A DNA stretch of 64,000 nucleotides from a virus. Positions 1 to 64,000 of the stretch are shown here, one piece after another. The stretch lies in IMG/VR virus record IMGVR_UViG_3300021963_000074, positions 1-64,000 of that record; one strand, 5' to 3'. The notes beneath the pieces are model-generated. The model was not told the origin of the DNA. It did no database searches and worked only from the letters and a program-made list of their open reading frames with translations. Both the position numbers and the translations under genes were made by a program. Positions within the stretch are counted from its first letter, which is position 1. The number at the start of each line of letters is the position of its first letter.

Positions 1-1
1 T

Positions 2-388
2 ACCATGAAAAGTTACTGAACGAACTTTTTCTTCAATAACACTTTGAGCCATGAAACGATAATCATTAACAAAATCACCACTTACTGTTTCAAAGTGAAT
101 GCTACTCAGTGCGTTAGGATCATCACGTGTACCTTTAACTACATTGATTTTAGCCTTCTCGTCATATTCATCAAAACTAAGAATAGTTTTAAGTTTACCT
201 AGATTAGGCATACCAACCACGCCGATAAACTCTGGATGCGGATTCTTAAATGTTCCACTTAGAATAACACTCTTATCTTCTGCAATAGCATTGATAGTTG
301 TTTCAGTATCAGTACCAGTTATTTTAACTAGTTCAATAAATCCCAATGCACTAGTATGTGCAATAATATCTTGTAAAATGTCTTTCAT
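2..388 (-). CDS. gp45: DNA polymerase sliding clamp (gp45-like), 3' end outside the window
   Basis: Not in the ORF track. Read manually from ATG at 388 (MKDILQDIIAHTSALGFIELVKITG...) with SD AAAGGAAAG; open to the window edge; directly downstream of the family-B polymerase. Confidence 0.65.
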   Translation of the reverse strand, partial: MKDILQDIIAHTSALGFIELVKITGTDTETTINAIAEDKSVILSGTFKNPHPEFIGVVGMPNLGKLKTILSFDEYDEKAKINVVKGTRDDPNALSSIHFETVSGDFVNDYRFMAQSVIEEKVRSVTFHG

Positions 389-434
389 TTCTTTCCTTTG
401 TATGTATAACACTATTTAGGTGTTCTATCTGTGC

Positions 435-463
435 ATTATAATGGAATATAATACACAAGTCAA
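435..463 (-). promoter_or_regulatory. sigma70-type promoter
   Basis: TTGACT-N17-TATAAT on the minus strand upstream of the clamp gene. Confidence 0.75.
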
Positions 464-470
464 CACTAAT

Positions 471-3188
471 TTAACCGAATGAGAATAAGTCATCAAATGT
501 TGATTTAACATCTGTACTATCTCGTATATCCCAACCCAAGACACCTAGTAAATTTTCAATCTTTTCGTCTACCAGTGTCTTTTCCATTTCTTCATCGTCA
601 AATGGTAGTTCAGTAAACCATTGTGGTAATCGTAGTTCATCTGTAGGGTATGCTATGCTTGTGAAACCTAATGGATTTGATTTCAATTTACAAACAATCA
701 CTTTCATACCATCAACAATTTTCATGCTATAATTATCTGAATTAACTTTGCGTAGATAATTGTAGTTCAATGAACCTCTAACGTGACCGGGCATATTAGC
801 ACGACCAGTGGTACTCTTAGCTTCTAGATCACCGTACATTGTTAGTTTGTTAACACCTTTTGGTGAGCCTTTAGTCCAGCTATCCTGTTTAGTTAGTACT
901 CGTTTAAATTCTTTGATTTTATCAACTACTTCTGCACGACCTTTACCTTGTTGGATAACCATTTCTAGTACACCCATTAAGAATTCTTGTATATATTTAG
1001 GAGTATCTGCTCGTTTCAAATCAAGACCCATAGCCTTAACATCACCTGCTTTGCCATCTTTATCTTTACGCTTGCCCTCTTTATCAAAGATATTGATAGC
1101 ATAGCGTTTCTTTGTAATAAAGATAGCACGGTCACCAATCAGTTCACGACCAGCTTTAATGATTGCACCATTCTTGCGAGGTGCATGAAATGCTTTCTCC
1201 ATGAATGCTGGAAAACTCTCATTCGCTTGGTCAGCAATATTATCATATAATGAAATGCACAATTCTTTGTCCCATTGTAATTCACCATTCTGTATTTGTG
1301 TTTGTAACACAGGGTAAGCACTGAAATAACAACTGTCAGTATCACCATACACAATTGCTTGTCCTTCGTGATTATACTCACCTGTAACACATTCATTAAT
1401 TTGGCTCATCATATGACGGACAATCTGACGGCCGCTTAGTGTAACACTTTGACCGATACGCTTGTCATAGAAACGACAATGCTCGTTCAACAGTGCGCCA
1501 TATGCAGAGTTAAGCAAAATCTTGCGTACCAGTTGTCGCTTATCCCAATACTCCCTGTCAGCTTGGGTCGTTGCTTCTTTTAGTTTCTTCTGCATTTCCT
1601 TACGATCACTATACCAACGAGTTAGCAATCCAGGTACAACACCCTCTTTCTCGTATGTAAAGATTGTACCGTTTGCACTAAGCATCCAGGGCTTATGACT
1701 ATCAAAGATTAGTTTCCATATCTCTGCCGCACTCATTTCCTCACTACGACCATCTTCATAATCAAGTGTGAGCATAGTACCCCGTTCTTGATTCATAATT
1801 GCAGTGTACTCTAATGCGCCAAATAGATTTTCCCACAGAATACTGCCAGTAACTGCATCATCGCCCTCTTTGTGGCGTTTCTTTTCTGATGCAAGTCTTT
1901 GACCTTTATCCGTCATGTATTTGTCAGTTAGTGTTTGTCTGACTTGACCAATGATGGTTTCGCCTGCCATGTTGATGGCTCTAATAACCGAGGGGTAGAG
2001 CGAGTTGATATCAACTGCTCCGACGTATTCGTGCATACCTTTTTTGGGCGTAGCAACATAGGCACCTGCCGCTTGTTGGACATCTTCTGCATTTTCTTTC
2101 CTTCGTTTTTTATCCGGGACAACTAAACCTCGTTCATGCGCTTCATTAAAAATTGCCATTTCAATCATAGCTACAGAACCCATTACTGTTGGCAGTAATA
2201 CTGTATTCTCATGTGCCAACTGATTAGCTAATTCTAAGAATTTTAATTTGTTATGAATCTTAACCAGCAACATAGTATCTTGACGGTTATACTCTAAGAA
2301 CTTTTCCCAGTCCTTGTTGTACAATTGGTCAAGTGTACCTTCGTATTGTGTTTTGTTTTCACCAACTTCCATTTCACCAATAGCATCTAGTTTATAGCTA
2401 TGGCGACTTTCATAGTTGTATTTCTTGTAAAGTTGAAGATAGTCCATATGAATACGACCAATCAAGTCGTAAGTCATTTCTGACTTACCGAATCGTTCAT
2501 ACTCTCTTGGCTTGGGTAGTTGACCCATTAAACAGAATTTGCGGGTATCGTCTTTACTCATTACACGGGTGACACGATTAACCATATATGGTATATCATA
2601 TCCTTCTGAATTCCAACCAGTTAACACATCAGCATCTTCAATCAATTCAAAGAATGTATCAAACATTTCCTTTTCACTTTTGAAAAGCAATGTGTTCTCA
2701 AACTTACGTGTGATTTCCCATGCTGTTTCATCACTCATGTGTTTGGGTGCAATACACAATGTTATCAATGTGTCTTGCCAATCCAAATACATACTGATTG
2801 CAGTTACTGGATTGAATGGATCGCTAGTAGGGCTGAAACCCTTCTCTGGATCAAAGTCTACTTCAATGTCAAAGAAACAAGTATGAAGTTTAGGTGCATC
2901 AACACCCAAATAGTTTTCGCTTAGACAACGAAATACTGGATTGATATCACTTTCAAAAAGTTCTTTCCCACTAAGTATTCTACGTTCTTTTTCAAATTCT
3001 TGACGCTTGCGTGTACTGAATCTAGATACAGGATTACCATAGATACTACGATGCTTACCTTTTGGATCAGGATAATAGAGAACATAGTTGGCAGGATATT
3101 CAGTGTAATGACGCTTACCGTCAGTACCTCGTTCAACTACATAAATTCTATCTTCATCCCGACTGTGTATCGCATCCACATAGGACAT
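471..3188 (-). CDS. gp43: Family B DNA polymerase (T4 gp43-like)
   Basis: Exonuclease FFDIEVD and GWNSEGYD; polymerase motifs DINSLYPS, KILLNSAYG, YGDTDS, KKRY; no intein apparent. Confidence 0.97.
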   Translation of the reverse strand: MSYVDAIHSRDEDRIYVVERGTDGKRHYTEYPANYVLYYPDPKGKHRSIYGNPVSRFSTRKRQEFEKERRILSGKELFESDINPVFRCLSENYLGVDAPKLHTCFFDIEVDFDPEKGFSPTSDPFNPVTAISMYLDWQDTLITLCIAPKHMSDETAWEITRKFENTLLFKSEKEMFDTFFELIEDADVLTGWNSEGYDIPYMVNRVTRVMSKDDTRKFCLMGQLPKPREYERFGKSEMTYDLIGRIHMDYLQLYKKYNYESRHSYKLDAIGEMEVGENKTQYEGTLDQLYNKDWEKFLEYNRQDTMLLVKIHNKLKFLELANQLAHENTVLLPTVMGSVAMIEMAIFNEAHERGLVVPDKKRRKENAEDVQQAAGAYVATPKKGMHEYVGAVDINSLYPSVIRAINMAGETIIGQVRQTLTDKYMTDKGQRLASEKKRHKEGDDAVTGSILWENLFGALEYTAIMNQERGTMLTLDYEDGRSEEMSAAEIWKLIFDSHKPWMLSANGTIFTYEKEGVVPGLLTRWYSDRKEMQKKLKEATTQADREYWDKRQLVRKILLNSAYGALLNEHCRFYDKRIGQSVTLSGRQIVRHMMSQINECVTGEYNHEGQAIVYGDTDSCYFSAYPVLQTQIQNGELQWDKELCISLYDNIADQANESFPAFMEKAFHAPRKNGAIIKAGRELIGDRAIFITKKRYAINIFDKEGKRKDKDGKAGDVKAMGLDLKRADTPKYIQEFLMGVLEMVIQQGKGRAEVVDKIKEFKRVLTKQDSWTKGSPKGVNKLTMYGDLEAKSTTGRANMPGHVRGSLNYNYLRKVNSDNYSMKIVDGMKVIVCKLKSNPLGFTSIAYPTDELRLPQWFTELPFDDEEMEKTLVDEKIENLLGVLGWDIRDSTDVKSTFDDLFSFG

Positions 3189-3799
3189 TATTGTTTACTC
3201 CTACAATTATCACCGTGCCAACGAGTATGATTTGGTTTATCAATCGTCTTGTCACAATGAATACATGTCATTTTTATATTGGTTGGATTATTCATTAAAA
3301 ATTGGTTTCTTCTACTTTCTGTTTGTTTTGTTAACCCTTCAGGAGTATAATTTAATTTTTTACCTCTTCTGTTGAGATCCGCTTGTGTTCTTTTCTCGGT
3401 CCAATTTTTAGTTTTACCTCTAGTCGAATCACCGACTTTTTTAGCAGTAATGAGATTTTTCATTGGGTTTTTATCACCCTTCAAATCTTCTCTCGGACCT
3501 CCCTTAAGAAAATGATGCGTACCGTTTTCTATTCTTTTTTTAGCGGCCATGCTATTAAGTTTTGATATTTCTTCTGTGGTTTTATTCAACCTTAAACCTA
3601 TAAGTACACACGCATTCCAGTCTTCTTGCAAAGAATGGATATTATAGTGTTCTTGGATAGTAACCAATTGTAAATTAGAAATTTCATTGTTATTATGATT
3701 TCCATCAATATGATGTACTTCATAAGACCTACCGTCTAGGTCTTTTGGTATAGGACCGTTAACGGATTCCCAGACTAATCTGTGTTTTCTTGAACTCAT
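3188..3799 (-). CDS. HNH homing endonuclease with C-terminal zinc finger
   Basis: YEVHHIDGNHNNNEISNL...EHYNIH; C-terminal CIHC...HTRWHGDNC. Start moved to ATG 3799 (MSSRKH, SD GGAG) because a late promoter lies at 3877-3884. Confidence 0.85.
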   Translation of the reverse strand: MSSRKHRLVWESVNGPIPKDLDGRSYEVHHIDGNHNNNEISNLQLVTIQEHYNIHSLQEDWNACVLIGLRLNKTTEEISKLNSMAAKKRIENGTHHFLKGGPREDLKGDKNPMKNLITAKKVGDSTRGKTKNWTEKRTQADLNRRGKKLNYTPEGLTKQTESRRNQFLMNNPTNIKMTCIHCDKTIDKPNHTRWHGDNCRSKQ

Positions 3800-3806
3800 T
3801 TTGATA

Positions 3807-3872
3807 CTCCGAATAGTAATAGATGGGCTATCTGTGATTCGGCACAGAAAGGTAATTACTCCTGTTCGCCCT
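3807..3872 (-). promoter_or_regulatory. Structured 5' leader (putative double pseudoknot) of the HNH gene
   Basis: Five complementary pairings (see finding), one of which covers the SD. Confidence 0.55.
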
Positions 3873-3897
3873 ATATTATTTATCAGAGGTAACACCA

Positions 3898-4161
3898 TTA
3901 TATTGTTTTACCCACTGTTTCCAAAATAGTGTTGAGTTGTTCGTGTTCTTGATTTGATTGTGTTAGGCTCGCTTTATGGGCCACTCTGATTGCTTTCTTA
4001 AGTACACTAGGTTTAACTTCTAGTTCTTCTGCAATTGCTTTGATAGTGTCTGTAAGACCACCATTTAATGTGTCAATTTCGTGCATTACTGCCATACCCT
4101 CATTGACAAGTTGGGTAAGTTTAATCTTCTGATCGCCGTTGAATGTTTTCACATCACTCAT
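3898..4161 (-). CDS. Small helical dsDNA-binding protein (T4 DsbA/GapR-like)
   Basis: 87 aa helical protein with IKAIAEELEVKPSVLKKAIRVAHK pattern; SD AAGGAG. Confidence 0.55.
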   Translation of the reverse strand: MSDVKTFNGDQKIKLTQLVNEGMAVMHEIDTLNGGLTDTIKAIAEELEVKPSVLKKAIRVAHKASLTQSNQEHEQLNTILETVGKTI

Positions 4162-4184
4162 AAATACTCCTTGAGAAAGTACTT

Positions 4185-4212
4185 ATTATACATGAAATCG
4201 TAAAGAAGTCAA
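4185..4212 (-). promoter_or_regulatory. sigma70-type promoter
   Basis: TTGACT-N16-TATAAT upstream of the dsbA-like/HNH/polymerase genes. Confidence 0.65.
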
Positions 4213-4235
4213 ACTTTTTGTGTAAAGATTTACCC

Positions 4236-5525
4236 TTATCTTGCGTAACTTACTTGTCCTTGTCTGCTAATAGAAATATGTTCTGCTACCCACTCAGCAA
4301 CACCATGGTCTTCATCATTTCTACTACGCCACCCATAATTTTTCCAATAAGGATTAAAATATTTTTTTATATGATGAGCCATTATCAGACCTAAATTGTA
4401 ATAAGTTACAGGTTCATCCGACTCATTTGTATCATTCATTATATCAATAGCAATTTCTTTCATCTGTGATGGTGTTACTGCTAATGCACTTTTTATATCA
4501 ACCAAAAATCTTCTAGCATCATCATTATAATCAAAGTAGTCATTAATTTTAGGATTATCATGTATGACTTCCCAGATTTCGTCATCATCCATTTCATCAT
4601 TAATGATACCCATTTTTTTAGCGGTGTCTAATTGCCAGTCTTTAAAATAACTGTCATTGTCTTCCCAATCACTTGCCATTTGATAAACATGATCCATTGT
4701 TAAATCACGAATTTGTAAACCCATTGATGCTAATAAAGCATCATCTGTAAAAGGAACCAACTCTTTAACTTCAGGTTCTTTTGTAATGAAGTATTTGTAA
4801 AGGTCAGGGAATCTTTCAGTTAACAATTCGTATAAATTAATTGGGTCATCCTGTTCATCCATGAATTGGTCTGAACCAAAATGTAATTGATATTTTTCAC
4901 CATCATAGCTAGGTTGGGTAGGTAACAAAATATACAATGGTCTTTCTTTACTACTGTATCTACTAAAATAATTTGTTCCTTTTGTGGCTGCTGTACACCA
5001 ACGAGTACCTTGACCATAATAACAAGCAGCTTGTTCATTTTCTGGTATAACAACTCTTACATCATTATCTCTATAAACTTCTACTGCTTGCCCTTTATCT
5101 TTTAGTGGCTCTGCTGGAGGCTCATAGTTATTCATTATTGTGTAGAACTGAGGATAGGTCAACCGCATGATATCCTTAGCATCAGCACGAAAATCATTAC
5201 GCTTTTTATATTTGTCATAATCTGCTAACAATGGACCTAACACATGTGCATCTTCTAAACGTTTGATGTTTTGTTTAGCATACTCACGTGCTAACCATGG
5301 AACATATATTTTATTTTTAGTTGGATCTGCTTCTTCTAAGTTACGTAATACTTCTGCAAGTATTGCTTCTGTATTTGGTTGACCATCAGGAAATACAAAT
5401 GTTGTATTATAGAATTGATACTGTTGTTTGTCTCCGCCTGTTGCAAAGGCATTTATCAACTGCGGACCTACCATCTGTGCAGTTTTGGCTCTATTGTATT
5501 CAATTAAAAACTCACAGGCTCTCAT
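4236..5525 (-). CDS. Putative internal virion protein with PcfJ-like (YGxGTxWC) domain
   Basis: N-terminus MRACEFLIE; central AACYYGQGTRWCTAA...PLYIL...KYQLHF...FMD motif typical of large-phage proteins. Confidence 0.5.
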   Translation of the reverse strand: MRACEFLIEYNRAKTAQMVGPQLINAFATGGDKQQYQFYNTTFVFPDGQPNTEAILAEVLRNLEEADPTKNKIYVPWLAREYAKQNIKRLEDAHVLGPLLADYDKYKKRNDFRADAKDIMRLTYPQFYTIMNNYEPPAEPLKDKGQAVEVYRDNDVRVVIPENEQAACYYGQGTRWCTAATKGTNYFSRYSSKERPLYILLPTQPSYDGEKYQLHFGSDQFMDEQDDPINLYELLTERFPDLYKYFITKEPEVKELVPFTDDALLASMGLQIRDLTMDHVYQMASDWEDNDSYFKDWQLDTAKKMGIINDEMDDDEIWEVIHDNPKINDYFDYNDDARRFLVDIKSALAVTPSQMKEIAIDIMNDTNESDEPVTYYNLGLIMAHHIKKYFNPYWKNYGWRSRNDEDHGVAEWVAEHISISRQGQVSYAR

Positions 5526-5526
5526 T

Positions 5527-5970
5527 TTATTTTTCAGGTACTAGGTGCTGTGCATCACCCTTTTCATTCCATTTATGCCACATTTGTTTACCCATTTGAC
5601 TTTGATAAGGACTTGGTTTAATGTCATTCCCTAACATTTTAGCATAAGCATACATTGTACTTGCTACCCCTTTACTACGATATTTTTCTTCAACTTGTGT
5701 CTCGTCACTTTGAAGCCATTGTTGATTATCTTCTTCAGTATGAAGTACAAATACGGCCTGGCCTATATACTGTTTACCTACTGGTTGTCTTGGGTCGTAT
5801 GCACTTATTACTAATCCAGGTATATCACCTAATGCTAAGTAATGTTCTGCTTTATAGATGTATGGACCTATACGAACCTCATGCTCCCAACTTGGTCCAG
5901 AACTAGTATCATTAGGATCACCTAATGTTTCTGGATTAACCACCTCTGATACAAATTCTTTTGCTCTCAT
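5527..5970 (-). CDS. GNAT-family acetyltransferase with CTS-like leader
   Basis: MRAKEFVSE leader; GNAT motif A VEEKYRSKGVASTMY followed by QSQMGKQMW. Confidence 0.7.
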   Translation of the reverse strand: MRAKEFVSEVVNPETLGDPNDTSSGPSWEHEVRIGPYIYKAEHYLALGDIPGLVISAYDPRQPVGKQYIGQAVFVLHTEEDNQQWLQSDETQVEEKYRSKGVASTMYAYAKMLGNDIKPSPYQSQMGKQMWHKWNEKGDAQHLVPEK

Positions 5971-8483
5971 TGAAATATATCTGAATGTTCTTTACCGTAT
6001 ATTTTTATATACTTGCCTGCCATCATATCTGCTAGTGCTTCAATAGGACTTCCAGGATAGCTATCACCGTGCTTAATCATACCAAGTTGGTCTTGTCTAT
6101 GATGTACTAACTCATGGAATATAGTACGGAATATATCAACTAAATTTCTATTCTCAATATATACCCAAATTCTATCTCCAGTGTGCATTCCAGTGCGATG
6201 ACCTTTTTGTGCCTGTTCTGTATCTCTACTCAATGTAAATTTAGGATATGGCTTTTCTATATTCAATGTTATCATCGACCATTTAATAAAATTTTTAATT
6301 TTTTGCACATCATCTTTTTGTTCAATAGATTCACGTAAATGACTATTCGTGCCTGCTGCCCAACCCTTAAAGTCATATGCATCATCTCTTGGTAGTAGAA
6401 CAGACTGGCCCGTTTTATTGGTGAGTAAGACGTTATCAACTTCCTCATCATGATCAATATTCCAACCACGTTGTTGTAGTTGTGCCGTGATAAATTGTAA
6501 TTGATTTCTAGTACCAGAACCATATCCTTTTGGATCTAGTACGGCTGCTGAACCTCCATCTTCCATGTCAGCCCAGAACCAATCGTTAGCTAATTTCAAT
6601 ACATCTTTGGGTAACTTCTTCCAAGTAATACCGGCTGGTTTTTTAGCAATTGGCACAACGTTCTGACTAGTTGTGCGTTGTGTTACTTGTTTTTTCTTTT
6701 GTAATGGACTTACGTTAGGTTTAGTAGGTTGTTGCTTGTTGGGGAATTGCAACACTTCACCTTCTTTCATTCTCTCTTTTTTTTTAGCAATAGCAATAGC
6801 AGCTTGCATTGCAGGATTCTTTGCCTCAGCAATTTTTTGTTCAGCAATCATTGTTAATTGTTGTAATTCTTCAATAGATTCACAGTTCCATCTACGCAAT
6901 GCTTTGTTGATTGGGCTATCTGGATCTCGCTTAGTCTTGACACTAGCATTATGTTTCTTCATTCCACCCATTCTAGCACAGAAACTTTTACGACGGCTGG
7001 CAGCTTTACTGCCCTTCTTTAATTTACTTGGCTTAGTTGTTACAGCAGTCTTTAACTTACTACCTGGATTCTCTCTACGATATGCTTTAACTGCTTTGCC
7101 ACTCATGCCATCAGTCTTGTCACTCTTGTTGACTTTCTGCCAATCTTCCGCCACACCTTGCGTTTGTGTTGCTTTTGTAAATTGATTGGGTCTTACCATA
7201 TCTAATCTACGAGGATCATTCATTATAGAAGGATCTTTCATCAGTTCGCTTTTAGGATTAACCCAAAACCCAACCATTGTTCCTTTTAAAGGCAATGCAC
7301 CTTTTGGAACAACTACTGCTTCTTCAAATTCTCCACCTGCTTTTGCAGTAGGTTCGGCGTTTTTTGCCTTGGCCTTTGCAATATTTCTTGCCATTGGATC
7401 TGTGTTCTGTGATCTTGCCACTCCATTTTTTGTAAGATATGGATTGAATGCTAGTCCTTTGATATTTGTACTTTGACTTGTACCTAATGTTTTGAAATTA
7501 CTTTCAACTGCATTACGATCTAGTACTAATATTGCATCTCTACCAATGCTTACCATTTGTGTTTGTGCGTTAACACCATTAGCATAACCCCAATCTCTGG
7601 TTACACTTACTGTAGGCAGTTTGGTTTGCGCTGAGGTTGCTGCCTGTGGTGCTCTTGCTGATCGAATACTACCCGACGATAACATTCCTTTAAGACCACT
7701 CGCACTTGTAGCGTGATATAGATAGTTACCGCCTACTGCCTCATCTAAACCTTCCGCCACACCTTGCTCAACGCTTTCACTTTTGTATGTGGCCCCAGTG
7801 CATACCCAAGCAGGGCCTGTGTATCCTTGAGGGAATGCCTTCAAATGTTGAATAGTTCTGTGCCAACCTTCAATCAAATCATACCCGTTTGATAATTTAG
7901 CAACAATAATAGGTTCAGCACTTACGCCTTTTTGCTGAATCATTTGTGATTGTTGTGCATGTCTTTCGGCATCTCTTGGAACTTGAAAAGGATTAGAACT
8001 ACCACCTTCACGACTAGCAAGCATACGCTGAGTCTTTGGTGTAAAGATATCAAATGTTATAGGCAGTTTAGTCAGTGTCCATTTACAATTACCAAAGTCT
8101 TGTTTATTTCTTTTGAGAAAATCATCTAACTCTGCTTGGTCACGGATGCCCTTGGCTTGTGGATATAAGAAGTCTTTCAATACATAATCAGGCCAAGTAG
8201 GAAACTGTTGCTTCACAAAAGCAAATAAACTATTTCTAGCTTCTGACAAATCTTCCGCCACACCTTCTTCACCTAGCTTTTCTTTGTATTTTTTTATCCA
8301 GGTGTCTGGCGTATGACCGTATTTGCTCACAAATAAGTCATGTAATTTTTTGCCGGTGATCTTGTAACGCTTACTGATGCGTTGCATTAAATTGTCAATA
8401 GTACTGTAGTCTATTTTGCGTAGGCTAGGTAATTTCTTTTTTAATTCATCGACTGCGGATTCGTAAAGTAGTTCTGCTCTCAT
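5967..8483 (-). CDS. Modular polyprotein: ParB-like + ART-like + RRKSFCARM domain + zincin, joined by GVAE/x-x-E linkers
   Basis: PIIV..YDLIEGWHR (ParB/Srx-like); YLYHAT..VSVTR..EFEE (ART-like); RRKSFCARM..ALRRWNC (DUF6321-like); IFHELVH..IEALA (HExxH zincin); three GVAE repeats. Confidence 0.7.
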   Translation of the reverse strand: MRAELLYESAVDELKKKLPSLRKIDYSTIDNLMQRISKRYKITGKKLHDLFVSKYGHTPDTWIKKYKEKLGEEGVAEDLSEARNSLFAFVKQQFPTWPDYVLKDFLYPQAKGIRDQAELDDFLKRNKQDFGNCKWTLTKLPITFDIFTPKTQRMLASREGGSSNPFQVPRDAERHAQQSQMIQQKGVSAEPIIVAKLSNGYDLIEGWHRTIQHLKAFPQGYTGPAWVCTGATYKSESVEQGVAEGLDEAVGGNYLYHATSASGLKGMLSSGSIRSARAPQAATSAQTKLPTVSVTRDWGYANGVNAQTQMVSIGRDAILVLDRNAVESNFKTLGTSQSTNIKGLAFNPYLTKNGVARSQNTDPMARNIAKAKAKNAEPTAKAGGEFEEAVVVPKGALPLKGTMVGFWVNPKSELMKDPSIMNDPRRLDMVRPNQFTKATQTQGVAEDWQKVNKSDKTDGMSGKAVKAYRRENPGSKLKTAVTTKPSKLKKGSKAASRRKSFCARMGGMKKHNASVKTKRDPDSPINKALRRWNCESIEELQQLTMIAEQKIAEAKNPAMQAAIAIAKKKERMKEGEVLQFPNKQQPTKPNVSPLQKKKQVTQRTTSQNVVPIAKKPAGITWKKLPKDVLKLANDWFWADMEDGGSAAVLDPKGYGSGTRNQLQFITAQLQQRGWNIDHDEEVDNVLLTNKTGQSVLLPRDDAYDFKGWAAGTNSHLRESIEQKDDVQKIKNFIKWSMITLNIEKPYPKFTLSRDTEQAQKGHRTGMHTGDRIWVYIENRNLVDIFRTIFHELVHHRQDQLGMIKHGDSYPGSPIEALADMMAGKYIKIYGKEHSDIFQ
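7147..7159 (-). repeat. 13-bp junction repeat AAGGTGTGGCGGA, copy 1
   Basis: + strand TCCGCCACACCTT; encodes QGVAE. Confidence 0.95.
7753..7765 (-). repeat. 13-bp junction repeat, copy 2
   Basis: + strand TCCGCCACACCTT; encodes QGVAE. Confidence 0.95.
8254..8266 (-). repeat. 13-bp junction repeat, copy 3
   Basis: + strand TCCGCCACACCTT; encodes EGVAE. Confidence 0.95.
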
Positions 8484-8489
8484 AGTATA

Positions 8490-8498
8490 GTATTTATG
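8490..8498 (-). promoter_or_regulatory. T4-type late promoter
   Basis: CATAAATAC a few nt upstream of ATG 8483. Confidence 0.7.
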
Positions 8499-8570
8499 CT
8501 CACTTTGATGAATTGGGTAGCGAATCCTATCATGCAGCCAGCAGCCGGCTACTCGGTCCTAAGGCGAGTT
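8498..8570. ncRNA. Candidate structured RNA (three adjacent hairpins)
   Basis: GC-rich intergenic island with stems at 8508-8533, 8536-8550 and 8551-8569. Confidence 0.35.
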
Positions 8571-8642
8571 CTATACAGGGCTATATGGGTTCAAAGGTCT
8601 GTCCCATTCCCCTTCTTGTTCTGGATATACTGGATATTGCAT
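8571..8642 (-). CDS. Possible 23-aa peptide MQYPVYPEQEGEWDRPLNPYSPV
   Basis: ATG 3 nt after the upstream stop; below the ORF-track size cutoff. Confidence 0.35.
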   Translation of the reverse strand: MQYPVYPEQEGEWDRPLNPYSPV

Positions 8643-8645
8643 ATG

Positions 8646-9470
8646 TTAATCCCACTCTAAAAATCTTATTTCAAAGGTATTAATGTCAGTTGGTCTAATT
8701 AATATAGGACGTGTTTTATTGACGCTATTAGTCAATAACCAATCCTTATTGTTGCTATCTCTATACTTTAATACAGGATTGTATCTTAACTTCATAATCT
8801 GATCATACCCGTGTAATATATCTCCTGCTACCCCTAAAAACCAATCATTTTGATCTTTTCCTGAAGTTCTATCGTATTTAGGTGTATAACGAGAAAATTT
8901 ACCTGTTAATTTATCTGTGTATGCTTCATATCCGTGTAGTTTTAAATCGGTAACTAATTCTGCGGTATATTTCAACTTTTTACCACTACCGTGTGCCAAT
9001 ACTATTCTATATGTAGTGTATTCTGTTTCATCTGGATACATGATATCCAATAACATTGTATAAAAGAAATTTATTTTTTCAGGTTCATAACTATGATCAG
9101 TTTGGTCTACTGATTCAATCCCTGAATTTATAATACCACTATGTGACTTGGGTCTAAAGAATGTACAGTTATCATCTCCTTGCCAAGCCGCGGCAAACTT
9201 CTTAGTAATATTTTCATCCCCGTTATTACAACAAACCCATAATACTGAGAAATTACCTATATTCTTACCATGAACAAAAGGTATATTGTTATTTGGATTT
9301 TGCCCTATTGGAATATTTACATTTTCCTGCAATACATCAAATGTAACATTGTATTTTGATGTAGGGATTTTTTTATCAAATTTGATATAAACAAAATTGT
9401 CTTGTTCTCGTTCATCCCGCAAACCTGTCATTTGCAGTATTTTATTAGCAAAGTTTCTAAATCCACCCAT
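8646..9470 (-). CDS. Hypothetical protein
   Basis: 274-aa ORF in operon orientation with SD GGGG; no recognised motif. Confidence 0.6.
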   Translation of the reverse strand: MGGFRNFANKILQMTGLRDEREQDNFVYIKFDKKIPTSKYNVTFDVLQENVNIPIGQNPNNNIPFVHGKNIGNFSVLWVCCNNGDENITKKFAAAWQGDDNCTFFRPKSHSGIINSGIESVDQTDHSYEPEKINFFYTMLLDIMYPDETEYTTYRIVLAHGSGKKLKYTAELVTDLKLHGYEAYTDKLTGKFSRYTPKYDRTSGKDQNDWFLGVAGDILHGYDQIMKLRYNPVLKYRDSNNKDWLLTNSVNKTRPILIRPTDINTFEIRFLEWD

Positions 9471-9501
9471 ATATACCCCATTAATAACTTACTTAGTCTA
9501 A

Positions 9502-9924
9502 TTACAATGGTACTTTACATTTATTTAAAACTTTGCTGATTAGATTGAATTTCTCTGCTAATCCTACATAGAATATATCCGGTGGGCGCTCAGTATATGC
9601 TACTTGGTCATATGCTAGACAACCCATTTCTTTATAGTAATTGTTACTGGGCCAGCGATTTTTTGCTAATTCTAACCCATTGATTAATAGGCACTCATCT
9701 GCTACACTGCTTAGAACTTTCTTTCGTTGTTCAATGGGTAGGCGTGTACCTTCCATAATTTTGATACATACTGGTTCACGATTTAAGTTTGGATTATCTA
9801 AGTATCGTGCGAACAAATGAACCACGTAAGCCTCTACATTATGTTCTAAATTTACACAAAGTTTACTTTCGGCTTCAAGTATAACTTCATAGCTGTGTTT
9901 TACATAAGTTAGATAGTGGTTCAT
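9502..9924 (-). CDS. Hypothetical helical protein
   Basis: 140-aa ORF with SD GAGGA; no confident family. Confidence 0.6.
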   Translation of the reverse strand: MNHYLTYVKHSYEVILEAESKLCVNLEHNVEAYVVHLFARYLDNPNLNREPVCIKIMEGTRLPIEQRKKVLSSVADECLLINGLELAKNRWPSNNYYKEMGCLAYDQVAYTERPPDIFYVGLAEKFNLISKVLNKCKVPL

Positions 9925-9930
9925 TATTCC

Positions 9931-10800
9931 TCACATAATATATATTTTACCTACACTGGCGCGTAGCACAGAGTCAAACAAATTAGATAATACATTTGAT
10001 AATTCTAAGCTAGCTTCTCCGCGTAATAATTCATCATTTTGTAATTCAGGATTCAATCTCATAAACTTAGTTGTTCTACCCCATGCTTTTCTACCATAGT
10101 CTAATGAAACTGGTAGTGGATTTAACGTAATTCTACCGTCTTTTAGATATTGTGCAAATAATTCATACATAAATTCATATGGTCTTTTTATCTGTCCGGT
10201 GCGACTACTACGCTGTGTGCCTATAGCATTGAAAAAAGCACCGTATTCTTGTTGTAGGTTCCAATTAACAGCAGTATTAGTATACCTATGCTCTGCTGAT
10301 TTATTATAATAATCTTTTAGAATCTTATTGATATAATTAAAGAAATAACTCTCTGCCTTATTCCATGGATCAGCAATATTACCTCTTGATGTGCCATAAT
10401 TATTACGATTTGATGCAGTAATTGCATGACCAAATCTATGTGCCATTACCCACGGCGTCATCATAACTGCTCTGTCACCGGTGTTACCTATAAACACAAT
10501 AGTAATTGCATTTTCGTGCCTGTTAACAATTAAATCTGCTTGCTCTTTGCTAAAGATATTTTTAACTTCATTTGGATTTATTGCTCCGTATTCTTTAAAC
10601 TTTCGTAGTCCTGGACTATTATTAAAAAACAATCTAAAATTATAAGGTGTGTTCTCTAAAAATTTAATTGCTTTTGTTTGAGTAACAGGATGTGTAATCA
10701 GTTTACGGTCTACTGGATTAAACTGCCCTTTCTTTTCAAAATCACCCAATGGTACATAATCTTGTAATGGGGCTTCTGTGATGAACTCTGTTGCTCTCAT
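9931..10800 (-). CDS. Putative internal virion protein with degenerate zincin-like HRFGH motif
   Basis: MRATEFITE leader; WVMAHRFGHAI and downstream YEFMYELFAQY. Confidence 0.5.
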   Translation of the reverse strand: MRATEFITEAPLQDYVPLGDFEKKGQFNPVDRKLITHPVTQTKAIKFLENTPYNFRLFFNNSPGLRKFKEYGAINPNEVKNIFSKEQADLIVNRHENAITIVFIGNTGDRAVMMTPWVMAHRFGHAITASNRNNYGTSRGNIADPWNKAESYFFNYINKILKDYYNKSAEHRYTNTAVNWNLQQEYGAFFNAIGTQRSSRTGQIKRPYEFMYELFAQYLKDGRITLNPLPVSLDYGRKAWGRTTKFMRLNPELQNDELLRGEASLELSNVLSNLFDSVLRASVGKIYIM

Positions 10801-11426
10801 AATATTCTATAATAATCTATAAAGTTTTCGTGTCTATCTTTAAGTCCACGCATTGCTGGATTAATATATTTGGTAACAGTAGCAGTATCTTTGAAATTAG
10901 TTATATTAGGTCTAACTCTAGTTTTCCAATACCATATAGCAATCTTGGCAGCAATGTCAGGTCTGGCTGCATATTCAGGATGATTGATTAAATCTATATT
11001 CAATGCTTGGCTAGCCATTCTATAATTATCACGACCAGTCAACTGTACAAACCCTCTGCCATGATATTTTTCACCATCTCCTGGACGAGTGTTTCCTAAT
11101 ATTCTTGCTGTCTTGGGTGCATATTGAACACCGTATCTTTTTTCAAAATAGCCTTTACCCATTGGCTTTTCTTTTAGTCGTTCAAAGTTCCATGATTCGT
11201 GTTTCATCTGAGCCAAGAATTGAGCCAATTCTGGTCCTTTTAATCCTGAGCCTATTGCAACTTTTTGCAAAGTGATTTCGTTCTGTGGGTTGTTACTTAA
11301 TACATTGAAATCTGTGGGCATTTTTAAGCCTAGTGAGGCTTGTGCTCCTGTGGCTGCTCCGGCACCCATTGCACCAAGAAACCCTCTGCGAGTTAAATCT
11401 TCTGCAATGATTTCTGATGCTCTCAT
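10797..11426 (-). CDS. Glycoside hydrolase family 19 (muramidase) with CTS-like leader and twin-arginine motif
   Basis: FLAQMKHES, YHGRGFVQLTGRDNY, VTKYIN; N-terminus MRASEIIAE-DLTRRGFLG. Confidence 0.85.
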   Translation of the reverse strand: MRASEIIAEDLTRRGFLGAMGAGAATGAQASLGLKMPTDFNVLSNNPQNEITLQKVAIGSGLKGPELAQFLAQMKHESWNFERLKEKPMGKGYFEKRYGVQYAPKTARILGNTRPGDGEKYHGRGFVQLTGRDNYRMASQALNIDLINHPEYAARPDIAAKIAIWYWKTRVRPNITNFKDTATVTKYINPAMRGLKDRHENFIDYYRIL

Positions 11427-11866
11427 TATGCTCGTTCTTTTTTAAGAACACTGCGAATCATCCACTGATGTTTTTCGTGTGCATCTAATCTTTCTGCGAT
11501 AAAATTAGCAATGCCTTGTTTGTTTTCTTCTGTAGCTGATTGAAAACACATATTTAGAAAATCAATCATCTTAGCGTTGTCCGTTAGCAATTCAGTAAAC
11601 ATCAATTCAGCACGTGGAATCTTAGTTTGATCTGGAATAATACTAAGTTCAGCATAGCGTGTTAAACTACCTGGGGTATAGCTATCTAAGGTACGAATAT
11701 ATTCTGCAACTCTATCTACTGAACCGTATACCTCTGTATAGAAATTGTCAAAGAAACTATGATATTGTGGGAAGTCGGCACCTTCAACATTCCAATGAAA
11801 GTTTTGTGCTTTGATAGCAAGTGCATTTGTACTTGCTAATAGTATTTTTAAGTTATCAGTTAACAT
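11426..11866 (-). CDS. dps: Dps / ferritin-like DNA starvation protection protein
   Basis: NFHWNVEGADFPQYHSFF, DRVAE ferroxidase motif, HEKHQWM. Confidence 0.92.
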   Translation of the reverse strand: MLTDNLKILLASTNALAIKAQNFHWNVEGADFPQYHSFFDNFYTEVYGSVDRVAEYIRTLDSYTPGSLTRYAELSIIPDQTKIPRAELMFTELLTDNAKMIDFLNMCFQSATEENKQGIANFIAERLDAHEKHQWMIRSVLKKERA

Positions 11867-11929
11867 ATTATTTCCCCGGTGGGGTTCCTTTGTTCTTTAA
11901 GTAAAAATCAATTACGCCTCTGTCCATAT

Positions 11930-13381
11930 TTAGTGCTTCAATAATAATGTACTTAATACACCAGTATCATTTGCAGTCAAGTCTGGTTCACCGGGAGCAA
12001 TAATAACATTCCATTTCATATTAGGAATCTTTTGACCTTTAGTAGCCCACTCGTCATAACTTAATATTGAATTAGCACTTAATCCATACTCGGTAGCTAA
12101 ACGTTGTTTTAATTCAGGTAACTTTTCAGGTATGATTTGCCATTGTCCTTCACTACCCTTATCTAAATTACCCTTAGCATCTTTAACTAATAAGTCTTGG
12201 AATAGTCCAGTTGGTACAATACGACTATTTTTAGTTGTATCTAATTTAGGATCAGCTGCCTTAACTTGTTTCTCTTGGCTTGTATGAGCACCCTCACTCC
12301 AATTGATAATGAAGTTATCGGGTTTCTGTGCTAGTGCGGCACCAGCCATCTTTGTATAAGCGTAGAATTTAACATCAGGTAAGCTGTTTGCTAACTTGAA
12401 TGCTAAGTCTAAGTATTCTGGACTAAAGAAGTCGCCAGCGTCATGCCAACGAATAGTTACATTATAACCGCCCTTTTTACCTAATTTTTCTTCTTTAGCA
12501 ATTTCATTTGCTAGTTGCTCAAAGAAACCATCTGGGTTGTTCAATAGATATGTAATGATGCGTCCGTCACTTAACCAAGCCGCTTCAAACTGAATCTTGC
12601 CGCCCTTCATAGCAAAGCAATCTATTTTACAGCTGCCAGCGCCAGGACATGTATTAACAACAATTAAATTGTTTGTGTTCTCGTCTAATGCAATACCAAC
12701 TAATGCGGCAAAACCAATATTGAAGAACTGTTCTAAGTCTCCATTACTGTGCTTCATCTTTTCATTTTGCTTTAGTAATTTCTTTGGACGTACTGCTAAT
12801 GCTTGTTTAACATCTTCTTCACGGTATCTGTTACCTGCAGGATCATAGTACTTGACTACACTACTACGGTGAATATAAGGCATACGATATTTGTCTTGTT
12901 TTGTTTTTCCAGACACATATTTTTCTTTGCCTTTTTTATCTAACTTTACTTGACCTGTCTTTTTATCAATGTCAGGAGTGCCAGCAATTCGTGTCATATA
13001 ATCTTGAAATTCTTGTCCACCTATATCACGCTGGTCGATAGGAAGTTTAGTTGCTTCAGGTATCATACCTTTACCGGCAAGTTTTTCTAGTTCTAAATAT
13101 TGTTGTTTTAACTTTTCCCAAGTTTCTGAGTCGCGCCTTTTATTGGCATCTAACATTTTACTATGTAATACATCAGCTTTTGCCAAATAATCATTCATTT
13201 GTATCCTGTTAATTCTACTACTAATTGGCTCGGTAGTATTTTCATCAACTTCTTCATTACCATCTACAAAATCATCGGCTTCAGGATCAGAAACAAACTG
13301 GTCAACTGACATAATTTTAATGCCACTAGGGGCTCCAGGTAATTTGGGTTCTGCACCTTCGTATAATTCTGTTATTTTCAT
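11930..13381 (-). CDS. GP88-family (radical-SAM-like) protein with CTS-like leader
   Basis: TCPGAGSCKIDCFA, IRWHDAGDFF and FYAYTK motifs; MKITELYE leader. Confidence 0.7.
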   Translation of the reverse strand: MKITELYEGAEPKLPGAPSGIKIMSVDQFVSDPEADDFVDGNEEVDENTTEPISSRINRIQMNDYLAKADVLHSKMLDANKRRDSETWEKLKQQYLELEKLAGKGMIPEATKLPIDQRDIGGQEFQDYMTRIAGTPDIDKKTGQVKLDKKGKEKYVSGKTKQDKYRMPYIHRSSVVKYYDPAGNRYREEDVKQALAVRPKKLLKQNEKMKHSNGDLEQFFNIGFAALVGIALDENTNNLIVVNTCPGAGSCKIDCFAMKGGKIQFEAAWLSDGRIITYLLNNPDGFFEQLANEIAKEEKLGKKGGYNVTIRWHDAGDFFSPEYLDLAFKLANSLPDVKFYAYTKMAGAALAQKPDNFIINWSEGAHTSQEKQVKAADPKLDTTKNSRIVPTGLFQDLLVKDAKGNLDKGSEGQWQIIPEKLPELKQRLATEYGLSANSILSYDEWATKGQKIPNMKWNVIIAPGEPDLTANDTGVLSTLLLKH

Positions 13382-13885
13382 TTAATTCTCCAAATCTTCA
13401 TGGGACCATGATATGTAACTTTTCCCGTTTGTGTCCCCTGCACGTACTACAAACACGCCACCATTATCATAACTACCTTCATCTTCACCGATTTCCCAGC
13501 CCATACTTGCTAGTGTGCGTTCAGCACGAATCATGTCTTGTTCAGTACCTAACCACCATTGTTTAGCTAATTGGCGTAAAATTTCTTCACCATCTTGTCC
13601 ACCATTATCACCGTCACCAGTATCAGCAAATTCTTTTAGTCCCTTAAGGTGCTTCTTTATATCAACGATAGGTGTGAATAAGTGATTAAGAATCTGTCTT
13701 TTCTTTTGCTCTGTTTGAAAACTTTCATTTTTCATTATAGGGCATTTCCATATGCCTTCAGTTTTAGTTGGATAAAAAGGAAAATGCTGTTGAACTTTCA
13801 ATGCACTATTTTTATCTTGGTTATCAACTTGGTAATATAAGTTTTTACCAAACGCACCTTCAACTAAAACATCAGTTATTTTCAC
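13382..13885 (-). CDS. Two-module putative internal virion protein
   Basis: MKITDVLVE leader; internal LKE site; C-terminal module resembles a module of 5967..8483. Confidence 0.55.
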   Translation of the reverse strand: MKITDVLVEGAFGKNLYYQVDNQDKNSALKVQQHFPFYPTKTEGIWKCPIMKNESFQTEQKKRQILNHLFTPIVDIKKHLKGLKEFADTGDGDNGGQDGEEILRQLAKQWWLGTEQDMIRAERTLASMGWEIGEDEGSYDNGGVFVVRAGDTNGKSYISWSHEDLEN

Positions 13886-15876
13886 TTTGCTGACTTTCTT
13901 AATGCATCAGCAGTCGGTGCACCTTTACTACCTGGCTTACGCATGTGTTCTCCGCTACCATGTTTAATACGTTCACGTTTAGCATGTATGTTAGCCCATA
14001 AGCCTTTGCTTTCCTCCGCCACACCTTTTGGTTTTAATTTTCTAACTGTCCAAGACCCATCGTTGTTGATTCGGTCTAATTCATACTTGTGGTATTTTGC
14101 ATCGCCTTGAGGATCTAAGTCTTCGCCAGCTATATCACGCACATACTCATCGTATAGTGCTGGATCTGAATTGTAAATTGCTGGATCAAGTATTACAACA
14201 TGGTCTGCATAATAAATCTTATTGCCTTTAATTGTTGGTCCGGTAGTAGAACCTTCCGCCACACCTTTAGTTAATCCTGGTACTTCATTTTTGAGCACAC
14301 TCATGGCTCGCTGTAGACTTGAATAAGTGTCAATGTGCTTACCGTTGGCGTGAATCATGAAGTCTGTGGGACTGGACTGAATGATTTCATATTTGCCACC
14401 ATCAGCACCGGTGCCCGAAAACACAACTTGTCCGTCCGTGCCTTCCGCCACACCTTGCTGACCACGTTGTGCTTGAAATGCTTGTGCTTTTTCATCGCTA
14501 CTTTGTTTTGATCCTTTGAACATTAACATTGCCGCAAATAACATTAGTGTTACAGGAATCAATCCTAGAATACTACCAGATGCTACTGCGCCTCCTACTT
14601 CGCCTGCGGCTGCGTGTGCCAATACACCATCAATCATTCCCATAGCATTCATCCACATTGTAGATAAAATGCTGCCGCCACCTACTGCCAATCCACCAAG
14701 TTGTTTCGTCATACCCGATTCGGCGACTGTGGCAGACTGACCTGCTGCCAATTGTTCCATCTTTTGTTTAACTTCTTTACCAGACTTGCTGGTCTTCAGA
14801 ATTTCAATCAATTGTGGCTTGTATTGTTGTGCCATTTGATAATATTTGCCAATGCCAGGAATCTTCTTGACTAATGCTGTAATAGTTTCAATAGCACCTT
14901 CATCTAACTGGTAGCCCTCCGCCACACCTTGCTCTTTAACTTTACCTTTGTTGTGTGCTTTCCATGCAGTAGCATAAGCAATACTTTTCTCTTTAGGACT
15001 TAGTTTACCATCTTTGCTATAACTCTTTTTGATGTGTTTTACCATGCGTTCTGCTTTAGCTCCGGGAGGTGCAACTTCTGCCATACCCTGTCCGTTATCC
15101 AAACGCTTAATCAAATCTAATAATTTTTCGTAGCGCATACGATTATTATTCCACGTAGACCAAGAACCATAGTGGTCTGCATATTGGTCATGACTGTTCT
15201 GAGCCAACCATGCTTTTAATGCGTTTGCTTCCTGAGTGTATTCATCTCTCTTTGAACCAGTATTTTCATCTATCGTATAGACATTGCCACGTTCATGCTG
15301 ACTAATCATATAATCCATGACAGTAACCATAATAGATTTGGCTACTGCAATTTTCTCTTGTACCCATTCTGGTAAATTTTCATCTGCTTGTAATTCGTTG
15401 CCCAAATGACCTGATACTCTAACAATAGTATGTAGATTATTTTGCACCATGTCTACTTCATCATTGTATTCACCGCCGCCGTCGAATTCTTCTTTTGCCA
15501 TGATATCACGGTCTTCTGGTCTATTACCTATGTCACGGGCTTTTGATTTGTTAAAGAATTCTTTTCTTTTTGATTTTGCTAGTAATTGTTCTTCGCTGAT
15601 ATCATCTTCGCTTATTGCTTCTTCTTTAATACCAGCTTTTCTGCTGTTTGGAAACTTTTCGCTAGAACTGATGCCTTGAAACATACTACCTTTACCCCTA
15701 CGTTGCATACTTCCCATGGGCTGTGCTACTGTAGCAATAGAACCTGAAGTAGTTTCTTCAATCTTTTCATCTTCTAACACGTTTGGATCACGACCAAATT
15801 TAGGTGCTTGTTGACTCTGTAGTCCTGAAGGACTGCTAACTGTCGTTGTCATTTCAAAAAGAGAGGATATTTTCAT
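13882..15876 (-). CDS. Modular polyprotein with four GVAE repeats (plus one GMAE)
   Basis: MKISSLFE leader; modules LPEWVQEKI, IAYATAWK, a hydrophobic membrane module, two small unknown modules and a basic GLWANIHAKR..KPGSKGAPT tail. Confidence 0.7.
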   Translation of the reverse strand: MKISSLFEMTTTVSSPSGLQSQQAPKFGRDPNVLEDEKIEETTSGSIATVAQPMGSMQRRGKGSMFQGISSSEKFPNSRKAGIKEEAISEDDISEEQLLAKSKRKEFFNKSKARDIGNRPEDRDIMAKEEFDGGGEYNDEVDMVQNNLHTIVRVSGHLGNELQADENLPEWVQEKIAVAKSIMVTVMDYMISQHERGNVYTIDENTGSKRDEYTQEANALKAWLAQNSHDQYADHYGSWSTWNNNRMRYEKLLDLIKRLDNGQGMAEVAPPGAKAERMVKHIKKSYSKDGKLSPKEKSIAYATAWKAHNKGKVKEQGVAEGYQLDEGAIETITALVKKIPGIGKYYQMAQQYKPQLIEILKTSKSGKEVKQKMEQLAAGQSATVAESGMTKQLGGLAVGGGSILSTMWMNAMGMIDGVLAHAAAGEVGGAVASGSILGLIPVTLMLFAAMLMFKGSKQSSDEKAQAFQAQRGQQGVAEGTDGQVVFSGTGADGGKYEIIQSSPTDFMIHANGKHIDTYSSLQRAMSVLKNEVPGLTKGVAEGSTTGPTIKGNKIYYADHVVILDPAIYNSDPALYDEYVRDIAGEDLDPQGDAKYHKYELDRINNDGSWTVRKLKPKGVAEESKGLWANIHAKRERIKHGSGEHMRKPGSKGAPTADALRKSAK
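14015..14027 (-). repeat. 13-bp junction repeat, copy 4
   Basis: + strand TCCGCCACACCTT; encodes KGVAE. Confidence 0.95.
14255..14267 (-). repeat. 13-bp junction repeat, copy 5
   Basis: + strand TCCGCCACACCTT; encodes KGVAE. Confidence 0.95.
14444..14456 (-). repeat. 13-bp junction repeat, copy 6
   Basis: + strand TCCGCCACACCTT; encodes QGVAE. Confidence 0.95.
14918..14930 (-). repeat. 13-bp junction repeat, copy 7
   Basis: + strand TCCGCCACACCTT; encodes QGVAE. Confidence 0.95.
15077..15089 (-). repeat. Degenerate junction repeat (10/13)
   Basis: + strand TCTGCCATACCCT; encodes QGMAE at a module boundary. Confidence 0.6.
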
Positions 15877-15897
15877 AATACAAATTCCATATATTAT

Positions 15898-15906
15898 GTA
15901 TTTATC
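15898..15906 (-). promoter_or_regulatory. T4-type late promoter heading the cargo cluster
   Basis: GATAAATAC upstream of ATG 15876. Confidence 0.7.
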
Positions 15907-15921
15907 GTTTTTGGATAGTTG

Positions 15922-16605
15922 TCAAGGTAAATTAAAAAGTATCATTTCTGAATCATCAGGGCTAGTTATTTCTAACATGTTTTCTTGCTCAAACATATAT
16001 CCATCACCCTCAACTGATTCATTCCCATTGATAGTAGCTTTACCTGTAATTATATACAAGTAATATTTACAAGTGGGGTCTAGATTTTCAGTATACGATT
16101 CTGTAAAAATACCAGCTTTTACTATAGCATCACTTTGTATAGTAACTGGACTACCTTTTTGACTAGCAATATTTGCAAACTTGTTTAATTTATCTTCTCT
16201 AGTAAACTGATATCCATCATATTTAGGGGGTATTCCCATTTTATTGGGGCGCAACCATATCTGCAAATAACGAATAGGTTTATCTGAATTATTACCCTCA
16301 ATATGCCAAATACCAGACCCAGCTGTCATATGTTGAACTGAGCCTGTCGGTACTTGTAGTATATTGCGTAAGTTGTCGTTATGATAGCATGGACCATTAA
16401 TTACATAGCCCAGTATCTCCATATCCATGTGTTGATGTACGGGTACAAAATGTCTTGGTTGAACTCTATCATCATTGATTACTTCTAATATAGAGTAATT
16501 GATATAGTTTGTATCCCAGTAACTGTTATTGCTAAATGAACGATATGTTTCAAACCATCCAACATTCATATGTTTTCTGGTATCTTTTGGTCTATGTTTA
16601 ATCAT
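15922..16605 (-). CDS. Pirin-family cupin protein (YhhW-like)
   Basis: VINDDRV, HQHMDMEILGYV, MTAGSGIWHIE, LQIWLRP. Confidence 0.9.
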   Translation of the reverse strand: MIKHRPKDTRKHMNVGWFETYRSFSNNSYWDTNYINYSILEVINDDRVQPRHFVPVHQHMDMEILGYVINGPCYHNDNLRNILQVPTGSVQHMTAGSGIWHIEGNNSDKPIRYLQIWLRPNKMGIPPKYDGYQFTREDKLNKFANIASQKGSPVTIQSDAIVKAGIFTESYTENLDPTCKYYLYIITGKATINGNESVEGDGYMFEQENMLEITSPDDSEMILFNLP

Positions 16606-16669
16606 TTAAAATAACTTATAAAATTTATTGTTATTTATAGTAAATTAATTGGTTATATTTATTATAATC

Positions 16670-18055
16670 TTATAGACCGTATGTTGACCTGTTAGCGTTA
16701 AAGTTCTGTAGTACTTGGTTAGCGGTTAGTGCGGCATTGTACAATCTTGTTATACCTATACGGCCGGTAAAATACTGACTATATTCTCCATTGTTGTAAC
16801 TGCCTAGATACAAGTTAGATGGTGTATTTAATAGGCTAGATAGGGTATGTGACACCGAACCTATGCTAGAACCGTTAATGTAAGTTACTAGTGTTTTAGT
16901 GGCACCGTTTGTCCAAACATACACAATATGTACCCAAGTATTAAGCGACATTGTGTAACTTGTACTGTTGACGTAGTTACCTAGACCATCACCCATCTGA
17001 GCGAACGCGGTGGCTGTAGCTATACGTATTGAATATGACACATCTTGTGAGCCACCTCCGGGATCAAATTTACCTAGAATAGTTTTGGTTCCTCCACCTG
17101 TGTTACTAAGATAAGCCCAGGCTTCCATAGTCCAACTTCCAGATCCAGGTTCTAATAATGCATTATCCGGAATATTAACCTGACTACTTGTTCCATTATA
17201 TGTAAAGTACGGATCAGTATAAGTGATGTTGCTCATTGTACCATTTAATCCGTTGCCGGAAATATCAAACAATGTTGTTCCTGTTCCCGGATAACTTGTA
17301 GTTAAATCAGGATTGTAATAAGCGACTAAATTAGTAGTTACACTGAAATATTTAAGAGATAATGCATTATAGTTTTGTGTTATTTCATCCGCAGATAGTG
17401 CCCGTCCATATACAGCAGTCATACCAATGTCTCCGTACCAGTAGTTGTCACCTAAAGCTACATATTCTCCACTGTTGGCGCTATATTGAGCAAATGTTAC
17501 ACCAGTGTTAGTTCCCACAGGTTGTCCGTTGAGATAATAAGTTACTAGTCCGCCGGTGGTATGCGTAATTGCGATAACAAGCCACTGCATATATGCTATT
17601 GATAGATTGTTGCTAAAACCTCCAACGCCATTGGCACTGTAATGTAGTTTAAAGTTTGATCCATCAAAGTACATATAGGTATTAAAATTTCTAGTGCCAC
17701 CATTGGTGCCAAACAAGCAACGGTATGTGCCGGTTGAAAAAGAACTGTTAGCCATTCTTGCGGCCACTATAACAGTTTTACCAGTGTAGGCAACATTAAA
17801 CTTACTTGCTGTTGTTGAAGCATACTGTGCACCTGTACCACTAAAAGTAAAATAACTGGCGGCGCCAGCACTGGTGAAGGTAGGGCTATTTACTAATGTA
17901 GCATTACTAGCATTGTCTGATAAACCAGTCCAGGCTGTTCCTGTGCCAGGATAGCTGGCAGTGTTGCCAGCATCTACATACAACAACGCACCGTTACTAT
18001 TAAACGAATTGTCATATACTGTTAGACCTTGTAAAGTTACACCTTGTATAATCAT
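16670..18055 (-). CDS. Tandem LamG/concanavalin-A-like lectin domain virion protein
   Basis: Two repeats each starting SYPGTGT and ending YxxALS/TAxxIxQNY/FNA. Confidence 0.8.
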   Translation of the reverse strand: MIIQGVTLQGLTVYDNSFNSNGALLYVDAGNTASYPGTGTAWTGLSDNASNATLVNSPTFTSAGAASYFTFSGTGAQYASTTASKFNVAYTGKTVIVAARMANSSFSTGTYRCLFGTNGGTRNFNTYMYFDGSNFKLHYSANGVGGFSNNLSIAYMQWLVIAITHTTGGLVTYYLNGQPVGTNTGVTFAQYSANSGEYVALGDNYWYGDIGMTAVYGRALSADEITQNYNALSLKYFSVTTNLVAYYNPDLTTSYPGTGTTLFDISGNGLNGTMSNITYTDPYFTYNGTSSQVNIPDNALLEPGSGSWTMEAWAYLSNTGGGTKTILGKFDPGGGSQDVSYSIRIATATAFAQMGDGLGNYVNSTSYTMSLNTWVHIVYVWTNGATKTLVTYINGSSIGSVSHTLSSLLNTPSNLYLGSYNNGEYSQYFTGRIGITRLYNAALTANQVLQNFNANRSTYGL

Positions 18056-21000
18056 TAGATTAATCTCTCAATTGAAATCATGTTGTTGTTGAAACTAGCG
18101 CCTATTTGTAGTGTGATACGATAGGCCCTACTATTTGTAGTATCAGTTAAGATATAAGTTGATGTATCACCGGTACTGGTGAAGCCCCAATTAAATATTG
18201 AGGCAGTAGCAGTTGTTGTCAATGTTCCTGTACCAGCACTGCCGCCACTAGCGGGTGTTGCCATACCATAAGTACCACCTATACTGTATGCAACTGTTCC
18301 GGTTGTTGTTGCTAAACTTAATCCACGATTACCGCTTGATGTGACTGTGGCTTTGATAAGATCCATGGTTACAAAAGTACCGGCATTAACTAATCCGCTG
18401 ACACGATTGTTAAGCAAGGTTCCAACACCTGAGCTGGCTTGACTCAAATCAATATAAGCACCTTTGGTACTGCCGTCAAAGAATCTCAATCTATCTTGGT
18501 AAACATCAAGAACTACCCGAGTTGATAGTGTAGTATTGGATGCAGGAATGCCTAAATTAATCTCACCACCTTCATCACCGCCCATTCTTGGTAAGGTTAA
18601 GATACCAGTGTTGTCAAAAGTCATTGTATAACTGCCTGCAACCAATGAAACATTTGGACTAGTTCCTATTACATTACCTGTGATAGAAATATTACCACTA
18701 AAATTCGTTGCGGTGACATTACCAGTAACTGCAAGCCCAGTATTAGCAAATGTAGCAACAATATTACTTGATGTTACCCCACCTGCAAAAATCTTAACTG
18801 TCTTACTAGCAACCGTTGTACCAATTGCTAAGTTACCGCCTGACTGTCCGGTAGCACTAGCATTACCTTGAGCATATATGTATGTGTCAGCCGCATACAC
18901 AATATTACCTAAACTGTTCGTAGGTGTGTTAGCATCGTAACCGCTATTGATAATACCAAAGTCAGCGTAGTTTACTGTGTCACTACCATTATCAGCAGTT
19001 ATTACAAAATCAGCAGTGGCGTCAGTACCAGTACTCTTATTTTGTAATGTAACTTGAGTATAGTAATTTACGTTACTATTAAAACTTGTTACTGTATTTG
19101 CTAATGGTGTTGTAGTTACACCAACGTTCAATGCTCCAATACCAGTATTTGTAGTTCCTAATATGTTTGCACCACTAGCACCGGTAACATTCAACTGAGT
19201 AGTGATATTAGCAGTTGGAATGTTAGCACCGTTGTTATTTAATGTAATAGACCCTGCGCCGCCCGGGCTTTGTAATATACCACTGCCACCAACTTTAATA
19301 CCACCTGAATATGTTGTTAATATTGTTGATCCGTTAACGTTAGTAACTACATTACCTGCTGCCACAGCAATAGTTATATTACTATTACCGTTAGCAAGAG
19401 TACCTATAAAATTACCTGCACTAACATTACCTGTCGTACTGATTGTATTACTACCAAAACTTGCTAAGAATGTTGCTACATTACTATTTGCATAACTAGT
19501 ACCTGCTGTTATTCCAGTTAACAGCGATCCATTACCAGTAAAGTAGTTTGCTGTTACTAAGTTACCTAAATCAGCATTACCACTAGTAATATTAGCAGTT
19601 ATTGTTAAGCTACTTAATGCACCCAATGATGTGATATTTGGTTGAGCATTTGTATAGACAGTACCTGCTATCAATGCATTACCAACTTGACCACTTACAT
19701 TACCGCCGGTTATAGATGTTAATACACTACCATTACCAATGAAATAGTTGCCGGTAATATTACCTGTGGATGGTTCAACGGTAGCATAGTTTACATATTT
19801 TATAGTGCCATCATATGTCATTATGCTCATAGCACCGGTAGAGGTGATATCTTGTGTAACTACTGGGGCTGGTAATCCTGTCAATTGACTACCATCACCA
19901 ATAAAGTAATTTGCAGAAACATTACCTGTGTAAGTTGGAAGATAGTTAGCAACGTCAGCATTACTATAGCTGCCTCCTAATGATACTTGTGTGCCGTTAG
20001 AATAATTAACTGCAAATATGTCACCTGGTAATGTTAAATTACCATCTGTGCCAAAGTTCCAAGTATGTGTGCCACTAGCATTACCGGATTGTATAGACAC
20101 ATTGCCATCAACATTGACAGTGACATTAGCAAAGTCATCAGTTCCAAGAATTACAGTTTCGCCGTTTCCAGCAATATGAATGTCTGGGCCACCGGTTAGA
20201 TAGATATCTAAATAAGCACTACTATTAGTAGAATCAGGTTGTAACTTTAAGTTGCTAGTACCTATAACAATATTATCGTCAAATGTAACATTACCTGTAT
20301 TACTGCCTCCACCAATTGATACTTGAGTTCCGTTAGCATAGTTAACAGCAAATGTGTTACCTGGTAATGTTAAATTACCATCTATGTCAAATACCCAGTT
20401 GGATTCAATAAAGTTGTTGTTGCCTTGATTGGCTTGTTCATTGTATTGGGTGATAACAAATGTGCCACCGGTGCCTCCAGACACGGTAATAACATCACCA
20501 TCAACATATCCTGTGCCCGGATCTACTACATCGGCATTTGTTAATTGGTTACTCAATCCATAGCCTATGCCCACTGTCATTCCTGTGCCTGAACCACCAG
20601 TGGTTGCCTTCAAAGCACTTCCAGTATCATATCCACTGCCGCCAGTGAGTATGGTACAAATATTAAATTGTCCGCCAGCTGTTAAGGTTAACCCTTCTAG
20701 ATTGATCAATCTGCCATCTGTTCCAAAGGTCCAAGTTGCTGTGTCATACGGGGAAGTTGGTTGGGATGCTTGTACTTCTACATTGCCACCATTGACTAAT
20801 TTAACATATTGATAATCACTGCCGAGATACAGTTCAGTTGGTCCGCCGCCTGCGGTTAAGTGTATGTGATCACCTTCAGCGGTGCCTGTGGGATAAATCA
20901 ATAACGCTTGGTTATCATTAGCACCGCCAGCAGGTGTGAGTTTTATAGCACCAGTAAGTCCACCACCTTCTGCAATAGTACCACCCGCGGGTAATGTCAA

Positions 21001-22329
21001 GTTACCATCATTACCAAATTCCCAAGTGTTGTCATTACTACTGATAGAAACATTGCCGCCTTGAATAGTTAAGTCAGTATATGTACCAACCCCTACAGCA
21101 TTGCCGCCACTAACATAAGCAGTCCAAGTTGTGCCATCTACTGGTGTTGTTAATGTAGCATCTGTATAAAGTTGAAATTCATTTAGTTCTGTTGCTTGGT
21201 AACCCCAAACACCGTTAGCTTCTGTTGTGCCAGTCACCCCTGAGATTGTTACTGTTCCTGAGAATGGATCTCCAAACACCAAATCTGCTAGAGTGACAAT
21301 TACTGTAGCATTGCCAGTGGTGATACCTGTTATTGCTGAACTAAACGCTGGGCTAATAGTAGCTGATTCAATATTACCTTCTGGTACTATTAAGTTACCG
21401 GGTAATGTTAAATTACCGTTGCCGTCAAATATCCATTGTTTTGTGTTTGCATCTTGATTGGTGACTATGTTAACTGGAGCGGCATAATTACCTGAATCTT
21501 CAGTCCAAGCACGAACGGTTATGCCATCATTGTCTTGGCGAACTTGACTGTTCACACCGTTGACATTAGCACCATAATCCCATACTAGACCACGATTAAC
21601 ACCTGCGCCTGCTACATTCCCTTCAAATACAACATTGCCGTCAATATCTAGTGCAAATGAATTGTTACCGTTAACTAAACTGTTCCCAGCCACACCTATA
21701 GGCACAACACTACCATTTGCATAAAAATAATTATCAGTGTAAATTGCATTAGCAGTTAAATTACCACTAACATTAGCAGTTGTCAATGATGTTAATCCAG
21801 TACTACTAATATTATAAATGTAAGCGGTGTTTGATATTATTAAATTGCTGCCATTTACATTACCTGTATAGGTAGGCAAGTAATTAGCAACATTAGTGTT
21901 GCCATAATTTAAATTAATATCAGTCCACGATATATTACCAAGACCATCAGTAGTTAATACATCTCCTATATTACCACCTGTAATTTTTAACTTAGTTGTG
22001 TTTGTTGTAAGTCTACCTAAAATCTCGCCGCTTACTCGTATATTGCCTAATACGCTAAGTGTTCTTATTTTAGCATTCCAAACTAAATTATTATCGCCAC
22101 CAAATCTATTACCTTTGTTGAATTGTACTTGTCCGTTGGAACCACCAGGATCGTTGAATATCTGTAACTCAGGAGTTCCGTATAAAGGAGGATCCGTGTA
22201 ATCAATGATTACTGTCTTTTTCTCTCTTGTATCATAATCAGCCACATTGGAGGTTAATGTGTTATTTGGTTGAGGTGATAAACCTGGATCTTGATTTGGG
22301 TCTATTATTGTTCTTGGATCCGTTGCCAT
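18055..22329 (-). CDS. Long tail fibre / adhesin-like protein
   Basis: 1424 aa, G/N/T-rich; PGGSNGQVQFN; repeated WxFxxDGNLTLP and VANYLPTYTGNV motifs. Confidence 0.75.
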   Translation of the reverse strand: MATDPRTIIDPNQDPGLSPQPNNTLTSNVADYDTREKKTVIIDYTDPPLYGTPELQIFNDPGGSNGQVQFNKGNRFGGDNNLVWNAKIRTLSVLGNIRVSGEILGRLTTNTTKLKITGGNIGDVLTTDGLGNISWTDINLNYGNTNVANYLPTYTGNVNGSNLIISNTAYIYNISSTGLTSLTTANVSGNLTANAIYTDNYFYANGSVVPIGVAGNSLVNGNNSFALDIDGNVVFEGNVAGAGVNRGLVWDYGANVNGVNSQVRQDNDGITVRAWTEDSGNYAAPVNIVTNQDANTKQWIFDGNGNLTLPGNLIVPEGNIESATISPAFSSAITGITTGNATVIVTLADLVFGDPFSGTVTISGVTGTTEANGVWGYQATELNEFQLYTDATLTTPVDGTTWTAYVSGGNAVGVGTYTDLTIQGGNVSISSNDNTWEFGNDGNLTLPAGGTIAEGGGLTGAIKLTPAGGANDNQALLIYPTGTAEGDHIHLTAGGGPTELYLGSDYQYVKLVNGGNVEVQASQPTSPYDTATWTFGTDGRLINLEGLTLTAGGQFNICTILTGGSGYDTGSALKATTGGSGTGMTVGIGYGLSNQLTNADVVDPGTGYVDGDVITVSGGTGGTFVITQYNEQANQGNNNFIESNWVFDIDGNLTLPGNTFAVNYANGTQVSIGGGSNTGNVTFDDNIVIGTSNLKLQPDSTNSSAYLDIYLTGGPDIHIAGNGETVILGTDDFANVTVNVDGNVSIQSGNASGTHTWNFGTDGNLTLPGDIFAVNYSNGTQVSLGGSYSNADVANYLPTYTGNVSANYFIGDGSQLTGLPAPVVTQDITSTGAMSIMTYDGTIKYVNYATVEPSTGNITGNYFIGNGSVLTSITGGNVSGQVGNALIAGTVYTNAQPNITSLGALSSLTITANITSGNADLGNLVTANYFTGNGSLLTGITAGTSYANSNVATFLASFGSNTISTTGNVSAGNFIGTLANGNSNITIAVAAGNVVTNVNGSTILTTYSGGIKVGGSGILQSPGGAGSITLNNNGANIPTANITTQLNVTGASGANILGTTNTGIGALNVGVTTTPLANTVTSFNSNVNYYTQVTLQNKSTGTDATADFVITADNGSDTVNYADFGIINSGYDANTPTNSLGNIVYAADTYIYAQGNASATGQSGGNLAIGTTVASKTVKIFAGGVTSSNIVATFANTGLAVTGNVTATNFSGNISITGNVIGTSPNVSLVAGSYTMTFDNTGILTLPRMGGDEGGEINLGIPASNTTLSTRVVLDVYQDRLRFFDGSTKGAYIDLSQASSGVGTLLNNRVSGLVNAGTFVTMDLIKATVTSSGNRGLSLATTTGTVAYSIGGTYGMATPASGGSAGTGTLTTTATASIFNWGFTSTGDTSTYILTDTTNSRAYRITLQIGASFNNNMISIERLI

Positions 22330-22337
22330 ATATTTCC

Positions 22338-24566
22338 TTATTTTCTCAACAAGGGAGGAATTCCTGCCCTACTTACTTTAAAATTAAATGCTTTTGCATT
22401 CTTCTTAATTGTATCTGGTTTAACATCTACTGTTAATGCAGTTTTAAATCTTGGGTCGTTCTTTTCTTTTTCACTTGGGATATAGCCTGATGCTTCCGAA
22501 ACATCTTCTTTTTTTACTTGTTGTCTTGGTATATCACGCACAAGACTATGTTCGCCATTGTAGTGCCATCCTGGGAAGTATTTAGGTGCTACTCGGAAGA
22601 AACGTTGATACATCATTAATTGTCTTTTTCCTGCACCCTGAATAATAATTTCATCAATCTCAGTGTTGTATTCAGTGATAAATTTACGAATAGCATTGAT
22701 TACAGTGGAATAGATTAAGAATTGATTTTTATTTTTAGCAGTTAAATCTGTGTTCATCTCATCCCCAAAACTATAATCGTCTTGTTCTTCTCTTACACCA
22801 AATGCTACATTCACTGCATTCCAGTTCGACTTTTTACCAAAAGCAGGAGCACCCTTTACGGTGAAGTTTATTAAGAATTTGTTTTTACCAGACTTAAACT
22901 TCATAACTTTGTAGGTAACTTGTTTACGGTCATTGGTGTTTACAAGGTCTTTTGGTTCTTTAACTTTAAGACTGGAATTAGCTAATTCTTCTAAAGGCTC
23001 TTCCGTAACTTCTTGATTTATCTTACTCAGTTCGTATCGTACTATCGTGCCGGTATCAGCACGGAACGCTCTATATCCTAACTCTTTGGCATAACGCTGA
23101 ACTAGTCTGTCGTACAAATTGGCACGGCTTTCAGGATTCGCATTGGCACCGTACTGAACCATATCAGCTTCGGGTTTTTTGCTGGCCGTAAAAAATAACG
23201 TTTGTGGTTGATATTTCTTAATAAATTTTTGTATGGCTGCTAATACAGTAGCAAAGATTCTTTGAGCATCGCCCTCACCAGTTACTTCTTGACTGTTGTT
23301 TCTGTAAAACTCAACACCCCAGATCTCATCTACAATATCTGCTCGGCTGAACATGATGCTTAAATTTGATCCATCTGGTAGTTTGGCCAACATATCAACA
23401 TCGCCATACTCACTCTTTTCTGATTTGGTTTTGTAAGGTTGGTCAAATACTTCATTTACATTATATGTAGGATCGGTCTTCTGACGAGGTATACTTTTAG
23501 GTTGATTTGGATCAACTGGATCAATATCTGTTGTTGTTAATCCAGTCTTCTTTAAAGCATCAATATACTTATGTTCTTCTTCTTCACTGCCAAACGCCAT
23601 AATAGTGCTAGGAGGTCCCTTACCAAAGTCATGTTTACCTAATCCTTTAAGATTACTGATATGTTGACCTAACTTATACCAATCATACACATCGCTAACA
23701 TCTACTTTGACTGTACCTGCAGGCATAGTTGGTTTAGTCTCTGGACCAGGAGGAGGTCCATTTGGATCGTAATCTTCTTCAGTTTTAAATCTAGTAAACT
23801 CATTAGCCAAACTATCTGCTAAATCATTTCTTTTTACTTTTCTAATTACTTTATTTTCAGGTAAACTTAGTCTTTCACTATGTAACTCATCTAGTTTTTC
23901 ATATAGTCTTTTAATAATACCCTGTGTACGCAATGCTTTGAATGCTAAATTCTCTGGTCCAAACTCACCATTTAAATCTAATCCAGCTTGGCGATATTTC
24001 TTAATAGTTTTCAATACGCCCTGTATCTTTTCATAACTATTAGAACGTAGGGCAAATTCTGCTAGTTTGGCTATTTTCTTAAATTTTGCTTTGGCTGCTA
24101 CTTGGTCAAGGTTAGCTTTACGCTTTCTAGGTAATTTAATCCATTTATTGTTTAATATACTATACTCACCCAAACTTATTACAGGTTCATTTGCATCCTG
24201 TACATATAATTCTACTTCATACCCGTTAATTACTATATCATGTTGGTCATTATATACTATCTTTTTAGCGTCAAATAACTCACGGTATACGTCATCGTCA
24301 GTAAAACCAGTCATATCAACTAAAATATGTAGGTCTATATCGCTGTGTTTAGTATACGAATAGGCTGCGTTGCTTCCAGATAATGTTATATCCTTAACGT
24401 CTAAATCGTCTATTCCCAGATGTTCTATGAAATCGTCAGCTATAATTAGTAATTGTTGGCGAACTTCGTCATTCATATGATCACCGTCAAATATAGCTTG
24501 ATTTAAATCGGTATGAAAGTATAATGCGTCACTTAGCTTGAAATCGTGTAATTCTTTAAGGTCCAT
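22338..24566 (-). CDS. Pol-beta-like nucleotidyltransferase fused to several appended modules
   Basis: ITLSGSNAAYSYTKHSDIDLH (GS...DxD) and VELYVQ; start re-assigned to MDLKEL at 24566, just after a terminator and late promoter. Confidence 0.75.
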   Translation of the reverse strand: MDLKELHDFKLSDALYFHTDLNQAIFDGDHMNDEVRQQLLIIADDFIEHLGIDDLDVKDITLSGSNAAYSYTKHSDIDLHILVDMTGFTDDDVYRELFDAKKIVYNDQHDIVINGYEVELYVQDANEPVISLGEYSILNNKWIKLPRKRKANLDQVAAKAKFKKIAKLAEFALRSNSYEKIQGVLKTIKKYRQAGLDLNGEFGPENLAFKALRTQGIIKRLYEKLDELHSERLSLPENKVIRKVKRNDLADSLANEFTRFKTEEDYDPNGPPPGPETKPTMPAGTVKVDVSDVYDWYKLGQHISNLKGLGKHDFGKGPPSTIMAFGSEEEEHKYIDALKKTGLTTTDIDPVDPNQPKSIPRQKTDPTYNVNEVFDQPYKTKSEKSEYGDVDMLAKLPDGSNLSIMFSRADIVDEIWGVEFYRNNSQEVTGEGDAQRIFATVLAAIQKFIKKYQPQTLFFTASKKPEADMVQYGANANPESRANLYDRLVQRYAKELGYRAFRADTGTIVRYELSKINQEVTEEPLEELANSSLKVKEPKDLVNTNDRKQVTYKVMKFKSGKNKFLINFTVKGAPAFGKKSNWNAVNVAFGVREEQDDYSFGDEMNTDLTAKNKNQFLIYSTVINAIRKFITEYNTEIDEIIIQGAGKRQLMMYQRFFRVAPKYFPGWHYNGEHSLVRDIPRQQVKKEDVSEASGYIPSEKEKNDPRFKTALTVDVKPDTIKKNAKAFNFKVSRAGIPPLLRK

Positions 24567-24577
24567 AATGTATTTAT

Positions 24578-24603
24578 GAAAAAAGGCTGTCAATGACAGC
24601 CCT
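24578..24603 (-). terminator. Rho-independent terminator followed by late promoter CATAAATAC
   Basis: GGCTGTC-ATT-GACAGCC stem followed by a T-tract on the minus strand. Confidence 0.75.
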
Positions 24604-24628
24604 TTAAGGTTAGTTTAAATTTTAAAGT

Positions 24629-25627
24629 TTAAATTTTCTTGCTAGCAGCTTTTTTAGCAGTAGCTTTCTTTGGAGTAGCATCTACTGGAGCAGCTACAGC
24701 AGGAACACTAGGTTGCTCTACAGCTGGAGCCTGTGCTTGTTGTGCTTCTAGTGCTTGCTTCTTCTTCAATTCTTCAATGTACATAGGACCAATTGTGTTC
24801 AACAAGTTGTCCTGATTTTCCATACAGAATACATAACTACCACTGTGGCGTAACAATACACGCTTGTCAACATATACCTTACCGCCGATATCACGCCAGT
24901 TTTCACAGAATGTCCAGTCTTCGCTGTAGTAACGACCTTGACGCACTGCTGTGTCAAAGTATGTTTTCAAGTGTTGGTCAAACTTGGGGTCAAGTCCGAT
25001 ATCATTCTTATACGGCTTAACTGCTGGATGAGATTTAAGTTTATCAAATACATGACGCTTCATCAACAAGAATCCTGTACCTGCTTTACTTACTTCTTGG
25101 AATCCATCTGGGCCTTCTTCTGCACCCTCAAATCCATTGACTACCCACTTGATCGGCATAGTCTTCATTGGATATAGTCCACCGATAACATCAACGTTAC
25201 GATTCAACAATACTAGCAAGTGCCATGGCTCCCAACCAATATCTGCGTCAACAAAGAACAAGTGTGTTGATTCTTTTTGATCTAAGAACTTAGCAGTTAG
25301 TGTATTACGGGCACGACTGATAAGACTTTCATTAACCATTGTTTCCAATGTCCAGTCAATACCAAGTTGACGGGCTGTATTTGCCCACTTAATAAATGAC
25401 ATGAATGTACTCTCAGTCAACATGCCACCATAGCAGGGCATTGCGATGTGTACACGGGTAGTACGTAGATAATCTACATCTACTTGCACTTGACCCGGTT
25501 GCGGGGCTTGCTGTGCGGGTTGTTGTGCTTGGTCAGCTATTTCCTGAACCTTTTCGACGGGTACAGTTTTTGCTTCTTTTGTTGCTGCCTTTGCGGTAGC
25601 TTTTGTAGTTGGTTTCTTTGTTGCCAT
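24629..25627 (-). CDS. GT-A fold glycosyltransferase-like protein with K/A-rich termini
   Basis: IAMPCYGG, ESLISRARN, FFVDADIGW (DxD), GTGFLLMKR, SEDWTFC. Confidence 0.75.
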   Translation of the reverse strand: MATKKPTTKATAKAATKEAKTVPVEKVQEIADQAQQPAQQAPQPGQVQVDVDYLRTTRVHIAMPCYGGMLTESTFMSFIKWANTARQLGIDWTLETMVNESLISRARNTLTAKFLDQKESTHLFFVDADIGWEPWHLLVLLNRNVDVIGGLYPMKTMPIKWVVNGFEGAEEGPDGFQEVSKAGTGFLLMKRHVFDKLKSHPAVKPYKNDIGLDPKFDQHLKTYFDTAVRQGRYYSEDWTFCENWRDIGGKVYVDKRVLLRHSGSYVFCMENQDNLLNTIGPMYIEELKKKQALEAQQAQAPAVEQPSVPAVAAPVDATPKKATAKKAASKKI

Positions 25628-25677
25628 ATGGTCCTCTTAAATGATAGTAATATTTACAACTTGAGGGCCAAGCCGAA

Positions 25678-26733
25678 TTATTTTTCTTCTAAGTAGTCGG
25701 CAGTAATATCTATATCTTCTTTTACAGGTTGATTAGTTGTTGTTACTTCAAAATAAGAATGTATACGATTATACAATTCCATATCATTTCTACTGAATTT
25801 TTCTTTCGGCTTATTAAATTCTGGATAATATTTTTTAATCATAAAATCAATTAATGCCGGTACTGTCTTGTATGGTATACTATTAGCAATGTTGGCTCTT
25901 TTGCCCTCACGTGCTAATTTTTGATTAACAAAGTATAAATTTACTCTTTCAGATGGATCAGAAAAATGTATCTTAGCCTCAGCTTCATCTATCTTTTTAG
26001 TTTTTAATGATGTTGCTTCTTTGATTAATTGTAGTATACGAATCTTTTGTTCAGTAGTTGCTTCATGCAATAGTGGACGTAACTTATGTATGATTGCTTT
26101 AGCACTTTCGCTTAGTTGTAGATTCTTATCAAAGACAGGTTTGATTAATCCAGCAGCCTTACCATACAAATCAGTTAATATTCTATTTCTTAGTTCTTCA
26201 TCACCCTTGGCATAGCTTGCTCGTATTGCACTAGCATCACGAATTGGTTTGCCTGCTATGGGAAACTCTGCTACATCAGTGCTTACAACGTATGCATGTT
26301 TAGTCATTGGTTCTAATGGACCTTTGACATATTTTTGCAGATAACTAGGTTGCCCACTTTTAGTTGGTTTAAATGTAAATCTAGGATCAGGTGGAATGTT
26401 TAACTCCGGTACACCTTCCATATCCTTTTTACTTACACCAAACACCATGATAGTTTGGTCCGGGTCTATGCCTGCTTTGCGAAATCGCTCTGCGTATTCT
26501 TCTTTACCGTAGGGATTAGCTACACTGATAATATTCTTTCTAGGAATGCCTAATGCCATAGCCATTTTAGCACGATCCTCTGCACTAAATGGGTTCTTTG
26601 GTAATTCTTGTTTTTGACTTAAAGCAAGGTAGGTATTATTAATACCAAATGTATCTGCTAATTGCTTAAAGCTGGCAGCATGTCCTTTATGAAAAGGATG
26701 AAATCTACCAGGATAAATGGCAATAGTCTGCAT
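25678..26733 (-). CDS. HIGH-superfamily (cytidylyltransferase-like) nucleotidyltransferase with C-terminal extension
   Basis: IYPGRFHPFHKGH, NPFSAEDR, DASAIR. Confidence 0.8.
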   Translation of the reverse strand: MQTIAIYPGRFHPFHKGHAASFKQLADTFGINNTYLALSQKQELPKNPFSAEDRAKMAMALGIPRKNIISVANPYGKEEYAERFRKAGIDPDQTIMVFGVSKKDMEGVPELNIPPDPRFTFKPTKSGQPSYLQKYVKGPLEPMTKHAYVVSTDVAEFPIAGKPIRDASAIRASYAKGDEELRNRILTDLYGKAAGLIKPVFDKNLQLSESAKAIIHKLRPLLHEATTEQKIRILQLIKEATSLKTKKIDEAEAKIHFSDPSERVNLYFVNQKLAREGKRANIANSIPYKTVPALIDFMIKKYYPEFNKPKEKFSRNDMELYNRIHSYFEVTTTNQPVKEDIDITADYLEEK

Positions 26734-27089
26734 TAATAACTTACCTTGATATTTTGCACTACACCAGCACTAAAGTTATTAAGTTTAGCACGTAGCCAAA
26801 CATAATTTCCTGTGATATTTGTATATCCGTTTTCACTTAATGCTTCTACAGAATTAAGATAAACTGTGAACCAATCACTGTCCGTAGCTTCATTAGGCGC
26901 GGTCAACAATGTTGCTTGTATAATAATAGTACCAGTTACACCACTCAAACTCCATGTAACTGTCTGCAAATCTGCGTTGCCTAAATAATAAGCAGCGGCG
27001 GGCTGTTTAATGCCCCTAACAACCGGATTAGGAGATCCAGCGTTATATGCTGTTTGCCCCAATAATTGCAATGTAGTAGATTGTGCCAT
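26733..27089 (-). CDS. Hypothetical (probably structural) protein
   Basis: 118-aa beta-rich ORF, translationally coupled. Confidence 0.6.
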   Translation of the reverse strand: MAQSTTLQLLGQTAYNAGSPNPVVRGIKQPAAAYYLGNADLQTVTWSLSGVTGTIIIQATLLTAPNEATDSDWFTVYLNSVEALSENGYTNITGNYVWLRAKLNNFSAGVVQNIKVSY

Positions 27090-27256
27090 TATGGTTTCAC
27101 AACCTCTACAACTACAGAATCCCCTACTAATTCTTGGGCTACTTGTTCTAGTGCTTGATGAACGTCAGAACCAGCAATGGGAGAACTATCTCCCTCACTA
27201 TCCTTAACAATCTTGCTGAATTTGATGACTAATACATCTTCTACAATTTTTGCCAT
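27089..27256 (-). CDS. Small hypothetical protein (55 aa, MAKIVEDVLVIKFSKIVKD...)
   Basis: Manually read; late promoter, SD GGAG and TAATG coupling to the next gene. Confidence 0.7.
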   Translation of the reverse strand: MAKIVEDVLVIKFSKIVKDSEGDSSPIAGSDVHQALEQVAQELVGDSVVVEVVKP

Positions 27257-27258
27257 GA

Positions 27259-27285
27259 AAATACTCCATTAATAGAGTATTTATC
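27259..27285 (-). promoter_or_regulatory. Late promoter inside an SD-sequestering hairpin
   Basis: AAATACTC/GAGTATTT stem with GATAAATAC in the 5' arm and GGAG overlapping the 3' arm. Confidence 0.65.
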
Positions 27286-27985
27286 ATTGTTCTGGGCGTT
27301 TCTCTAGTTTAAATCTACTCTTAACCATATCCCCAAACATAATACTAATCAAAGTAGTGATAGAATCATCGTTATAATCAATAAAATAATGACTAGAACA
27401 ATAGGGGCCATACCAGTAATATTGTTTAGATTTACCTAGTAACCAGTTATTTAGTGCATTACTGGGAACAATCACAGTTTCAGTATCTTTATATCTATCT
27501 ATAAATTTATATAAATCATCTTTAAATTTATCATCAACTCTTTTAGATTTTAAATAGATCCTATATTTGTGAGTGGGTTCTTTAACAAAATACTTAGTAC
27601 CCTTAGGTACCTCAGTGTCAACTTCGGTATAGTCAAACTCGCAATCAAAATTTTCTACCTGCTTTAAAAAATCTAAATCATTAGAAAATACAGATGCAAT
27701 ATTACCTTCCATACGTATTGTATGTGTGCGATCTTTACCAATAGGCAAAGAACTTTTCCAATCTAAAAATTTCTTAATACTTTCTATATTAGCATTTTTC
27801 CATCTAGTATTTCTATTAGAAAGGTATTCGTCAATGTTATGCGCTGATTTCACAAACCAGCACATTGTTATACCCTCACAATAAATCCTAGCCCTATAAT
27901 TATATTTGCCGTAATACAGACTACCGCGATTATCAATGTAGCCTACGCCATCATTGCGGATCGGTGTTAACTTTAATAATCCCAT
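27284..27985 (-). CDS. Hypothetical protein
   Basis: 233-aa ORF downstream of clpA. Confidence 0.6.
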   Translation of the reverse strand: MGLLKLTPIRNDGVGYIDNRGSLYYGKYNYRARIYCEGITMCWFVKSAHNIDEYLSNRNTRWKNANIESIKKFLDWKSSLPIGKDRTHTIRMEGNIASVFSNDLDFLKQVENFDCEFDYTEVDTEVPKGTKYFVKEPTHKYRIYLKSKRVDDKFKDDLYKFIDRYKDTETVIVPSNALNNWLLGKSKQYYWYGPYCSSHYFIDYNDDSITTLISIMFGDMVKSRFKLEKRPEQ

Positions 27986-30233
27986 CTTCCCCTACCTCTG
28001 CTGTTAATTTAGGTTGTACATCAAAAACAATTTCGTCATTCTCAATTCGTGTAAAAATTACGCTATTCTTAATCTTTTCAAATATGATTTTCTTACTCAA
28101 CGGTACTCTAATCAATGAATCAATCTTTCGTGCTAATGGTCTAGCACCCATTTTACTATCATATCCCTTTTCAGCTAGATATTCTACAACAGGTTCGCTT
28201 AATTGTAAGCTAATGTCGTGTGTATCTTTTAATGATTTCTTCAAGTCATCGGTAAATTTAATAACGATTTTTTTGATTGCTAGCATATCTAGTTTACCAA
28301 ACTTACAAATCAAGTCAATGCGATTCCTGAATTCAGGCTTGAAGAAATCTTTAAGTGCTTTATCATCTTCTCCGGTACGTTCTTGATTACCAAAGCCTAT
28401 CTGATTACGCTCACTATCACTTGCTCCCAAGTTACTGGTCATAATAATGATACAGTTTTTAGCATTAACTTCTTTGCCATTGGTACCAGTAACACGACCA
28501 TCATCAAGTAATTGCAAGAAGATGTTAAAGATATCTGGGTGTGCTTTTTCTACTTCATCAAATAGTAGAATACTATGCGGGTTCTTACTTAGGTCATTGA
28601 TAAGTTTACCACCACCCAAACTACCCTCACCGAATCCTACATATCCAGGGGGTGCGCCCAACAATGCTGACACATTGAACTTCTCTGAGTACTCACTCAT
28701 ATCATATTTCAATAATGTCATATCAAGATTCTTGCTTAATAGTCGAGCCAATTCTGTTTTACCAGTACCAGTTGGGCCTAAGAATAAGAAACTTGCCATT
28801 GGCTTAGTTTGAGTTCCAATACCTGCAAAACTTACATATATACGCTCAAGTACTTTATCTACTGTTTCCTCTTGTCCGTATAATCTATCTTTGATATTAC
28901 TCTCCAAAGCATGAATTCTATCATAGTTATCATCTTTGAGTTTATCTGCGGGCACACCAGCAATTCGTTCTACTTGCTCGTAAATCAATTCTTTAGTAAT
29001 ATCTGCACCCTTGTTTTCCAACACACGTTGTTTAGCACATGCCGCATCTAACAAATCAATTGACTTGTCTGGATTTTTACGGTCATGAATATAACGTGTA
29101 GCACTTTCTACTGCGGCAGTGATTGCATCATCAGTAATGTTTACATTATGAAATTCATTAAGCCTAACACTCAATCCAGTTAAGATTTTGATTGTGCTTT
29201 CAGTTGAAGGTTCATCAATACTGACCCTATAGAACCTGCGCATCAACGCACGATCTTTCTCAAAACTCTCGTAGTATTCTTCCCAAGTTGTGCTAGCAAT
29301 AACTTTTAGATTACCCTTAGTAATCGCTGGTTTAATCATGTTGGCAAAGTCTACTGAGCCGTTACTAGCACTTCCTGAACCCTTCATAGTATGTGCTTCG
29401 TCAATAAACAATATTGCTTTCTTCTTAGCTACCAGTGCTTCTAGTACTGCTTTGATTTTTTCTTCAAAGTCTCCCCGATACTTGCTACCGGCAAGTAAAT
29501 TGCCAACTTCAATACTGTATACTTCATGGTCTAACAAGAACTCGGGAACATTACCGTCTGAAATTTGCTGTGCAAGTCCTTCAGCAATTGCTGTTTTACC
29601 TACACCAGGATCACCAACCATCAATACATTTGACTTGAATCGTTTAGCTAGTACATTGATAATGTCATTCAATTCTGAACTACGACCGATCAATGGGTCT
29701 AATTTACCAGTACGTGCTAATTCGCTTAGATTGATAGTGTACTCATCCAAGATTTCGTTAGCTTGGCTATCAGTCAATTTAGCTGGTGTGTCGCTATTTT
29801 TATAATGTTTCTGCCAATATGGTACAAACTCATTTTTAGTTAAACCATATTTTAACAAGAAATAATGTGCATGGCTATTTGTTTCTGCACTGATACTTAG
29901 ATACAAGTCAATAGTAGTTACAACTTTTCTTCCTGTAAATAGTACCTGAGTGATACTACGATTCATTACACGTTCTAATGCATTAGTTTTACGTGGTTGA
30001 ATCTCTATCCCCGTAATATTTTTCTGTTCAATTGCTCGTAGATTATCAACATAGTTGACTAGTTCTTTGGTCATTGTTTCAGTATCAACACCATAATTAT
30101 CTAAACACTTTTTAAATGGTGCATGAGTTACTAATGATAGTAATAGATGTTCTATTGTGCAATATTCATGGCTACGTGCTTTAGCCAAATTAACGGCTTG
30201 TTCAATGATAACCTCAATTTCAGGACTGTTCAT
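27951..30233 (-). CDS. clpA: ATP-dependent Clp protease ATP-binding subunit ClpA
   Basis: Clp N-domain EHLLL; two AAA+ modules (GDPGVGKT, GPTGTGKT); IGF ClpP-docking loop (NQIGFG); no ClpB middle coiled coil. Confidence 0.9.
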   Translation of the reverse strand: MNSPEIEVIIEQAVNLAKARSHEYCTIEHLLLSLVTHAPFKKCLDNYGVDTETMTKELVNYVDNLRAIEQKNITGIEIQPRKTNALERVMNRSITQVLFTGRKVVTTIDLYLSISAETNSHAHYFLLKYGLTKNEFVPYWQKHYKNSDTPAKLTDSQANEILDEYTINLSELARTGKLDPLIGRSSELNDIINVLAKRFKSNVLMVGDPGVGKTAIAEGLAQQISDGNVPEFLLDHEVYSIEVGNLLAGSKYRGDFEEKIKAVLEALVAKKKAILFIDEAHTMKGSGSASNGSVDFANMIKPAITKGNLKVIASTTWEEYYESFEKDRALMRRFYRVSIDEPSTESTIKILTGLSVRLNEFHNVNITDDAITAAVESATRYIHDRKNPDKSIDLLDAACAKQRVLENKGADITKELIYEQVERIAGVPADKLKDDNYDRIHALESNIKDRLYGQEETVDKVLERIYVSFAGIGTQTKPMASFLFLGPTGTGKTELARLLSKNLDMTLLKYDMSEYSEKFNVSALLGAPPGYVGFGEGSLGGGKLINDLSKNPHSILLFDEVEKAHPDIFNIFLQLLDDGRVTGTNGKEVNAKNCIIIMTSNLGASDSERNQIGFGNQERTGEDDKALKDFFKPEFRNRIDLICKFGKLDMLAIKKIVIKFTDDLKKSLKDTHDISLQLSEPVVEYLAEKGYDSKMGARPLARKIDSLIRVPLSKKIIFEKIKNSVIFTRIENDEIVFDVQPKLTAEVGEDGIIKVNTDPQ

Positions 30234-30254
30234 ATTGTTTCCTTTTAATGGTAT

Positions 30255-31049
30255 TTACTTGCGTTTATATTGCAAAATGCTGTCAGTTATATGACTGTCT
30301 ATTGTATCAGGGATAAAGGGTTTAAGCAAGATGTATTGGTCACCAAATGATCCATTGAATGGTAATCCTTCTTTAGCCAAACGTAATTTGCTTCCAGGCT
30401 GTGATTTTTCTGGGACGGTAACATCTAATAGTTTACCCGAAACAGTATGAAACTTAAATGAAGAACCTACAATCAAATCAAAGATATCAATTTCATGTAC
30501 TGAATATAGATGCGGACCTTCTCTTTCAAATCTGTTATGAGGCATTACTCTAAATTCTACTAGAAGAATTCCATCTTTAATAAGATTATCATAGCGCATT
30601 GTTGCACCATCGTCTACCCCTACGGGTATCTGAATCTTAATGATTTCAGGTCCTTGCGGAGAGTTGAATTGTAATACTTGCTCACCGCCGGTATATACTT
30701 GTTCCAATGTAACTTGAACTGTGGTTCTATAGTTTGGTCTCATGTTTCTATGTTGTTGACCAAACATCTGACCAAAGATATCGTTCATATTGAAACCATT
30801 CATATGAAACTGAAATCCTCCGGGGAATCCTCCAGGCATACCACCTCCGGGTCCAAAAGGATTTGGATTATCATATTGTTGTTTTTTTCCAGGATCGCTT
30901 AATGTTTCATAAGCCTGCTGAATTTTTTGAAATTCGGCAGTGTCTCCACCTTTGTCAGGATGGTGAATTCCTGCCATTCGTCTGTATGCTTTTTTAATGT
31001 CATCTGGGGTGGCGTTTTTAGCAACGCCCAATGTTGAGTAGTGGTCCAT
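30255..31049 (-). CDS. dnaJ: DnaJ/CbpA-like J-domain co-chaperone
   Basis: J domain with HPD, G/F-rich linker and DnaJ C-terminal domain; no zinc finger. Confidence 0.88.
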   Translation of the reverse strand: MDHYSTLGVAKNATPDDIKKAYRRMAGIHHPDKGGDTAEFQKIQQAYETLSDPGKKQQYDNPNPFGPGGGMPGGFPGGFQFHMNGFNMNDIFGQMFGQQHRNMRPNYRTTVQVTLEQVYTGGEQVLQFNSPQGPEIIKIQIPVGVDDGATMRYDNLIKDGILLVEFRVMPHNRFEREGPHLYSVHEIDIFDLIVGSSFKFHTVSGKLLDVTVPEKSQPGSKLRLAKEGLPFNGSFGDQYILLKPFIPDTIDSHITDSILQYKRK

Positions 31050-31056
31050 AATATTG

Positions 31057-31085
31057 ATTATAGCACGTTAAATGTGCTAAGTCAA
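31057..31085 (-). promoter_or_regulatory. sigma70-type promoter with palindromic operator in the spacer
   Basis: TTGACT-N17-TATAAT with extended TG; TAGCAC-N7-GTGCTA inverted repeat. Confidence 0.75.
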
Positions 31086-31088
31086 TAT

Positions 31089-31724
31089 TTATGAAGCTAC
31101 TCCGGCTACTTTTTCTTTTGTACGACCGTATGCGGCGATACCTAGAACTGCACCCATTGCAATATGGTACAAACCAGCGCCTTGCAATGTTAATGGTTGC
31201 CATTGACTTGTAACTTGACCCTTACTCAGTGCTTGTAATAAACTCCATAGAACAGGGAATATAACAAAGTCACAAGTGCATGTCAACATATAGATCCAAC
31301 CCATCATTGGGCGCATTTTCTTATTGATCCAATCTGTAGAACCTTGATCTAATGCTACAGTTGATTCTGCCCCACCCTTTACAGCGGCTTCTGCTCCTGC
31401 GGTGAGGTTAGGTGTTGGGCTAGATGGTGCTGCTCCAGCTCCAAAGCTACTTCCACTTCCGCCTCCCAATGGTTGTGATCCAAAACTATTTGTGACTGGG
31501 GGTACTGCACCAAAACCTGGGCTGGTGGTACCGAATCCTGTTGACGCAGGCGCGCCAAATGTTGAAGCGCTGGTTGTTGTGCTGGCTGTTGCATTGGTTT
31601 CTCCGAATGAACTACCCTGAGGGAATTGATTTATATTAGGATCAGTTGCTAATGCATCATGGTGTTCATCATCGGTTGCAATAGGAACTTCTTGTCCTGC
31701 TTTTTTTGCTAGTAATGTAGCCAT
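31089..31724 (-). CDS. Holin-like membrane protein (GTA-type 3TM holin family) with low-complexity N-terminus
   Basis: WINKKMRPMMGW...MGAVLGIAAYGRTKEK. Confidence 0.65.
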   Translation of the reverse strand: MATLLAKKAGQEVPIATDDEHHDALATDPNINQFPQGSSFGETNATASTTTSASTFGAPASTGFGTTSPGFGAVPPVTNSFGSQPLGGGSGSSFGAGAAPSSPTPNLTAGAEAAVKGGAESTVALDQGSTDWINKKMRPMMGWIYMLTCTCDFVIFPVLWSLLQALSKGQVTSQWQPLTLQGAGLYHIAMGAVLGIAAYGRTKEKVAGVAS

Positions 31725-31725
31725 A

Positions 31726-32265
31726 TTATAATCCTGCCTTTGCTATAAAATCTTTTAATATACTATCTGGCTGACTATAAATCTTTTTCTGATTCATACC
31801 AGATAAATTACGCATCTCATTTAAATCTGTTTCTTTTGTTTTACGATATTCATGTGGACTCAATATCATAACAGATTTCAACTGTGAAGCATCACAATCA
31901 TATTGATTATCTTCGTAATTGACTGTCCATTCTTTTAATGGCAAATCAGTTAATGTTGCCATATCATCAATTAATTCACAAATTCTTTCAGGTACAGATG
32001 TTCTTCTGTCCATTTCTACAAATACTAAATATTTGCCGGAACTTATTTCTCCGTCACTTACTTGTGAATCCAATACCCAATCATATCCTCTTTCAAACCA
32101 ATCAACTAAATCTTCTCCAACTTGACGACCTTTAACAGTAAATGCTAATGTAACAATTTCGTCATCATCGCCCATTTTAGCGGCATATTCATCAACTGTT
32201 ATTTCTGGTACTATCTGATCTACTAAATCATGGTAATCAAAACCTTCATTAAGAATCTTAGACAT
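31726..32265 (-). CDS. Hypothetical protein
   Basis: 179-aa ORF with MSKILNE leader. Confidence 0.6.
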   Translation of the reverse strand: MSKILNEGFDYHDLVDQIVPEITVDEYAAKMGDDDEIVTLAFTVKGRQVGEDLVDWFERGYDWVLDSQVSDGEISSGKYLVFVEMDRRTSVPERICELIDDMATLTDLPLKEWTVNYEDNQYDCDASQLKSVMILSPHEYRKTKETDLNEMRNLSGMNQKKIYSQPDSILKDFIAKAGL

Positions 32266-32888
32266 TACATGCCTCCCATTGCCGGTGCTTGTCCGGGTGC
32301 TGGAGGTAACCCTCCCATAGCGCCCAGATCTGGGCCGGCCCCTTGAGTTTGACTATCTTCAGTTTCACTACCTTCAGTATCTAAATCATTTTCGTATGCT
32401 GAATCTAATTCATCCAAGTCAATGTTTTGACCAGCTAAATCAATACTTCCCTCACGAATGTCATTCATCAAGTCTTTTGGCATTTCAATGCGGATAAGCC
32501 AAATTTCACGTTCTATCATCTTAGGATAATGAGTTCCGGGCTTAAAGTCACTTGGATTTTTAATCTCAATAGGAACTTTGATTTTTGTCTTTTTGAATTT
32601 GATGTTGCACCCTACAGATAACAATCTTTTAGCACCCCTTGGATCGGGCATAAGTTTTAGTGGATACATAAAGGTACAATCAACACTATACCTTTTAACA
32701 TTAGGGCCAGCAACTAATTCACCCAATTCCCAATTACGGTATGCATATAAGTCGCTTTCATCCAAAACTCGTTCAAAATCAAGCAAGGTGCTCATTGATC
32801 CATCACTAGTGTAGATGCCCTTAATGGTACTGACGATACTCTCAAAATTGATATCGTCAAAGAATTCGTCTGCTTTTAATTTGCTCAT
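32265..32888 (-). CDS. Hypothetical protein
   Basis: Start re-assigned to ATG 32888 (MSKLK) just after late promoter GATAAATAC. Confidence 0.6.
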   Translation of the reverse strand: MSKLKADEFFDDINFESIVSTIKGIYTSDGSMSTLLDFERVLDESDLYAYRNWELGELVAGPNVKRYSVDCTFMYPLKLMPDPRGAKRLLSVGCNIKFKKTKIKVPIEIKNPSDFKPGTHYPKMIEREIWLIRIEMPKDLMNDIREGSIDLAGQNIDLDELDSAYENDLDTEGSETEDSQTQGAGPDLGAMGGLPPAPGQAPAMGGM

Positions 32889-33055
32889 AGTTGTATTTAT
32901 CACATAATGCTATTTGTGTAAGCATTTAAATTTTTAAGATTAGCCTAATATTTATCAAAAAACTTTCAGTAAAGACTATCATACTATGACGCTGGCCATT
33001 GCCTTTAAATAACATTGAGTTTTATGAGAACTCATGCTCTACAAAGGAGAATATT

Positions 33056-33838
33056 TTGAGCAAAAGAAAGACAGGCGCTTTACGCAATCAGGAACAAGAC
33101 ACAAGATACTCACACAGCAAAAAACACGATTCACACACATTTTATGTAAAGGAAAATAAAACAATCAACTTCGACCAAAGTCGTATTAAATTGGACAAAA
33201 GACCAATTCAATTAATACCAAAATCAGTTAATCAAGAAAAATACATACTCGCACTACTTGACCAAAATACAGATATTGTTGTGGTTGGTGGTCCAGCGGG
33301 TACAGGTAAAACTTATCTAGCAATGCTGGCTGCTATCAAAGCACTAAAAGCAGGAGAGGTTGACCGTATTATTCTTACAAGACCAGCTGTAGGTGTTGAA
33401 GATGAAAAACATGGATTCTTGCCCGGCGATCTAAATCAAAAAATGGAGCCGTGGACTAGACCTTTGTTAGATGTTTTACGTGAGTATTATACGGTAAGGG
33501 AAATCGCCCACATGCTAGAAGAACAGATAGTCGAAATTGCACCCCTAGCATTCTGTCGAGGTCGAAACTTTAAAAATAGCTATATCGTATTGGATGAAGC
33601 GCAAAATGCAACACCTGGTCAACTCAAGATGATTATGACTAGAATCGGCGTTGGTAGTAAGATTGTAATTACTGGCGACATTGAACAAGCCGATAGAAAA
33701 ACAGCCGACAATGGGCTACTAGACTTACAAAATCGATTGAGAAAGGGGGTGATACCAGGGTTGCAGATATGTCAATTTGAACTAAAAGATGTTCAACGAC
33801 ACAAAATAATAGAGCATGTACTAAACTTGTACAGTTAA
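33056..33838 (+). CDS. phoH: PhoH-family ATPase
   Basis: GPAGTGKT, ILTRPAV, GFLPG, RGRNF, LDEAQN, TGDIEQAD; probable TTG start at 33056 after SD AAGGAG. Confidence 0.95.
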   Translation: MSKRKTGALRNQEQDTRYSHSKKHDSHTFYVKENKTINFDQSRIKLDKRPIQLIPKSVNQEKYILALLDQNTDIVVVGGPAGTGKTYLAMLAAIKALKAGEVDRIILTRPAVGVEDEKHGFLPGDLNQKMEPWTRPLLDVLREYYTVREIAHMLEEQIVEIAPLAFCRGRNFKNSYIVLDEAQNATPGQLKMIMTRIGVGSKIVITGDIEQADRKTADNGLLDLQNRLRKGVIPGLQICQFELKDVQRHKIIEHVLNLYS

Positions 33839-33862
33839 AAAAAGGGGCATTCGCCCCTTTTT
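33837..33862. terminator. Bidirectional rho-independent terminator
   Basis: A-tract-GGGGC-ATTC-GCCCC-T-tract between convergent genes. Confidence 0.85.
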
Positions 33863-34121
33863 ATTCGTCATTATCACTGAATTGTTTCTCTATCCGATCA
33901 ATCGCATCAGGATAAACTTGGTAAAAGTAATTACGCAATCTTTCCCAATCGGTATCTAATTTTTTACCTTGGATTATGCATTTCACTACTTTCTTTTCTT
34001 CAAAGTCCATAATTACATTACAGGTTTGATGGTCCCTATCCTTAATAGTTTTTGAAATCTCCACTTGTTCATCAATCTGTCCAGTTGCTTTGAACAAGTA
34101 AGTAATTAATATATATCTCAT
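33861..34121 (-). CDS. Hypothetical protein
   Basis: 86-aa ORF after the clamp loader. Confidence 0.6.
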   Translation of the reverse strand: MRYILITYLFKATGQIDEQVEISKTIKDRDHQTCNVIMDFEEKKVVKCIIQGKKLDTDWERLRNYFYQVYPDAIDRIEKQFSDNDE

Positions 34122-34125
34122 AATT

Positions 34126-35049
34126 TTATCCTGTAAGTTCTATTAGTGTAGCAGCCAAACTAATCTCAGGTATTCCGACTAAACTCAAATTAGCCAAACC
34201 ATTGCGAATGACAATAATACTAGCATCACGTTTCTCATTTGTATTGCCCCACAATTCTAAATTATTGTACATCCAACGATATAAATCTTCTAGTCGGCTA
34301 GGATACAAACTTAGATATTGTAACAGTATCTGTCGTCCTTCATAAATCTTACCACTCTTAAACAATGAAGTTGCTTCTACTAGTAATTCATCTTCACTGT
34401 TAGTTTGATTAGAAGTTGATATTAATTTACCACTACTACTATTTACTTGTAATTGATTTAAACACTTACGCAAATCTGGATAAGTAGCACTTACATAGTT
34501 ATCCAATGCATCTAAATCAAACTCAATATTCTCAGTTACCAACACAGTAGCCGCACGTGCAGTAAATTCAGTCTTATCTGTTTTACTGATGTGAAATTCA
34601 TGGCATCTGCTCTTAAGTGCAGGGATAATTCTATGTTGATAATTACAAGTCAAAATGAATCGTGCAGTCATATGATATGCTTCCATATCATTACGCAATG
34701 CTGCCTGACCTGCTGGGGTCAAATAATCTGCTTCGTCAAGCAATACAACTTTAAACTTGCCAAAAGGCATAGTCTGCACAAATCCTACAATACGGTCACG
34801 CACAACATCAACACTATTTTCACGACTAGCATTGATTTCTAGAATATCATATTCTTCAATACCAAGTTCATTAATAAGTACTTTTGCAAGAGTAGTTTTA
34901 CCAGTACCCGGGTCACCGCTTAACAATAGATGAGGAATGCTTCCATCTTTGATCCAACCCTCTACTTGCTGTTTCTGATTCTCATTAACAAAAACATAAT
35001 CTTCTACTGTTTTAGGGCGATACTTTTCTACCCAAAGTTGATTCTTCAT
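34126..35049 (-). CDS. gp44: Clamp loader AAA+ subunit (gp44/RFC-like)
   Basis: LWVEKYRP, GDPGTGKTT, LDEADYL, ALKSRC. Confidence 0.93.
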   Translation of the reverse strand: MKNQLWVEKYRPKTVEDYVFVNENQKQQVEGWIKDGSIPHLLLSGDPGTGKTTLAKVLINELGIEEYDILEINASRENSVDVVRDRIVGFVQTMPFGKFKVVLLDEADYLTPAGQAALRNDMEAYHMTARFILTCNYQHRIIPALKSRCHEFHISKTDKTEFTARAATVLVTENIEFDLDALDNYVSATYPDLRKCLNQLQVNSSSGKLISTSNQTNSEDELLVEATSLFKSGKIYEGRQILLQYLSLYPSRLEDLYRWMYNNLELWGNTNEKRDASIIVIRNGLANLSLVGIPEISLAATLIELTG

Positions 35050-35324
35050 TTGCGTAACATTTCATAAGTTATAATGTGTGCGATACTTTGACCCAAGTCT
35101 TGGTCACTAGTGATGATATGCAATCTACGGTCGTTTCTGTCATTCTTTTCATCGTACTGACTATACTGCATAATATGCCCACCAACTGCACTCATAATAG
35201 TAAAATTCATACCATTTCCCTCAATTTCCCTATCTCTAATTGAGATTAAACGACTGGATTTTGTTTGCTCCACTACATCTTCTTCAAAAATCCAACTGCG
35301 TAATTTACGTTTTAACCAATTCAT
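35046..35324 (-). CDS. Hypothetical protein
   Basis: 92 aa with ATGA coupling on both sides. Confidence 0.6.
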   Translation of the reverse strand: MNWLKRKLRSWIFEEDVVEQTKSSRLISIRDREIEGNGMNFTIMSAVGGHIMQYSQYDEKNDRNDRRLHIITSDQDLGQSIAHIITYEMLRK

Positions 35325-35854
35325 TCTTCTTCCTTTTTACCTTCTTTTGGTTTATCAAAGGGCCATTTGGCTGTTTCAATAGTGGACGCAAGTTCGGGTC
35401 CAAATGGCCACTGAGTGGGTTTTTCTAGCATTGCTATTGCCTCAGCATCATTAGAACTTTCAACTACTTCCCCAGTGTCTACGTTTTCAATGATTAGGTC
35501 ACAATCAATAATCATTTCACATTCATCCTGACTCCAACCATGTTCTTCTAAGTCAAGCCAGCTATTACCTTCTTCAAAGAATTCTTCTAGCCATGCTTGT
35601 GTTTCTTCGTCACACTCATCCATGTCGTGTTCTTCCCAACATCCGTCACTTGTTTCAACAAGTTCAGCCTCGTATCCACAATTGTAGATATCTACTCCGG
35701 ATTCAATGTCTGGTGGATTGTCATCGTCTGTATAAACAGTAAATTCTCCCCAGCGCCAGCCAGTTTCAATCATTACTCTGTTATCATCTTTTGTAAAGTA
35801 ATTACGTTCAATGATTGATTTTTTCCATTCAGGTTTAACACTCCACGTTGCCAT
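35321..35854 (-). CDS. Acidic hypothetical protein
   Basis: Start re-assigned to MATWS at 35854 (SD AAGGAG); D/E/W-rich. Confidence 0.6.
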   Translation of the reverse strand: MATWSVKPEWKKSIIERNYFTKDDNRVMIETGWRWGEFTVYTDDDNPPDIESGVDIYNCGYEAELVETSDGCWEEHDMDECDEETQAWLEEFFEEGNSWLDLEEHGWSQDECEMIIDCDLIIENVDTGEVVESSNDAEAIAMLEKPTQWPFGPELASTIETAKWPFDKPKEGKKEEE

Positions 35855-35855
35855 T

Positions 35856-36224
35856 TTAATCTCCTTTGTCTGAAATGTATTCGTCTTGCATAGGTTCGTC
35901 ACTAACTAGCAGTATATCATTAGAATCAACTCTACGCAACGTCTTTTTACCCTCTTCATCTTCAATATCAATTCCTCTTGTCCAGCGACCGTGAGCAATA
36001 CAAATATATTGACCAATTTTCAAATCACCGTCATACTCTGGTCCAAACTTATAAATCTGTGCCCAACGAGGACGAATGCCAGTACCCTTCATATCATCAT
36101 TCAACAAAATAATACCACTTGTAGTAATACGCTGGTCAAAATGCATATCGGTTACAACAATATAATCCTTAATAGGCTTAAATTGTTCTTTATTAAATTT
36201 ATGTGCTTCAAATGCTAATTTCAC
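35856..36224 (-). CDS. groES: GroES/Cpn10-like co-chaperonin
   Basis: KPIKDYIVV...TTSGIIL mobile loop, LKIGQYI, DILLV. Confidence 0.75.
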   Translation of the reverse strand: MKLAFEAHKFNKEQFKPIKDYIVVTDMHFDQRITTSGIILLNDDMKGTGIRPRWAQIYKFGPEYDGDLKIGQYICIAHGRWTRGIDIEDEEGKKTLRRVDSNDILLVSDEPMQDEYISDKGD

Positions 36225-36523
36225 TTTTTAATATCCTCATCGTTATCAAATAATTCTTTCTCTTCCGAAGTCAAATCTTCTATTGCACTGGGCTTTGGAA
36301 TATTCACTGGCTTATTAACAGCATTTGGCTGTCGCTGACCAATTGCTTTTTGATAGTTGTTTTTCACACGTTTGGTACTGTCTTTAATAACTTGGTTGTT
36401 ACTATCAACAATGTCACCACGGGCGTTTACATTCATATTTCCCACTGCTCTGACTTTTTCATTCTTTGCGGCTAAACGGCTCATATCAACCATTTTGCCC
36501 TGTGCTGTTCTATATGCTGGCAT
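36221..36523 (-). CDS. Hypothetical protein
   Basis: 100 aa; AVGNMNVNARGD motif; SD AGGAG. Confidence 0.6.
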   Translation of the reverse strand: MPAYRTAQGKMVDMSRLAAKNEKVRAVGNMNVNARGDIVDSNNQVIKDSTKRVKNNYQKAIGQRQPNAVNKPVNIPKPSAIEDLTSEEKELFDNDEDIKK

Positions 36524-36532
36524 AATTTTCTC

Positions 36533-37057
36533 CTATTTTAAAAATTCATCTATTGATAAATCATAATGTATGCTATTTATTCTGTGGATCCCTATCAAAT
36601 ACAGAACATAACTGCTAACACTACTGCCCCTACCTACTCCCCAAACAATATTATGTTCACGCATCGTATCCACTAGATACTTGCAGTAACGCAATAGTGG
36701 GAACATATCACGTTCTAAAAATAGAATTAATTCACTTCCAGTTCGTTGTAGTTCTTCATCTGTTTTACACTTATCTAAAACATATTTGGCTATGTCTAAC
36801 TCTTTGTATTCTTCGGGTACAAACCAGTTATTCTGATTTAGTGTATCAAATGTTTCAATATCTATATCTAACTCAGAGTATGTGACTAGATTTGGAAACA
36901 CCATATCTATAGGTGATAGCAAATCTAACTCTGGGTTATTAATAGGTGATTCTATGATTGCGTTTTTAACGATTATGGTAGGGTCAGCTAAAAAAATATG
37001 ACATAGGTCATTTTCATTTAGAATTTGTCTACTGTACTTGTCAATTCGCATACACAA
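36533..37057 (-). CDS. Stand-alone fragment of DNA polymerase III alpha (DnaE-like)
   Basis: WGVGRGSSVSSYVLYLIGIHRINSIHYDL matches the DnaE GxGRGS..S.V.Y.LGIT.IDP...L motif; ends before the catalytic PDxD. Confidence 0.75.
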   Translation of the reverse strand: MCMRIDKYSRQILNENDLCHIFLADPTIIVKNAIIESPINNPELDLLSPIDMVFPNLVTYSELDIDIETFDTLNQNNWFVPEEYKELDIAKYVLDKCKTDEELQRTGSELILFLERDMFPLLRYCKYLVDTMREHNIVWGVGRGSSVSSYVLYLIGIHRINSIHYDLSIDEFLK

Positions 37058-37088
37058 CTATAACACGTTTGTGTGTATGATGCAACCT

Positions 37089-37691
37089 CTATTTGTCCGT
37101 TTTCTCAAACGAGGCATACAATATTTCGGAAGCGTCAGAGGTAACTTTCTTGTCTTTCCAATTCAATGATATCTCATCCCAGTTGCTAACTGTTTTGGTT
37201 AACTTAACAATTTTCTTTTTGGATTTAATCATCTTGTTGGTTATCTTTAAATTATTTTCACGCCACCAACCTTTAGTTCCGAAAGGACCTGTATTTTCTT
37301 CAATGCTATGTAAGCAACTTACACCATCACTCATTTTGCTTGTGATTTGGATATCATGTATTAACAATCTACCCTCAGTAATAGCATTTAACTTTACTAA
37401 CAACATGATACCAATAATTTGATCGTATGGTTCTTCTGGTAGAACACATATCTTCAAACCTGCATCATTCAACTGTTCTATTATCTCTGTATTTTGGTCG
37501 TGAACAAATACAGCGTTTTCTAATACTACATGAATAAAGTATTTTATTCTATCCAATGCTATGTTTTGTTCTTGGATAGATTCGGACTCTACAGTACAAT
37601 TGATATCAATATCATAAATGTTCATGTAAAATTCATTTTCATAATACATACCAGATACAAACTGGAAATCTTTTTGAATTCTAGCGGTCAT
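37089..37691 (-). CDS. Hypothetical protein
   Basis: 200-aa ORF, coupled to upstream gene. Confidence 0.6.
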   Translation of the reverse strand: MTARIQKDFQFVSGMYYENEFYMNIYDIDINCTVESESIQEQNIALDRIKYFIHVVLENAVFVHDQNTEIIEQLNDAGLKICVLPEEPYDQIIGIMLLVKLNAITEGRLLIHDIQITSKMSDGVSCLHSIEENTGPFGTKGWWRENNLKITNKMIKSKKKIVKLTKTVSNWDEISLNWKDKKVTSDASEILYASFEKTDK

Positions 37692-37924
37692 TTATTGTCT
37701 TTGCTAATATTAATTTTGTTTCCTAAATTTTGCTTCTTATAGACTTCATCTATACGTTTGCTATATTCTACTTTATAGCTTTCTAAAACCATAAGCATTT
37801 GCTGAATCATAGGTCCGTTCTGAGACCTATATACAAAATTTAGTTTTTTTGTTAAATCCTGAATGGTATTTTGCAATTCTTCAATTGTCTTACCACCTAG
37901 ATCGTTAATGAAAGGATGTTGCAT
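37688..37924 (-). CDS. Small coiled-coil hypothetical protein
   Basis: 78 aa; late promoter immediately upstream. Confidence 0.6.
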   Translation of the reverse strand: MQHPFINDLGGKTIEELQNTIQDLTKKLNFVYRSQNGPMIQQMLMVLESYKVEYSKRIDEVYKKQNLGNKINISKDNK

Positions 37925-37945
37925 TCACATATTTATATGTGAATG
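37922..37945 (-). promoter_or_regulatory. Late promoter TATAAATA in a hairpin that sequesters the start codon
   Basis: CATTCACATA...TATGTGAATG perfect inverted repeat. Confidence 0.7.
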
Positions 37946-37957
37946 TATTGATGGAAA

Positions 37958-38758
37958 TTAAACTGCGGTTAGTGCCACTTTGCCCCAAATAGTAGAAGAA
38001 CCATTATATGTACCTACGCACACATATAGATACGAACCGTCTGTGCAAATTTGACCAGGCCCATCTCCGGGTAATCCCAAACTTGTAGGTGCTCTAACTG
38101 GAATCTGACTTCCTTTTTGATTTCTATTTGTGGGTTGAACATCTAATGTTGTTCCACAATCTAGGGTAGAGAAGTTATATGTTAACTTAGTTACTCCATT
38201 TGGTATTGAAACTACGTTAGTATATGTGGTACTAGGAGTCACTGTACCATTTGAATAATAGTTTTCTAATAATCTAGCACTTGGTAACATACCAGCACTG
38301 ACATTCCCACCTACATTTACAGTTGAACTAGGGAATGTAATATACGCACTACTGTTAGCCACAGTTAACATCAATTGAACATTACTTTGTGTACCTGATG
38401 GGGCCCAACCACCAAATGAGATTGCTGTATTCTGCGTGATAGTTCCATACTGAACGTCGCCTTTACTCACATCAATAGTAACGGTACTCGGTAAATTACT
38501 TCCTAAGTTATAAGTTTTAGCACGGAAACCTTGAACGGCAGCATTACTTATCAAAGTATTTGCCATATCATTATTCAATGTAGAATTTGTAAGTGCAGAC
38601 TTTACAACTGCTTTAGATTGTAGGTCAGTTAACTCAGTACCAGCAGTATCTAGATTAGTTTTGATGCTGGTAAAATTATCTCTAAAACCCTGTGTGCTGT
38701 TGTTGACACCAGGTACTGGATAGGTAGTGTCAATTGAATTGGTGTTTATGTTGCTCAT
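37958..38758 (-). CDS. Putative structural/baseplate-associated protein
   Basis: QGFRDNF N-terminal motif; C-terminal GQICTDGSYLYVC fibre-type motif. Confidence 0.55.
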   Translation of the reverse strand: MSNINTNSIDTTYPVPGVNNSTQGFRDNFTSIKTNLDTAGTELTDLQSKAVVKSALTNSTLNNDMANTLISNAAVQGFRAKTYNLGSNLPSTVTIDVSKGDVQYGTITQNTAISFGGWAPSGTQSNVQLMLTVANSSAYITFPSSTVNVGGNVSAGMLPSARLLENYYSNGTVTPSTTYTNVVSIPNGVTKLTYNFSTLDCGTTLDVQPTNRNQKGSQIPVRAPTSLGLPGDGPGQICTDGSYLYVCVGTYNGSSTIWGKVALTAV

Positions 38759-38781
38759 TTTGTTATTCCGTTATGTATTTA

Positions 38782-40950
38782 TTACTCTATATTCTTAGGT
38801 AAAATAGTTTTTCTAGGAAATAGTACAGGAATGTCGTATACATTCATTGGATCTGGTGTAGGATAACCTCCTGGAAATTCATTCCAATTCGGCTTAACTA
38901 ATTTAACATTATAGTTAAAGGATGCGCTCTTGTCTATTATAAATCTATCAACAGAGAAATCAATTTCATTTAGTCTATGAGTCCAATAATTATCTATTAC
39001 ATATTTTATCATTTCGCTTTTACCAGGTAAAGTATATGCTATTACCCATGCTTGAACAAATCCTAAAGTATTCCCATCTGCCTGCTGTGAAGTCATCCAT
39101 CTTGGTAATAAACCTTGATCGTCAGTATATTCTAAGTGATTGGTTAGTTCTACTCGCATGTTTGTTAAACTAGCCGGATATAAATCTCTGATATATCCCG
39201 GACTATAACTAGTATAAATGCTTTCATCAGTAGTATATTTGTTATCATTGGAAACGTAATACGGGCCTTGATCCATACTTATTTTTCTAGGCCACTGTAT
39301 TTTAATAGGGATACTTACCCCTTCTGGGTTAATTAAGTCATCTATGATAGACGAATAAACTACTTCATATATAATTTCATTATTGCTATCCCTTGCTATA
39401 GCAGTTTTAATTTCACCTAATACTAATTTTCTGTTATAGTGATTTTTTTGTATAGCATTAATATAATGTGATAGGTCAGTAGAATCTACACCGTATATAT
39501 GTACATATTTTACTTCTGATGCTTTTCCAAAATAAGCATCATCAGGTCTATATAAGAAATTAGTAGGTATTAATTGTTCATTGGTTAATAACGAATTTAT
39601 AATTTGTCGTCCAGCTACATTTGGTGTAGCTTTTAGATATATGTTATCTGTTGGGTTAGCAAATTTTTGATATACTGTTAATGTAAATTCTCTAGTAGAC
39701 TGTACTACTGGAAACTGAGGATTATATGCCTGCACAGTAAAGGTGTATGTTGTCGAATCACCTTGCGATAATAAGGCACCTGTTGGTTGATAAGGTACTC
39801 TACCAGTTATTTGACCATTTTCTAATAAAGTTAGATTTGGTGGTAAACTTCCTGCCCTAAGGATATAACTTACATTTCTAACAGAAGTTGCTTCTAAGTA
39901 TAGTTCGCTTATTGAACCATTATTTATAATACCTAAATCACTTGAAGTAGTCCAAACAATATCTTGTTCAATGTGGTTGGTTACTATCATTGTATAGGTT
40001 TCAAAACTGCTTCGTATACTAGGTATATCTTTTTTACATACTGCTATATCAAAGGTGTACTTACTTATAGAATTATTTGGTAGAATGGGTGTACCAGTTA
40101 TCCAACCAGTATTCAAATCTCCAGTAAGTCCCGGAGGCAATACACCATACAAATACGTTAATGTATTTTTATCAAAATCATGACCTAATATCTTAAATGA
40201 AAAATATTCATTTGCTCTTACTGTAGGTATTTTATTATCTTCCGGTAAGTAATATGTATAGTACGGATCATTAACATCTAATGGTAGTTGCAACGGAGTA
40301 TTATTCAATATAACAGGCACTCTAGTGTTTGGTGGTCTATTGATATTTTGATTTCTAACTACAATACTAAATGATTTGCTATCATTGCCTGCTTGACTAA
40401 TTAATTGAACAGAAAAATTATAAGTCTCTGTAGTTGGGAAACCTAAAGCTGTTAGGGGTGGAGTAGGATAACCTTGAATTAATCCTGCATTGCTCATATA
40501 TAGACCAGGTGGCAGATTGCCAGATGATATTACTATCCCATACTCATTTGTTGCAACAGGATTGTATACCTGTATTTGATAATTTACATACACACTATCA
40601 AGGGTATTCAATAATTGTCCATTTGGAGTAGTGATGTGTACTCCTTGTAAACCATACACTCTAATAGAAAATGTTCTATCACGTATATTACCAAAATTGT
40701 CAGTAGCACGAACAGTAAATGTATAAGTTGTTTCTACAATAACATCTAATGGTTTGCCAGTAATATAGCCAGTATTATTTAACGTTACTAGATTTGATGT
40801 TATGCCAGGTGGCAATGTTCCATTAAGAAGCGTGTAAGTTACTGATATACTAGGGGACACGGGTTGTGCAACTAACTGAACCCCTAAATCAAAACCTGCA
40901 GGGAATACGCCTAAATCTCCTGCAGGGGTAATCCATACTGGTTGTGCCAT
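38782..40950 (-). CDS. Putative-Ig (He_PIG) repeat baseplate protein
   Basis: Repeated GxLPPGL...G.I.G.P...YxFxV units. Confidence 0.7.
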   Translation of the reverse strand: MAQPVWITPAGDLGVFPAGFDLGVQLVAQPVSPSISVTYTLLNGTLPPGITSNLVTLNNTGYITGKPLDVIVETTYTFTVRATDNFGNIRDRTFSIRVYGLQGVHITTPNGQLLNTLDSVYVNYQIQVYNPVATNEYGIVISSGNLPPGLYMSNAGLIQGYPTPPLTALGFPTTETYNFSVQLISQAGNDSKSFSIVVRNQNINRPPNTRVPVILNNTPLQLPLDVNDPYYTYYLPEDNKIPTVRANEYFSFKILGHDFDKNTLTYLYGVLPPGLTGDLNTGWITGTPILPNNSISKYTFDIAVCKKDIPSIRSSFETYTMIVTNHIEQDIVWTTSSDLGIINNGSISELYLEATSVRNVSYILRAGSLPPNLTLLENGQITGRVPYQPTGALLSQGDSTTYTFTVQAYNPQFPVVQSTREFTLTVYQKFANPTDNIYLKATPNVAGRQIINSLLTNEQLIPTNFLYRPDDAYFGKASEVKYVHIYGVDSTDLSHYINAIQKNHYNRKLVLGEIKTAIARDSNNEIIYEVVYSSIIDDLINPEGVSIPIKIQWPRKISMDQGPYYVSNDNKYTTDESIYTSYSPGYIRDLYPASLTNMRVELTNHLEYTDDQGLLPRWMTSQQADGNTLGFVQAWVIAYTLPGKSEMIKYVIDNYWTHRLNEIDFSVDRFIIDKSASFNYNVKLVKPNWNEFPGGYPTPDPMNVYDIPVLFPRKTILPKNIE

Positions 40951-40951
40951 A

Positions 40952-41578
40952 TTATCCGTGATGTTCTAATAAATCTAGTGCTAAGTGATAGTGATGTTTT
41001 CTATCTTCTAATCCAATAGTACCACCATTAATACGTTTGGTTAATGTTACAAAATCGTCCTTATCACAATATTGATTTAGATTATTATTATCCCAGAACC
41101 AACCAGCAGAACTAACTGCACCTGCCGGTGTTTCTAAATATGCAACAGTTTCTTCTATACTGATTCCCAAATCTTCTGCAAACTTTGTATAGTTAGCACG
41201 ACCAGTCAATTGAATCAACCCACGACCACAGAATCTATATCCATCGCCGCTAGCTTCATCACCGTTAGCCATACGATTTGCGTATACACGATTAGCAATC
41301 TTTTCTGGTTTGCGTTCATATTGTTTTGCTAAATCTTCTGTAGGGAAATACTTTTTAAAAGTCCCCATCAATCCTTTAGCACTGTAGTTTAGATTCTCTT
41401 TAACAAAGTTAAAGCCACCACTTTCATGTGCAGTTTGTGCTACAAATGCTGCCGCACGATGCATGTTTACATACATATCGTAATATTCAGCTACTTCGTG
41501 TAAAGGTCCTGCATATAATTGCAATACGTTTACCTTTGTTTTTGGGCATAATTTTTGTAATAATTCTAATGTTATCAT
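40952..41578 (-). CDS. Glycoside hydrolase family 19 endolysin
   Basis: AAFVAQTAHES, ENLNYS, IANRVYANRMAN, GRGLIQLTGRANY, TKRINGG. Confidence 0.9.
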   Translation of the reverse strand: MITLELLQKLCPKTKVNVLQLYAGPLHEVAEYYDMYVNMHRAAAFVAQTAHESGGFNFVKENLNYSAKGLMGTFKKYFPTEDLAKQYERKPEKIANRVYANRMANGDEASGDGYRFCGRGLIQLTGRANYTKFAEDLGISIEETVAYLETPAGAVSSAGWFWDNNNLNQYCDKDDFVTLTKRINGGTIGLEDRKHHYHLALDLLEHHG

Positions 41579-41587
41579 TGTATTTCC

Positions 41588-44500
41588 TTATCCATAAACT
41601 CCAACCATTGTGTACCATTGTGAGGTAGTGGCTGCTACTATCATTAATCTTGCTCCTGCCCCTAATGGGAAAGATATATTGGTTGTTAAACCATCAATCT
41701 GTGATCCGTTTGCCGGAAACACTTTAAGAGTAGATGCTGTCGTATTAATAATAATAACTTGTTGACCAACTGTAGCTCCTGGCAATCTTACAGAATCATT
41801 AACTCCAGGATTAACAGTGCCTATAACATTGATTGATTTAGTTAATGCAGTAGCTCCTGCAAGTGTAGTTCCTGAAGCTGAAATTCCTGATTGAACACTA
41901 ACTAATACTTTGCTAAATGTAGCATCTTGATCTGTTGCAGTTAATGCTCCAGATAATGTCAATCCAGTTAGTGTACCCGTACTTGTAATATTTGGTTGTG
42001 CAGCACTTGTTACTGTTGTTGAAATTAGTGCATTGGCTACTTGACCAACAATACTACCTGCTTGTAAGTTGGTTATACTAGCACCATTTCCACTAAACAA
42101 TGTTGCAGTAAATGTGTTGCCACTAACATTACCAGTAGCACCTGCATTGATATCACCTGTAGTATTAATTGAACCTATGTTTGCAACACCTTGCAATATC
42201 ATTTGTGTGCCAGATGTTCTTGCAAACCCACCTAGAGTTACTACACCACTGGTGCTATTGTTATATGTAACGTGCGTAGTATTTGAACTAGCGACTGTTA
42301 CTGTCCCATTAAACCCAGCTGGTGCTAAACCACTAACAATAATAGTTGTTCCAGTTGGGAACGGTGGGATAGTTTGTGTCGTAGAGAAAGCTAAAGTTGC
42401 AACTGATCCATTACCACTAGAACCCGATGCTTGAATCTGTACATTATAACCAATATTTACAGCACCTGCTGTGGTTATACCTGCATTTGCTGTAACTCTA
42501 TCCATTGATGCGTTACCACTAACTGATAGATAACCACGTGATATTAAATTACCACCGGAACTATCACCAGTGACGTTAGCAGAAGTAAGATTTGCATTTC
42601 CTATATTTGCGTTTGCGCCATTCAAGTTTAAGAAACCACTGCTACTCATTGTAATAAAGTTAGCAGTAGCCACATTTGATTGAAAACTTGCAGCCTCAAG
42701 ATTTATTATACTAGCATTACCTCTAATATTTAAAGATGTTCCACCTGTACGAATACGACCTAACGCACCAGAAGCACCTGAGGTAGTATCACTATATTTT
42801 ACAAATCCTACGTTAGCTTCTGTTACTACGAATTCTCCATTGTACGCAGTTGTTGCTACACCACTAATGATTACGTTGCTTCCTACTGGGAAAGGAGGGA
42901 AACTCTGTGCAGAATAATTTGCAGTTACAACTGATCCAGTACCAGCGATTGCAGTAAGACTTAAATTTGCACCTACAGTTAATGATGAACCAATAGTAGC
43001 ATTCTGATTAATAGTTATTGTACCACTAGCAGATATATTTCCACCTGCAGAAATATTTGTATTAGCAGTTAGATTACCTGCCGTAGTAGTACCAGTAACA
43101 CTTAGAGTACTTTGTATTTCCATGCTCTGTGCATTTGCAATACCATTAATCAACATTGCATTACTGTTTAATGTTCCAAAGTTAGCCGTAGCTGATTGAG
43201 CATTTAATGTTGCCCCTAGTACTTCAAGGCTAGACATAGTTGCATTACCTTGAACACGCAGTCCTAATCCACCTGTTATTATTCTTGCTGACGCTACACC
43301 ACCAGTACCTGATGTACTACTTGTAAATGTAACCGCAGTGAGATTTCCAGATACAGCAGTATATGTTCCGTTATAACCAGTTGTAGTTGTTACACCTGAT
43401 ATTACTACTGTCCCGCCAGCTGGGAAAGGTATAGTACTTTGAGAAGTAAATGTAACTGTTACTAGATTTGTTGGTCCACCTGTACCACTGATTGCTGATA
43501 TTGCTAAATTTGCACCAACGTTAACGCTAGATGCAATACTTGCAGTATTTTGAATGACTAAAGAATTATTTGATACAATGTTTCCTATTGTAGCATTGCC
43601 TACTACTGTCAAGAATTGACCAATATTAGCATTTGCACTGGTCATATTTCCGATAACATTTAGTAGTTGTGATTCCATTCTGGTTGCACCAGTTAGTTCA
43701 CCATTCAATGCAATAGCTGTAGTTTCTACTGAATTCAAATTAGCTACAGAGTTTACTCTTAATGTGCCGCCAGTTTCTAAATTGCCAGCTGTAACTTTGC
43801 CTGTAGCAGATATTAAACCCACTGATGTAATATTACCTAATGAAGTATTGCCGGCAGACAATGTGCCGGCAGTCGATAATGCGGCTGCACTTAATATATT
43901 TGCTGTTATATTTCCTGTAGTTGTCTCACCTAGTGTAGTAGTGCCGGCATTTAGTGCACCGCTTGTAGATAACCCAAGCGCACTAAAGTAATTTGCTGTT
44001 ACATTACCTGTAGTAGTATCACCTAATGTAGTGGTACCCGCAGTCAATGTACCACTAGTAGATAGATTACCACCAGTTAAAGTACCAGTCGCACTTAATA
44101 TATTTGCAGTTAATGTCCCTGAAACAAATGCATTTAATGTATCAACATTACCAGTTGTAGTAATATTTGCACCAGACACGTTTCCGGTTGCAGATATATA
44201 TGATCCTGCAGTAATAAATGTACTTGCAGCCATACTAGCACTTGTTGCTAATGTTGCGGCTGAAACAAATCCGCTAGTAGTTAAATTGCCTACGTTAGCA
44301 TTACCGTCTACTCGTAATACACCACTAGCAACTAAGTTTGCACCTTCAACGTTACCTGATACACTTACTATGGTACCATCAACCCTAGTAGTGGTTATAT
44401 TTCCTACACTTGCATTACCAATTACGGTTAAGAATCCGTTTGTTACTATGTTGCCACCACCTCGTACTCTGCCTAATGTTACAACTGATGTAGTAATTGC

Positions 44501-46024
44501 ACTAGTAACTGCTGCCGTAGATGTGGTACCTGCAAGAACTGTCCATACTCCGTTATAAGAAGTAGGAGACATACCAGTGACATTGATAGTTGTCCCAGTA
44601 TCAAAAGGTATAATATCTTGTGTAGCAAAGTTTAAAATAAATCTGTTAATACCGTATGTAACAGATGTAATTGCTAAGTTAGCACCAGAACTTACACCTG
44701 CACTAGTTGATACAATACCAACCGTGAATACATTAGCACCTATAATATTACCTGATGCTGTTACTTGAGTAACTCCTAAATTACCTACGTTGGCATTTCC
44801 AGTTACTGACAATGCTCCGGATGTAGTAAGATTACCGCCAGACACGTTACCTGAAATACTTAACAAGTTACTTGCTCTATTGAAAGTCAAGCCCGGAACT
44901 GCGGCTGCATTACCGTTATCGTTAAATGTAATTTGCCCGTCTGAACCCGGGGCCTGTAATGTAGCATCACCTGTTACCGTAACGCCGCCACCAGTAATTG
45001 TTGTTTGATTTACCCCTGAGCCAACTGTAATACTAGTAACCGCTAATGCACCAGCATCAATATCACCAACAACCGATAACGTTCCTCCTGTAGTTACATT
45101 GCCCACCACTGCTAAATCAGTCAATGGGCCTAAACTTGTAACTAATGGTTGATTTGGAGTATTGATAGTACCAGTTAAATAAACGGCAGTTAAATTACCT
45201 ACATTAATGTTGTTATTAACAACTACGCTTTGCATAACAACGGCGCCACCTGATTCTTCTATTGTTGCGCCACCTAATCTTAATGTATTTCCACTTAACC
45301 ACAAATCTTTCCATCTTTGTGTTTCACTACCCAAATCATATTGATTATTTCCAGCTGGTACAAAGTTACCAGTTACATTACCACTAACCAATAAGTTGCC
45401 AGCAGTAATATTAGCACTATTAATATTACCAGTAACTGTAATATTACCACCATTAATAGTAGTTGAAGTAAGAGTACTAGCTACGGTTACGTTTGTAAAA
45501 TTTATAGTAGTTGTGTTTGACCCAATAGTTTGAGAACCTAAGTACAATGTAGAGCCACTTAAGTATAAATCTCTCCAGCGATTAGTAGGAGTACCTAAAT
45601 CATATGTTATATTTGCACTAGGTACTAATGCTGATGTTACAAAATTAGCTACATTTAAATTACTTGTGCGTACATTACCTGATAGATTTGCATTCCCCGT
45701 AGTAATAGTATTAGCTAAATTCAATACGAAAGGTGTGTTATAACTTGAACTGGTCGCTGTATTACTTGTGGCAGCGCCAATGCCGACTAATAAGCTATTA
45801 GATGTATTAATACTAATATTAGGAAAAGAAGTTGTAATATAAATATTACCAGTTGTTCTATTCTGTGCAAGTCCGGGACCTACTGTAACTTCTGACACAC
45901 CTGAAGTTAATGTAGTGTTGTATAAATCTGAAAAGTTGTTTTGTATTTTTTGGAATGCCGCTCGAATTGGGTCCGCCGCTGGATCATTAGGGAAACTACC
46001 AAAATCAATAAATTGTTGGGCCAT
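41588..46024 (-). CDS. Long fibre protein with gp9/gp10-like baseplate-anchoring N-terminus
   Basis: DPIRAAFQKIQNNFSDLY; YDLG...RWRDLYL repeats; four internal ~70-aa repeats. Confidence 0.75.
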   Translation of the reverse strand: MAQQFIDFGSFPNDPAADPIRAAFQKIQNNFSDLYNTTLTSGVSEVTVGPGLAQNRTTGNIYITTSFPNISINTSNSLLVGIGAATSNTATSSSYNTPFVLNLANTITTGNANLSGNVRTSNLNVANFVTSALVPSANITYDLGTPTNRWRDLYLSGSTLYLGSQTIGSNTTTINFTNVTVASTLTSTTINGGNITVTGNINSANITAGNLLVSGNVTGNFVPAGNNQYDLGSETQRWKDLWLSGNTLRLGGATIEESGGAVVMQSVVVNNNINVGNLTAVYLTGTINTPNQPLVTSLGPLTDLAVVGNVTTGGTLSVVGDIDAGALAVTSITVGSGVNQTTITGGGVTVTGDATLQAPGSDGQITFNDNGNAAAVPGLTFNRASNLLSISGNVSGGNLTTSGALSVTGNANVGNLGVTQVTASGNIIGANVFTVGIVSTSAGVSSGANLAITSVTYGINRFILNFATQDIIPFDTGTTINVTGMSPTSYNGVWTVLAGTTSTAAVTSAITTSVVTLGRVRGGGNIVTNGFLTVIGNASVGNITTTRVDGTIVSVSGNVEGANLVASGVLRVDGNANVGNLTTSGFVSAATLATSASMAASTFITAGSYISATGNVSGANITTTGNVDTLNAFVSGTLTANILSATGTLTGGNLSTSGTLTAGTTTLGDTTTGNVTANYFSALGLSTSGALNAGTTTLGETTTGNITANILSAAALSTAGTLSAGNTSLGNITSVGLISATGKVTAGNLETGGTLRVNSVANLNSVETTAIALNGELTGATRMESQLLNVIGNMTSANANIGQFLTVVGNATIGNIVSNNSLVIQNTASIASSVNVGANLAISAISGTGGPTNLVTVTFTSQSTIPFPAGGTVVISGVTTTTGYNGTYTAVSGNLTAVTFTSSTSGTGGVASARIITGGLGLRVQGNATMSSLEVLGATLNAQSATANFGTLNSNAMLINGIANAQSMEIQSTLSVTGTTTAGNLTANTNISAGGNISASGTITINQNATIGSSLTVGANLSLTAIAGTGSVVTANYSAQSFPPFPVGSNVIISGVATTAYNGEFVVTEANVGFVKYSDTTSGASGALGRIRTGGTSLNIRGNASIINLEAASFQSNVATANFITMSSSGFLNLNGANANIGNANLTSANVTGDSSGGNLISRGYLSVSGNASMDRVTANAGITTAGAVNIGYNVQIQASGSSGNGSVATLAFSTTQTIPPFPTGTTIIVSGLAPAGFNGTVTVASSNTTHVTYNNSTSGVVTLGGFARTSGTQMILQGVANIGSINTTGDINAGATGNVSGNTFTATLFSGNGASITNLQAGSIVGQVANALISTTVTSAAQPNITSTGTLTGLTLSGALTATDQDATFSKVLVSVQSGISASGTTLAGATALTKSINVIGTVNPGVNDSVRLPGATVGQQVIIINTTASTLKVFPANGSQIDGLTTNISFPLGAGARLMIVAATTSQWYTMVGVYG

Positions 46025-46077
46025 GTCTATATCTACCTTATTAAGTATTTATCGTTTTTAAATTAGATGTAGCATCC

Positions 46078-46106
46078 AAAAAAATAGCCCGGCGAACCAG
46101 GCTATT
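46078..46106 (-). terminator. Rho-independent terminator
   Basis: AATAGCCTGG-TTCG-CCGGGCTATT followed by a T-tract on the minus strand. Confidence 0.85.
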
Positions 46107-46122
46107 AAAAATACGGTTTTTA

Positions 46123-48549
46123 TTATTTTATACCGCTTAATTTCTTCCACTCGTTTAGAGATTCTCTAACTGAAACACGGGTCGGATTCCCTACTGTTTG
46201 GTCTGATTTCATCTTATGTAAATCACCACCCATTGATAACAATGCTTTTAGTTTCATTAATTCTGTATCACCCATAGCATCACCGCCTGCGTCATTTGAG
46301 AAACCTTCTTCTACTTGTTCTTCACATGTATGACCTTCATACATCATTCCACCGCATTCATTACACATTTCGTGGTCATGACCTTCTTTAACTTTTTCCA
46401 TGTCCCCATCACCGTCTAAGTCGGCTTCTTCTTTACCTTGGGCACGTGCTTTTGCTAGATTACCAGTAAACTTATTACCTTCTTCTACGTCATCTTCTTT
46501 GACTGGATATTGTTTTCCACCTACAGAGAATTTTTGACCTTTGTCAGGAATATTGTCTGATTTTGCTTTAGCTACTGCACCTGAGAAAGCATTGCCTTCG
46601 TCAGTTTTTTCTTCCTCACCGGAATCTTCTGCGTCATCTTGTTGTTCATCACCTTCTTCGTCACCGGCTGGTTGTAATGCAGTATCATCAGAACCTGCTT
46701 CATCTTCATAGTCTTGTGAACCTTCTTCACCACCCATATCAATACCTGACATTTTCTTAATCAATGCTAGCATATCACTATCATCACCAACTACGTCAGG
46801 ACTCATTTGTGGTTCAGTACCAGTACCTGTTGGTTCTTCTTCACCTTGAGATACTACACCATAACCAACTGCAGGCTTGTCGTTTCCACCAAACACACCA
46901 ATACCAGCGTTACGCAATACGCCCATTAGTTGTTCTGCATCAGCGTCAGTAGCACTAATGGTTACTGAATCTGGAGCACCTTGTTGTCCTGTACTGCTAG
47001 AAACAGTGATACCTTCATTTAGAATGTTGTTTAGCTGATTTTCCCAGCTTTCATATTGTACGTCTTTCATTTCTTCTGTGCTTTCTAATCTAGTTTTTGG
47101 TTTACGCAATCCTGATATAAAATTAACTGCTCTATCGGTTGCGGCATTAATAGGATCTACACTCCACGGAGTTGGCTTTTCAACTGGTTTATTAGTAGCT
47201 TGAATTCTACTAGGCTTAAACATACTAATATCGCCTGGCTTGCTATCCATACCATGTGTTGTATGTAAATCTTTACTTGGATGAGGAATTAAATCACCTT
47301 CTTCTAAACTTTCGTCAAAGTTAACAAAGCCAAAGTGTTCTAAGGCCGCATCACGCATCTGGTCTTTATAAGAACCTGCCATGCTTCTGAATCTACCATG
47401 TGCTAATGTCTTATTGATTACAGATGTTGCTAATGCTTTATCTTTTAATTCCATTGCAGGTTTGATGTTATAACCTTTTGGTCCTAATTCTAACTCGTCA
47501 AAGAACTTAGTCATTTGTTCTTTTTGACCTTCTGTTAATACCACATCAGTAGCTTCTAGACTCTCATGCATTTTATCTTCTTTACTACTATACTTAGCAC
47601 GAATGTTTTGCTTAGTCTTTTCGCTAGCATGTTTTTGTCCAGCTTGTCGTAATGCATTCATACCATCTTTGCCGTATTTCTTGTTACCCAAATATGCTTG
47701 TAATCCTGATTCATCAACTGCATCTTCAGCCATTGTTTGATCATCAGTATTCAAACTCATTTCACCTTTACCAATTGACTGTTTAATCTGTGCAGCCAAC
47801 TGAGGATTATTAACTGTGCCTAATGTTTTATTGCCTTGCTGAATAACTTGTGTGTTAGTTTGACTAGCTGGTTTGATTTGAACAGGTTGTTGCGTGTTCA
47901 TATCTTCATCTACACCTTTGTGTATTCCAATGCCTTGGTTACTACCAGGAGTTATTCCTTTAGCACGTGCGTCTTTTACTGCGGCTGCGGCTGCATTTCT
48001 GTGTGCTTGTGTTTGAGGGTTGTGAATCCAATCTGAGTCTGGATTGGCTGCTTTACGTCCGGCAACTTGGCTTGCACTTTTGTAACGTACCGTGCTACCT
48101 TTATGTCCAGGCATACCTGTTTTCCCAGTAGGGTCTCTATAAGCTATACGCACTGCTTCTTCAACACTTTGTTCACCTTCATTAACTATTGTAGTTTGAA
48201 GTTCATCAATATATTCTTTTAAGCTGTGCTTTTTAGAAACTTTACCAACTTCTTTCTTTGGCTTCTTACCGCCACCAAATACATCACCAACGCTAGTAGT
48301 GTCATATTTCTTTACTTCACCAGAATCATCTGCACCCTTTTTAGGGCGGCCGCGGCCCTTTTTAGGTGCTTCTTTTTTAGCTTCAGCATCTTTATTAATT
48401 TTACCGACTTTATGTCCGTATTGGTCGCGTACATCTTCTTTACCATGACTTGAACCGTAATCACCTTTATGGACTCGTCCTTTTGGTGTTTCTTTTGTTT
48501 CACCTTCGGAAAGGGAACTCATTGCTTGTAATAGGTTTCTAAAATCCAT
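46123..48549 (-). CDS. Acidic/low-complexity modular protein, probably prohead core/internal protein
   Basis: Many (L/V/I)-x-E sites (LSE, LKE, VNE, VEE, VDE, LTE, LNE); AT-hook KGRGRPKK; DLDGDGD loop; CxxC...HxC; two EGNxFxGxxAKA repeats. Confidence 0.55.
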   Translation of the reverse strand: MDFRNLLQAMSSLSEGETKETPKGRVHKGDYGSSHGKEDVRDQYGHKVGKINKDAEAKKEAPKKGRGRPKKGADDSGEVKKYDTTSVGDVFGGGKKPKKEVGKVSKKHSLKEYIDELQTTIVNEGEQSVEEAVRIAYRDPTGKTGMPGHKGSTVRYKSASQVAGRKAANPDSDWIHNPQTQAHRNAAAAAVKDARAKGITPGSNQGIGIHKGVDEDMNTQQPVQIKPASQTNTQVIQQGNKTLGTVNNPQLAAQIKQSIGKGEMSLNTDDQTMAEDAVDESGLQAYLGNKKYGKDGMNALRQAGQKHASEKTKQNIRAKYSSKEDKMHESLEATDVVLTEGQKEQMTKFFDELELGPKGYNIKPAMELKDKALATSVINKTLAHGRFRSMAGSYKDQMRDAALEHFGFVNFDESLEEGDLIPHPSKDLHTTHGMDSKPGDISMFKPSRIQATNKPVEKPTPWSVDPINAATDRAVNFISGLRKPKTRLESTEEMKDVQYESWENQLNNILNEGITVSSSTGQQGAPDSVTISATDADAEQLMGVLRNAGIGVFGGNDKPAVGYGVVSQGEEEPTGTGTEPQMSPDVVGDDSDMLALIKKMSGIDMGGEEGSQDYEDEAGSDDTALQPAGDEEGDEQQDDAEDSGEEEKTDEGNAFSGAVAKAKSDNIPDKGQKFSVGGKQYPVKEDDVEEGNKFTGNLAKARAQGKEEADLDGDGDMEKVKEGHDHEMCNECGGMMYEGHTCEEQVEEGFSNDAGGDAMGDTELMKLKALLSMGGDLHKMKSDQTVGNPTRVSVRESLNEWKKLSGIK

Positions 48550-48767
48550 TATCGTGATCCTCGTTTATCTAATTTATCTTCCATACGTGTAAGTTGTCTT
48601 TGCAACTCTACAATTCGTTCGTTTGTATCTTCAACTTTTGCATGTGTTACAGCAACTTTTTTGTCAATGTTTTTTACATTGTCATTCATTGTAATGTATC
48701 CCGTGCCACCTATTCCCATGGCCCCAACCAAAATCCATGTAAGTTGACCGGTGTTGAATTCGATCAT
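48549..48767 (-). CDS. Small single-TM coiled-coil protein
   Basis: N-terminal hydrophobic helix followed by a heptad coiled coil. Confidence 0.55.
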   Translation of the reverse strand: MIEFNTGQLTWILVGAMGIGGTGYITMNDNVKNIDKKVAVTHAKVEDTNERIVELQRQLTRMEDKLDKRGSR

Positions 48768-49363
48768 TATTTTCTAGCTCCTGTGCTAGGTAGTTGTGGT
48801 CTTGTCACTTTAGTCATGGGGCTAACTGTGTTGATACCTTCTTTACTCTTATTAGGACTTGCTGGTGTAGCTTTACCTGCATATGGAATATTAATACTTG
48901 GCTTCTTAGGCATCACACGATCTAAATATTGCCCTGCATATTCTTTGCTAGCTTCTTTACCATTATCTCCTAACTCTGTGTTTAACAACAATGGCTCATC
49001 TTTTTGTTCATTAGCATAACCTTCGGCTTCACTATTAATACTATCATCATAGTCGGTAGTAACTACTCTGACATTGTTTATGTTACAACCGCAATGTTGA
49101 GCGCATTGTTGAATCATTGGCTCAGTTGCAGGATATTTAAATTCAGCTTTGATAATAGTAATAGACTGATTCTGCAAATCAGGAAATCCGTATGGATCTT
49201 TCTGAATTGGCGTAGTTTTTGGATCGTCAATTTTGACTGGGTCAAACTTAGACAAATTGTGCTTGAATAATTCCAAAAAGTTTTTTTCACAATCGCCGGC
49301 AATCTTAATTGTATAGCGATATGTTCTAACACTTTCGGTTAAATATTGACGTAGGCTTTTCAT
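48767..49363 (-). CDS. Hypothetical protein with CTS-like leader
   Basis: MKSLRQYLTE leader; late promoter upstream. Confidence 0.55.
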   Translation of the reverse strand: MKSLRQYLTESVRTYRYTIKIAGDCEKNFLELFKHNLSKFDPVKIDDPKTTPIQKDPYGFPDLQNQSITIIKAEFKYPATEPMIQQCAQHCGCNINNVRVVTTDYDDSINSEAEGYANEQKDEPLLLNTELGDNGKEASKEYAGQYLDRVMPKKPSINIPYAGKATPASPNKSKEGINTVSPMTKVTRPQLPSTGARK

Positions 49364-49388
49364 TGTTGTATTCCTGTTCTATTATTTA

Positions 49389-49874
49389 TCAATTTACTGG
49401 TTTTTTGTTTGCCAAAATACTTTTGAGAAGTTCGTTACGATCCACTAAGCTACCTTCACCAAGTGGAACGTTCTCAATCTCTTTATCTTTTTCAACATTT
49501 TTTTGATCTAGGCTTGCTTTTTTCAACTGCAAATCAATCATTTTCAATTTCTTATTGATCTTAGCTGTTTTAGCAGTTATAGCATGTCCTAACATTGTAC
49601 CAGCACTATTGAATATCTCACTAGCAAATCTACTATCAACTTGCATCCCTAAATCCATTAAATCTTTATAACTGTCTTGAGCCAGTCTTGCCAACTCATC
49701 CATCTCAGAATCGCTTGCTTCCAAACCGCGGACTTGAGGTAATGCTTGTTCTATCTTGTCTAAAGTAGAATAAGTTTCTTGCGTTACTAAATCCATATCT
49801 TTGCCGAGTATGGGTTCAGTTAATGATGATTCCTCTGTAGGTAAATCAAACAATTCTGATAATTTTTTTGTCAT
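49389..49874 (-). CDS. Probable terminase small subunit (gp16-like)
   Basis: Helical 161-aa protein ending ...LVDRNELLK; adjacent to the gp4-like gene. Confidence 0.5.
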   Translation of the reverse strand: MTKKLSELFDLPTEESSLTEPILGKDMDLVTQETYSTLDKIEQALPQVRGLEASDSEMDELARLAQDSYKDLMDLGMQVDSRFASEIFNSAGTMLGHAITAKTAKINKKLKMIDLQLKKASLDQKNVEKDKEIENVPLGEGSLVDRNELLKSILANKKPVN

Positions 49875-49901
49875 GCTATTTGTCCATAATAGCAGTATTT
49901 A

Positions 49902-50339
49902 TTACTTACGTCTACCGTTGTAAAACAAGTCATCTTCTGTAATAACACGAAATGTAAATCCATATTGTTTGCAATATGCTTTAGCACTAGCCCACTTAGC
50001 ATGATTTATAGCAACAACTGCTATATCTCTGGCACTTGCTTTTCTGCTTTCAATTAGGCTTTGTTTTTTAGGTTTGATTTCTACTATTTCGGCAAACTGT
50101 TTTCCAAACTTGTTTTCATATAGTATAAAGAAGTCTGGAATATAATTAGTAACTTTACCTGTTAATGGGTGACGATAGGGAATACGGATTGATTCACTTG
50201 CCCATTTGATTACATTCTTGTTGCCGTCACAGAATTGCATGAATGTGAATTCCCATCCACTGCGATATCTAGGTCTGTGGTTACCAATGTATTTGTCAGG
50301 ATTTCTAGGCACAAATATGCCTTGTGCAAAGTTTGACAT
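49902..50339 (-). CDS. gp4: Head completion nuclease (gp4-like, TnsA-type PD-(D/E)xK)
   Basis: YRSGWE, WASESIRIPY, YIPDF, EIKP, KWASA, FRVITE. Confidence 0.88.
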   Translation of the reverse strand: MSNFAQGIFVPRNPDKYIGNHRPRYRSGWEFTFMQFCDGNKNVIKWASESIRIPYRHPLTGKVTNYIPDFFILYENKFGKQFAEIVEIKPKKQSLIESRKASARDIAVVAINHAKWASAKAYCKQYGFTFRVITEDDLFYNGRRK

Positions 50340-50704
50340 TATATTACAGCGTTTCTAGCTACTACTTGATTAGGTTGAGGAATAGAACTAACACCATATA
50401 ATGTTGTTTTACTTTTTAAACTGTTTAGATAATATGCAACTAATGCATTTGCAGTAGACAACCCATTAGAACCTTTAATTTCTTCTAACAATATCAATGG
50501 ATTTTCACCTGTAATATTAGAGATTCTAAAAATGATTGTTGTAAAATTTTTAGCTACATTTTCACTTTTAGACAATGAATAGAAATAGCTATGTATAAGT
50601 TCATACTGATTAGCCTCTACAACTAAATCAAAATTGTAAAATTGATCAAACACACGTACTGTGTTATCTAACTGACTTCTTGGTGCATCTATTGTTTGTG
50701 CCAT
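50339..50704 (-). CDS. Hypothetical protein
   Basis: 121 aa in the tail gene block. Confidence 0.6.
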   Translation of the reverse strand: MAQTIDAPRSQLDNTVRVFDQFYNFDLVVEANQYELIHSYFYSLSKSENVAKNFTTIIFRISNITGENPLILLEEIKGSNGLSTANALVAYYLNSLKSKTTLYGVSSIPQPNQVVARNAVI

Positions 50705-50724
50705 AATATACCTCGTAGAAGTAT

Positions 50725-51903
50725 TTATGTAACTTGTTTAGGTGATGACCTAATGTTTTGATATGACCCGTTGATAGAATTAGGAGCATTTCTAATTGCA
50801 CTAGCAGCTTGTGTAGGGAAATTGAATGCAGTATTTCTATTGGGAGTGCCTTGTAATGCATCTGTTGCAATACCTAAGGCTTCTGACTTAGCAATTCTTA
50901 ATATATTTTGAGGATTTTTAAAAGTATTGGCTGCTGTTCCTGCTTTTTGAACTGCACCTACAATATTACCATTTTCTAAATCATCTAAGATACCACCGGC
51001 AGCATCAACAAGACCACCTTGGCCTAATATAGTTGCATTTGATCCTGGACGAGCAATAGGACTTAATACAGTATCATAGTGATCATTACTACCAAATCCA
51101 GTAACTATATCATATGGTTTACGACCATCAACTGCACCTTCATAGTACTTTACAGTTTCGTAATTTAAAGTCATCTGATTTTCCATTACGCCACCTCCCT
51201 CACTGTAATTGTAAGTATCGTGACTGAAACTTTCAATCATAGGGTTGATTAGTCTATACAAAGAAAAATTATGTTGGTTGAATCCATATATATTAATTGC
51301 CTTAAAGAAAGGCGCTTTACTTATACCTAGATTTGCGGCTGAGTTAGTAGCCGGGCTTTTACCGGTCTCACCAATATATCCCCAATCATCATTACCAGTG
51401 ATAGTAGGGTCGTATATATTTCTACGATTTAAGTTATATCTAACTGCATTATCACCACCTACACCACTAATAGTTGTATTAGTATTACTATCCATCTGTG
51501 TTGCATCTTTATAGTAGTATGTGTAATACGTATACCATAATTTTTTAATTAAATTTTGATTATCATCATGGAATACAACGTTAATAGGATCGTATTTAAT
51601 TTTAGTTTGCACTACCCGTTTACGATTATATTGGTTTAGTGTAGCTAATTCAAACGTGTATTTTGGTAGTTGTATATTTTTGACTGCTAATCCAAAGTTT
51701 TGATCTTGTGGCCAAGATTGAGTAGCACCGATGTAGTCTTTGTTTATATCAAAATAAACATGAAATAGAAACTTAAACTTGGGTGAATACCCATAAGCAT
51801 TTGTTCTAAATGTTTTACTTGCGTGTTGGTAATCACGCAAGTATTCATTTGTAAAGAACGATGTTGCGGCGTCAGTTAATAGGTTTTGAACGAACCCAGC
51901 CAT
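50725..51903 (-). CDS. Tail-tube-fold baseplate protein (gp48/gp54-like)
   Basis: VKNIQLPK...YDPINVVFHDD...MTLNYE; follows the tail tube gene. Confidence 0.65.
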   Translation of the reverse strand: MAGFVQNLLTDAATSFFTNEYLRDYQHASKTFRTNAYGYSPKFKFLFHVYFDINKDYIGATQSWPQDQNFGLAVKNIQLPKYTFELATLNQYNRKRVVQTKIKYDPINVVFHDDNQNLIKKLWYTYYTYYYKDATQMDSNTNTTISGVGGDNAVRYNLNRRNIYDPTITGNDDWGYIGETGKSPATNSAANLGISKAPFFKAINIYGFNQHNFSLYRLINPMIESFSHDTYNYSEGGGVMENQMTLNYETVKYYEGAVDGRKPYDIVTGFGSNDHYDTVLSPIARPGSNATILGQGGLVDAAGGILDDLENGNIVGAVQKAGTAANTFKNPQNILRIAKSEALGIATDALQGTPNRNTAFNFPTQAASAIRNAPNSINGSYQNIRSSPKQVT

Positions 51904-51915
51904 TAATTGCTCTTA

Positions 51916-52542
51916 TTAACCAATACCAGTAACTGCTGTACCACCAAATGCACGACCTACATTTGTACCGACACCAGAAGTCAATGGTGACTGAATTGCA
52001 TTATCAAATCTTACGCTCAACTGAATTGTAGCTGGATCACTTGTTTTGTAATCCAAGTTATTATAGTTGGCTGTTTTAATAAAGCATCCATACAATTCCC
52101 AGGTTTCTAATACAGAAGGTGTAAGAACACCGTTACCACCGTCAAGAATTTCATAATTGATTTGAAATTTATAATCTTGTGCAGTTGCGGCACTTGCTTG
52201 TTCAACAAAGTCCATTTGTTTCTGAATTTGTTGACCAACTAATTTACTAACGTTGCCCTGTGCATCATCACGTAGATTAATTGTAGTTTCTTGCCATGCA
52301 TGTTTACCTGCAAGATAAATTCTTGAGTTATATACATCTAAAGTTACTTCATCAAATTGAACTTGTGGACGAGTAATATCCATTACTTGTTTTGTTAGTT
52401 CTGTAGTGGAACCACCTACACCAAAGTTTAAGAACAATGCTCTAAAACGATATTGTAGTTTAGGCATCAATAGACCCTGTGCGTTGGTAGCATTATCCGC
52501 TGCAACGGTCATATTGAACAATGATTGTGAGGCTGTTGCCAT
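51916..52542 (-). CDS. gp19: Tail tube protein
   Basis: PKLQYRFR, LAGKHAWQ, WELYGCF, LDY..S, VRFDNA; follows the sheath gene. Confidence 0.88.
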   Translation of the reverse strand: MATASQSLFNMTVAADNATNAQGLLMPKLQYRFRALFLNFGVGGSTTELTKQVMDITRPQVQFDEVTLDVYNSRIYLAGKHAWQETTINLRDDAQGNVSKLVGQQIQKQMDFVEQASAATAQDYKFQINYEILDGGNGVLTPSVLETWELYGCFIKTANYNNLDYKTSDPATIQLSVRFDNAIQSPLTSGVGTNVGRAFGGTAVTGIG

Positions 52543-52574
52543 ATTTTATTCTCCTATATCTTTATTTATCTTTA

Positions 52575-52600
52575 ATTCACCCCTGTCTCCAGGGGTGATT
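52575..52600 (-). terminator. Strong hairpin after the sheath gene, followed by late promoter GATAAATA
   Basis: TCACCCCTG-TCTC-CAGGGGTGA inverted repeat; weak U-tract. Confidence 0.55.
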
Positions 52601-52603
52601 ATC

Positions 52604-55600
52604 TTACTGAGCATTTGCTAATTCACCTGTATTCAATACACGAACTGGGATGTAAATGAATTCAGCTGCCTTGACTGGTTCAATAGCAACGTCAATCCAC
52701 AATTCATTTCTATCAATACGAGCAGGTGTGTTATTGCTCTCATCGCATACAACCAAATAATCATATAAACCACGTTTTGCAACTAAGTCTACAAATAATG
52801 ATTGAACTACTCCGCTAATTTCATTACGAGTTACTGCATCGTTAGGTTCGAATACGAACGGACGAGCCGCAATCTGTAATCTTTCACGAATGTAGCACAC
52901 TAATCTCGCTACGTTAATACGATCCAATGCTGATTGACTATCAAATGAGTTCTTATTACCGTAGTTCAATAAACCAACACCAGTAAAGTATGCTAATGGA
53001 TTGATTTGATTTGTGTATAACACATCACGAATACTCATACGATTCTTAACAGTCTGGAACTCACCAGTAGTAGCATTTAGGTAGCCAATGTTTGTAGCAT
53101 TGTCAATTGTACCACGGCGTGTACCTGCTGGAGCTAACCAAGGATAAGCAATAGAATCATTACGTAAGAATGTGCGTAACATCATATGACTTGCTGGAAC
53201 AACAACTGCTGCACCTGTCAAGTCTGTAGTGATACCACTTGGATAGAATACACCCAAATAACTATCACGTGTTACCCATCCTTCTTCGCCTGTACTTGTA
53301 GCACCGGCTGCATTGGTTGCCCAATTTGTTAGATCAGTTGCTTGATCGGGCAAACGTAATGGAGTGTCACCGATGATATATGCAGTATTGTTACGGTCAT
53401 TGTTCAATGTAACCATGTCTGGTTGTAACTCAGGATACCCTGGAGCTGCGATAAGATTGAAGAATGTATCTTCTTCTCTTATGCTTTGATTTGTACCAAT
53501 AGCCGCTTTAATTGATTGAACAACTAGATTACGCTGTGCTTTACGTCCCATATATGCTGCACCATTAGACTGCAATCCACTAACACTTACCCATGTATAT
53601 GAATATGTTGGTAGTACAGCAGGTGATGGATAATTTGCTGAGGTAAAATAATTTGTTCTAAATTGTTTTACGTTATAACCACTACGGCGTGTGTTGAATA
53701 ACAACATACCTTGTGGATATAGTGCTGGATCCGGTGCATCTAAATCTAAATAATTACTTTCAAGTAATGTTTCAATACTTACTAGAGGATCATTTACTGG
53801 ATCAACAGTTCCTACATTACCCCAACGTGCATCAGCAAACAGTATACCATTTTGACTTGTTTGGTCAGATGTATCAATACTTACCCACTGATTCGTGCCA
53901 TCAACTTGTTCCCAACGATATAGTTTAGGATAATTTTCTAAATCACCACTATCAATCCACAAATCACCATATACAAGTGCAGTACCGTCGCTTTGACCTG
54001 TTAATGGATCTGGTTCTGTTGGACTAATGATTGGTCCAGCAGGGTCAGTAGTATTAGAACCGCCTGCTGCTGGATTACCTGTACTGTCATAATTTACATT
54101 TCTATAACCATACCAATCACCATCTTTGTTTACCATGATATCTACTTCAGATGCTGTACTGTAGTACCAATTTGTGCCATTAACTGGATTGGTTGCAGGA
54201 GCACCTTCATTGGCAACATATGTTGTTAATTCCCATGCTGACAATTGTGCCCAATAATTTTGTCTAGGAGTTCCACTATAATATGCCCAATCAATAATAG
54301 CGCCAAGACCGCTTACTGACTTTACTATAATAGATAAATCATTTGTACTATTTGCACCACCTATATCGGATCCTGCAAATGTTACAATTTCATCTACCAC
54401 GTAGTCAACACCGGGGGTAACTTTGCTTATAGAATAAAATAATCCGTTTGAAGTTATACTAAATGTTGCACCGCTACCAGATCCTGAAGTATCATCTTGA
54501 GAAACAGATGAGTTAGTATAACCTGCTAAAAATCCATAAGCTATACCAGTATCACTTAGACTAAAACCTATATCTGCTAACATACCATTACTTTGACCAT
54601 CAATGTAGTCAGTTAAGTAAATTATTCCACCCAATGTATGCTCTAAAACAATTGCACCTGAAATAGATACACTTGCAGTAGTATTAGGAATATTAGCGGC
54701 TAGCCATGCTGTTACAAAATCTGTTGCTGTAGTTCCTGCTGGAGATACCACATATGGATTAATTGAAATGTCTCCATTTACATCAGTAATTTGAACTACA
54801 AGACTATCTAATGGATTAATTGTAGGATTCGTGACTGAACCAGTAAATGTACTTGCGCCTATACTTGTCTTGTTCCAGTATTGAATAGAAGACCACGGTG
54901 CAACAATTGAACTATAGCCATATGTAGCGACTACAGTGTCAGTTGGAATATCGCTTCCACCAACTGAACTTAAATCTGCTATAGCACGATCTAAACCCAT
55001 ATATTTATTAACAGTTTTACTTATCCATGTATCAGTAGATGTGTTATAAGTAGACATTAATAAATTCATTCCTGAACCTAATACACTTGTTTTAATCCAT
55101 ACACTACCTGTTGGGTGTGGGCTTACTTGACTTGCTGTCCATAATGGCATACTAGATGATGGTCCATAATATGTATCAGGTGCAAAATATTGCTTAGGTA
55201 AGATACCCATATCAGCTAGAGGTGTGTTTACACCTTCTGATAGAGTCAGATATCTATTTGTATTTGGTTCACCGTATGCTATACTTAATTTATTATCAAT
55301 TATTCTAGCACTTAGATATGTTATATTCAACCCATTAATAGTATTTGATACATCAGTGACGGTATCGCCTGCCGCAATTTCAATAGTAACAGTTAATAAA
55401 CCGTTAATGTTAATAGTAAACGTATCACCAGTTGTTAGTACTGGATTTGATACTGTGCCAGTAACTACAGGTACAGATGCTTTCCAGTCAGGGGAACCTA
55501 ATTGAACCCAAGTATTTACTGAATTTTTATAAAAATATGTAGCATCTGAATATTGCCCATCTTGAATTTCAGTTGCTATCACTGCATAACCACCTACATT

Positions 55601-56140
55601 ACCTAATGAATCAATTGGATATCCATCTGCAATATATTCTGAATCTGTAATTACTATTGGTGTTTGATTGACAAATTTACCAGTTGAACTATTAAATTCA
55701 TAAATTCCCCAAGTAGAGTTGGTAGTATCTAACCAATATGTACCATCTGTTGGATCACCTAGAGGGCGACTCAATGATCCAACTAAGCTACCTAAATCAA
55801 TGTCTGCTCTTAATACATAGCAACGATTTGTGGCACCTAATAATGAATATGTTGCTAACAAGCCATATTCATTTAATTCGTAACCCTGAATTGAAGTACC
55901 ATTTGTAGTCTTATAAAAGAACGGGGTACCAAACAAGTTAACCAAGTCACGTTGACTTGTTACTTGATATAATTTATTTGCATTTGCGGCTGTTGTTGCT
56001 GCCGCTACTCCTGTACCAGCCGCATTAGCTTTGTTTTGTGCTGTGGCTAAGACTACAAGAGGAACTGAACTTGAGGCTGCTGGTAAATATTGACTCTGGT
56101 CAATGATTGTTACTTCTACGCCTGGTGATACTAGTGCCAT
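52604..56140 (-). CDS. gp18: Contractile tail sheath protein (large, with insertions)
   Basis: LVSPGVEV, PWLAPAGTRRG, DRINVARL, FVFEPND, CDESNNTP, PVKAAEFIY. Confidence 0.95.
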   Translation of the reverse strand: MALVSPGVEVTIIDQSQYLPAASSSVPLVVLATAQNKANAAGTGVAAATTAANANKLYQVTSQRDLVNLFGTPFFYKTTNGTSIQGYELNEYGLLATYSLLGATNRCYVLRADIDLGSLVGSLSRPLGDPTDGTYWLDTTNSTWGIYEFNSSTGKFVNQTPIVITDSEYIADGYPIDSLGNVGGYAVIATEIQDGQYSDATYFYKNSVNTWVQLGSPDWKASVPVVTGTVSNPVLTTGDTFTININGLLTVTIEIAAGDTVTDVSNTINGLNITYLSARIIDNKLSIAYGEPNTNRYLTLSEGVNTPLADMGILPKQYFAPDTYYGPSSSMPLWTASQVSPHPTGSVWIKTSVLGSGMNLLMSTYNTSTDTWISKTVNKYMGLDRAIADLSSVGGSDIPTDTVVATYGYSSIVAPWSSIQYWNKTSIGASTFTGSVTNPTINPLDSLVVQITDVNGDISINPYVVSPAGTTATDFVTAWLAANIPNTTASVSISGAIVLEHTLGGIIYLTDYIDGQSNGMLADIGFSLSDTGIAYGFLAGYTNSSVSQDDTSGSGSGATFSITSNGLFYSISKVTPGVDYVVDEIVTFAGSDIGGANSTNDLSIIVKSVSGLGAIIDWAYYSGTPRQNYWAQLSAWELTTYVANEGAPATNPVNGTNWYYSTASEVDIMVNKDGDWYGYRNVNYDSTGNPAAGGSNTTDPAGPIISPTEPDPLTGQSDGTALVYGDLWIDSGDLENYPKLYRWEQVDGTNQWVSIDTSDQTSQNGILFADARWGNVGTVDPVNDPLVSIETLLESNYLDLDAPDPALYPQGMLLFNTRRSGYNVKQFRTNYFTSANYPSPAVLPTYSYTWVSVSGLQSNGAAYMGRKAQRNLVVQSIKAAIGTNQSIREEDTFFNLIAAPGYPELQPDMVTLNNDRNNTAYIIGDTPLRLPDQATDLTNWATNAAGATSTGEEGWVTRDSYLGVFYPSGITTDLTGAAVVVPASHMMLRTFLRNDSIAYPWLAPAGTRRGTIDNATNIGYLNATTGEFQTVKNRMSIRDVLYTNQINPLAYFTGVGLLNYGNKNSFDSQSALDRINVARLVCYIRERLQIAARPFVFEPNDAVTRNEISGVVQSLFVDLVAKRGLYDYLVVCDESNNTPARIDRNELWIDVAIEPVKAAEFIYIPVRVLNTGELANAQ

Positions 56141-56260
56141 GTTAAATTTCCTTTATGTTATGATTATGAGGGTTAACGCCCTAACGTATTAATATTTAGT
56201 GCATATCATAAAAAAAGCACCAATAACCGTACCTTTAAAGGTTTCTGGGTTAAATACTGT

Positions 56261-56608
56261 ATGATTAGACCTGTTTGCAAAGAATGCAATAAAAATCTAT
56301 GTGCAGTAAATTATATACGCAATGAAAAGACATACTATAGGAGTATGTGTGATGAGTGTGGCAGAAAGAAAAATAAGAAAAAGCCAAGAATACCGAGTTG
56401 GCAAAAAGCAGGGTATAAGAAAAAACCCGCATGTGATGTTTGCGGGTTTAAATTTCTATATCCTTCACAAGCTACAGTGTACCATACTGACGGTAAACTT
56501 GAAAATAATCAGTATACCAATCTACGAACAGTCTGTTTGAATTGTATAGAAGTTATAAAACGAAAAGAAGTTACTTGGCGTAAGGGGGACTTAGAGGTTG
56601 ATTATTGA
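56261..56608 (+). CDS. Zinc-finger / degenerate HNH protein
   Basis: Four CxxC pairs; VYHTDGKLENNQYTNLRTVCLNC. Confidence 0.6.
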   Translation: MIRPVCKECNKNLCAVNYIRNEKTYYRSMCDECGRKKNKKKPRIPSWQKAGYKKKPACDVCGFKFLYPSQATVYHTDGKLENNQYTNLRTVCLNCIEVIKRKEVTWRKGDLEVDY

Positions 56609-57226
56609 TTTGACTTTAGTATGCAAGTCATCTATCGAACCATTATTGTCTATGTAATGGTCATATTTTAATCCAACACTACTGTACTCACTTGCATGTA
56701 CTTTTTGTTTGTCTAATTTAGTTTTACTTAAGGCCCACATACTATTGCCATTAGCACCGCGATTAAATGCTACTGCGGCATCATACCATTTAGGTCTCTC
56801 ACCGCGTTCTACCCTCATTGTGATTCCACCTGCATTTTTAATAGCGTTTACTTCGTTGGCAAAACGACAGTCAGTAATAACAATATTGTCTTTAGTCTTG
56901 CGTAATTGATTTTCTACACTTGCTACCCAGATATCATTGTGAAATCCATTGCGACAAACTTCTGTTCCCCATTGTTGCAATACCCATCTAGGAGTAAGTT
57001 CAGGGATGTTTAATCGTTCACTCCACCACACATCTAATTGCTCTCGCCATTCTCTACTAGACTTTGTAGTTCCCTCTAGTAATTCTCGGTCCCAACCAAA
57101 AACTGCGGAACAAGCATCTTTGAGTGTACCTGCAAAACTAATTCTTTTATACCCGTGAAATGTAGTAAGATAGTCAGCAATAGTGTCTTTGCCGCTACCA
57201 ATAAACCCAGTGATACCTATAATCAT
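56591..57226 (-). CDS. gp1: Deoxynucleoside monophosphate kinase
   Basis: IIGITGFIGSGKDT, SFAGTLKD, PRWVLQQWGTE, ITDCRFANE, HASE. Confidence 0.92.
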   Translation of the reverse strand: MIIGITGFIGSGKDTIADYLTTFHGYKRISFAGTLKDACSAVFGWDRELLEGTTKSSREWREQLDVWWSERLNIPELTPRWVLQQWGTEVCRNGFHNDIWVASVENQLRKTKDNIVITDCRFANEVNAIKNAGGITMRVERGERPKWYDAAVAFNRGANGNSMWALSKTKLDKQKVHASEYSSVGLKYDHYIDNNGSIDDLHTKVKSIINL

Positions 57227-57281
57227 TTATCAACTCCTGTACAATATTATATTACAGGACTATGAAAAAGTAAACCTTCAT

Positions 57282-58043
57282 TTAACCAATTACAAATGAT
57301 AGCGGTTGACTATAATCTACAAAACGCTTTAAGTCTTCCAATAATTGGTCTTGCATTGCTTTGCCTTCAGCCTTTAATGTAGCTCCATTAAGTGTGGTGC
57401 CACCACCCGGACCTGCAATACTAGCAAACTTTTCACGGGCTTCACCTAACATTAATTTTAATTGGCTAAGTGTCCAGTCACCTATCCAAATGCCAGCACC
57501 AGGATCCTGCAATAAAACTTGTTCAGGCTTTTGAATATCTGCCCATATCAATACTTGTTCTCCGCTACCTTTAGGGTCACGGACAATACGCAATTCTTTT
57601 GTTACAGGATTGAATGTGAATATAACATATCCACCGAACATACGTGCCGCTAATTCAATATACTGAGCATAGAAGTCATAGGTAGCTAAACCACCTGCTT
57701 GGTTATAATTTAGCAAATAGGTATTAAGAATGGCACTACTAAAAGGGTCGAAACTGCTTGCGGCAGGGCCTGTCTCTAAACCAACCGTTCTACGAAATAA
57801 TTGTCTTACATTAATGAATTCCGAAGGTAATGTATATACATCTACATTTCTTTCTATCTTTAATAGGGTATAAGATTCTTGTGTAGAATTCTGAGCCCGT
57901 TGTCTATAAATTTTAACTGCATATTGATATGCAGCCTCATAGTGTTCAGGGTCTAATTCCACATCAACTATTCCGCCACCAAGACGTAAATTTAAATTTC
58001 TAAATAGGTCTTCTTTTAATTCGTCCAGCGTAGTACCAGCCAT
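57282..58043 (-). CDS. gp13: Neck protein (gp13-like)
   Basis: LRLGGGIVDVEL, LGEAREKF, PGGGTTLNG. Confidence 0.8.
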   Translation of the reverse strand: MAGTTLDELKEDLFRNLNLRLGGGIVDVELDPEHYEAAYQYAVKIYRQRAQNSTQESYTLLKIERNVDVYTLPSEFINVRQLFRRTVGLETGPAASSFDPFSSAILNTYLLNYNQAGGLATYDFYAQYIELAARMFGGYVIFTFNPVTKELRIVRDPKGSGEQVLIWADIQKPEQVLLQDPGAGIWIGDWTLSQLKLMLGEAREKFASIAGPGGGTTLNGATLKAEGKAMQDQLLEDLKRFVDYSQPLSFVIG

Positions 58044-58046
58044 AAT

Positions 58047-58077
58047 GTTCTCCAGATAGTGTATTTATCTGGAGAAC
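58047..58077 (-). promoter_or_regulatory. Late promoter inside a 12-bp SD-sequestering hairpin
   Basis: GTTCTCCAGATA / TATCTGGAGAAC perfect inverted repeat; GATAAATAC spans the 5' arm and loop; GGAG is in the 3' arm. Confidence 0.75.
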
Positions 58078-58085
58078 CGTTCATC

Positions 58086-58517
58086 TTACAAATCGCCTTC
58101 TTTACGATTCTCTGAGTAATGAACGTCAAACTCACCACCAGGATAACGTGCTTTAAGTTTCTCTACGTTCTCAGCAATAACTTCGTTAGGGTCTAGGTTA
58201 AGTGCCCTACAAGCATTGATCCAGTACCACATGATATCACCTAACTCACGTTTCATGTGAAAGAGATTTTCTTCATTGAGTGGTTTACCTTGAAAGAAAA
58301 TCTTTTTAGGGATCTCAGTAAATTCTCCTGACTCTGATGCAAGTCCGAGACATGCAGTAAGCAACAGAGGCACATTAACATCAGGGCCATGTTGTCCATC
58401 ACCTACATAATTTCCGTCTAGTTCATCACACCGATTCATAAAAGTTGTCAAGTCGTTGCTTGGTTGACTTGTGACAGCCTCTACAAATTCGCTATATTTT
58501 TTCAAATCTACATTCAT
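58086..58517 (-). CDS. mazG: MazG-like nucleotide pyrophosphohydrolase
   Basis: GLASESGEFTE, KRELGDIMWY, NVEKLKARYP; start at MNVDL 58517 (ATGA overlap). Confidence 0.88.
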   Translation of the reverse strand: MNVDLKKYSEFVEAVTSQPSNDLTTFMNRCDELDGNYVGDGQHGPDVNVPLLLTACLGLASESGEFTEIPKKIFFQGKPLNEENLFHMKRELGDIMWYWINACRALNLDPNEVIAENVEKLKARYPGGEFDVHYSENRKEGDL

Positions 58518-58690
58518 GGCATGCTCCAAGCATCAAATGCAAGAACGAATCCCACAAATAGTAAAATAAATCCAGTACTGGTTTGTCCAATTGCTAGTGA
58601 GGCAATACCACATAGCATATTTCCAATACCTAAGGTGTAGCCTACCTTTTTACGATTTTCACCTAACCAAAATACAAGTTTGTTCATCAT
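58514..58690 (-). CDS. Small two-TM membrane protein (58 aa)
   Basis: Manually read MMNKLVFWLGENRKKVGYTLGIGNMLCGIASLAIGQTSTGFILLFVGFVLAFDAWSMP; SD AAGGAG; promoter TTGAAA-N17-TATAAT at 58712-58740. Confidence 0.7.
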   Translation of the reverse strand: MMNKLVFWLGENRKKVGYTLGIGNMLCGIASLAIGQTSTGFILLFVGFVLAFDAWSMP

Positions 58691-58816
58691 TTTAATAACT
58701 CCTTATGCGCTATTATACACAAGAATCCATATAATTTCAAATAAATTGGACTAAATATAAGTGTAGTTCGCGGAACGGGAATTCCCAACTACTTTAACGC
58801 TTGAAGGAGCATCAAC

Positions 58817-59518
58817 ATGATATTTAGCAAAAATAACTATCCGACGGGATTTTATGTGTACGCATATCTGCGTAATAATGGAACACCGTACTATATCGGA
58901 AAAGGTAAAAGTAAACGGGCAATTGAAAAACACTCCGTCAGTGTACCGAAAAACTTTGAAAAAATAATAATACTTGAAAAAGATTTATCTGAATTAGGTG
59001 CCTTTGCCATTGAAAGAAGAATGATTCGTTGGTATGGGAGAAAAGACTTGGGAACCGGTGTACTGCTGAACCGCACCAACGGGGGTGAGGGTAATTCAGG
59101 GATAGTTCAGACTGAGGAGTCAAAACGAAAACGGTCTGAAAAATTAAAGGGGAAACCTAGTGCTAGACAAAACTACAAAACTTCTGACAAAACTAAAGAA
59201 AAGTTAAGAGTGGTATTGACTGGGAAAACAAGAAGTGACCAACATAAAATTAATAATGCTATGGCTAACAAGGGTAAGAAAAGGTCTGCTGAACAAAATG
59301 AAGCTAACCGAATAAGAAATTTAGGGCAGAGCAATGCAAATTATGACGCTACCATGTATTCGTTTACTCATCTTAATGGCGTGATTGAAACATGCACTAG
59401 AAACAAGTTTAGTAAAAAGTATAGTATTCCGGTCGGAGATATAGGAAGAGTTACTTCTGGAAAATTAAAAAAGATTAAGGGATGGTTTATCACCCCTTAT
59501 CTTCTTACCAAGCCTTAA
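58817..59518 (+). CDS. GIY-YIG homing endonuclease with NUMOD3-like repeats
   Basis: FYVYAYL...[21 protein letters not shown], basic repeats; inserted antisense to its neighbours. Confidence 0.85.
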
Positions 59519-60665
59519 GAACAATCATATTGTCATTTGTCCTACCATTAGGGGTAGTACCCACAGCCTTCACTTCGTCAAAGAACTTTCTACCCGCGGG
59601 CTTACCTAACTTCATAAATTCTTTTAGCTGGTCTCCGGGTTTCCGCAAAGTCTTAGATTGGCTCTTGTTGATGTCGATACCTAGAATTGCAGTTCCCTTG
59701 ACAGTAAATGACTTACTATACTCATCCGCAACTAGATAAACTAGTTTACGCTTTACTGTATCATACAGATAACATTCACTAGAGCCATGAAGTTTAGTTG
59801 GATGCACACTAATCAAATCCAATTTATTGATTGGATCCTTGAATTCTTTCAAGTACTTCAATTTAGCTACAATCTTCTCAATAGGTACCGCTTTCTTTTT
59901 ACGTGGTGCTTTGCTGGCTTTCTTAATTGAGATATAGCTATTAAGGTCACTCAACACCTGCTCAATAAATTTAAGTGTATTACGCAATTTAACTTTGCCC
60001 AAATAATTATAGGCTTCTGCCAATTGCTCATCCTCACCCTGAGAAACCATATCAAATTCTTGTTGTTTACGTTTCCAGATTTCAACAATCAATGGGATAT
60101 GCTGGGGCATGACATTAAACTTAGCAACAATGTCAACTGTTTTTTGTGTGACTTTCTGGTCAGTGATCCATTCATCAAAAATAGATTCTAGTTCACCTGC
60201 GGCTTCTAGTGCTTTTTCACGCATAATCTCTTGCACATTAGGACGATTGCTAGGTTCTTTTTCTTTTTCAACCACTTCGGGTTTGTTGACCAATTTGTAC
60301 AAACGGCTTATCTCATTTTCAAGGGTAGTTGATTCATGTTCATTAAGTTCCAGTCCACGCAATGTCATGCGGGCTAGCCAGCACAATGTCATCAAAAACT
60401 CAGATTCGTGAACCTTACGCAAATGTTTGGCTTCAACAATGCGATTATGATATTCTAAGTATGAACAAAGCAACTCTTTGGCATCTTTTTTACCATAAAA
60501 ACGATTGTACCATGTAAAACTTTGTGTCAATGCCAAAGTTCTACGATCACTATCGGGTTGCAATGGGAAGAAGGGTTCTTCACCCATATATTTTGTGTCA
60601 GCATCACGTGGATTTAGTGCTTTGACAAAGTGGTCAGAAGTTGGTTTGGGTTTACGTGTCGCCAT
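59505..60665 (-). CDS. Hypothetical protein (early/middle)
   Basis: 386 aa; SD AGGAG; consensus sigma70 promoter upstream. Confidence 0.65.
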
Positions 60666-60689
60666 GTGTTCTCCTATTACGATTCATGT

Positions 60690-60718
60690 ATTATATATGA
60701 TATTCCATTATTTGTCAA
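60690..60718 (-). promoter_or_regulatory. Consensus sigma70 promoter
   Basis: TTGACA-N17-TATAAT. Confidence 0.85.
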
Positions 60719-60740
60719 GTTCTATAGGTAATACTTTAGA

Positions 60741-60749
60741 CATAAATAC
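60741..60749 (+). promoter_or_regulatory. T4-type late promoter
   Basis: CATAAATAC upstream of the gp14-like gene. Confidence 0.7.
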
Positions 60750-60768
60750 TAAGTAAACGGATAACAAC

Positions 60769-62700
60769 ATGCCTAGACTCTCATTATATCGTCCACAGAA
60801 ATCAAATGATTATAGATTCCTTGATAGAACAATCAAGGAGATGTTTGTCGTGGGAGGAACGGATTTATATGTTCACAAGTATTTAGGCATACCAGATACC
60901 GGGGCTAGTGCTGATTTGACACAACCTCAATACGATACTCTGGACCCGACTAACATACAGGATTTACTATTCTTAGAAAATCGTGATAGAAAGTATGATA
61001 CTAGCATTTATAGAATTCGTGGTCACTATAATGTAATGAATTTAGACTTTGACCTAAGTCAGTTTGGATTGTTTCTAAACAATGATATCATTTTTATAAC
61101 TATACATTATAATGATATGATAGAACTAATAGGTCGTAAATTAATGGTAGGTGACGTATTAGAGTTGCCTCACTTGACTGACTATCATCCACTCAATGAA
61201 ACTATACCAGTAGGGTTGCGTAGATATTATCAAGTTACTGATGGTAACTTTGCTAGTGAAGGTTTTAGTCAAACATGGTACCCACACTTGTGGCGTGTGA
61301 AATGTGAACCATTAGTTGATAGTCAAGAATTTAGCAACATATTAAGTCAGCCGTTAGAAAAAGATAACTTCTTAGGTGATTGGGATCCTACTAAAACATA
61401 TATCATTCCTGCAGGACAAACATATACAATTCAATATGGTGACAAGACTTATACAATCACCGGGGCAAGTCCAGGTGGCACCACAGTACCTGCAGGGGTC
61501 GCCCCAACGGATCCGTTATATTGGCAGCTTAGTACTGCTGATAATCTACGTGATATTATAGGTAGATACAATAAGAACATTGAAATCAATGATGCAGTGA
61601 TTGCAGAAGCAAGTAGATTATTACCTAAGACAGGTTACGATAGAAGTCAATTGTATCTTGTACCTACATTAGATGGTGAACCGGAACCTCCAGTCAATAT
61701 TATTGCACCAACTGGAAATCCTGTACCAACTAGAGCTACTGTATTCTTAATGTCAAATCCTATGTACAAGAATCCAAGTCCAGTGCTTAGAATAGGTGCT
61801 GAGGCTCGTAAAAAATTATGGAGTTTAACCGGCAACGATGCTGATAAATTACGTGAACAACTTGCAATCACTCTAAAGACTGCAAAATTAGCGCCACAAC
61901 GTACTGACACCGGTAGTGGTCAGGTAGATGGTACATTAGTGTTGTTGGCTAAAGCTACTGGACCTGTCTCTGCTCCATATGGTACAGCAGATAATACATA
62001 TAGTACCGCAGACAACTTCCCGACATTCACTCTTACGTCACTAGCAGTACCAATTGGAAGTACCGTTATTAGTGTGCAACCTTTAAATGTTACTCAAGAC
62101 ATTGCACCATTGAACAATCTATCAGCGTTTATTTCATCAGTAAATGGTACAAGAACAGATATATTTGACTATGGTACACGAATTGTTAGTGTGGATAGAG
62201 TAAACAACACATTTGTTGTAGATATTCCTACAGTAGCCTTTATGCCAGCTGGTACTGAGATTACAATTGAACCTAATTTCCCATATACAATTAGTCAACA
62301 AATGGATTTCCGTGCTGACTGTGATCCTAGATTTGTATATGTAACCCGATCAAGCCCACAAGGATTTGGTTATACAGATGGTTACATGATCGGGGACGGG
62401 ACAGCACCTAATGGATTCCCAGTTGGATCAGGTATAACTTTCCCTGTACAACCCGCAGTAGGAGATTACTTCTTACGTACAGATTATCTACCTAACTTAT
62501 TATATCGTTGGGACGGTTCACTATGGATTAGAATTGGTCAGAGTTCACGTGCAGGAGTAGCATTTGATTCTACTGTACCAGGACAACAATCACAATTGTC
62601 ATCTTTCATCAACAATACACAAACATTAACATTAACAGATGGTACAGTAGTACCACAACAGCAACCATTGTCAACACTATTGACGATACAACCAGATTAA
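60769..62700 (+). CDS. Neck/head-closure protein (gp14-like) with long C-terminal extension
   Basis: DLSQFGL, GDVLELP, WYPHLWRVKC N-terminal region; followed by a gp15-like gene. Confidence 0.6.
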   Translation: MPRLSLYRPQKSNDYRFLDRTIKEMFVVGGTDLYVHKYLGIPDTGASADLTQPQYDTLDPTNIQDLLFLENRDRKYDTSIYRIRGHYNVMNLDFDLSQFGLFLNNDIIFITIHYNDMIELIGRKLMVGDVLELPHLTDYHPLNETIPVGLRRYYQVTDGNFASEGFSQTWYPHLWRVKCEPLVDSQEFSNILSQPLEKDNFLGDWDPTKTYIIPAGQTYTIQYGDKTYTITGASPGGTTVPAGVAPTDPLYWQLSTADNLRDIIGRYNKNIEINDAVIAEASRLLPKTGYDRSQLYLVPTLDGEPEPPVNIIAPTGNPVPTRATVFLMSNPMYKNPSPVLRIGAEARKKLWSLTGNDADKLREQLAITLKTAKLAPQRTDTGSGQVDGTLVLLAKATGPVSAPYGTADNTYSTADNFPTFTLTSLAVPIGSTVISVQPLNVTQDIAPLNNLSAFISSVNGTRTDIFDYGTRIVSVDRVNNTFVVDIPTVAFMPAGTEITIEPNFPYTISQQMDFRADCDPRFVYVTRSSPQGFGYTDGYMIGDGTAPNGFPVGSGITFPVQPAVGDYFLRTDYLPNLLYRWDGSLWIRIGQSSRAGVAFDSTVPGQQSQLSSFINNTQTLTLTDGTVVPQQQPLSTLLTIQPD

Positions 62701-62708
62701 GGTTTATA

Positions 62709-64000
62709 ATGGCACAGTTTTTTTACGACAATCAAATAAGAAGATTCTTAATTCAGTTTGCAAGAATTTTCAGCAATTGGCAAGTAACTAAAGGCAAAGA
62801 CCCTGCAGGTAATGACATACTTATACGTGTCCCTATTCAGTATGGTGATTCAAGTCGTATGGCTAGTACGCAAATTGCACAGAATAGTCCTAGCAGTTTA
62901 CCTAGCGCGCCTTTGATTACGTATTACATTAGTGGATTAGAATATGATCAGAAAAGAACACAGGATCCTTATTTTATTGATAAGGTAAGTGTTCGTCAAC
63001 GTCAGTATAATACAGAGACTCAAAGTTATCAAACAACACAAGGGCAAGCATTTACAGTAGAACGTGTAATGCCAGTTCCTTATACATTACGAATAACAGT
63101 AGATTTTTGGACAACTAACTATTTGCAAAAATTAGAATTGATAGAACAACTAGGTGTATTATTCAATCCTAGTATGGAACTACAAAGCACAGATAACTTT
63201 ATTGATTGGACCAGTTTAAGTGTTGTATATCAAGATGGATTGACATTCAGTAGTAGAACAATACCACAAGGTACTGGCAACCCTATTGATGTGTTGACTT
63301 GGAAGTTTTATATGCCAATCTGGATTAGCAGTCCTGCTAAGATTAAGAAACTTGGTGTTATTCATAAAATTATTGCTAGTATATTTAAGGGCAATGCTCT
63401 TACAGATATGCAAGATGATGATATGTTATTGGGAACTAGACAAAAGATTACCCCCTATGGTTATAAAATATTGTTCATAGGTAACACATTACAAATATTA
63501 CCTAGCAACGAGGCTTTTTATCCAAGAAATACAGACTTAGATTTACCAACTAACCCTGATACAACCGTGTATTGGCAAAGCGTATTGAATGTATATGGCA
63601 CTGTACGCCCCGGTATCAGTCAGATTTGGTTACAGAATCCATATATGGATACCGAGATTGTAGGTACAATTGCGTTTAATCCAACTGATGATAGATTATT
63701 AATATATGACATTGACGTTGACACATTGCCAGAAAATACTTTGCAGGCTGTAGATAGTGTTGTCAACCCGTTACTAAAAGGTCCAGGTCATGGATTGCCA
63801 GAGGCTGAATCAGGTCAGCGTTATCTTATTGTAGAGGCTATTGGCAGTGAATTGAATACTGATCCATCTATTGCATGGGGTAATGTAGTTGCTAATGCTA
63901 ATGACATTATTGAATTTGATGGTCTTGATTGGGTAGTAAGTTTTGATAGTGTTAACACATTGAATCTTGAATATGTTACTAACCTAACGACTGAAGTTCA
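62709..64000 (+). CDS. gp15: Tail terminator / sheath stabiliser (gp15-like), runs off the window
   Basis: Manually read MAQFFYDNQIRRFLIQFARIFSNW...RVPIQYGD...PVPYTL...LIEQLGVLFNP. Confidence 0.75.
   Translation, partial: MAQFFYDNQIRRFLIQFARIFSNWQVTKGKDPAGNDILIRVPIQYGDSSRMASTQIAQNSPSSLPSAPLITYYISGLEYDQKRTQDPYFIDKVSVRQRQYNTETQSYQTTQGQAFTVERVMPVPYTLRITVDFWTTNYLQKLELIEQLGVLFNPSMELQSTDNFIDWTSLSVVYQDGLTFSSRTIPQGTGNPIDVLTWKFYMPIWISSPAKIKKLGVIHKIIASIFKGNALTDMQDDDMLLGTRQKITPYGYKILFIGNTLQILPSNEAFYPRNTDLDLPTNPDTTVYWQSVLNVYGTVRPGISQIWLQNPYMDTEIVGTIAFNPTDDRLLIYDIDVDTLPENTLQAVDSVVNPLLKGPGHGLPEAESGQRYLIVEAIGSELNTDPSIAWGNVVANANDIIEFDGLDWVVSFDSVNTLNLEYVTNLTTEV

Follow-up and report, generated by a model that had tools for sequence, protein, structure and literature searches.

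A T4-type leader on a cluster of probable capsid-cargo genes in an uncultured jumbo myovirus

Why would a phage place nearly the same few residues at the front of neighbouring genes whose products otherwise have nothing in common? The question is raised by a window of 64,000 nucleotides that is the first part of a 90.7-kb contig, 25% complete, from an uncultured jumbo myovirus. The source phage is a giant T4-type phage, and its sheath protein is 46-47% identical to those of Atu_ph07 and PA5oct. Sequence patterns and the analogy with T4 make it probable that the eight genes in question encode head cargo and that their leader corresponds to the T4 capsid-targeting sequence.

A common leader on unrelated proteins

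In the minus-strand cluster at 4236-15876, eight of 11 ORFs begin with the pattern M-[RK]-[AI]-x-[ED]-[FILV]-[LIV]-x-E, which spans 8-9 residues (Table 1). The N-termini listed in a preliminary description of this DNA were all found as written, and the identical start that it reported for five genes was read in all five as ATGAGAGC. The bodies had also been called unrelated, and with the first 12 residues of each of the eight proteins cut off, the best pairwise blastp match has an E value of 0.023. In each of the eight leaders, P3 is L, I or V and P1 is E, which is the gp21-type form L/I-x-E. A regular expression, built from the eight N-termini after their inspection, matches nine of the 100 ORFs on the whole contig (eight of 11 within the cluster and one of 89 elsewhere) and, in a control on internal methionines, one of 565 positions.

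The leader is missing from three genes of the cluster, those for the 274-, 140- and 146-aa proteins, and this counts against the capsid reading, as do related polyproteins that also lack it. A further proposed member, MKSLRQYLTE at 49363, belongs to a gene of the neck/tail module. Judged by N terminus and location, gp202 of PA5oct corresponds to it; gp202 begins MKSFRDYYDAS without the terminal Glu, and the gene at 49363 probably lies outside the set.

The late promoters proposed at 15898 and 8490 do carry a late-type motif that is common to tail genes. GATAAATA and CATAAATA each differ by one base from TATAAATA of T4, and a NATAAATA motif precedes 20 minus-strand ORF starts at a distance of 7-80 nt, among them those of tail-tube, neck and fibre genes. 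The common start might be an expression device, in which A-rich early codons give strong late translation and spread by recombination while the peptide has no role. The DNA start common to five genes would fit this idea, as would the second leader codon, which is AGA (85%) or AAA (94%), versus background values of 27% and 63%. With so strong a bias, part of the DNA-level likeness may indeed serve translation. However, the regions upstream of the leader genes differ, several of these genes are translationally coupled, and conservation at positions 5, 6, 7 and 9 is at the level of the residue, with E, F and T codons at background usage, whereas positions 4 and 8 vary freely. In the family of the 429-aa protein, identity to the window protein is 73% over residues 1-10 versus 43% over the remainder; the conserved residues are M1, R2, A3, E5, F6, L7, E9 and Y10, with free variation at positions 4 and 8. 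The leader also persists at body identities as low as 33-40%. We regard a pure expression device as very improbable.

Probable cargo proteins and polyproteins of the cluster

Table 1. Features of the leader gene cluster. Joints and modules are listed under their polyprotein.
Feature	Position	Strand	Leader or remark
429-aa conserved protein of the phage group, no known fold	4236-5525	-	MRACEFLIE at 5499-5525
147-aa protein, possibly GNAT-like (weak)	5527-5970	-	MRAKEFVSE at 5944-5970
838-aa polyprotein	5967-8483	-	MRAELLYE at 8460-8483
GVAE joints	8253-8264, 7752-7763, 7146-7157	-	
Module A	8253-8459	-	
Module B, ParB/sulfiredoxin-like fold	7752-8252	-	model and fold search
Module C, ADP-ribosyltransferase-like fold	7146-7751	-	model and fold search
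DUF6321	6888-7121	-	
C-terminal HExxH region	about 5970-6341	-	
Late-promoter-like motif CATAAATA	8490-8497	-	7 nt before ATG of 838-aa gene
274-aa gene, no family	8646-9470	-	no leader
140-aa gene, no family	9502-9924	-	no leader
289-aa protein, no family found	9931-10800	-	MRATEFITE at 10774-10800
209-aa GH19 peptidoglycan hydrolase or chitinase-like protein	10797-11426	-	MRASEIIAE at 11400-11426
146-aa ferritin/Dps-like protein	11426-11866	-	no leader; Pfam Ferritin E 1.3e-22
483-aa GP88-domain protein	11930-13381	-	MKITELYE at 13358-13381
167-aa protein, no family found	13382-13885	-	MKITDVLVE at 13859-13885
664-aa polyprotein	13882-15876	-	MKISSLFE at 15853-15876
GMAE joint	15076-15087	-	
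GVAE joints	14917-14928, 14443-14454, 14254-14265, 14014-14025	-	
Small basic module	14917-15075	-	pI 10.0
Module with two hydrophobic helices	14443-14916	-	
Small basic module	13885-14013	-	pI 10.7
Late-promoter-like motif GATAAATA	15898-15905	-	22 nt before ATG of 664-aa gene

Eight internal G-V/M-A-E joints are spread over the two long proteins, three in the 838-aa chain and five in the 664-aa chain. Structure models and fold search support a ParB/Srx-like fold (Z 7.5, 88 aligned, rmsd 3.3) and an ADP-ribosyltransferase-like (ART-like) fold of the Tpt1/DarT type (Z 7.0 and 6.6) in the 838-aa protein, in agreement with the ParB-like and ART-like calls made earlier, and neither module reaches a Pfam model. 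The zincin call fares less well: the HExxH motif is present, and a single Atlas match, to IrrE/Peptidase_M78, leaves it as a lead. The last module of the 664-aa protein (43 aa) is phrog_16028, which stands directly after the leader in two relatives (L077 and L082).

Relatives exchange modules at the G-V/M-A-E joints, and modules that are 95-99% identical occur in different contexts among close relatives. Among 86 matches listed for module B, eight by our own count place it directly behind the leader (for example, MRAQEFVIE followed by ARNSL), about 25 place it behind a tandem of leader plus GVAE, and the others at internal joints. Judged by these arrangements, leader and joint are interchangeable. 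The frequency of the tetrapeptide G[VMIL]AE per 1000 aa is 0.97 for leader proteins versus 0.19 for others. A strict leader is found on 56 of 120 module B/C homologues, many of which are fragments, and some related joint-bearing polyproteins have no leader and begin with a cytidylyltransferase-like domain (MSTIVIMPGGFHPF...). Multi-module polyproteins reach 838 aa in the cluster and 1299 aa in a relative.

The GH19 and GP88 assignments of the preliminary description are both borne out by Pfam matches above the curated cut-offs. The 209-aa protein matches Glyco_hydro_19 (PF00182; 50.6 bits, cut-off 25.5, E 3e-13) and the endolysin family phrog_181 (E 9e-37), and the 483-aa protein matches GP88 (PF17338; 84.4 bits, cut-off 24.4, E 1.4e-23). 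A search of viral contigs with the GP88 protein gave 220 related stretches, and N-termini read in its relatives are MKITELHE, MNFKELYE and MKIRHLLE. The ferritin/Dps-like gene also follows the GP88 gene in relative L006. The GNAT call for the 147-aa protein is reduced to a lead, since Acetyltransf_CG scores 12.5 bits (E 0.17) under a cut-off of 30; its homologue in relative L027 reaches 21.7 bits. The 429-aa protein has 1068 homologues, with the leader on 85 of 120 matches listed, and a GVAE near its C terminus (4293-4304) is written in ordinary codons. Its AF2 model has a pLDDT of 87.8, with residues 1-7 disordered. The 289-aa body is also placed downstream of other modules in relatives, and the 167-aa gene has a GTG start that overlaps the upstream stop.

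Directly after the GH19 leader, DLTRRGFLGAMGAGAATGAQA (11337-11399) is twin-arginine export-like. The motif, TRRGFLG...AQA, was read by eye against the Tat form S/T-R-R-x-F-L-K, hydrophobic stretch, then A-x-A; it is kept in L027 and points to export of this protein rather than packaging. The leader might likewise direct proteins to a place outside the capsid, such as the envelope, or tag them for a chaperone or unfoldase such as a ClpA/B-like AAA+ protein or DnaJ, and the phage encodes both a two-ring Clp-type ATPase (27951-30233) and DnaJ (30255-31049). However, the leader is unlike Sec or Tat signals because it is short, acidic and not hydrophobic, and the twin-arginine motif was seen by eye in one of the eight leader proteins. 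No Clp tag is known to resemble the leader. Another destination would also leave the match to the T4 sequence and the interchange with protease-type joints unexplained, and we find it rather unlikely.

Leader and head machinery in relatives

In 89 related loci, the leader pattern is found on 167 of 1484 unique ORFs in 23 body clusters, counts that are not unbiased because the regular expression came from the eight proteins and the loci were retrieved with leader-bearing queries. About 20 unrelated protein bodies are headed by it, as expected of the portable leader and diverse cargo for which a scan of related genomes had been suggested. Pfam names among these bodies include ART-PolyVal (E 4.7e-14), GGACT (7e-15), GNAT (4e-10), LRV and Amidoligase_2. 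In a complete 367-kb relative, G001, the regular expression matches 11 of 408 ORFs at four places.

No protease, capsid or portal gene was found on the 90.7-kb contig, and because head genes are absent from this 25%-complete sequence, the tie to a protease rests on relatives of 60-91% identity. A T4-type prohead protease is present in five of six larger related contigs (G001 and four of the five further ones). G001, the one relative in which the scaffold and capsid protein were read, encodes Peptidase_S77 (E 3e-29) and Gp23 (E 2e-99). Its gp23-type capsid protein has an L-A-E propeptide site (...KSLLAE followed by SSAG) at what we take to be the position of the T4 gp23 cut.

In PA5oct, the homologue of the 429-aa protein, gp205, begins MKLFEVFTLYE, and gp150, which adjoins the portal gene, begins MKINDIITE; both are annotated as detected by ESI-MS/MS. 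A 9-residue leader pattern has three matches in PA5oct, one of them MS-detected, in a list that is not strictly virion-specific because it also holds DNA ligase, FtsH and ClpP. The pattern has no match in Atu_ph07.

Leader and joints might serve another protease, such as the HExxH domain of the 838-aa protein. Cutting would then be cytoplasmic, either in the producing cell or in a newly infected one, and the proteins would not be head cargo. The IrrE/Peptidase_M78 lead and the joint-bearing polyproteins without a leader fit this idea, as does the self-processing by a zincin-like MPTase that excerpts of Iyer et al. 2017 (PMC5512222) propose for polyvalent proteins. However, Pfam finds no peptidase domain in the 664-aa protein despite its five joints, and most of the module partners seen likewise lack one. 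Leader and joints also follow the hydrophobic-x-Glu rule of the T4-type protease (gp21 cleaves after L/I-x-E; excerpts of PMC9026906), and the G001 capsid protein carries a site of this form. We consider another protease unlikely.

Comparison with known systems and a proposed route

T4 tags internal proteins with a capsid-targeting sequence, given as MKTYQEFIAE in an excerpt of PMC8442874. Leader residues F6, L7 and E9 align with its F7, I8 and E10; according to excerpts of PMC9026906, residues 4 and 7 act in targeting and 8 and 10 in processing. The two share the core E-F-[IL]-x-E and the hydrophobic-x-Glu ending of the gp21 rule as excerpted there, with 8-9 residues here and 10 in T4. As with IPI, IPII, IPIII and Alt, a short N-terminal propeptide stands on otherwise unrelated proteins; the genes are clustered, variable between relatives and, to judge by the promoter motif, probably late, and an S77 protease and gp23-type capsid protein are likewise present, here in relatives of the source phage. 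Given this close resemblance, the proteins probably enter the capsid, undergo trimming and are delivered together with the DNA. T4 cargo consists of small basic inhibitors, whereas the candidate cargo here belongs to a distant uncultured jumbo phage and comprises mostly large enzymes and multi-module polyproteins with internal joints. The preliminary description had read the cluster as an arsenal of injected enzymes. Its portable leader of T4 form, late motif, GH19, GP88 and ParB-like and ART-like folds are supported, and related near-complete genomes encode a T4-type protease and capsid protein, whereas GNAT and zincin are leads and the gene at 49363 probably lies outside the set.

T4 internal proteins are basic. 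The eight proteins of the cluster might be head-internal but structural, forming a DNA-organising inner body or scaffold rather than injected effectors. Several small modules are very basic (Table 1), the DUF6321-bearing part has a net charge of +24, and processed inner-body proteins are known in giant phiKZ-type phages (excerpts of PMC9026906). However, enzyme-type folds (GH19, ParB/Srx-like, ART-like) and fast module turnover between close relatives suit conflict effectors better than fixed structure, which makes a structural role quite improbable. In the excerpted accounts of phiKZ, 201phi2-1 and SPN3US, a gp21-related protease cuts many head proteins after Glu, as proposed here, and the propeptides are thought to target head proteins to the prohead; most exceed 100 residues and end in S/A/G-x-E, versus 8-9 residues with a hydrophobic P3 here.

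A further likeness, in content, is to polyvalent proteins, which in excerpts of PMC5512222 combine disparate domains per polypeptide (ParB/Srx-like, ART, zincin-type peptidase, lysozyme-type), lie in a late-gene context, and are predicted to be delivered with DNA and processed into units. A leader-bearing relative gives the ART-PolyVal match noted above. Unlike polyvalent proteins, the chains here are headed by a T4-type leader, and between their modules stands a constant G-V-A-E joint, of a form suited to the prohead protease and not to an MPTase. The two window modules with ParB-like and ART-like folds match no Pfam model.

If the eight proteins are head cargo, the leader would dock each precursor onto the prohead scaffolding core late in infection, and the S77 prohead protease, to judge by motif fit, would cut behind the terminal Glu. 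Both long proteins would also be cut at their internal joints, so that one leader brings along a whole series of modules, later freed as separate small proteins. By analogy with T4 IPI-III/Alt and polyvalent proteins, the mature products would remain with the capsid DNA and exit at the next infection. The GH19 protein and the two-helix hydrophobic module might then act on the envelope, and the ParB/Srx-like, ADP-ribosyltransferase-like, HExxH peptidase-like and possibly GNAT proteins on DNA or proteins of the host or of rivals. As read from its genes and by these analogies, the system is probably of the T4 internal-protein type, joined with polyvalent-protein cargo.

The leader in the cluster and in its relatives

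Eight minus-strand genes within 4236-15876 share a leader of 8-9 residues, M-[RK]-[AI]-x-[ED]-[FILV]-[LIV]-x-E, which is probably a T4-type capsid-targeting leader on variable cargo that would be packaged in the head and released by a protease, some of it as polyproteins of the polyvalent type. The eight N-termini listed in the preliminary description all read as given, ATGAGAGC opens five of the eight genes as that account had it, and the bodies are indeed unrelated, the best pairwise E value among the eight being 0.023 with the first 12 residues cut off. A regular expression (regex) built from the eight after they had been viewed, and therefore circular within the window, matches 9 ORFs among the contig's 100 (8 of 11 within 4236-15876 and 1 of 89 outside) and only 1 of 565 internal methionine positions. 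The leader is absent from three genes of the cluster. The gene starting at 49363 had also been counted in the set, a placement that was not upheld, as it sits in the neck/tail module. Its counterpart in the cultured jumbo phage PA5oct, gp202 (200 aa, same module), has a similar start, MKSFRDYYDAS, that lacks the terminal Glu.

Sequence features of the window and the remainder of its contig
Feature	Positions	Strand	Remark
429-aa protein	4236-5525	-	leader
GVAE in 429-aa protein	4293-4304	-	18 residues before C-terminus; ordinary codons
147-aa protein	5527-5970	-	leader
838-aa protein	5967-8483	-	leader
Module C	7146-7751	-	part of 838-aa protein
Module B	7752-8252	-	part of 838-aa protein
Late-promoter-like CATAAATA	8490-8497	-	ends 7 nt ahead of 838-aa gene ATG
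Cluster gene	8646-9470		no leader
Cluster gene	9502-9924		no leader
289-aa protein	9931-10800	-	leader
GH19 protein, 209 aa	10797-11426	-	leader
Twin-arginine export-like TRRGFLG...AQA (DLTRRGFLGAMGAGAATGAQA)	11337-11399	-	in GH19 protein, directly after leader; read by eye
Ferritin/Dps-like gene	11426-11866		no leader
GP88 protein, 483 aa	11930-13381	-	leader
664-aa protein	13882-15876	-	leader
Late-promoter-like GATAAATA	15898-15905	-	one of two sites first named late promoters
HNH endonuclease gene	3188-3898	-	between DNA polymerase and DsbA-like gene
Pirin gene	15922-16605	-	flanks cluster
Two-ring ClpA/B-type AAA+ protein (760 aa) adjoining DnaJ (264 aa)	27951-31049	-
PhoH gene	32999-33838	+
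Second GH19 endolysin-like gene	40952-41578
Neck/tail module gene	48767-49363		rejected as member of leader set
NifU/IscU-like and IscA-like genes	69687-70387	-	past window end
Ninth leader-like start, MKLKEVIVEG	74114-75151	-	345 aa, no family; past window; sole regex match outside cluster; adjoins DUF6267 gene and replicative helicase

A search of viral contigs yielded 220 stretches for the GP88 protein, 80 loci being retained, and 9 loci for the 289-aa protein; the contigs behind these 89 loci reach 524 kb in length. The leader is present on 167 of their 1484 unique ORFs, a fraction that is biased because the loci were retrieved by leader-bearing queries. Without their leaders, the bodies of these 167 ORFs form 23 clusters, including two singletons (MRIAVLEIPTL... 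and MKFELVEIGT...) that by eye fit the leader poorly. An unbiased count comes from a complete 367-kb relative, G001, where the regex matches 11 of 408 ORFs (8 convincing and 3 doubtful), three further leader-like starts escape it, and the leader starts are spread over four places in the genome. Leader-bearing bodies that could be named with Pfam include ART-PolyVal (E 4.7e-14), GGACT/AIG2 (7e-15), GNAT (4e-10), LRV repeats, Amidoligase_2 and DUF6321, and 12 of the 25 proteins scanned match no family. The three DUF6321 homologues read, from two cyanophages and one pelagiphage, do not carry the leader.

Homologues of the 429-aa protein number 1068, and the strict leader is found in 85 of 120 among those listed. 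A 40-member alignment gives an identity to the window protein of 73% over residues 1-10 and 43% over the remainder; M1, R2, A3, E5, F6, L7, E9 and Y10 are kept, whereas positions 4 and 8 are free. An AlphaFold2 model gives the body a pLDDT of 87.8 and predicts residues 1-7 to be disordered. Because of this residue conservation and predicted disorder, the leader is best described as a conserved linear motif. The model has no solved analogue (best Foldseek E value against the PDB 0.6; best Z in a VIA-wide structure comparison 5.3), and its structural matches are viral predicted models only, including a PA5oct structural protein and weak PcfJ-like entries. The protein also carries a GVAE near its C-terminus, where the family consensus is G-x-A-E-W, with every residue kept by roughly one-half to two-thirds of the 39 homologues aligned. 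By analogy with T4 Alt, this may be a C-terminal processing site.

Module joints and the nature of the putative cargo

Two of the leader-bearing proteins are chains of modules separated by internal joints, with three GVAE joints in the 838-aa protein and one GMAE plus four GVAE joints in the 664-aa protein. All seven GVAE joints (7146-15087, minus strand) are encoded by the same 11 bases, GGTGTGGCGGA, which occur nowhere else in the contig, and GTG and GCG are rare there (11.6% of Val and 5.2% of Ala codons, respectively). The same bases are found at 76 of 103 GVAE sites of relatives, distant ones included. The pattern G[VMIL]AE is five times commoner in leader proteins than in other proteins. 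Joint variants (GVAE, GMAE, DMAE, SVAE, GLAE, GVTE, NFAE and ENFADG) retain a hydrophobic P3 and a Glu at P1, which argues for a constraint that acts not on the DNA alone but also on the joint peptide.

Used as the query, modules B and C drew 246 database matches; of the 120 matches listed, 86 contain B, 42 contain C and 8 contain both. These modules are often 95-99% identical between relatives whose adjoining modules differ, and each is bordered by joints or directly by the leader. Pfam partner modules include GNAT, Pol-beta nucleotidyltransferase, ParB_N, cytidine deaminase, sigma-70 region 4, NT5C, GH19 with LysM, and several DUFs. Some joint-bearing relatives start without the leader. We tentatively entertain the idea, which we hold to be somewhat doubtful, that the leader acts with the G-V-A-E joint as a plug-and-play system that loads effectors for injection, in which a module placed behind either element would be carried into the prohead and freed by the head protease. 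Since the joint is fixed at the DNA level in rare codons, it would also be a recombination seam for module exchange among these giant phages.

Among the cargo identities first proposed, GH19 (Pfam E 3e-13) and GP88 (Pfam E 1.4e-23) are firm, and the GNAT assignment of the 147-aa protein is a weak lead, its score falling below the cut-off. The zincin is represented by a single lead, IrrE/Peptidase_M78 for the C-terminal HExxH region of the 838-aa protein. The ParB-like and ART-like cargo gained probable folds, although the Z values are middling and fall short of proof. Modeled together (mean pLDDT 67), module B resembles sulfiredoxin and ParB N-domains (Foldseek probability 0.9-0.99, E 0.04-0.1; Z 7.5, 88 residues aligned, rmsd 3.3) and module C resembles Tpt1/KptA and DarT (Z 7.0 and 6.6), with agreeing leads from the Atlas. 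Thus, a sulfiredoxin/ParB fold for module B and a Tpt1/DarT fold for module C are probable on the basis of these models. No PDB chain gave a meaningful match to the 838-, 429- or 483-aa protein in sequence searches, and single modules compared with Pfam up to E = 1 gave nothing except DUF6321, GP88 and a weak GNAT. The 664-aa protein includes a module with a pair of hydrophobic helices and two further modules that are small and strongly basic.

For polyvalent proteins, injection alongside the DNA and processing into units have been predicted (PMC5512222). Their architecture, with ParB-type, ART and zincin domains on a single late-gene chain, may be shared by the 838-aa protein, given its probable ParB-type and ART folds and its candidate zincin. 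The GH19 protein carries a twin-arginine export-like motif, kept in L027, a related locus. This apparent export motif does not fit the reading of the protein as packaged cargo.

Expression, phage setting and the T4 system

The motif NATAAATA has 30 minus-strand copies, 20 of which sit 7-80 nt upstream of an ORF start, with tail-tube, neck and fibre genes among these 20 ORFs. This distribution supports a predicted co-regulation of the cluster with virion genes. A transcript of the 838-aa gene from the promoter-like site ahead of it would begin with a minimal 5' leader that shows no obvious ribosome-binding site. At codon 2 of leader genes in the 89 related loci, AGA makes up 85% of Arg and AAA 94% of Lys codons, far above background, whereas the E, F and T codons of the leaders follow background usage. 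The bias at codon 2 suggests additional selection on translation initiation.

The window makes up the first part of one 90,742-base contig with a G+C content of about 37% and a CheckV completeness of 25%. Genes on this contig specify a family-B DNA polymerase, the tail sheath and tail tube, neck and head-closure proteins, and a clamp loader, helicase and primase. The tail sheath shares 46-47% identity with its counterparts in the jumbo phages Atu_ph07, PA5oct and Phosso, and megablast matched the cluster to none of 50,697 phage records. On these grounds, the contig is taken to be a fragment of an uncultured T4-superfamily jumbo myovirus. Portal, capsid, protease and terminase genes are absent from this fragment. 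G001 has Peptidase_S77 (E 3e-29) and Gp23 (E 2e-99) matches and a head module in the order portal, small protein, acidic protein, protease, scaffold-like protein and capsid protein. Its capsid protein reads ...KSLLAE|SSAG at what we take to be the place where T4 gp23 is cut. The protease is found in four of five further large relatives, and the one without it is 49% complete.

The T4 capsid-targeting sequence is MKTYQEFIAE (PMC8442874), gp21 cleaves after L/I-x-E, and within the T4 sequence residues 4 and 7 contribute to targeting and residues 8 and 10 to processing (PMC9026906). The sequence is thought to allow uptake of varied proteins by T4-like phages (PMC9026906, PMC3012670), and the leader has served to find T-even Ip genes (PMC12373910). 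When aligned on E-F-[IL]-x-E, leader residues F6, L7 and E9 correspond to T4 F7, I8 and E10, and the free leader position 8 to T4 A9. We infer that the cargo is packaged, cut and ejected.

Cultured jumbo phages and implications

PA5oct offers thin support for reading the leader in this way. Its homologue of the 429-aa protein, gp205, starts with MKLFEVFTLYE, and gp150, which adjoins the portal gene, starts with MKINDIITE; both are annotated as MS-detected. A degenerate DNA pattern for nine residues has three matches in PA5oct, one of them MS-detected, on an MS list that includes non-virion enzymes, and no matches in Atu_ph07. The searched passages of the PA5oct paper make no mention of propeptides. 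A literature search conducted mostly at the level of titles and abstract openings found no description of jumbo phages that equip polyprotein cargo with T4-type leaders.

The tagged proteins of T4 are small inhibitors, whereas here the tag is carried by enzymes and module chains. Therefore, the leader would be a sequence handle for listing from genomes the proteins delivered at the first moment of infection, a set that is otherwise very hard to find. It could also serve as a naturally occurring tag that directs proteins into large capsids. If the reading of the leader is true, tag-based head loading is not confined to T-even phages, and the T4 mechanism operates on a larger scale in a large, uncultured group of aquatic jumbo phages. 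If the joint is also a recombination seam, one short sequence would couple the speed at which the effector set evolves to its route of delivery.

Follow-up and report, generated by a model that had tools for sequence, protein, structure and literature searches.

Why would a phage keep one 13-nucleotide sequence in seven exact copies, in frame, between segments of protein that are otherwise unrelated? The locus that raises this question lies in the first 64,000 nucleotides (the window) of IMG/VR virus record IMGVR_UViG_3300021963_000074 (G000; 90,742 bp, 25% complete), which belongs to an uncultured aquatic jumbo phage of the T4 superfamily. An initial annotation, made from the letters alone, had described seven exact minus-strand copies of the linker AAGGTGTGGCGGA in two ORFs, and we found its coordinates and spacings to be correct. 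The copies lie at 7147, 7753, 8254, 14015, 14255, 14444, and 14918, and 7/7 are in frame inside ORFs 5967-8483 and 13882-15876, both on the minus strand. Start-to-start spacings are 606, 501, 240, 189, and 474 bp, each a multiple of 3, and the whole 90,742-bp record holds no further copy even at one mismatch. When we counted the 13-mer against a codon-shuffled null, a check that the annotation had proposed, 2000 synonymous-codon shuffles of all 92 called ORFs of the 90.7-kb record gave 0.014 exact copies on average and never more than 1, compared to the 7 observed. Dinucleotide shuffles gave 0.77 matches at two or fewer mismatches, compared to 8 observed. Each copy is written xAA GGT GTG GCG GAR and encodes (Q/E/K)GVAE, and an alignment of the seven sites revealed conservation of the 13-mer and one G two bases downstream, between unrelated flanks.

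The linkers divide both ORFs into modules, all on the minus strand. Polyprotein gene 1 (P0001; 5967-8483; 838 aa) has three canonical linkers and starts MRAELLYE, a capsid-targeting-like leader that forms the N-terminus of module 1a (8253-8483; 77 aa). The linker that follows, EGVAE|D at 8254-8266, is a breakpoint relative to the related loci L077/L127, L128, and L129, and the module after the leader differs between L077/L127, L128, and the window. Module 1b (7752-8252; 167 aa) gave a structure model with a pLDDT of 87 whose top PDB matches in a fold search were all ParB, Srx, KorB, or Noc, at weak E-values from 0.009, while PDB sequence and profile searches returned no match. It carries the motif EP(I/V)I...EGWHRT and is found at 95-99% identity, at differing positions, in at least 17 proteins, each from a separate 50%-identity cluster. 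At its distal linker, QGVAE|G at 7753-7765, the homology to L027 (93%) stops. Module 1c (7146-7751; 202 aa) was modeled at a pLDDT of 78, with DarT, Tpt1/KptA, PARP, and SopF as top PDB matches, again at weak E-values (from 0.013), and with invariant residues Y-H, S-x-T-R-D, and E-x-E-E. Protein Atlas likewise offered weak leads only, DarT/PARP for module 1c and ParB_N for module 1b; in Foldseek tests of these leads, all top matches had the expected fold and none reached E = 0.001. The models therefore point only weakly to a ParB/sulfiredoxin (Srx)-like fold for module 1b and an ADP-ribosyltransferase (ART)-like fold for module 1c. Beyond the linker QGVAE|D at 7147-7159, where many HSPs end (7148-7162), module 1d (5970-7145; 392 aa) consists of DUF6321 (Pfam PF19846, E = 4e-10) followed by a C-terminal HExxH region with the motif HELVHH at 6099-6116. 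Family, sequence, and profile searches with the C-terminal 200 aa of module 1d found no family and no PDB match.

Polyprotein gene 2 (P0002; 13882-15876; 664 aa) starts MKISSLFE and has four canonical linkers and one degenerate linker. The degenerate linker, at 15076-15087 (CAG GGT ATG GCA GAA, encoding GMAE), is present at the same site in L127 and L128. Module 2a (14917-15876; 320 aa) is the N-terminal part and is conserved in relatives; it is followed by the linker QGVAE|G at 14918-14930. Module 2b (14443-14916; 158 aa) is hydrophobic and glycine-rich, possibly membrane-active, and recurs at 76-96% identity in 10 loci, next to different neighbors each time; the linker QGVAE|G at 14444-14456 bounds it in these 10 loci. 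Module 2c (14254-14442; 63 aa), which L077/L127/L129 carry at 93% identity in the other polyprotein gene, is followed by an exact copy of the 13-mer (KGVAE|G, 14255-14267), while module 2d (14014-14253; 80 aa), followed by the exact copy KGVAE|E at 14015-14027, is missing in L127 and L128. The last, module 2e (13885-14013; 43 aa), is a basic tail module that matches phrog_16028 (E = 8e-21) and has homologous stretches in cyanophage, pelagiphage, and roseophage genomes. Searched module by module, Pfam and PHROGs matched only DUF6321 and phrog_16028/30733/10346, and modules 1b, 1c, 2b, 2c, and 2d have no family in either. Several unrelated domains of the conflict type are combined in one polypeptide, namely DUF6321 and, on weak matches, the ART-like and ParB/Srx-like domains. 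The view that each interval is a self-contained module held up, and two of the modules have stand-alone gene homologues.

We also compared the locus with cultured and uncultured genomes. No near-identical cultured relative of 5900-16000 turned up when the region was searched by megablast in 50,697 phage records, and tblastn found no match to module 1b in cultured phages; cyanophages, pelagiphages, and roseophages have single small modules only (DUF6321 and the basic tail module). A complete relative of 359.6 kb (G001) encodes a Peptidase_S77 protease of the gp21 family (L143 6476-7111, minus strand; E = 2.8e-28), a gp23-type capsid protein (E = 1.4e-99), a scaffold protein, and a RecA/UvsX homologue. 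The gp21-family protease and capsid genes are present in G001 and absent from the 25%-complete window record, where the ORF neighboring the locus (16670-18055) matches the virion structural protein phrog_8510.

Prohead proteases of the gp21 type in T4 cut at hydrophobic-x-Glu sites, and the GVAE peptide fits this rule as the initial annotation had said. At diverged orthologous junctions (QGMAE, QGVGE, QGVEE, QNMEE, QGMTE, QDMSE, and TVDE), hydrophobic-x-E alone is kept. V-A-E as a substrate is an extrapolation from the T4 rule, since the capsid protein of G001 appears to use L-S-E, which stands at the expected position in its N-terminal region. The stand-alone homologues of modules 1b and 1c carry leaders such as MKITELME, MRAEEFMVE, and MRAQEFITE, which end exactly where the linker of the polyproteins ends, and in some GVAE comes immediately after MRATEFIVE. 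T4-type head cargo has a leader of about 8-10 aa ending in hydrophobic-x-Glu, and in T4 itself this capsid-targeting sequence reads MKTYQEFIAE; here, the leader pattern M[KR]xxxΦxE or M[KR]xxxxΦxE was found in 8 of the 12 ORFs in 4236-15876 compared to 4 of the other 80 called ORFs in the record, the 8 being the two polyprotein genes and six more ORFs in 4236-13885 (MRACEFLIE, MRAKEFVSE, MRATEFITE, MRASEIIAE, MKITELYE, and MKITDVLVE). A conserved capsid-targeting sequence is common to diverse T-even internal proteins (PMC3012670). In the module models, the linker-bearing termini have pLDDT values below 50, and the linker residues are predicted to be flexible. These findings suggest that the linker is probably a gp21-type prohead-protease site, and we infer that the chains would be packaged in the head and released as separate proteins.

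The initial annotation had argued that conservation extends to the DNA; both codon usage at GVAE sites and the shuffle null bear this out. In the record, GGT makes up 53.5% of its codon family, GTG 11.3%, and GCG 5.2%, and the incidental GVAE at 4293-4304 is indeed written GGT GTT GCT GAG. The 13-mer is not private to the window phage, since more than 119 IMG/VR contigs carry it in frame. At 105 further GVAE sites in motif-bearing ORFs, with one ascertaining site per locus taken out, we found GGT at 98% (background 44%), GTG at 84% (20%), and GCG at 84% (8%), while the Glu codon showed no excess over background. In 80 loci found solely via the module 1b peptide EGWHRT[IML]Q, GGT-GTG-GCG was used at 34 of 46 GVAE sites compared to 0.7% expected, including sites adjoining modules just 41-45% identical to those of the window. 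Free synonymous variation at these codons, named in the annotation as evidence against its reading, does exist, but at about a quarter of sites and almost entirely as third-position G-to-A changes; the non-canonical GVAE sites in the 80 loci are nearly all GTA or GCA variants. The DNA consensus is a GC-rich block of 13-18 nt, CAA GGT GTG GCG GAA GGC, and an alternative linker, CAAGGCATGGCGGAAGGC (GMAE), is frequent and itself conserved at the DNA level.

Alignments of related loci, another check that the annotation had proposed, show that whole modules are exchanged at the linker, as judged from genome comparison. Relatives have gained, lost, and moved modules precisely at the repeat and in frame, as had been suggested, and breakpoints coincide with the repeat. 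In L127, whose flanking genes are 97-99% identical to the window, one chimeric junction (L127@4943) fuses the left flank of the 14918 copy to the right flank of the 14015 copy, with three modules gone. A second junction (L127@10701) joins the left flank of the 8254 copy to the right flank of the 14444 copy and thereby places module 2c in the other gene. Among 857 homology breakpoints, defined as internal ends of HSPs with at least 80% identity, about 30% fall within 10 nt of a linker, compared to 1.3% for random positions. Since genomes that are 97-99% identical differ by several modules, the locus is among the fastest-changing parts of these phages. When contigs assembled from four public runs were compared with 5500-16500, they left the reference at 7148 (a loose contig end), 7750/7751, 14011, and 14457. 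Contig joints such as 14460>14913 were considered as deletion variants and rejected, since one side matches 20-24 letters, essentially the repeat itself. Among the joints listed for the four runs' contigs, which cannot reveal rare forms, none was circular or of the go-back type.

We propose, with a probability of roughly 0.7, that the two ORFs encode head-cargo polyproteins whose linker serves twice, as a probable protease site and as a point where general recombination can cross over with the frame preserved, a reading that rests on the above sequence comparisons among uncultured phages. Both ORFs sit in a gene cluster with T4-like capsid-targeting leaders, and each would be a chain of independent modules whose recognizable cargo includes ParB/Srx-like, ADP-ribosyltransferase-like, DUF6321, and hydrophobic modules and small basic peptides. 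The chain would be targeted to the prohead once and then cut into separate proteins during head maturation. The linker DNA would provide short, identical direct repeats that share a single reading frame, on which the general recombination and replication machinery could cross over within a gene, between the two genes, or between co-infecting relatives, so that each crossover would delete, duplicate, move, or import a whole module with the frame and the cut site intact. That the recombining enzyme is the general phage machinery is what we infer; a dedicated nuclease or annealing protein is also conceivable, since 13-18 bp is short for RecA-type exchange. The silent positions would be frozen because exchange continues only among identical linkers and crossovers overwrite mutated copies, so that homogenization by use presumably keeps the linker DNA constant; drifted linkers (GMAE, GVGE, GVEE, NMEE, and TVDE) would be fixed junctions that keep the protease requirement alone. 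Homogenization by use is a population-level argument, and selection that acts directly on the RNA or DNA may also be compatible with the data.

The sharpness of the site, with 13 invariant nucleotides between unrelated flanks, would also be expected of an in-frame "domain integron," the core idea of the initial annotation, in which a dedicated site-specific nuclease, annealase, or recombinase, unlike known ones, would recognize the 13-mer and excise and insert cassettes. The 13-mer stays frozen beside modules whose own silent positions must have reached saturation, rearrangements are common compared with point divergence, and most ORFs in these phages are without known function. However, we consider such an enzyme unlikely. 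The initial annotation had seen no recombinase in the window, and for tyrosine and serine recombinases (PF00589 and PF00239) this extends to the whole G000 record and the complete G001 genome, with positive controls. The Pfam matches in the cluster are GH19, ferritin/Dps, GP88, and Pirin, with nothing nuclease-like; the 13-mer has no dyad symmetry or common hairpin at the seven sites; one- or two-transition variants are tolerated at the same positions; and the PeSL cassettes of T4-type phages exchange without a dedicated enzyme (PMC2839356). The integron-like array of the annotation therefore stands as an analogy, while its literal form is not supported, since G000 and G001 show no tyrosine or serine recombinase, the repeat is not an attC-like hairpin, and the modules are not promoterless genes. 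A role in translation, with a pause at the rare codons GTG-GCG or an AGGUG Shine-Dalgarno-like element letting the modules fold and recombination as a by-product, appears slightly less probable still. These genomes seldom use GTG and GCG, AGGTG lies inside the motif, and the motif is always at domain boundaries, but CAAGGCATGGCGGAAGGC is without AGGTG, and the common codons GGT and CAA are equally fixed. Folds of the seven sites gave z-scores of -1.7 to +0.9 with the motif pairing differently in each copy and no shared RNA structure at the linker, and pausing would leave the linker breakpoints among near-identical genomes unexplained.

The HELVHH motif near the C-terminus of gene 1 raises the further possibility that a peptidase embedded in the chain, such as this HExxH region, cuts the linker, or that the linker is a flexible spacer that stays uncut. 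For polyvalent phage proteins, processing by a zincin-like peptidase within the protein has been proposed (PMC5512222). Against this, the linker also occurs in gene 2 and in many related polyproteins that lack an HExxH region, hydrophobic-x-Glu is exactly preserved at diverged junctions, the linker is interchangeable with the end of a capsid-targeting-like leader at the same module boundary, and the complete relative has a gp21-family protease gene, which together make this reading improbable. Finally, the relatives are all metagenome contigs, and modules of 150-600 nt at 92-99% identity might mislead assemblers, so that the mosaic pattern could reflect chimeric contigs joined at repeats. The linker itself cannot cause misjoins, since at 13-18 nt it is shorter than the usual assembler k-mers. 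The same junction types recur across independent samples and studies (marine, estuary, lake, and freshwater), chimeras inside a shared module would still leave homology ends at the linker, and within-ORF spacings are all multiples of 3. We regard an assembly artefact as very improbable.

A literature search found no published description of the linker system, although related but different systems are already published. The T-even internal proteins (IPI, IPII, IPIII, and Alt) are diverse anti-host cargo with nothing in common except a short leader at the N-terminus; the prohead takes them up and gp21 trims them, and their leader ends in hydrophobic-x-Glu like the leaders here (PMC3012670). In T4, however, one gene has one leader and one cargo, whereas here one ORF holds several cargos, an internal repeated putative cut site, and frozen DNA. 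In the PeSL (promoter-early stem-loop) cassettes of T4-type phages, small variable units lie between copies of a short conserved DNA motif, and it is precisely there that close relatives show insertions, deletions, or replacements, as they do at the linker; the authors drew the integron comparison, and no dedicated recombinase is known (PMC2839356, PMC4122927). On the other hand, PeSL is an intergenic promoter and hairpin around whole genes, whereas the linker is coding, in frame, and hairpin-free and joins protein modules. PeSL mini-circles have been demonstrated, while none were seen for linker modules among the contig joints listed, where rare forms are invisible. The glycine-rich motifs of the T2/T6-type gp38 adhesin are conserved in-frame separators of variable segments within one gene, and crossovers in them can exchange these segments (PMC3157838, citing Tetart 1998). 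They form the structural core of a single domain whose loops are swapped, whereas here whole autonomous domains are exchanged, also between genes, and the linker doubles as a probable protease site.

There is also a likeness to the polyvalent proteins of Iyer, Burroughs, Anand, de Souza, and Aravind (2017; PMC5512222). Their genes lie near those of virion proteins, and the many domains of one such protein, among them ADP-ribosyltransferase, DdrB-like ParB, and metallopeptidase, are predicted to enter the host together with the DNA and to be separated into units by processing. The passages of that paper covered here attribute processing to embedded metallopeptidases and describe no uniform linker and no DNA-level conservation or exchange, whereas the cutter proposed here is the prohead protease. 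Integron cassettes (IntI, attC) share with this locus an array of exchangeable units, a recurring boundary site, and one upstream expression signal, but an IntI-type recombinase is absent from G000 and G001, the 13-mer does not fold in the manner of attC, and the units are in-frame protein modules rather than promoterless genes.

If a dedicated enzyme did act on the 13-mer, this would be the first "integron for protein domains," a programmed in-frame rebuilding of injected effector polyproteins, and such a domain-integron system would be widespread in aquatic jumbo phages. If, as we favor, the linker is a protease site and a crossover point for general recombination, one sequence of 13-18 nt would allow many head proteins to be loaded with a single signal and released by one protease, while whole modules are reshuffled without the reading frame or the cut site ever being broken. 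The linker would then be a natural example of silent-site selection, or homogenization, for evolvability, and a ready-made design rule for multi-protein cargo in T4-type capsids. Since each module is bounded by linkers, these loci offer an extensive and readily delimited set of candidate injected effectors, and the polyprotein loci would probably be a front line of the conflict with host defenses.

Seven exact minus-strand copies of the 13-mer AAGGTGTGGCGGA lie in the window, starting at 7147, 7753, 8254, 14015, 14255, 14444 and 14918 as the initial annotation reported, and we found no further copy, allowing up to one mismatch, in the rest of the 90,742-bp record. Since this record carries a completeness rating of 25%, the genome of the phage is suggested to be about 360 kb. 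All seven copies are framed as xAA GGT GTG GCG GAR, encoding (Q/E/K)GVAE, and serve as linkers in two minus-strand polyprotein ORFs, P0001 (5967-8483, 838 aa; modules 1a-1d) and P0002 (13882-15876, 664 aa; modules 2a-2e). The spacings of 606, 501, 240, 189 and 474 bp were also given correctly and are each divisible by 3. The 13-mer is all that the seven sites have in common. Within their codon families, GGT makes up 53.5%, GTG 11.3% and GCG 5.2% of codons in this genome. When synonymous codons were shuffled among all 92 called ORFs of the record, a mean of 0.014 copies was expected and never more than one was obtained in 2000 trials, compared to the seven seen. A GVAE at 4293-4304 that is not at a junction reads GGT GTT GCT GAG, in agreement with the earlier description, and a GMAE at 15076-15087 reads GGT ATG GCA GAA.

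The linker is widespread among phages. The exact sequence AAGGTGTGGCGGARG was found in at least 119 IMG/VR contigs, many of the matches listed having two to seven copies each. In the fetched loci, 194 of 202 occurrences of the 13-mer encode GVAE within a long open frame, every linker spacing within one ORF is divisible by 3, and the flanks of 186 distinct sites hold almost no information, with a consensus that reaches only (A/G)AG CAA GGT GTG GCG GAA GGC. We corrected for ascertainment in two ways. Removing one canonical site per locus left 105 GVAE sites in motif-bearing ORFs, and these used GGT in 98%, GTG in 84% and GCG in 84% of cases compared to a background of 44%, 20% and 8%; the Glu codon showed no excess over background at these sites. 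We also fetched 80 loci by the module 1b peptide EGWHRT[IML]Q alone, which are free of ascertainment on linker DNA because only the peptide was used to retrieve them. Here GGTGTGGCG was present at 34 of 46 distinct GVAE sites (0.7% expected), Gly was encoded by GGT at every GVAE site, and the non-canonical sites carried GTA and/or GCA, with a single GCC. Modules with only 41-45% identity to those of the window also have canonical linkers next to them. A second linker form, QGMAE, has preferred DNA of its own (CAAGGCATGGCGGAAGGC at 13 and GGTATGGCG at 7 of 34 sites) and occurs in loci L013, L026, L027, L031, L040, L114, L121, L131, L132 and L135. GGTATGGCG may be a hybrid between both linker forms, and it is a possibility that these are two partly compatible linker "alleles." The complete relative G001 also has a second linker-bearing locus (C1:326986-327376), about 74 kb from the first, with one exact 13-mer and one with a single mismatch.

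Modules are gained and lost exactly at the repeat, as the initial annotation had proposed checking by alignment. BLASTN of window positions 5001-17000 against the fetched loci revealed one contig (L077/L127) with 96-99% identity over the long common blocks 5001-6764, 8252-14027 and 14916-16993. Homology ends at 14027 and restarts at 14916; at the base level, this junction joins the left flank of the 14918 copy to the right flank of the 14015 copy, with the crossover within a shared 15 nt, and three modules are therefore missing there. At another junction of this contig, the left flank of the 8254 copy meets the right flank of the 14444 copy, so that the other polyprotein gene, at a distance of 6 kb, holds module 2c. 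In L027, module 1b (7752-8243, 93% identity) is the sole part in common with the window, and in ten loci the only shared part is the hydrophobic module 2b (14439-14935, 76-96% identity), with neighbors that differ per locus. In an all-against-all comparison of loci (HSPs of at least 80% identity; linkers defined as the 13-mer with up to two mismatches), 30% of 857 internal HSP breakpoints lay within 10 nt of a linker, compared to 1.3% for random positions. When 1.8 billion cluster representatives were searched in full with HMMER, module 1b was located, at 95-99% identity, at varying positions in 17 or more proteins, each representing a separate 50%-identity cluster (e.g., residues 199-364 of 461, 322-487 of 1102 and 546-711 of 1311). 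GVAE or a close variant flanks the module on both sides in almost every one of them. Contigs of four public aquatic metagenomes depart from the reference at repeats, which is weak evidence. Sequence comparison shows the linkers to be in-frame direct repeats with frozen DNA in which breakpoints fall. Separately, in L129:1400-1600 (contig IMGVR_UViG_3300008110_004404, 97-99% identical to the window), compared with window 14014-15081, the degenerate GMAE and the last canonical linker are joined one base off register, and the ORF shifts into another frame with an early stop at 317 aa; this may reflect a crossover in which two unlike linkers were misaligned, or an error in sequencing.

We infer that modules are exchanged through the general recombination system. 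A dedicated enzyme may instead be behind the exchange, and conservation of the linker DNA as a Shine-Dalgarno-like pause would be another explanation for its frozen codons. However, G001 encodes a RecA/UvsX homologue and no tyrosine or serine recombinase, the leader/polyprotein cluster of the window has no nuclease-like gene, and no RNA or DNA secondary structure is common to the seven sites. The pause is disfavored because its AGGTG element is missing from the GMAE form. Together, these findings lead us to favor crossing-over at the short, GC-rich, identical linker block. Linkers would stay identical because only matching ones go on exchanging and crossovers overwrite drifted copies, while drifted linkers would stay as fixed junctions that still meet the protease requirement.

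That requirement is suggested by the linker peptide. More distant relatives carry QGMAE, QGVGE, QGVEE, QNMEE, QGMTE, QDMSE and TVDE at the orthologous junctions, keeping only hydrophobic-x-Glu, which is the cleavage rule of the T4 prohead protease gp21. Proteases of the phiKZ type cut at A/S/G-x-E (PMC10052503). Both module 1c and module 1b have homologues that are encoded by stand-alone genes, with N-terminal leaders of 8-10 residues (e.g., MKITELME, MRAEEFMVE, MRSYEFISE and MRAQEFITE) that stop at precisely the point at which GVAE stops in the polyproteins; in some, MRATEFIVE is directly followed by GVAE. These leaders closely resemble the T4 capsid-targeting sequence, MKTYQEFIAE. A conserved capsid-targeting sequence is common to diverse T-even internal proteins (PMC3012670). 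In the window, a leader of this type (M[KR]xxEΦΦxE) is present on 8 of 12 ORFs at 4236-15876, including both polyproteins, a GH19 muramidase (10797-11426) and a GP88-family protein (11930-13381), compared to only 4 of the 80 other called ORFs of the record. A ferritin/Dps-like protein (11426-11866) is without the leader, and a Pirin gene (15922-16605) is just outside this region, which looks like a head-cargo gene cluster. In G001 (359,563 bp), the genes for the portal, Peptidase_S77 protease, coiled-coil scaffold and gp23 capsid proteins follow the T4 order, with L-S-E in the gp23 propeptide at the site where T4 gp23 is cut. The DNA polymerase places the phage near the Atu_ph07, Phosso and Rak2/121Q/CBB jumbo phages. 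In AlphaFold models, modules 1b and 1c have confident cores (pLDDT 87 and 78, respectively) and disorder at the linker-carrying termini. From these features, we infer that the linker is cut by the prohead protease and that the modules are packaged into the head.

The modules themselves are diverse. Module 1b, with the motif EP(I/V)I...EGWHRT, probably has a ParB/sulfiredoxin-like fold, since all top PDB matches were ParB, Srx, KorB, Noc or SbnI, albeit weak (best E = 0.009). Module 1c probably has an ADP-ribosyltransferase-like fold, with similarly weak matches to DarT, Tpt1/KptA, PARP and SopF (best E = 0.013) and invariant Y-H, S-x-T-R-D and E-x-E-E residues. Module 1d starts with DUF6321 and ends with a region containing HELVHH (6099-6116, P0001 residues 790-795); this HExxH region, which may be a zincin-like peptidase, had no match in Pfam, PHROG or PDB and is retained at the gene 3' end in many relatives (HSPs at about 5966-6314 in six distinct contigs). 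At about 6800-6860 (P0001 residues ~543-560), two neighboring I-A-E sites (…MIAEQKIAEA…) are followed by AAIAIAKKKERMKEG, and this looks like a decayed linker within module 1d because the same AAIAI(A/S)KKK stretch precedes a canonical QGVAE in other contigs. Module 2b is rich in glycine as well as hydrophobic, and module 2e is a basic peptide of 43 aa (phrog_16028). The T4-like cyanophages DSL-LC02 (L139:1270-3267) and S-SRM01 (L140:1600-3429), both from Synechococcus, encode a multi-module protein of 610-665 aa directly 3' of terS, and in DSL-LC02, one of the two examined, it is upstream of terL. These proteins share with the jumbo phages DUF6321 and several small Cys-containing modules found after GVAE, and GVAE is absent from their junctions.

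The integron-like reading of the initial annotation did not survive the tests that define an integron. A full-text literature search for GVAE and phage returned nothing relevant, and the available text of PMC2839356, PMC4122927, PMC3157838 and PMC5512222 does not describe a uniform linker with frozen DNA that acts as the crossover point and is also a probable protease site. PeSL cassettes, which have been likened to integrons (PMC2839356, PMC4122927), exchange via an intergenic motif; motif-mediated exchange is the likeness, but the linker system falls outside PeSLs by their defining tests. The glycine-rich motifs of gp38 permit exchange through an in-frame motif (PMC3157838), as the linker does. 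Altogether, the linker system joins features of these PeSLs and gp38 motifs with those of T-even internal proteins, namely a capsid-targeting sequence and gp21 processing, and of polyvalent proteins (PMC5512222).
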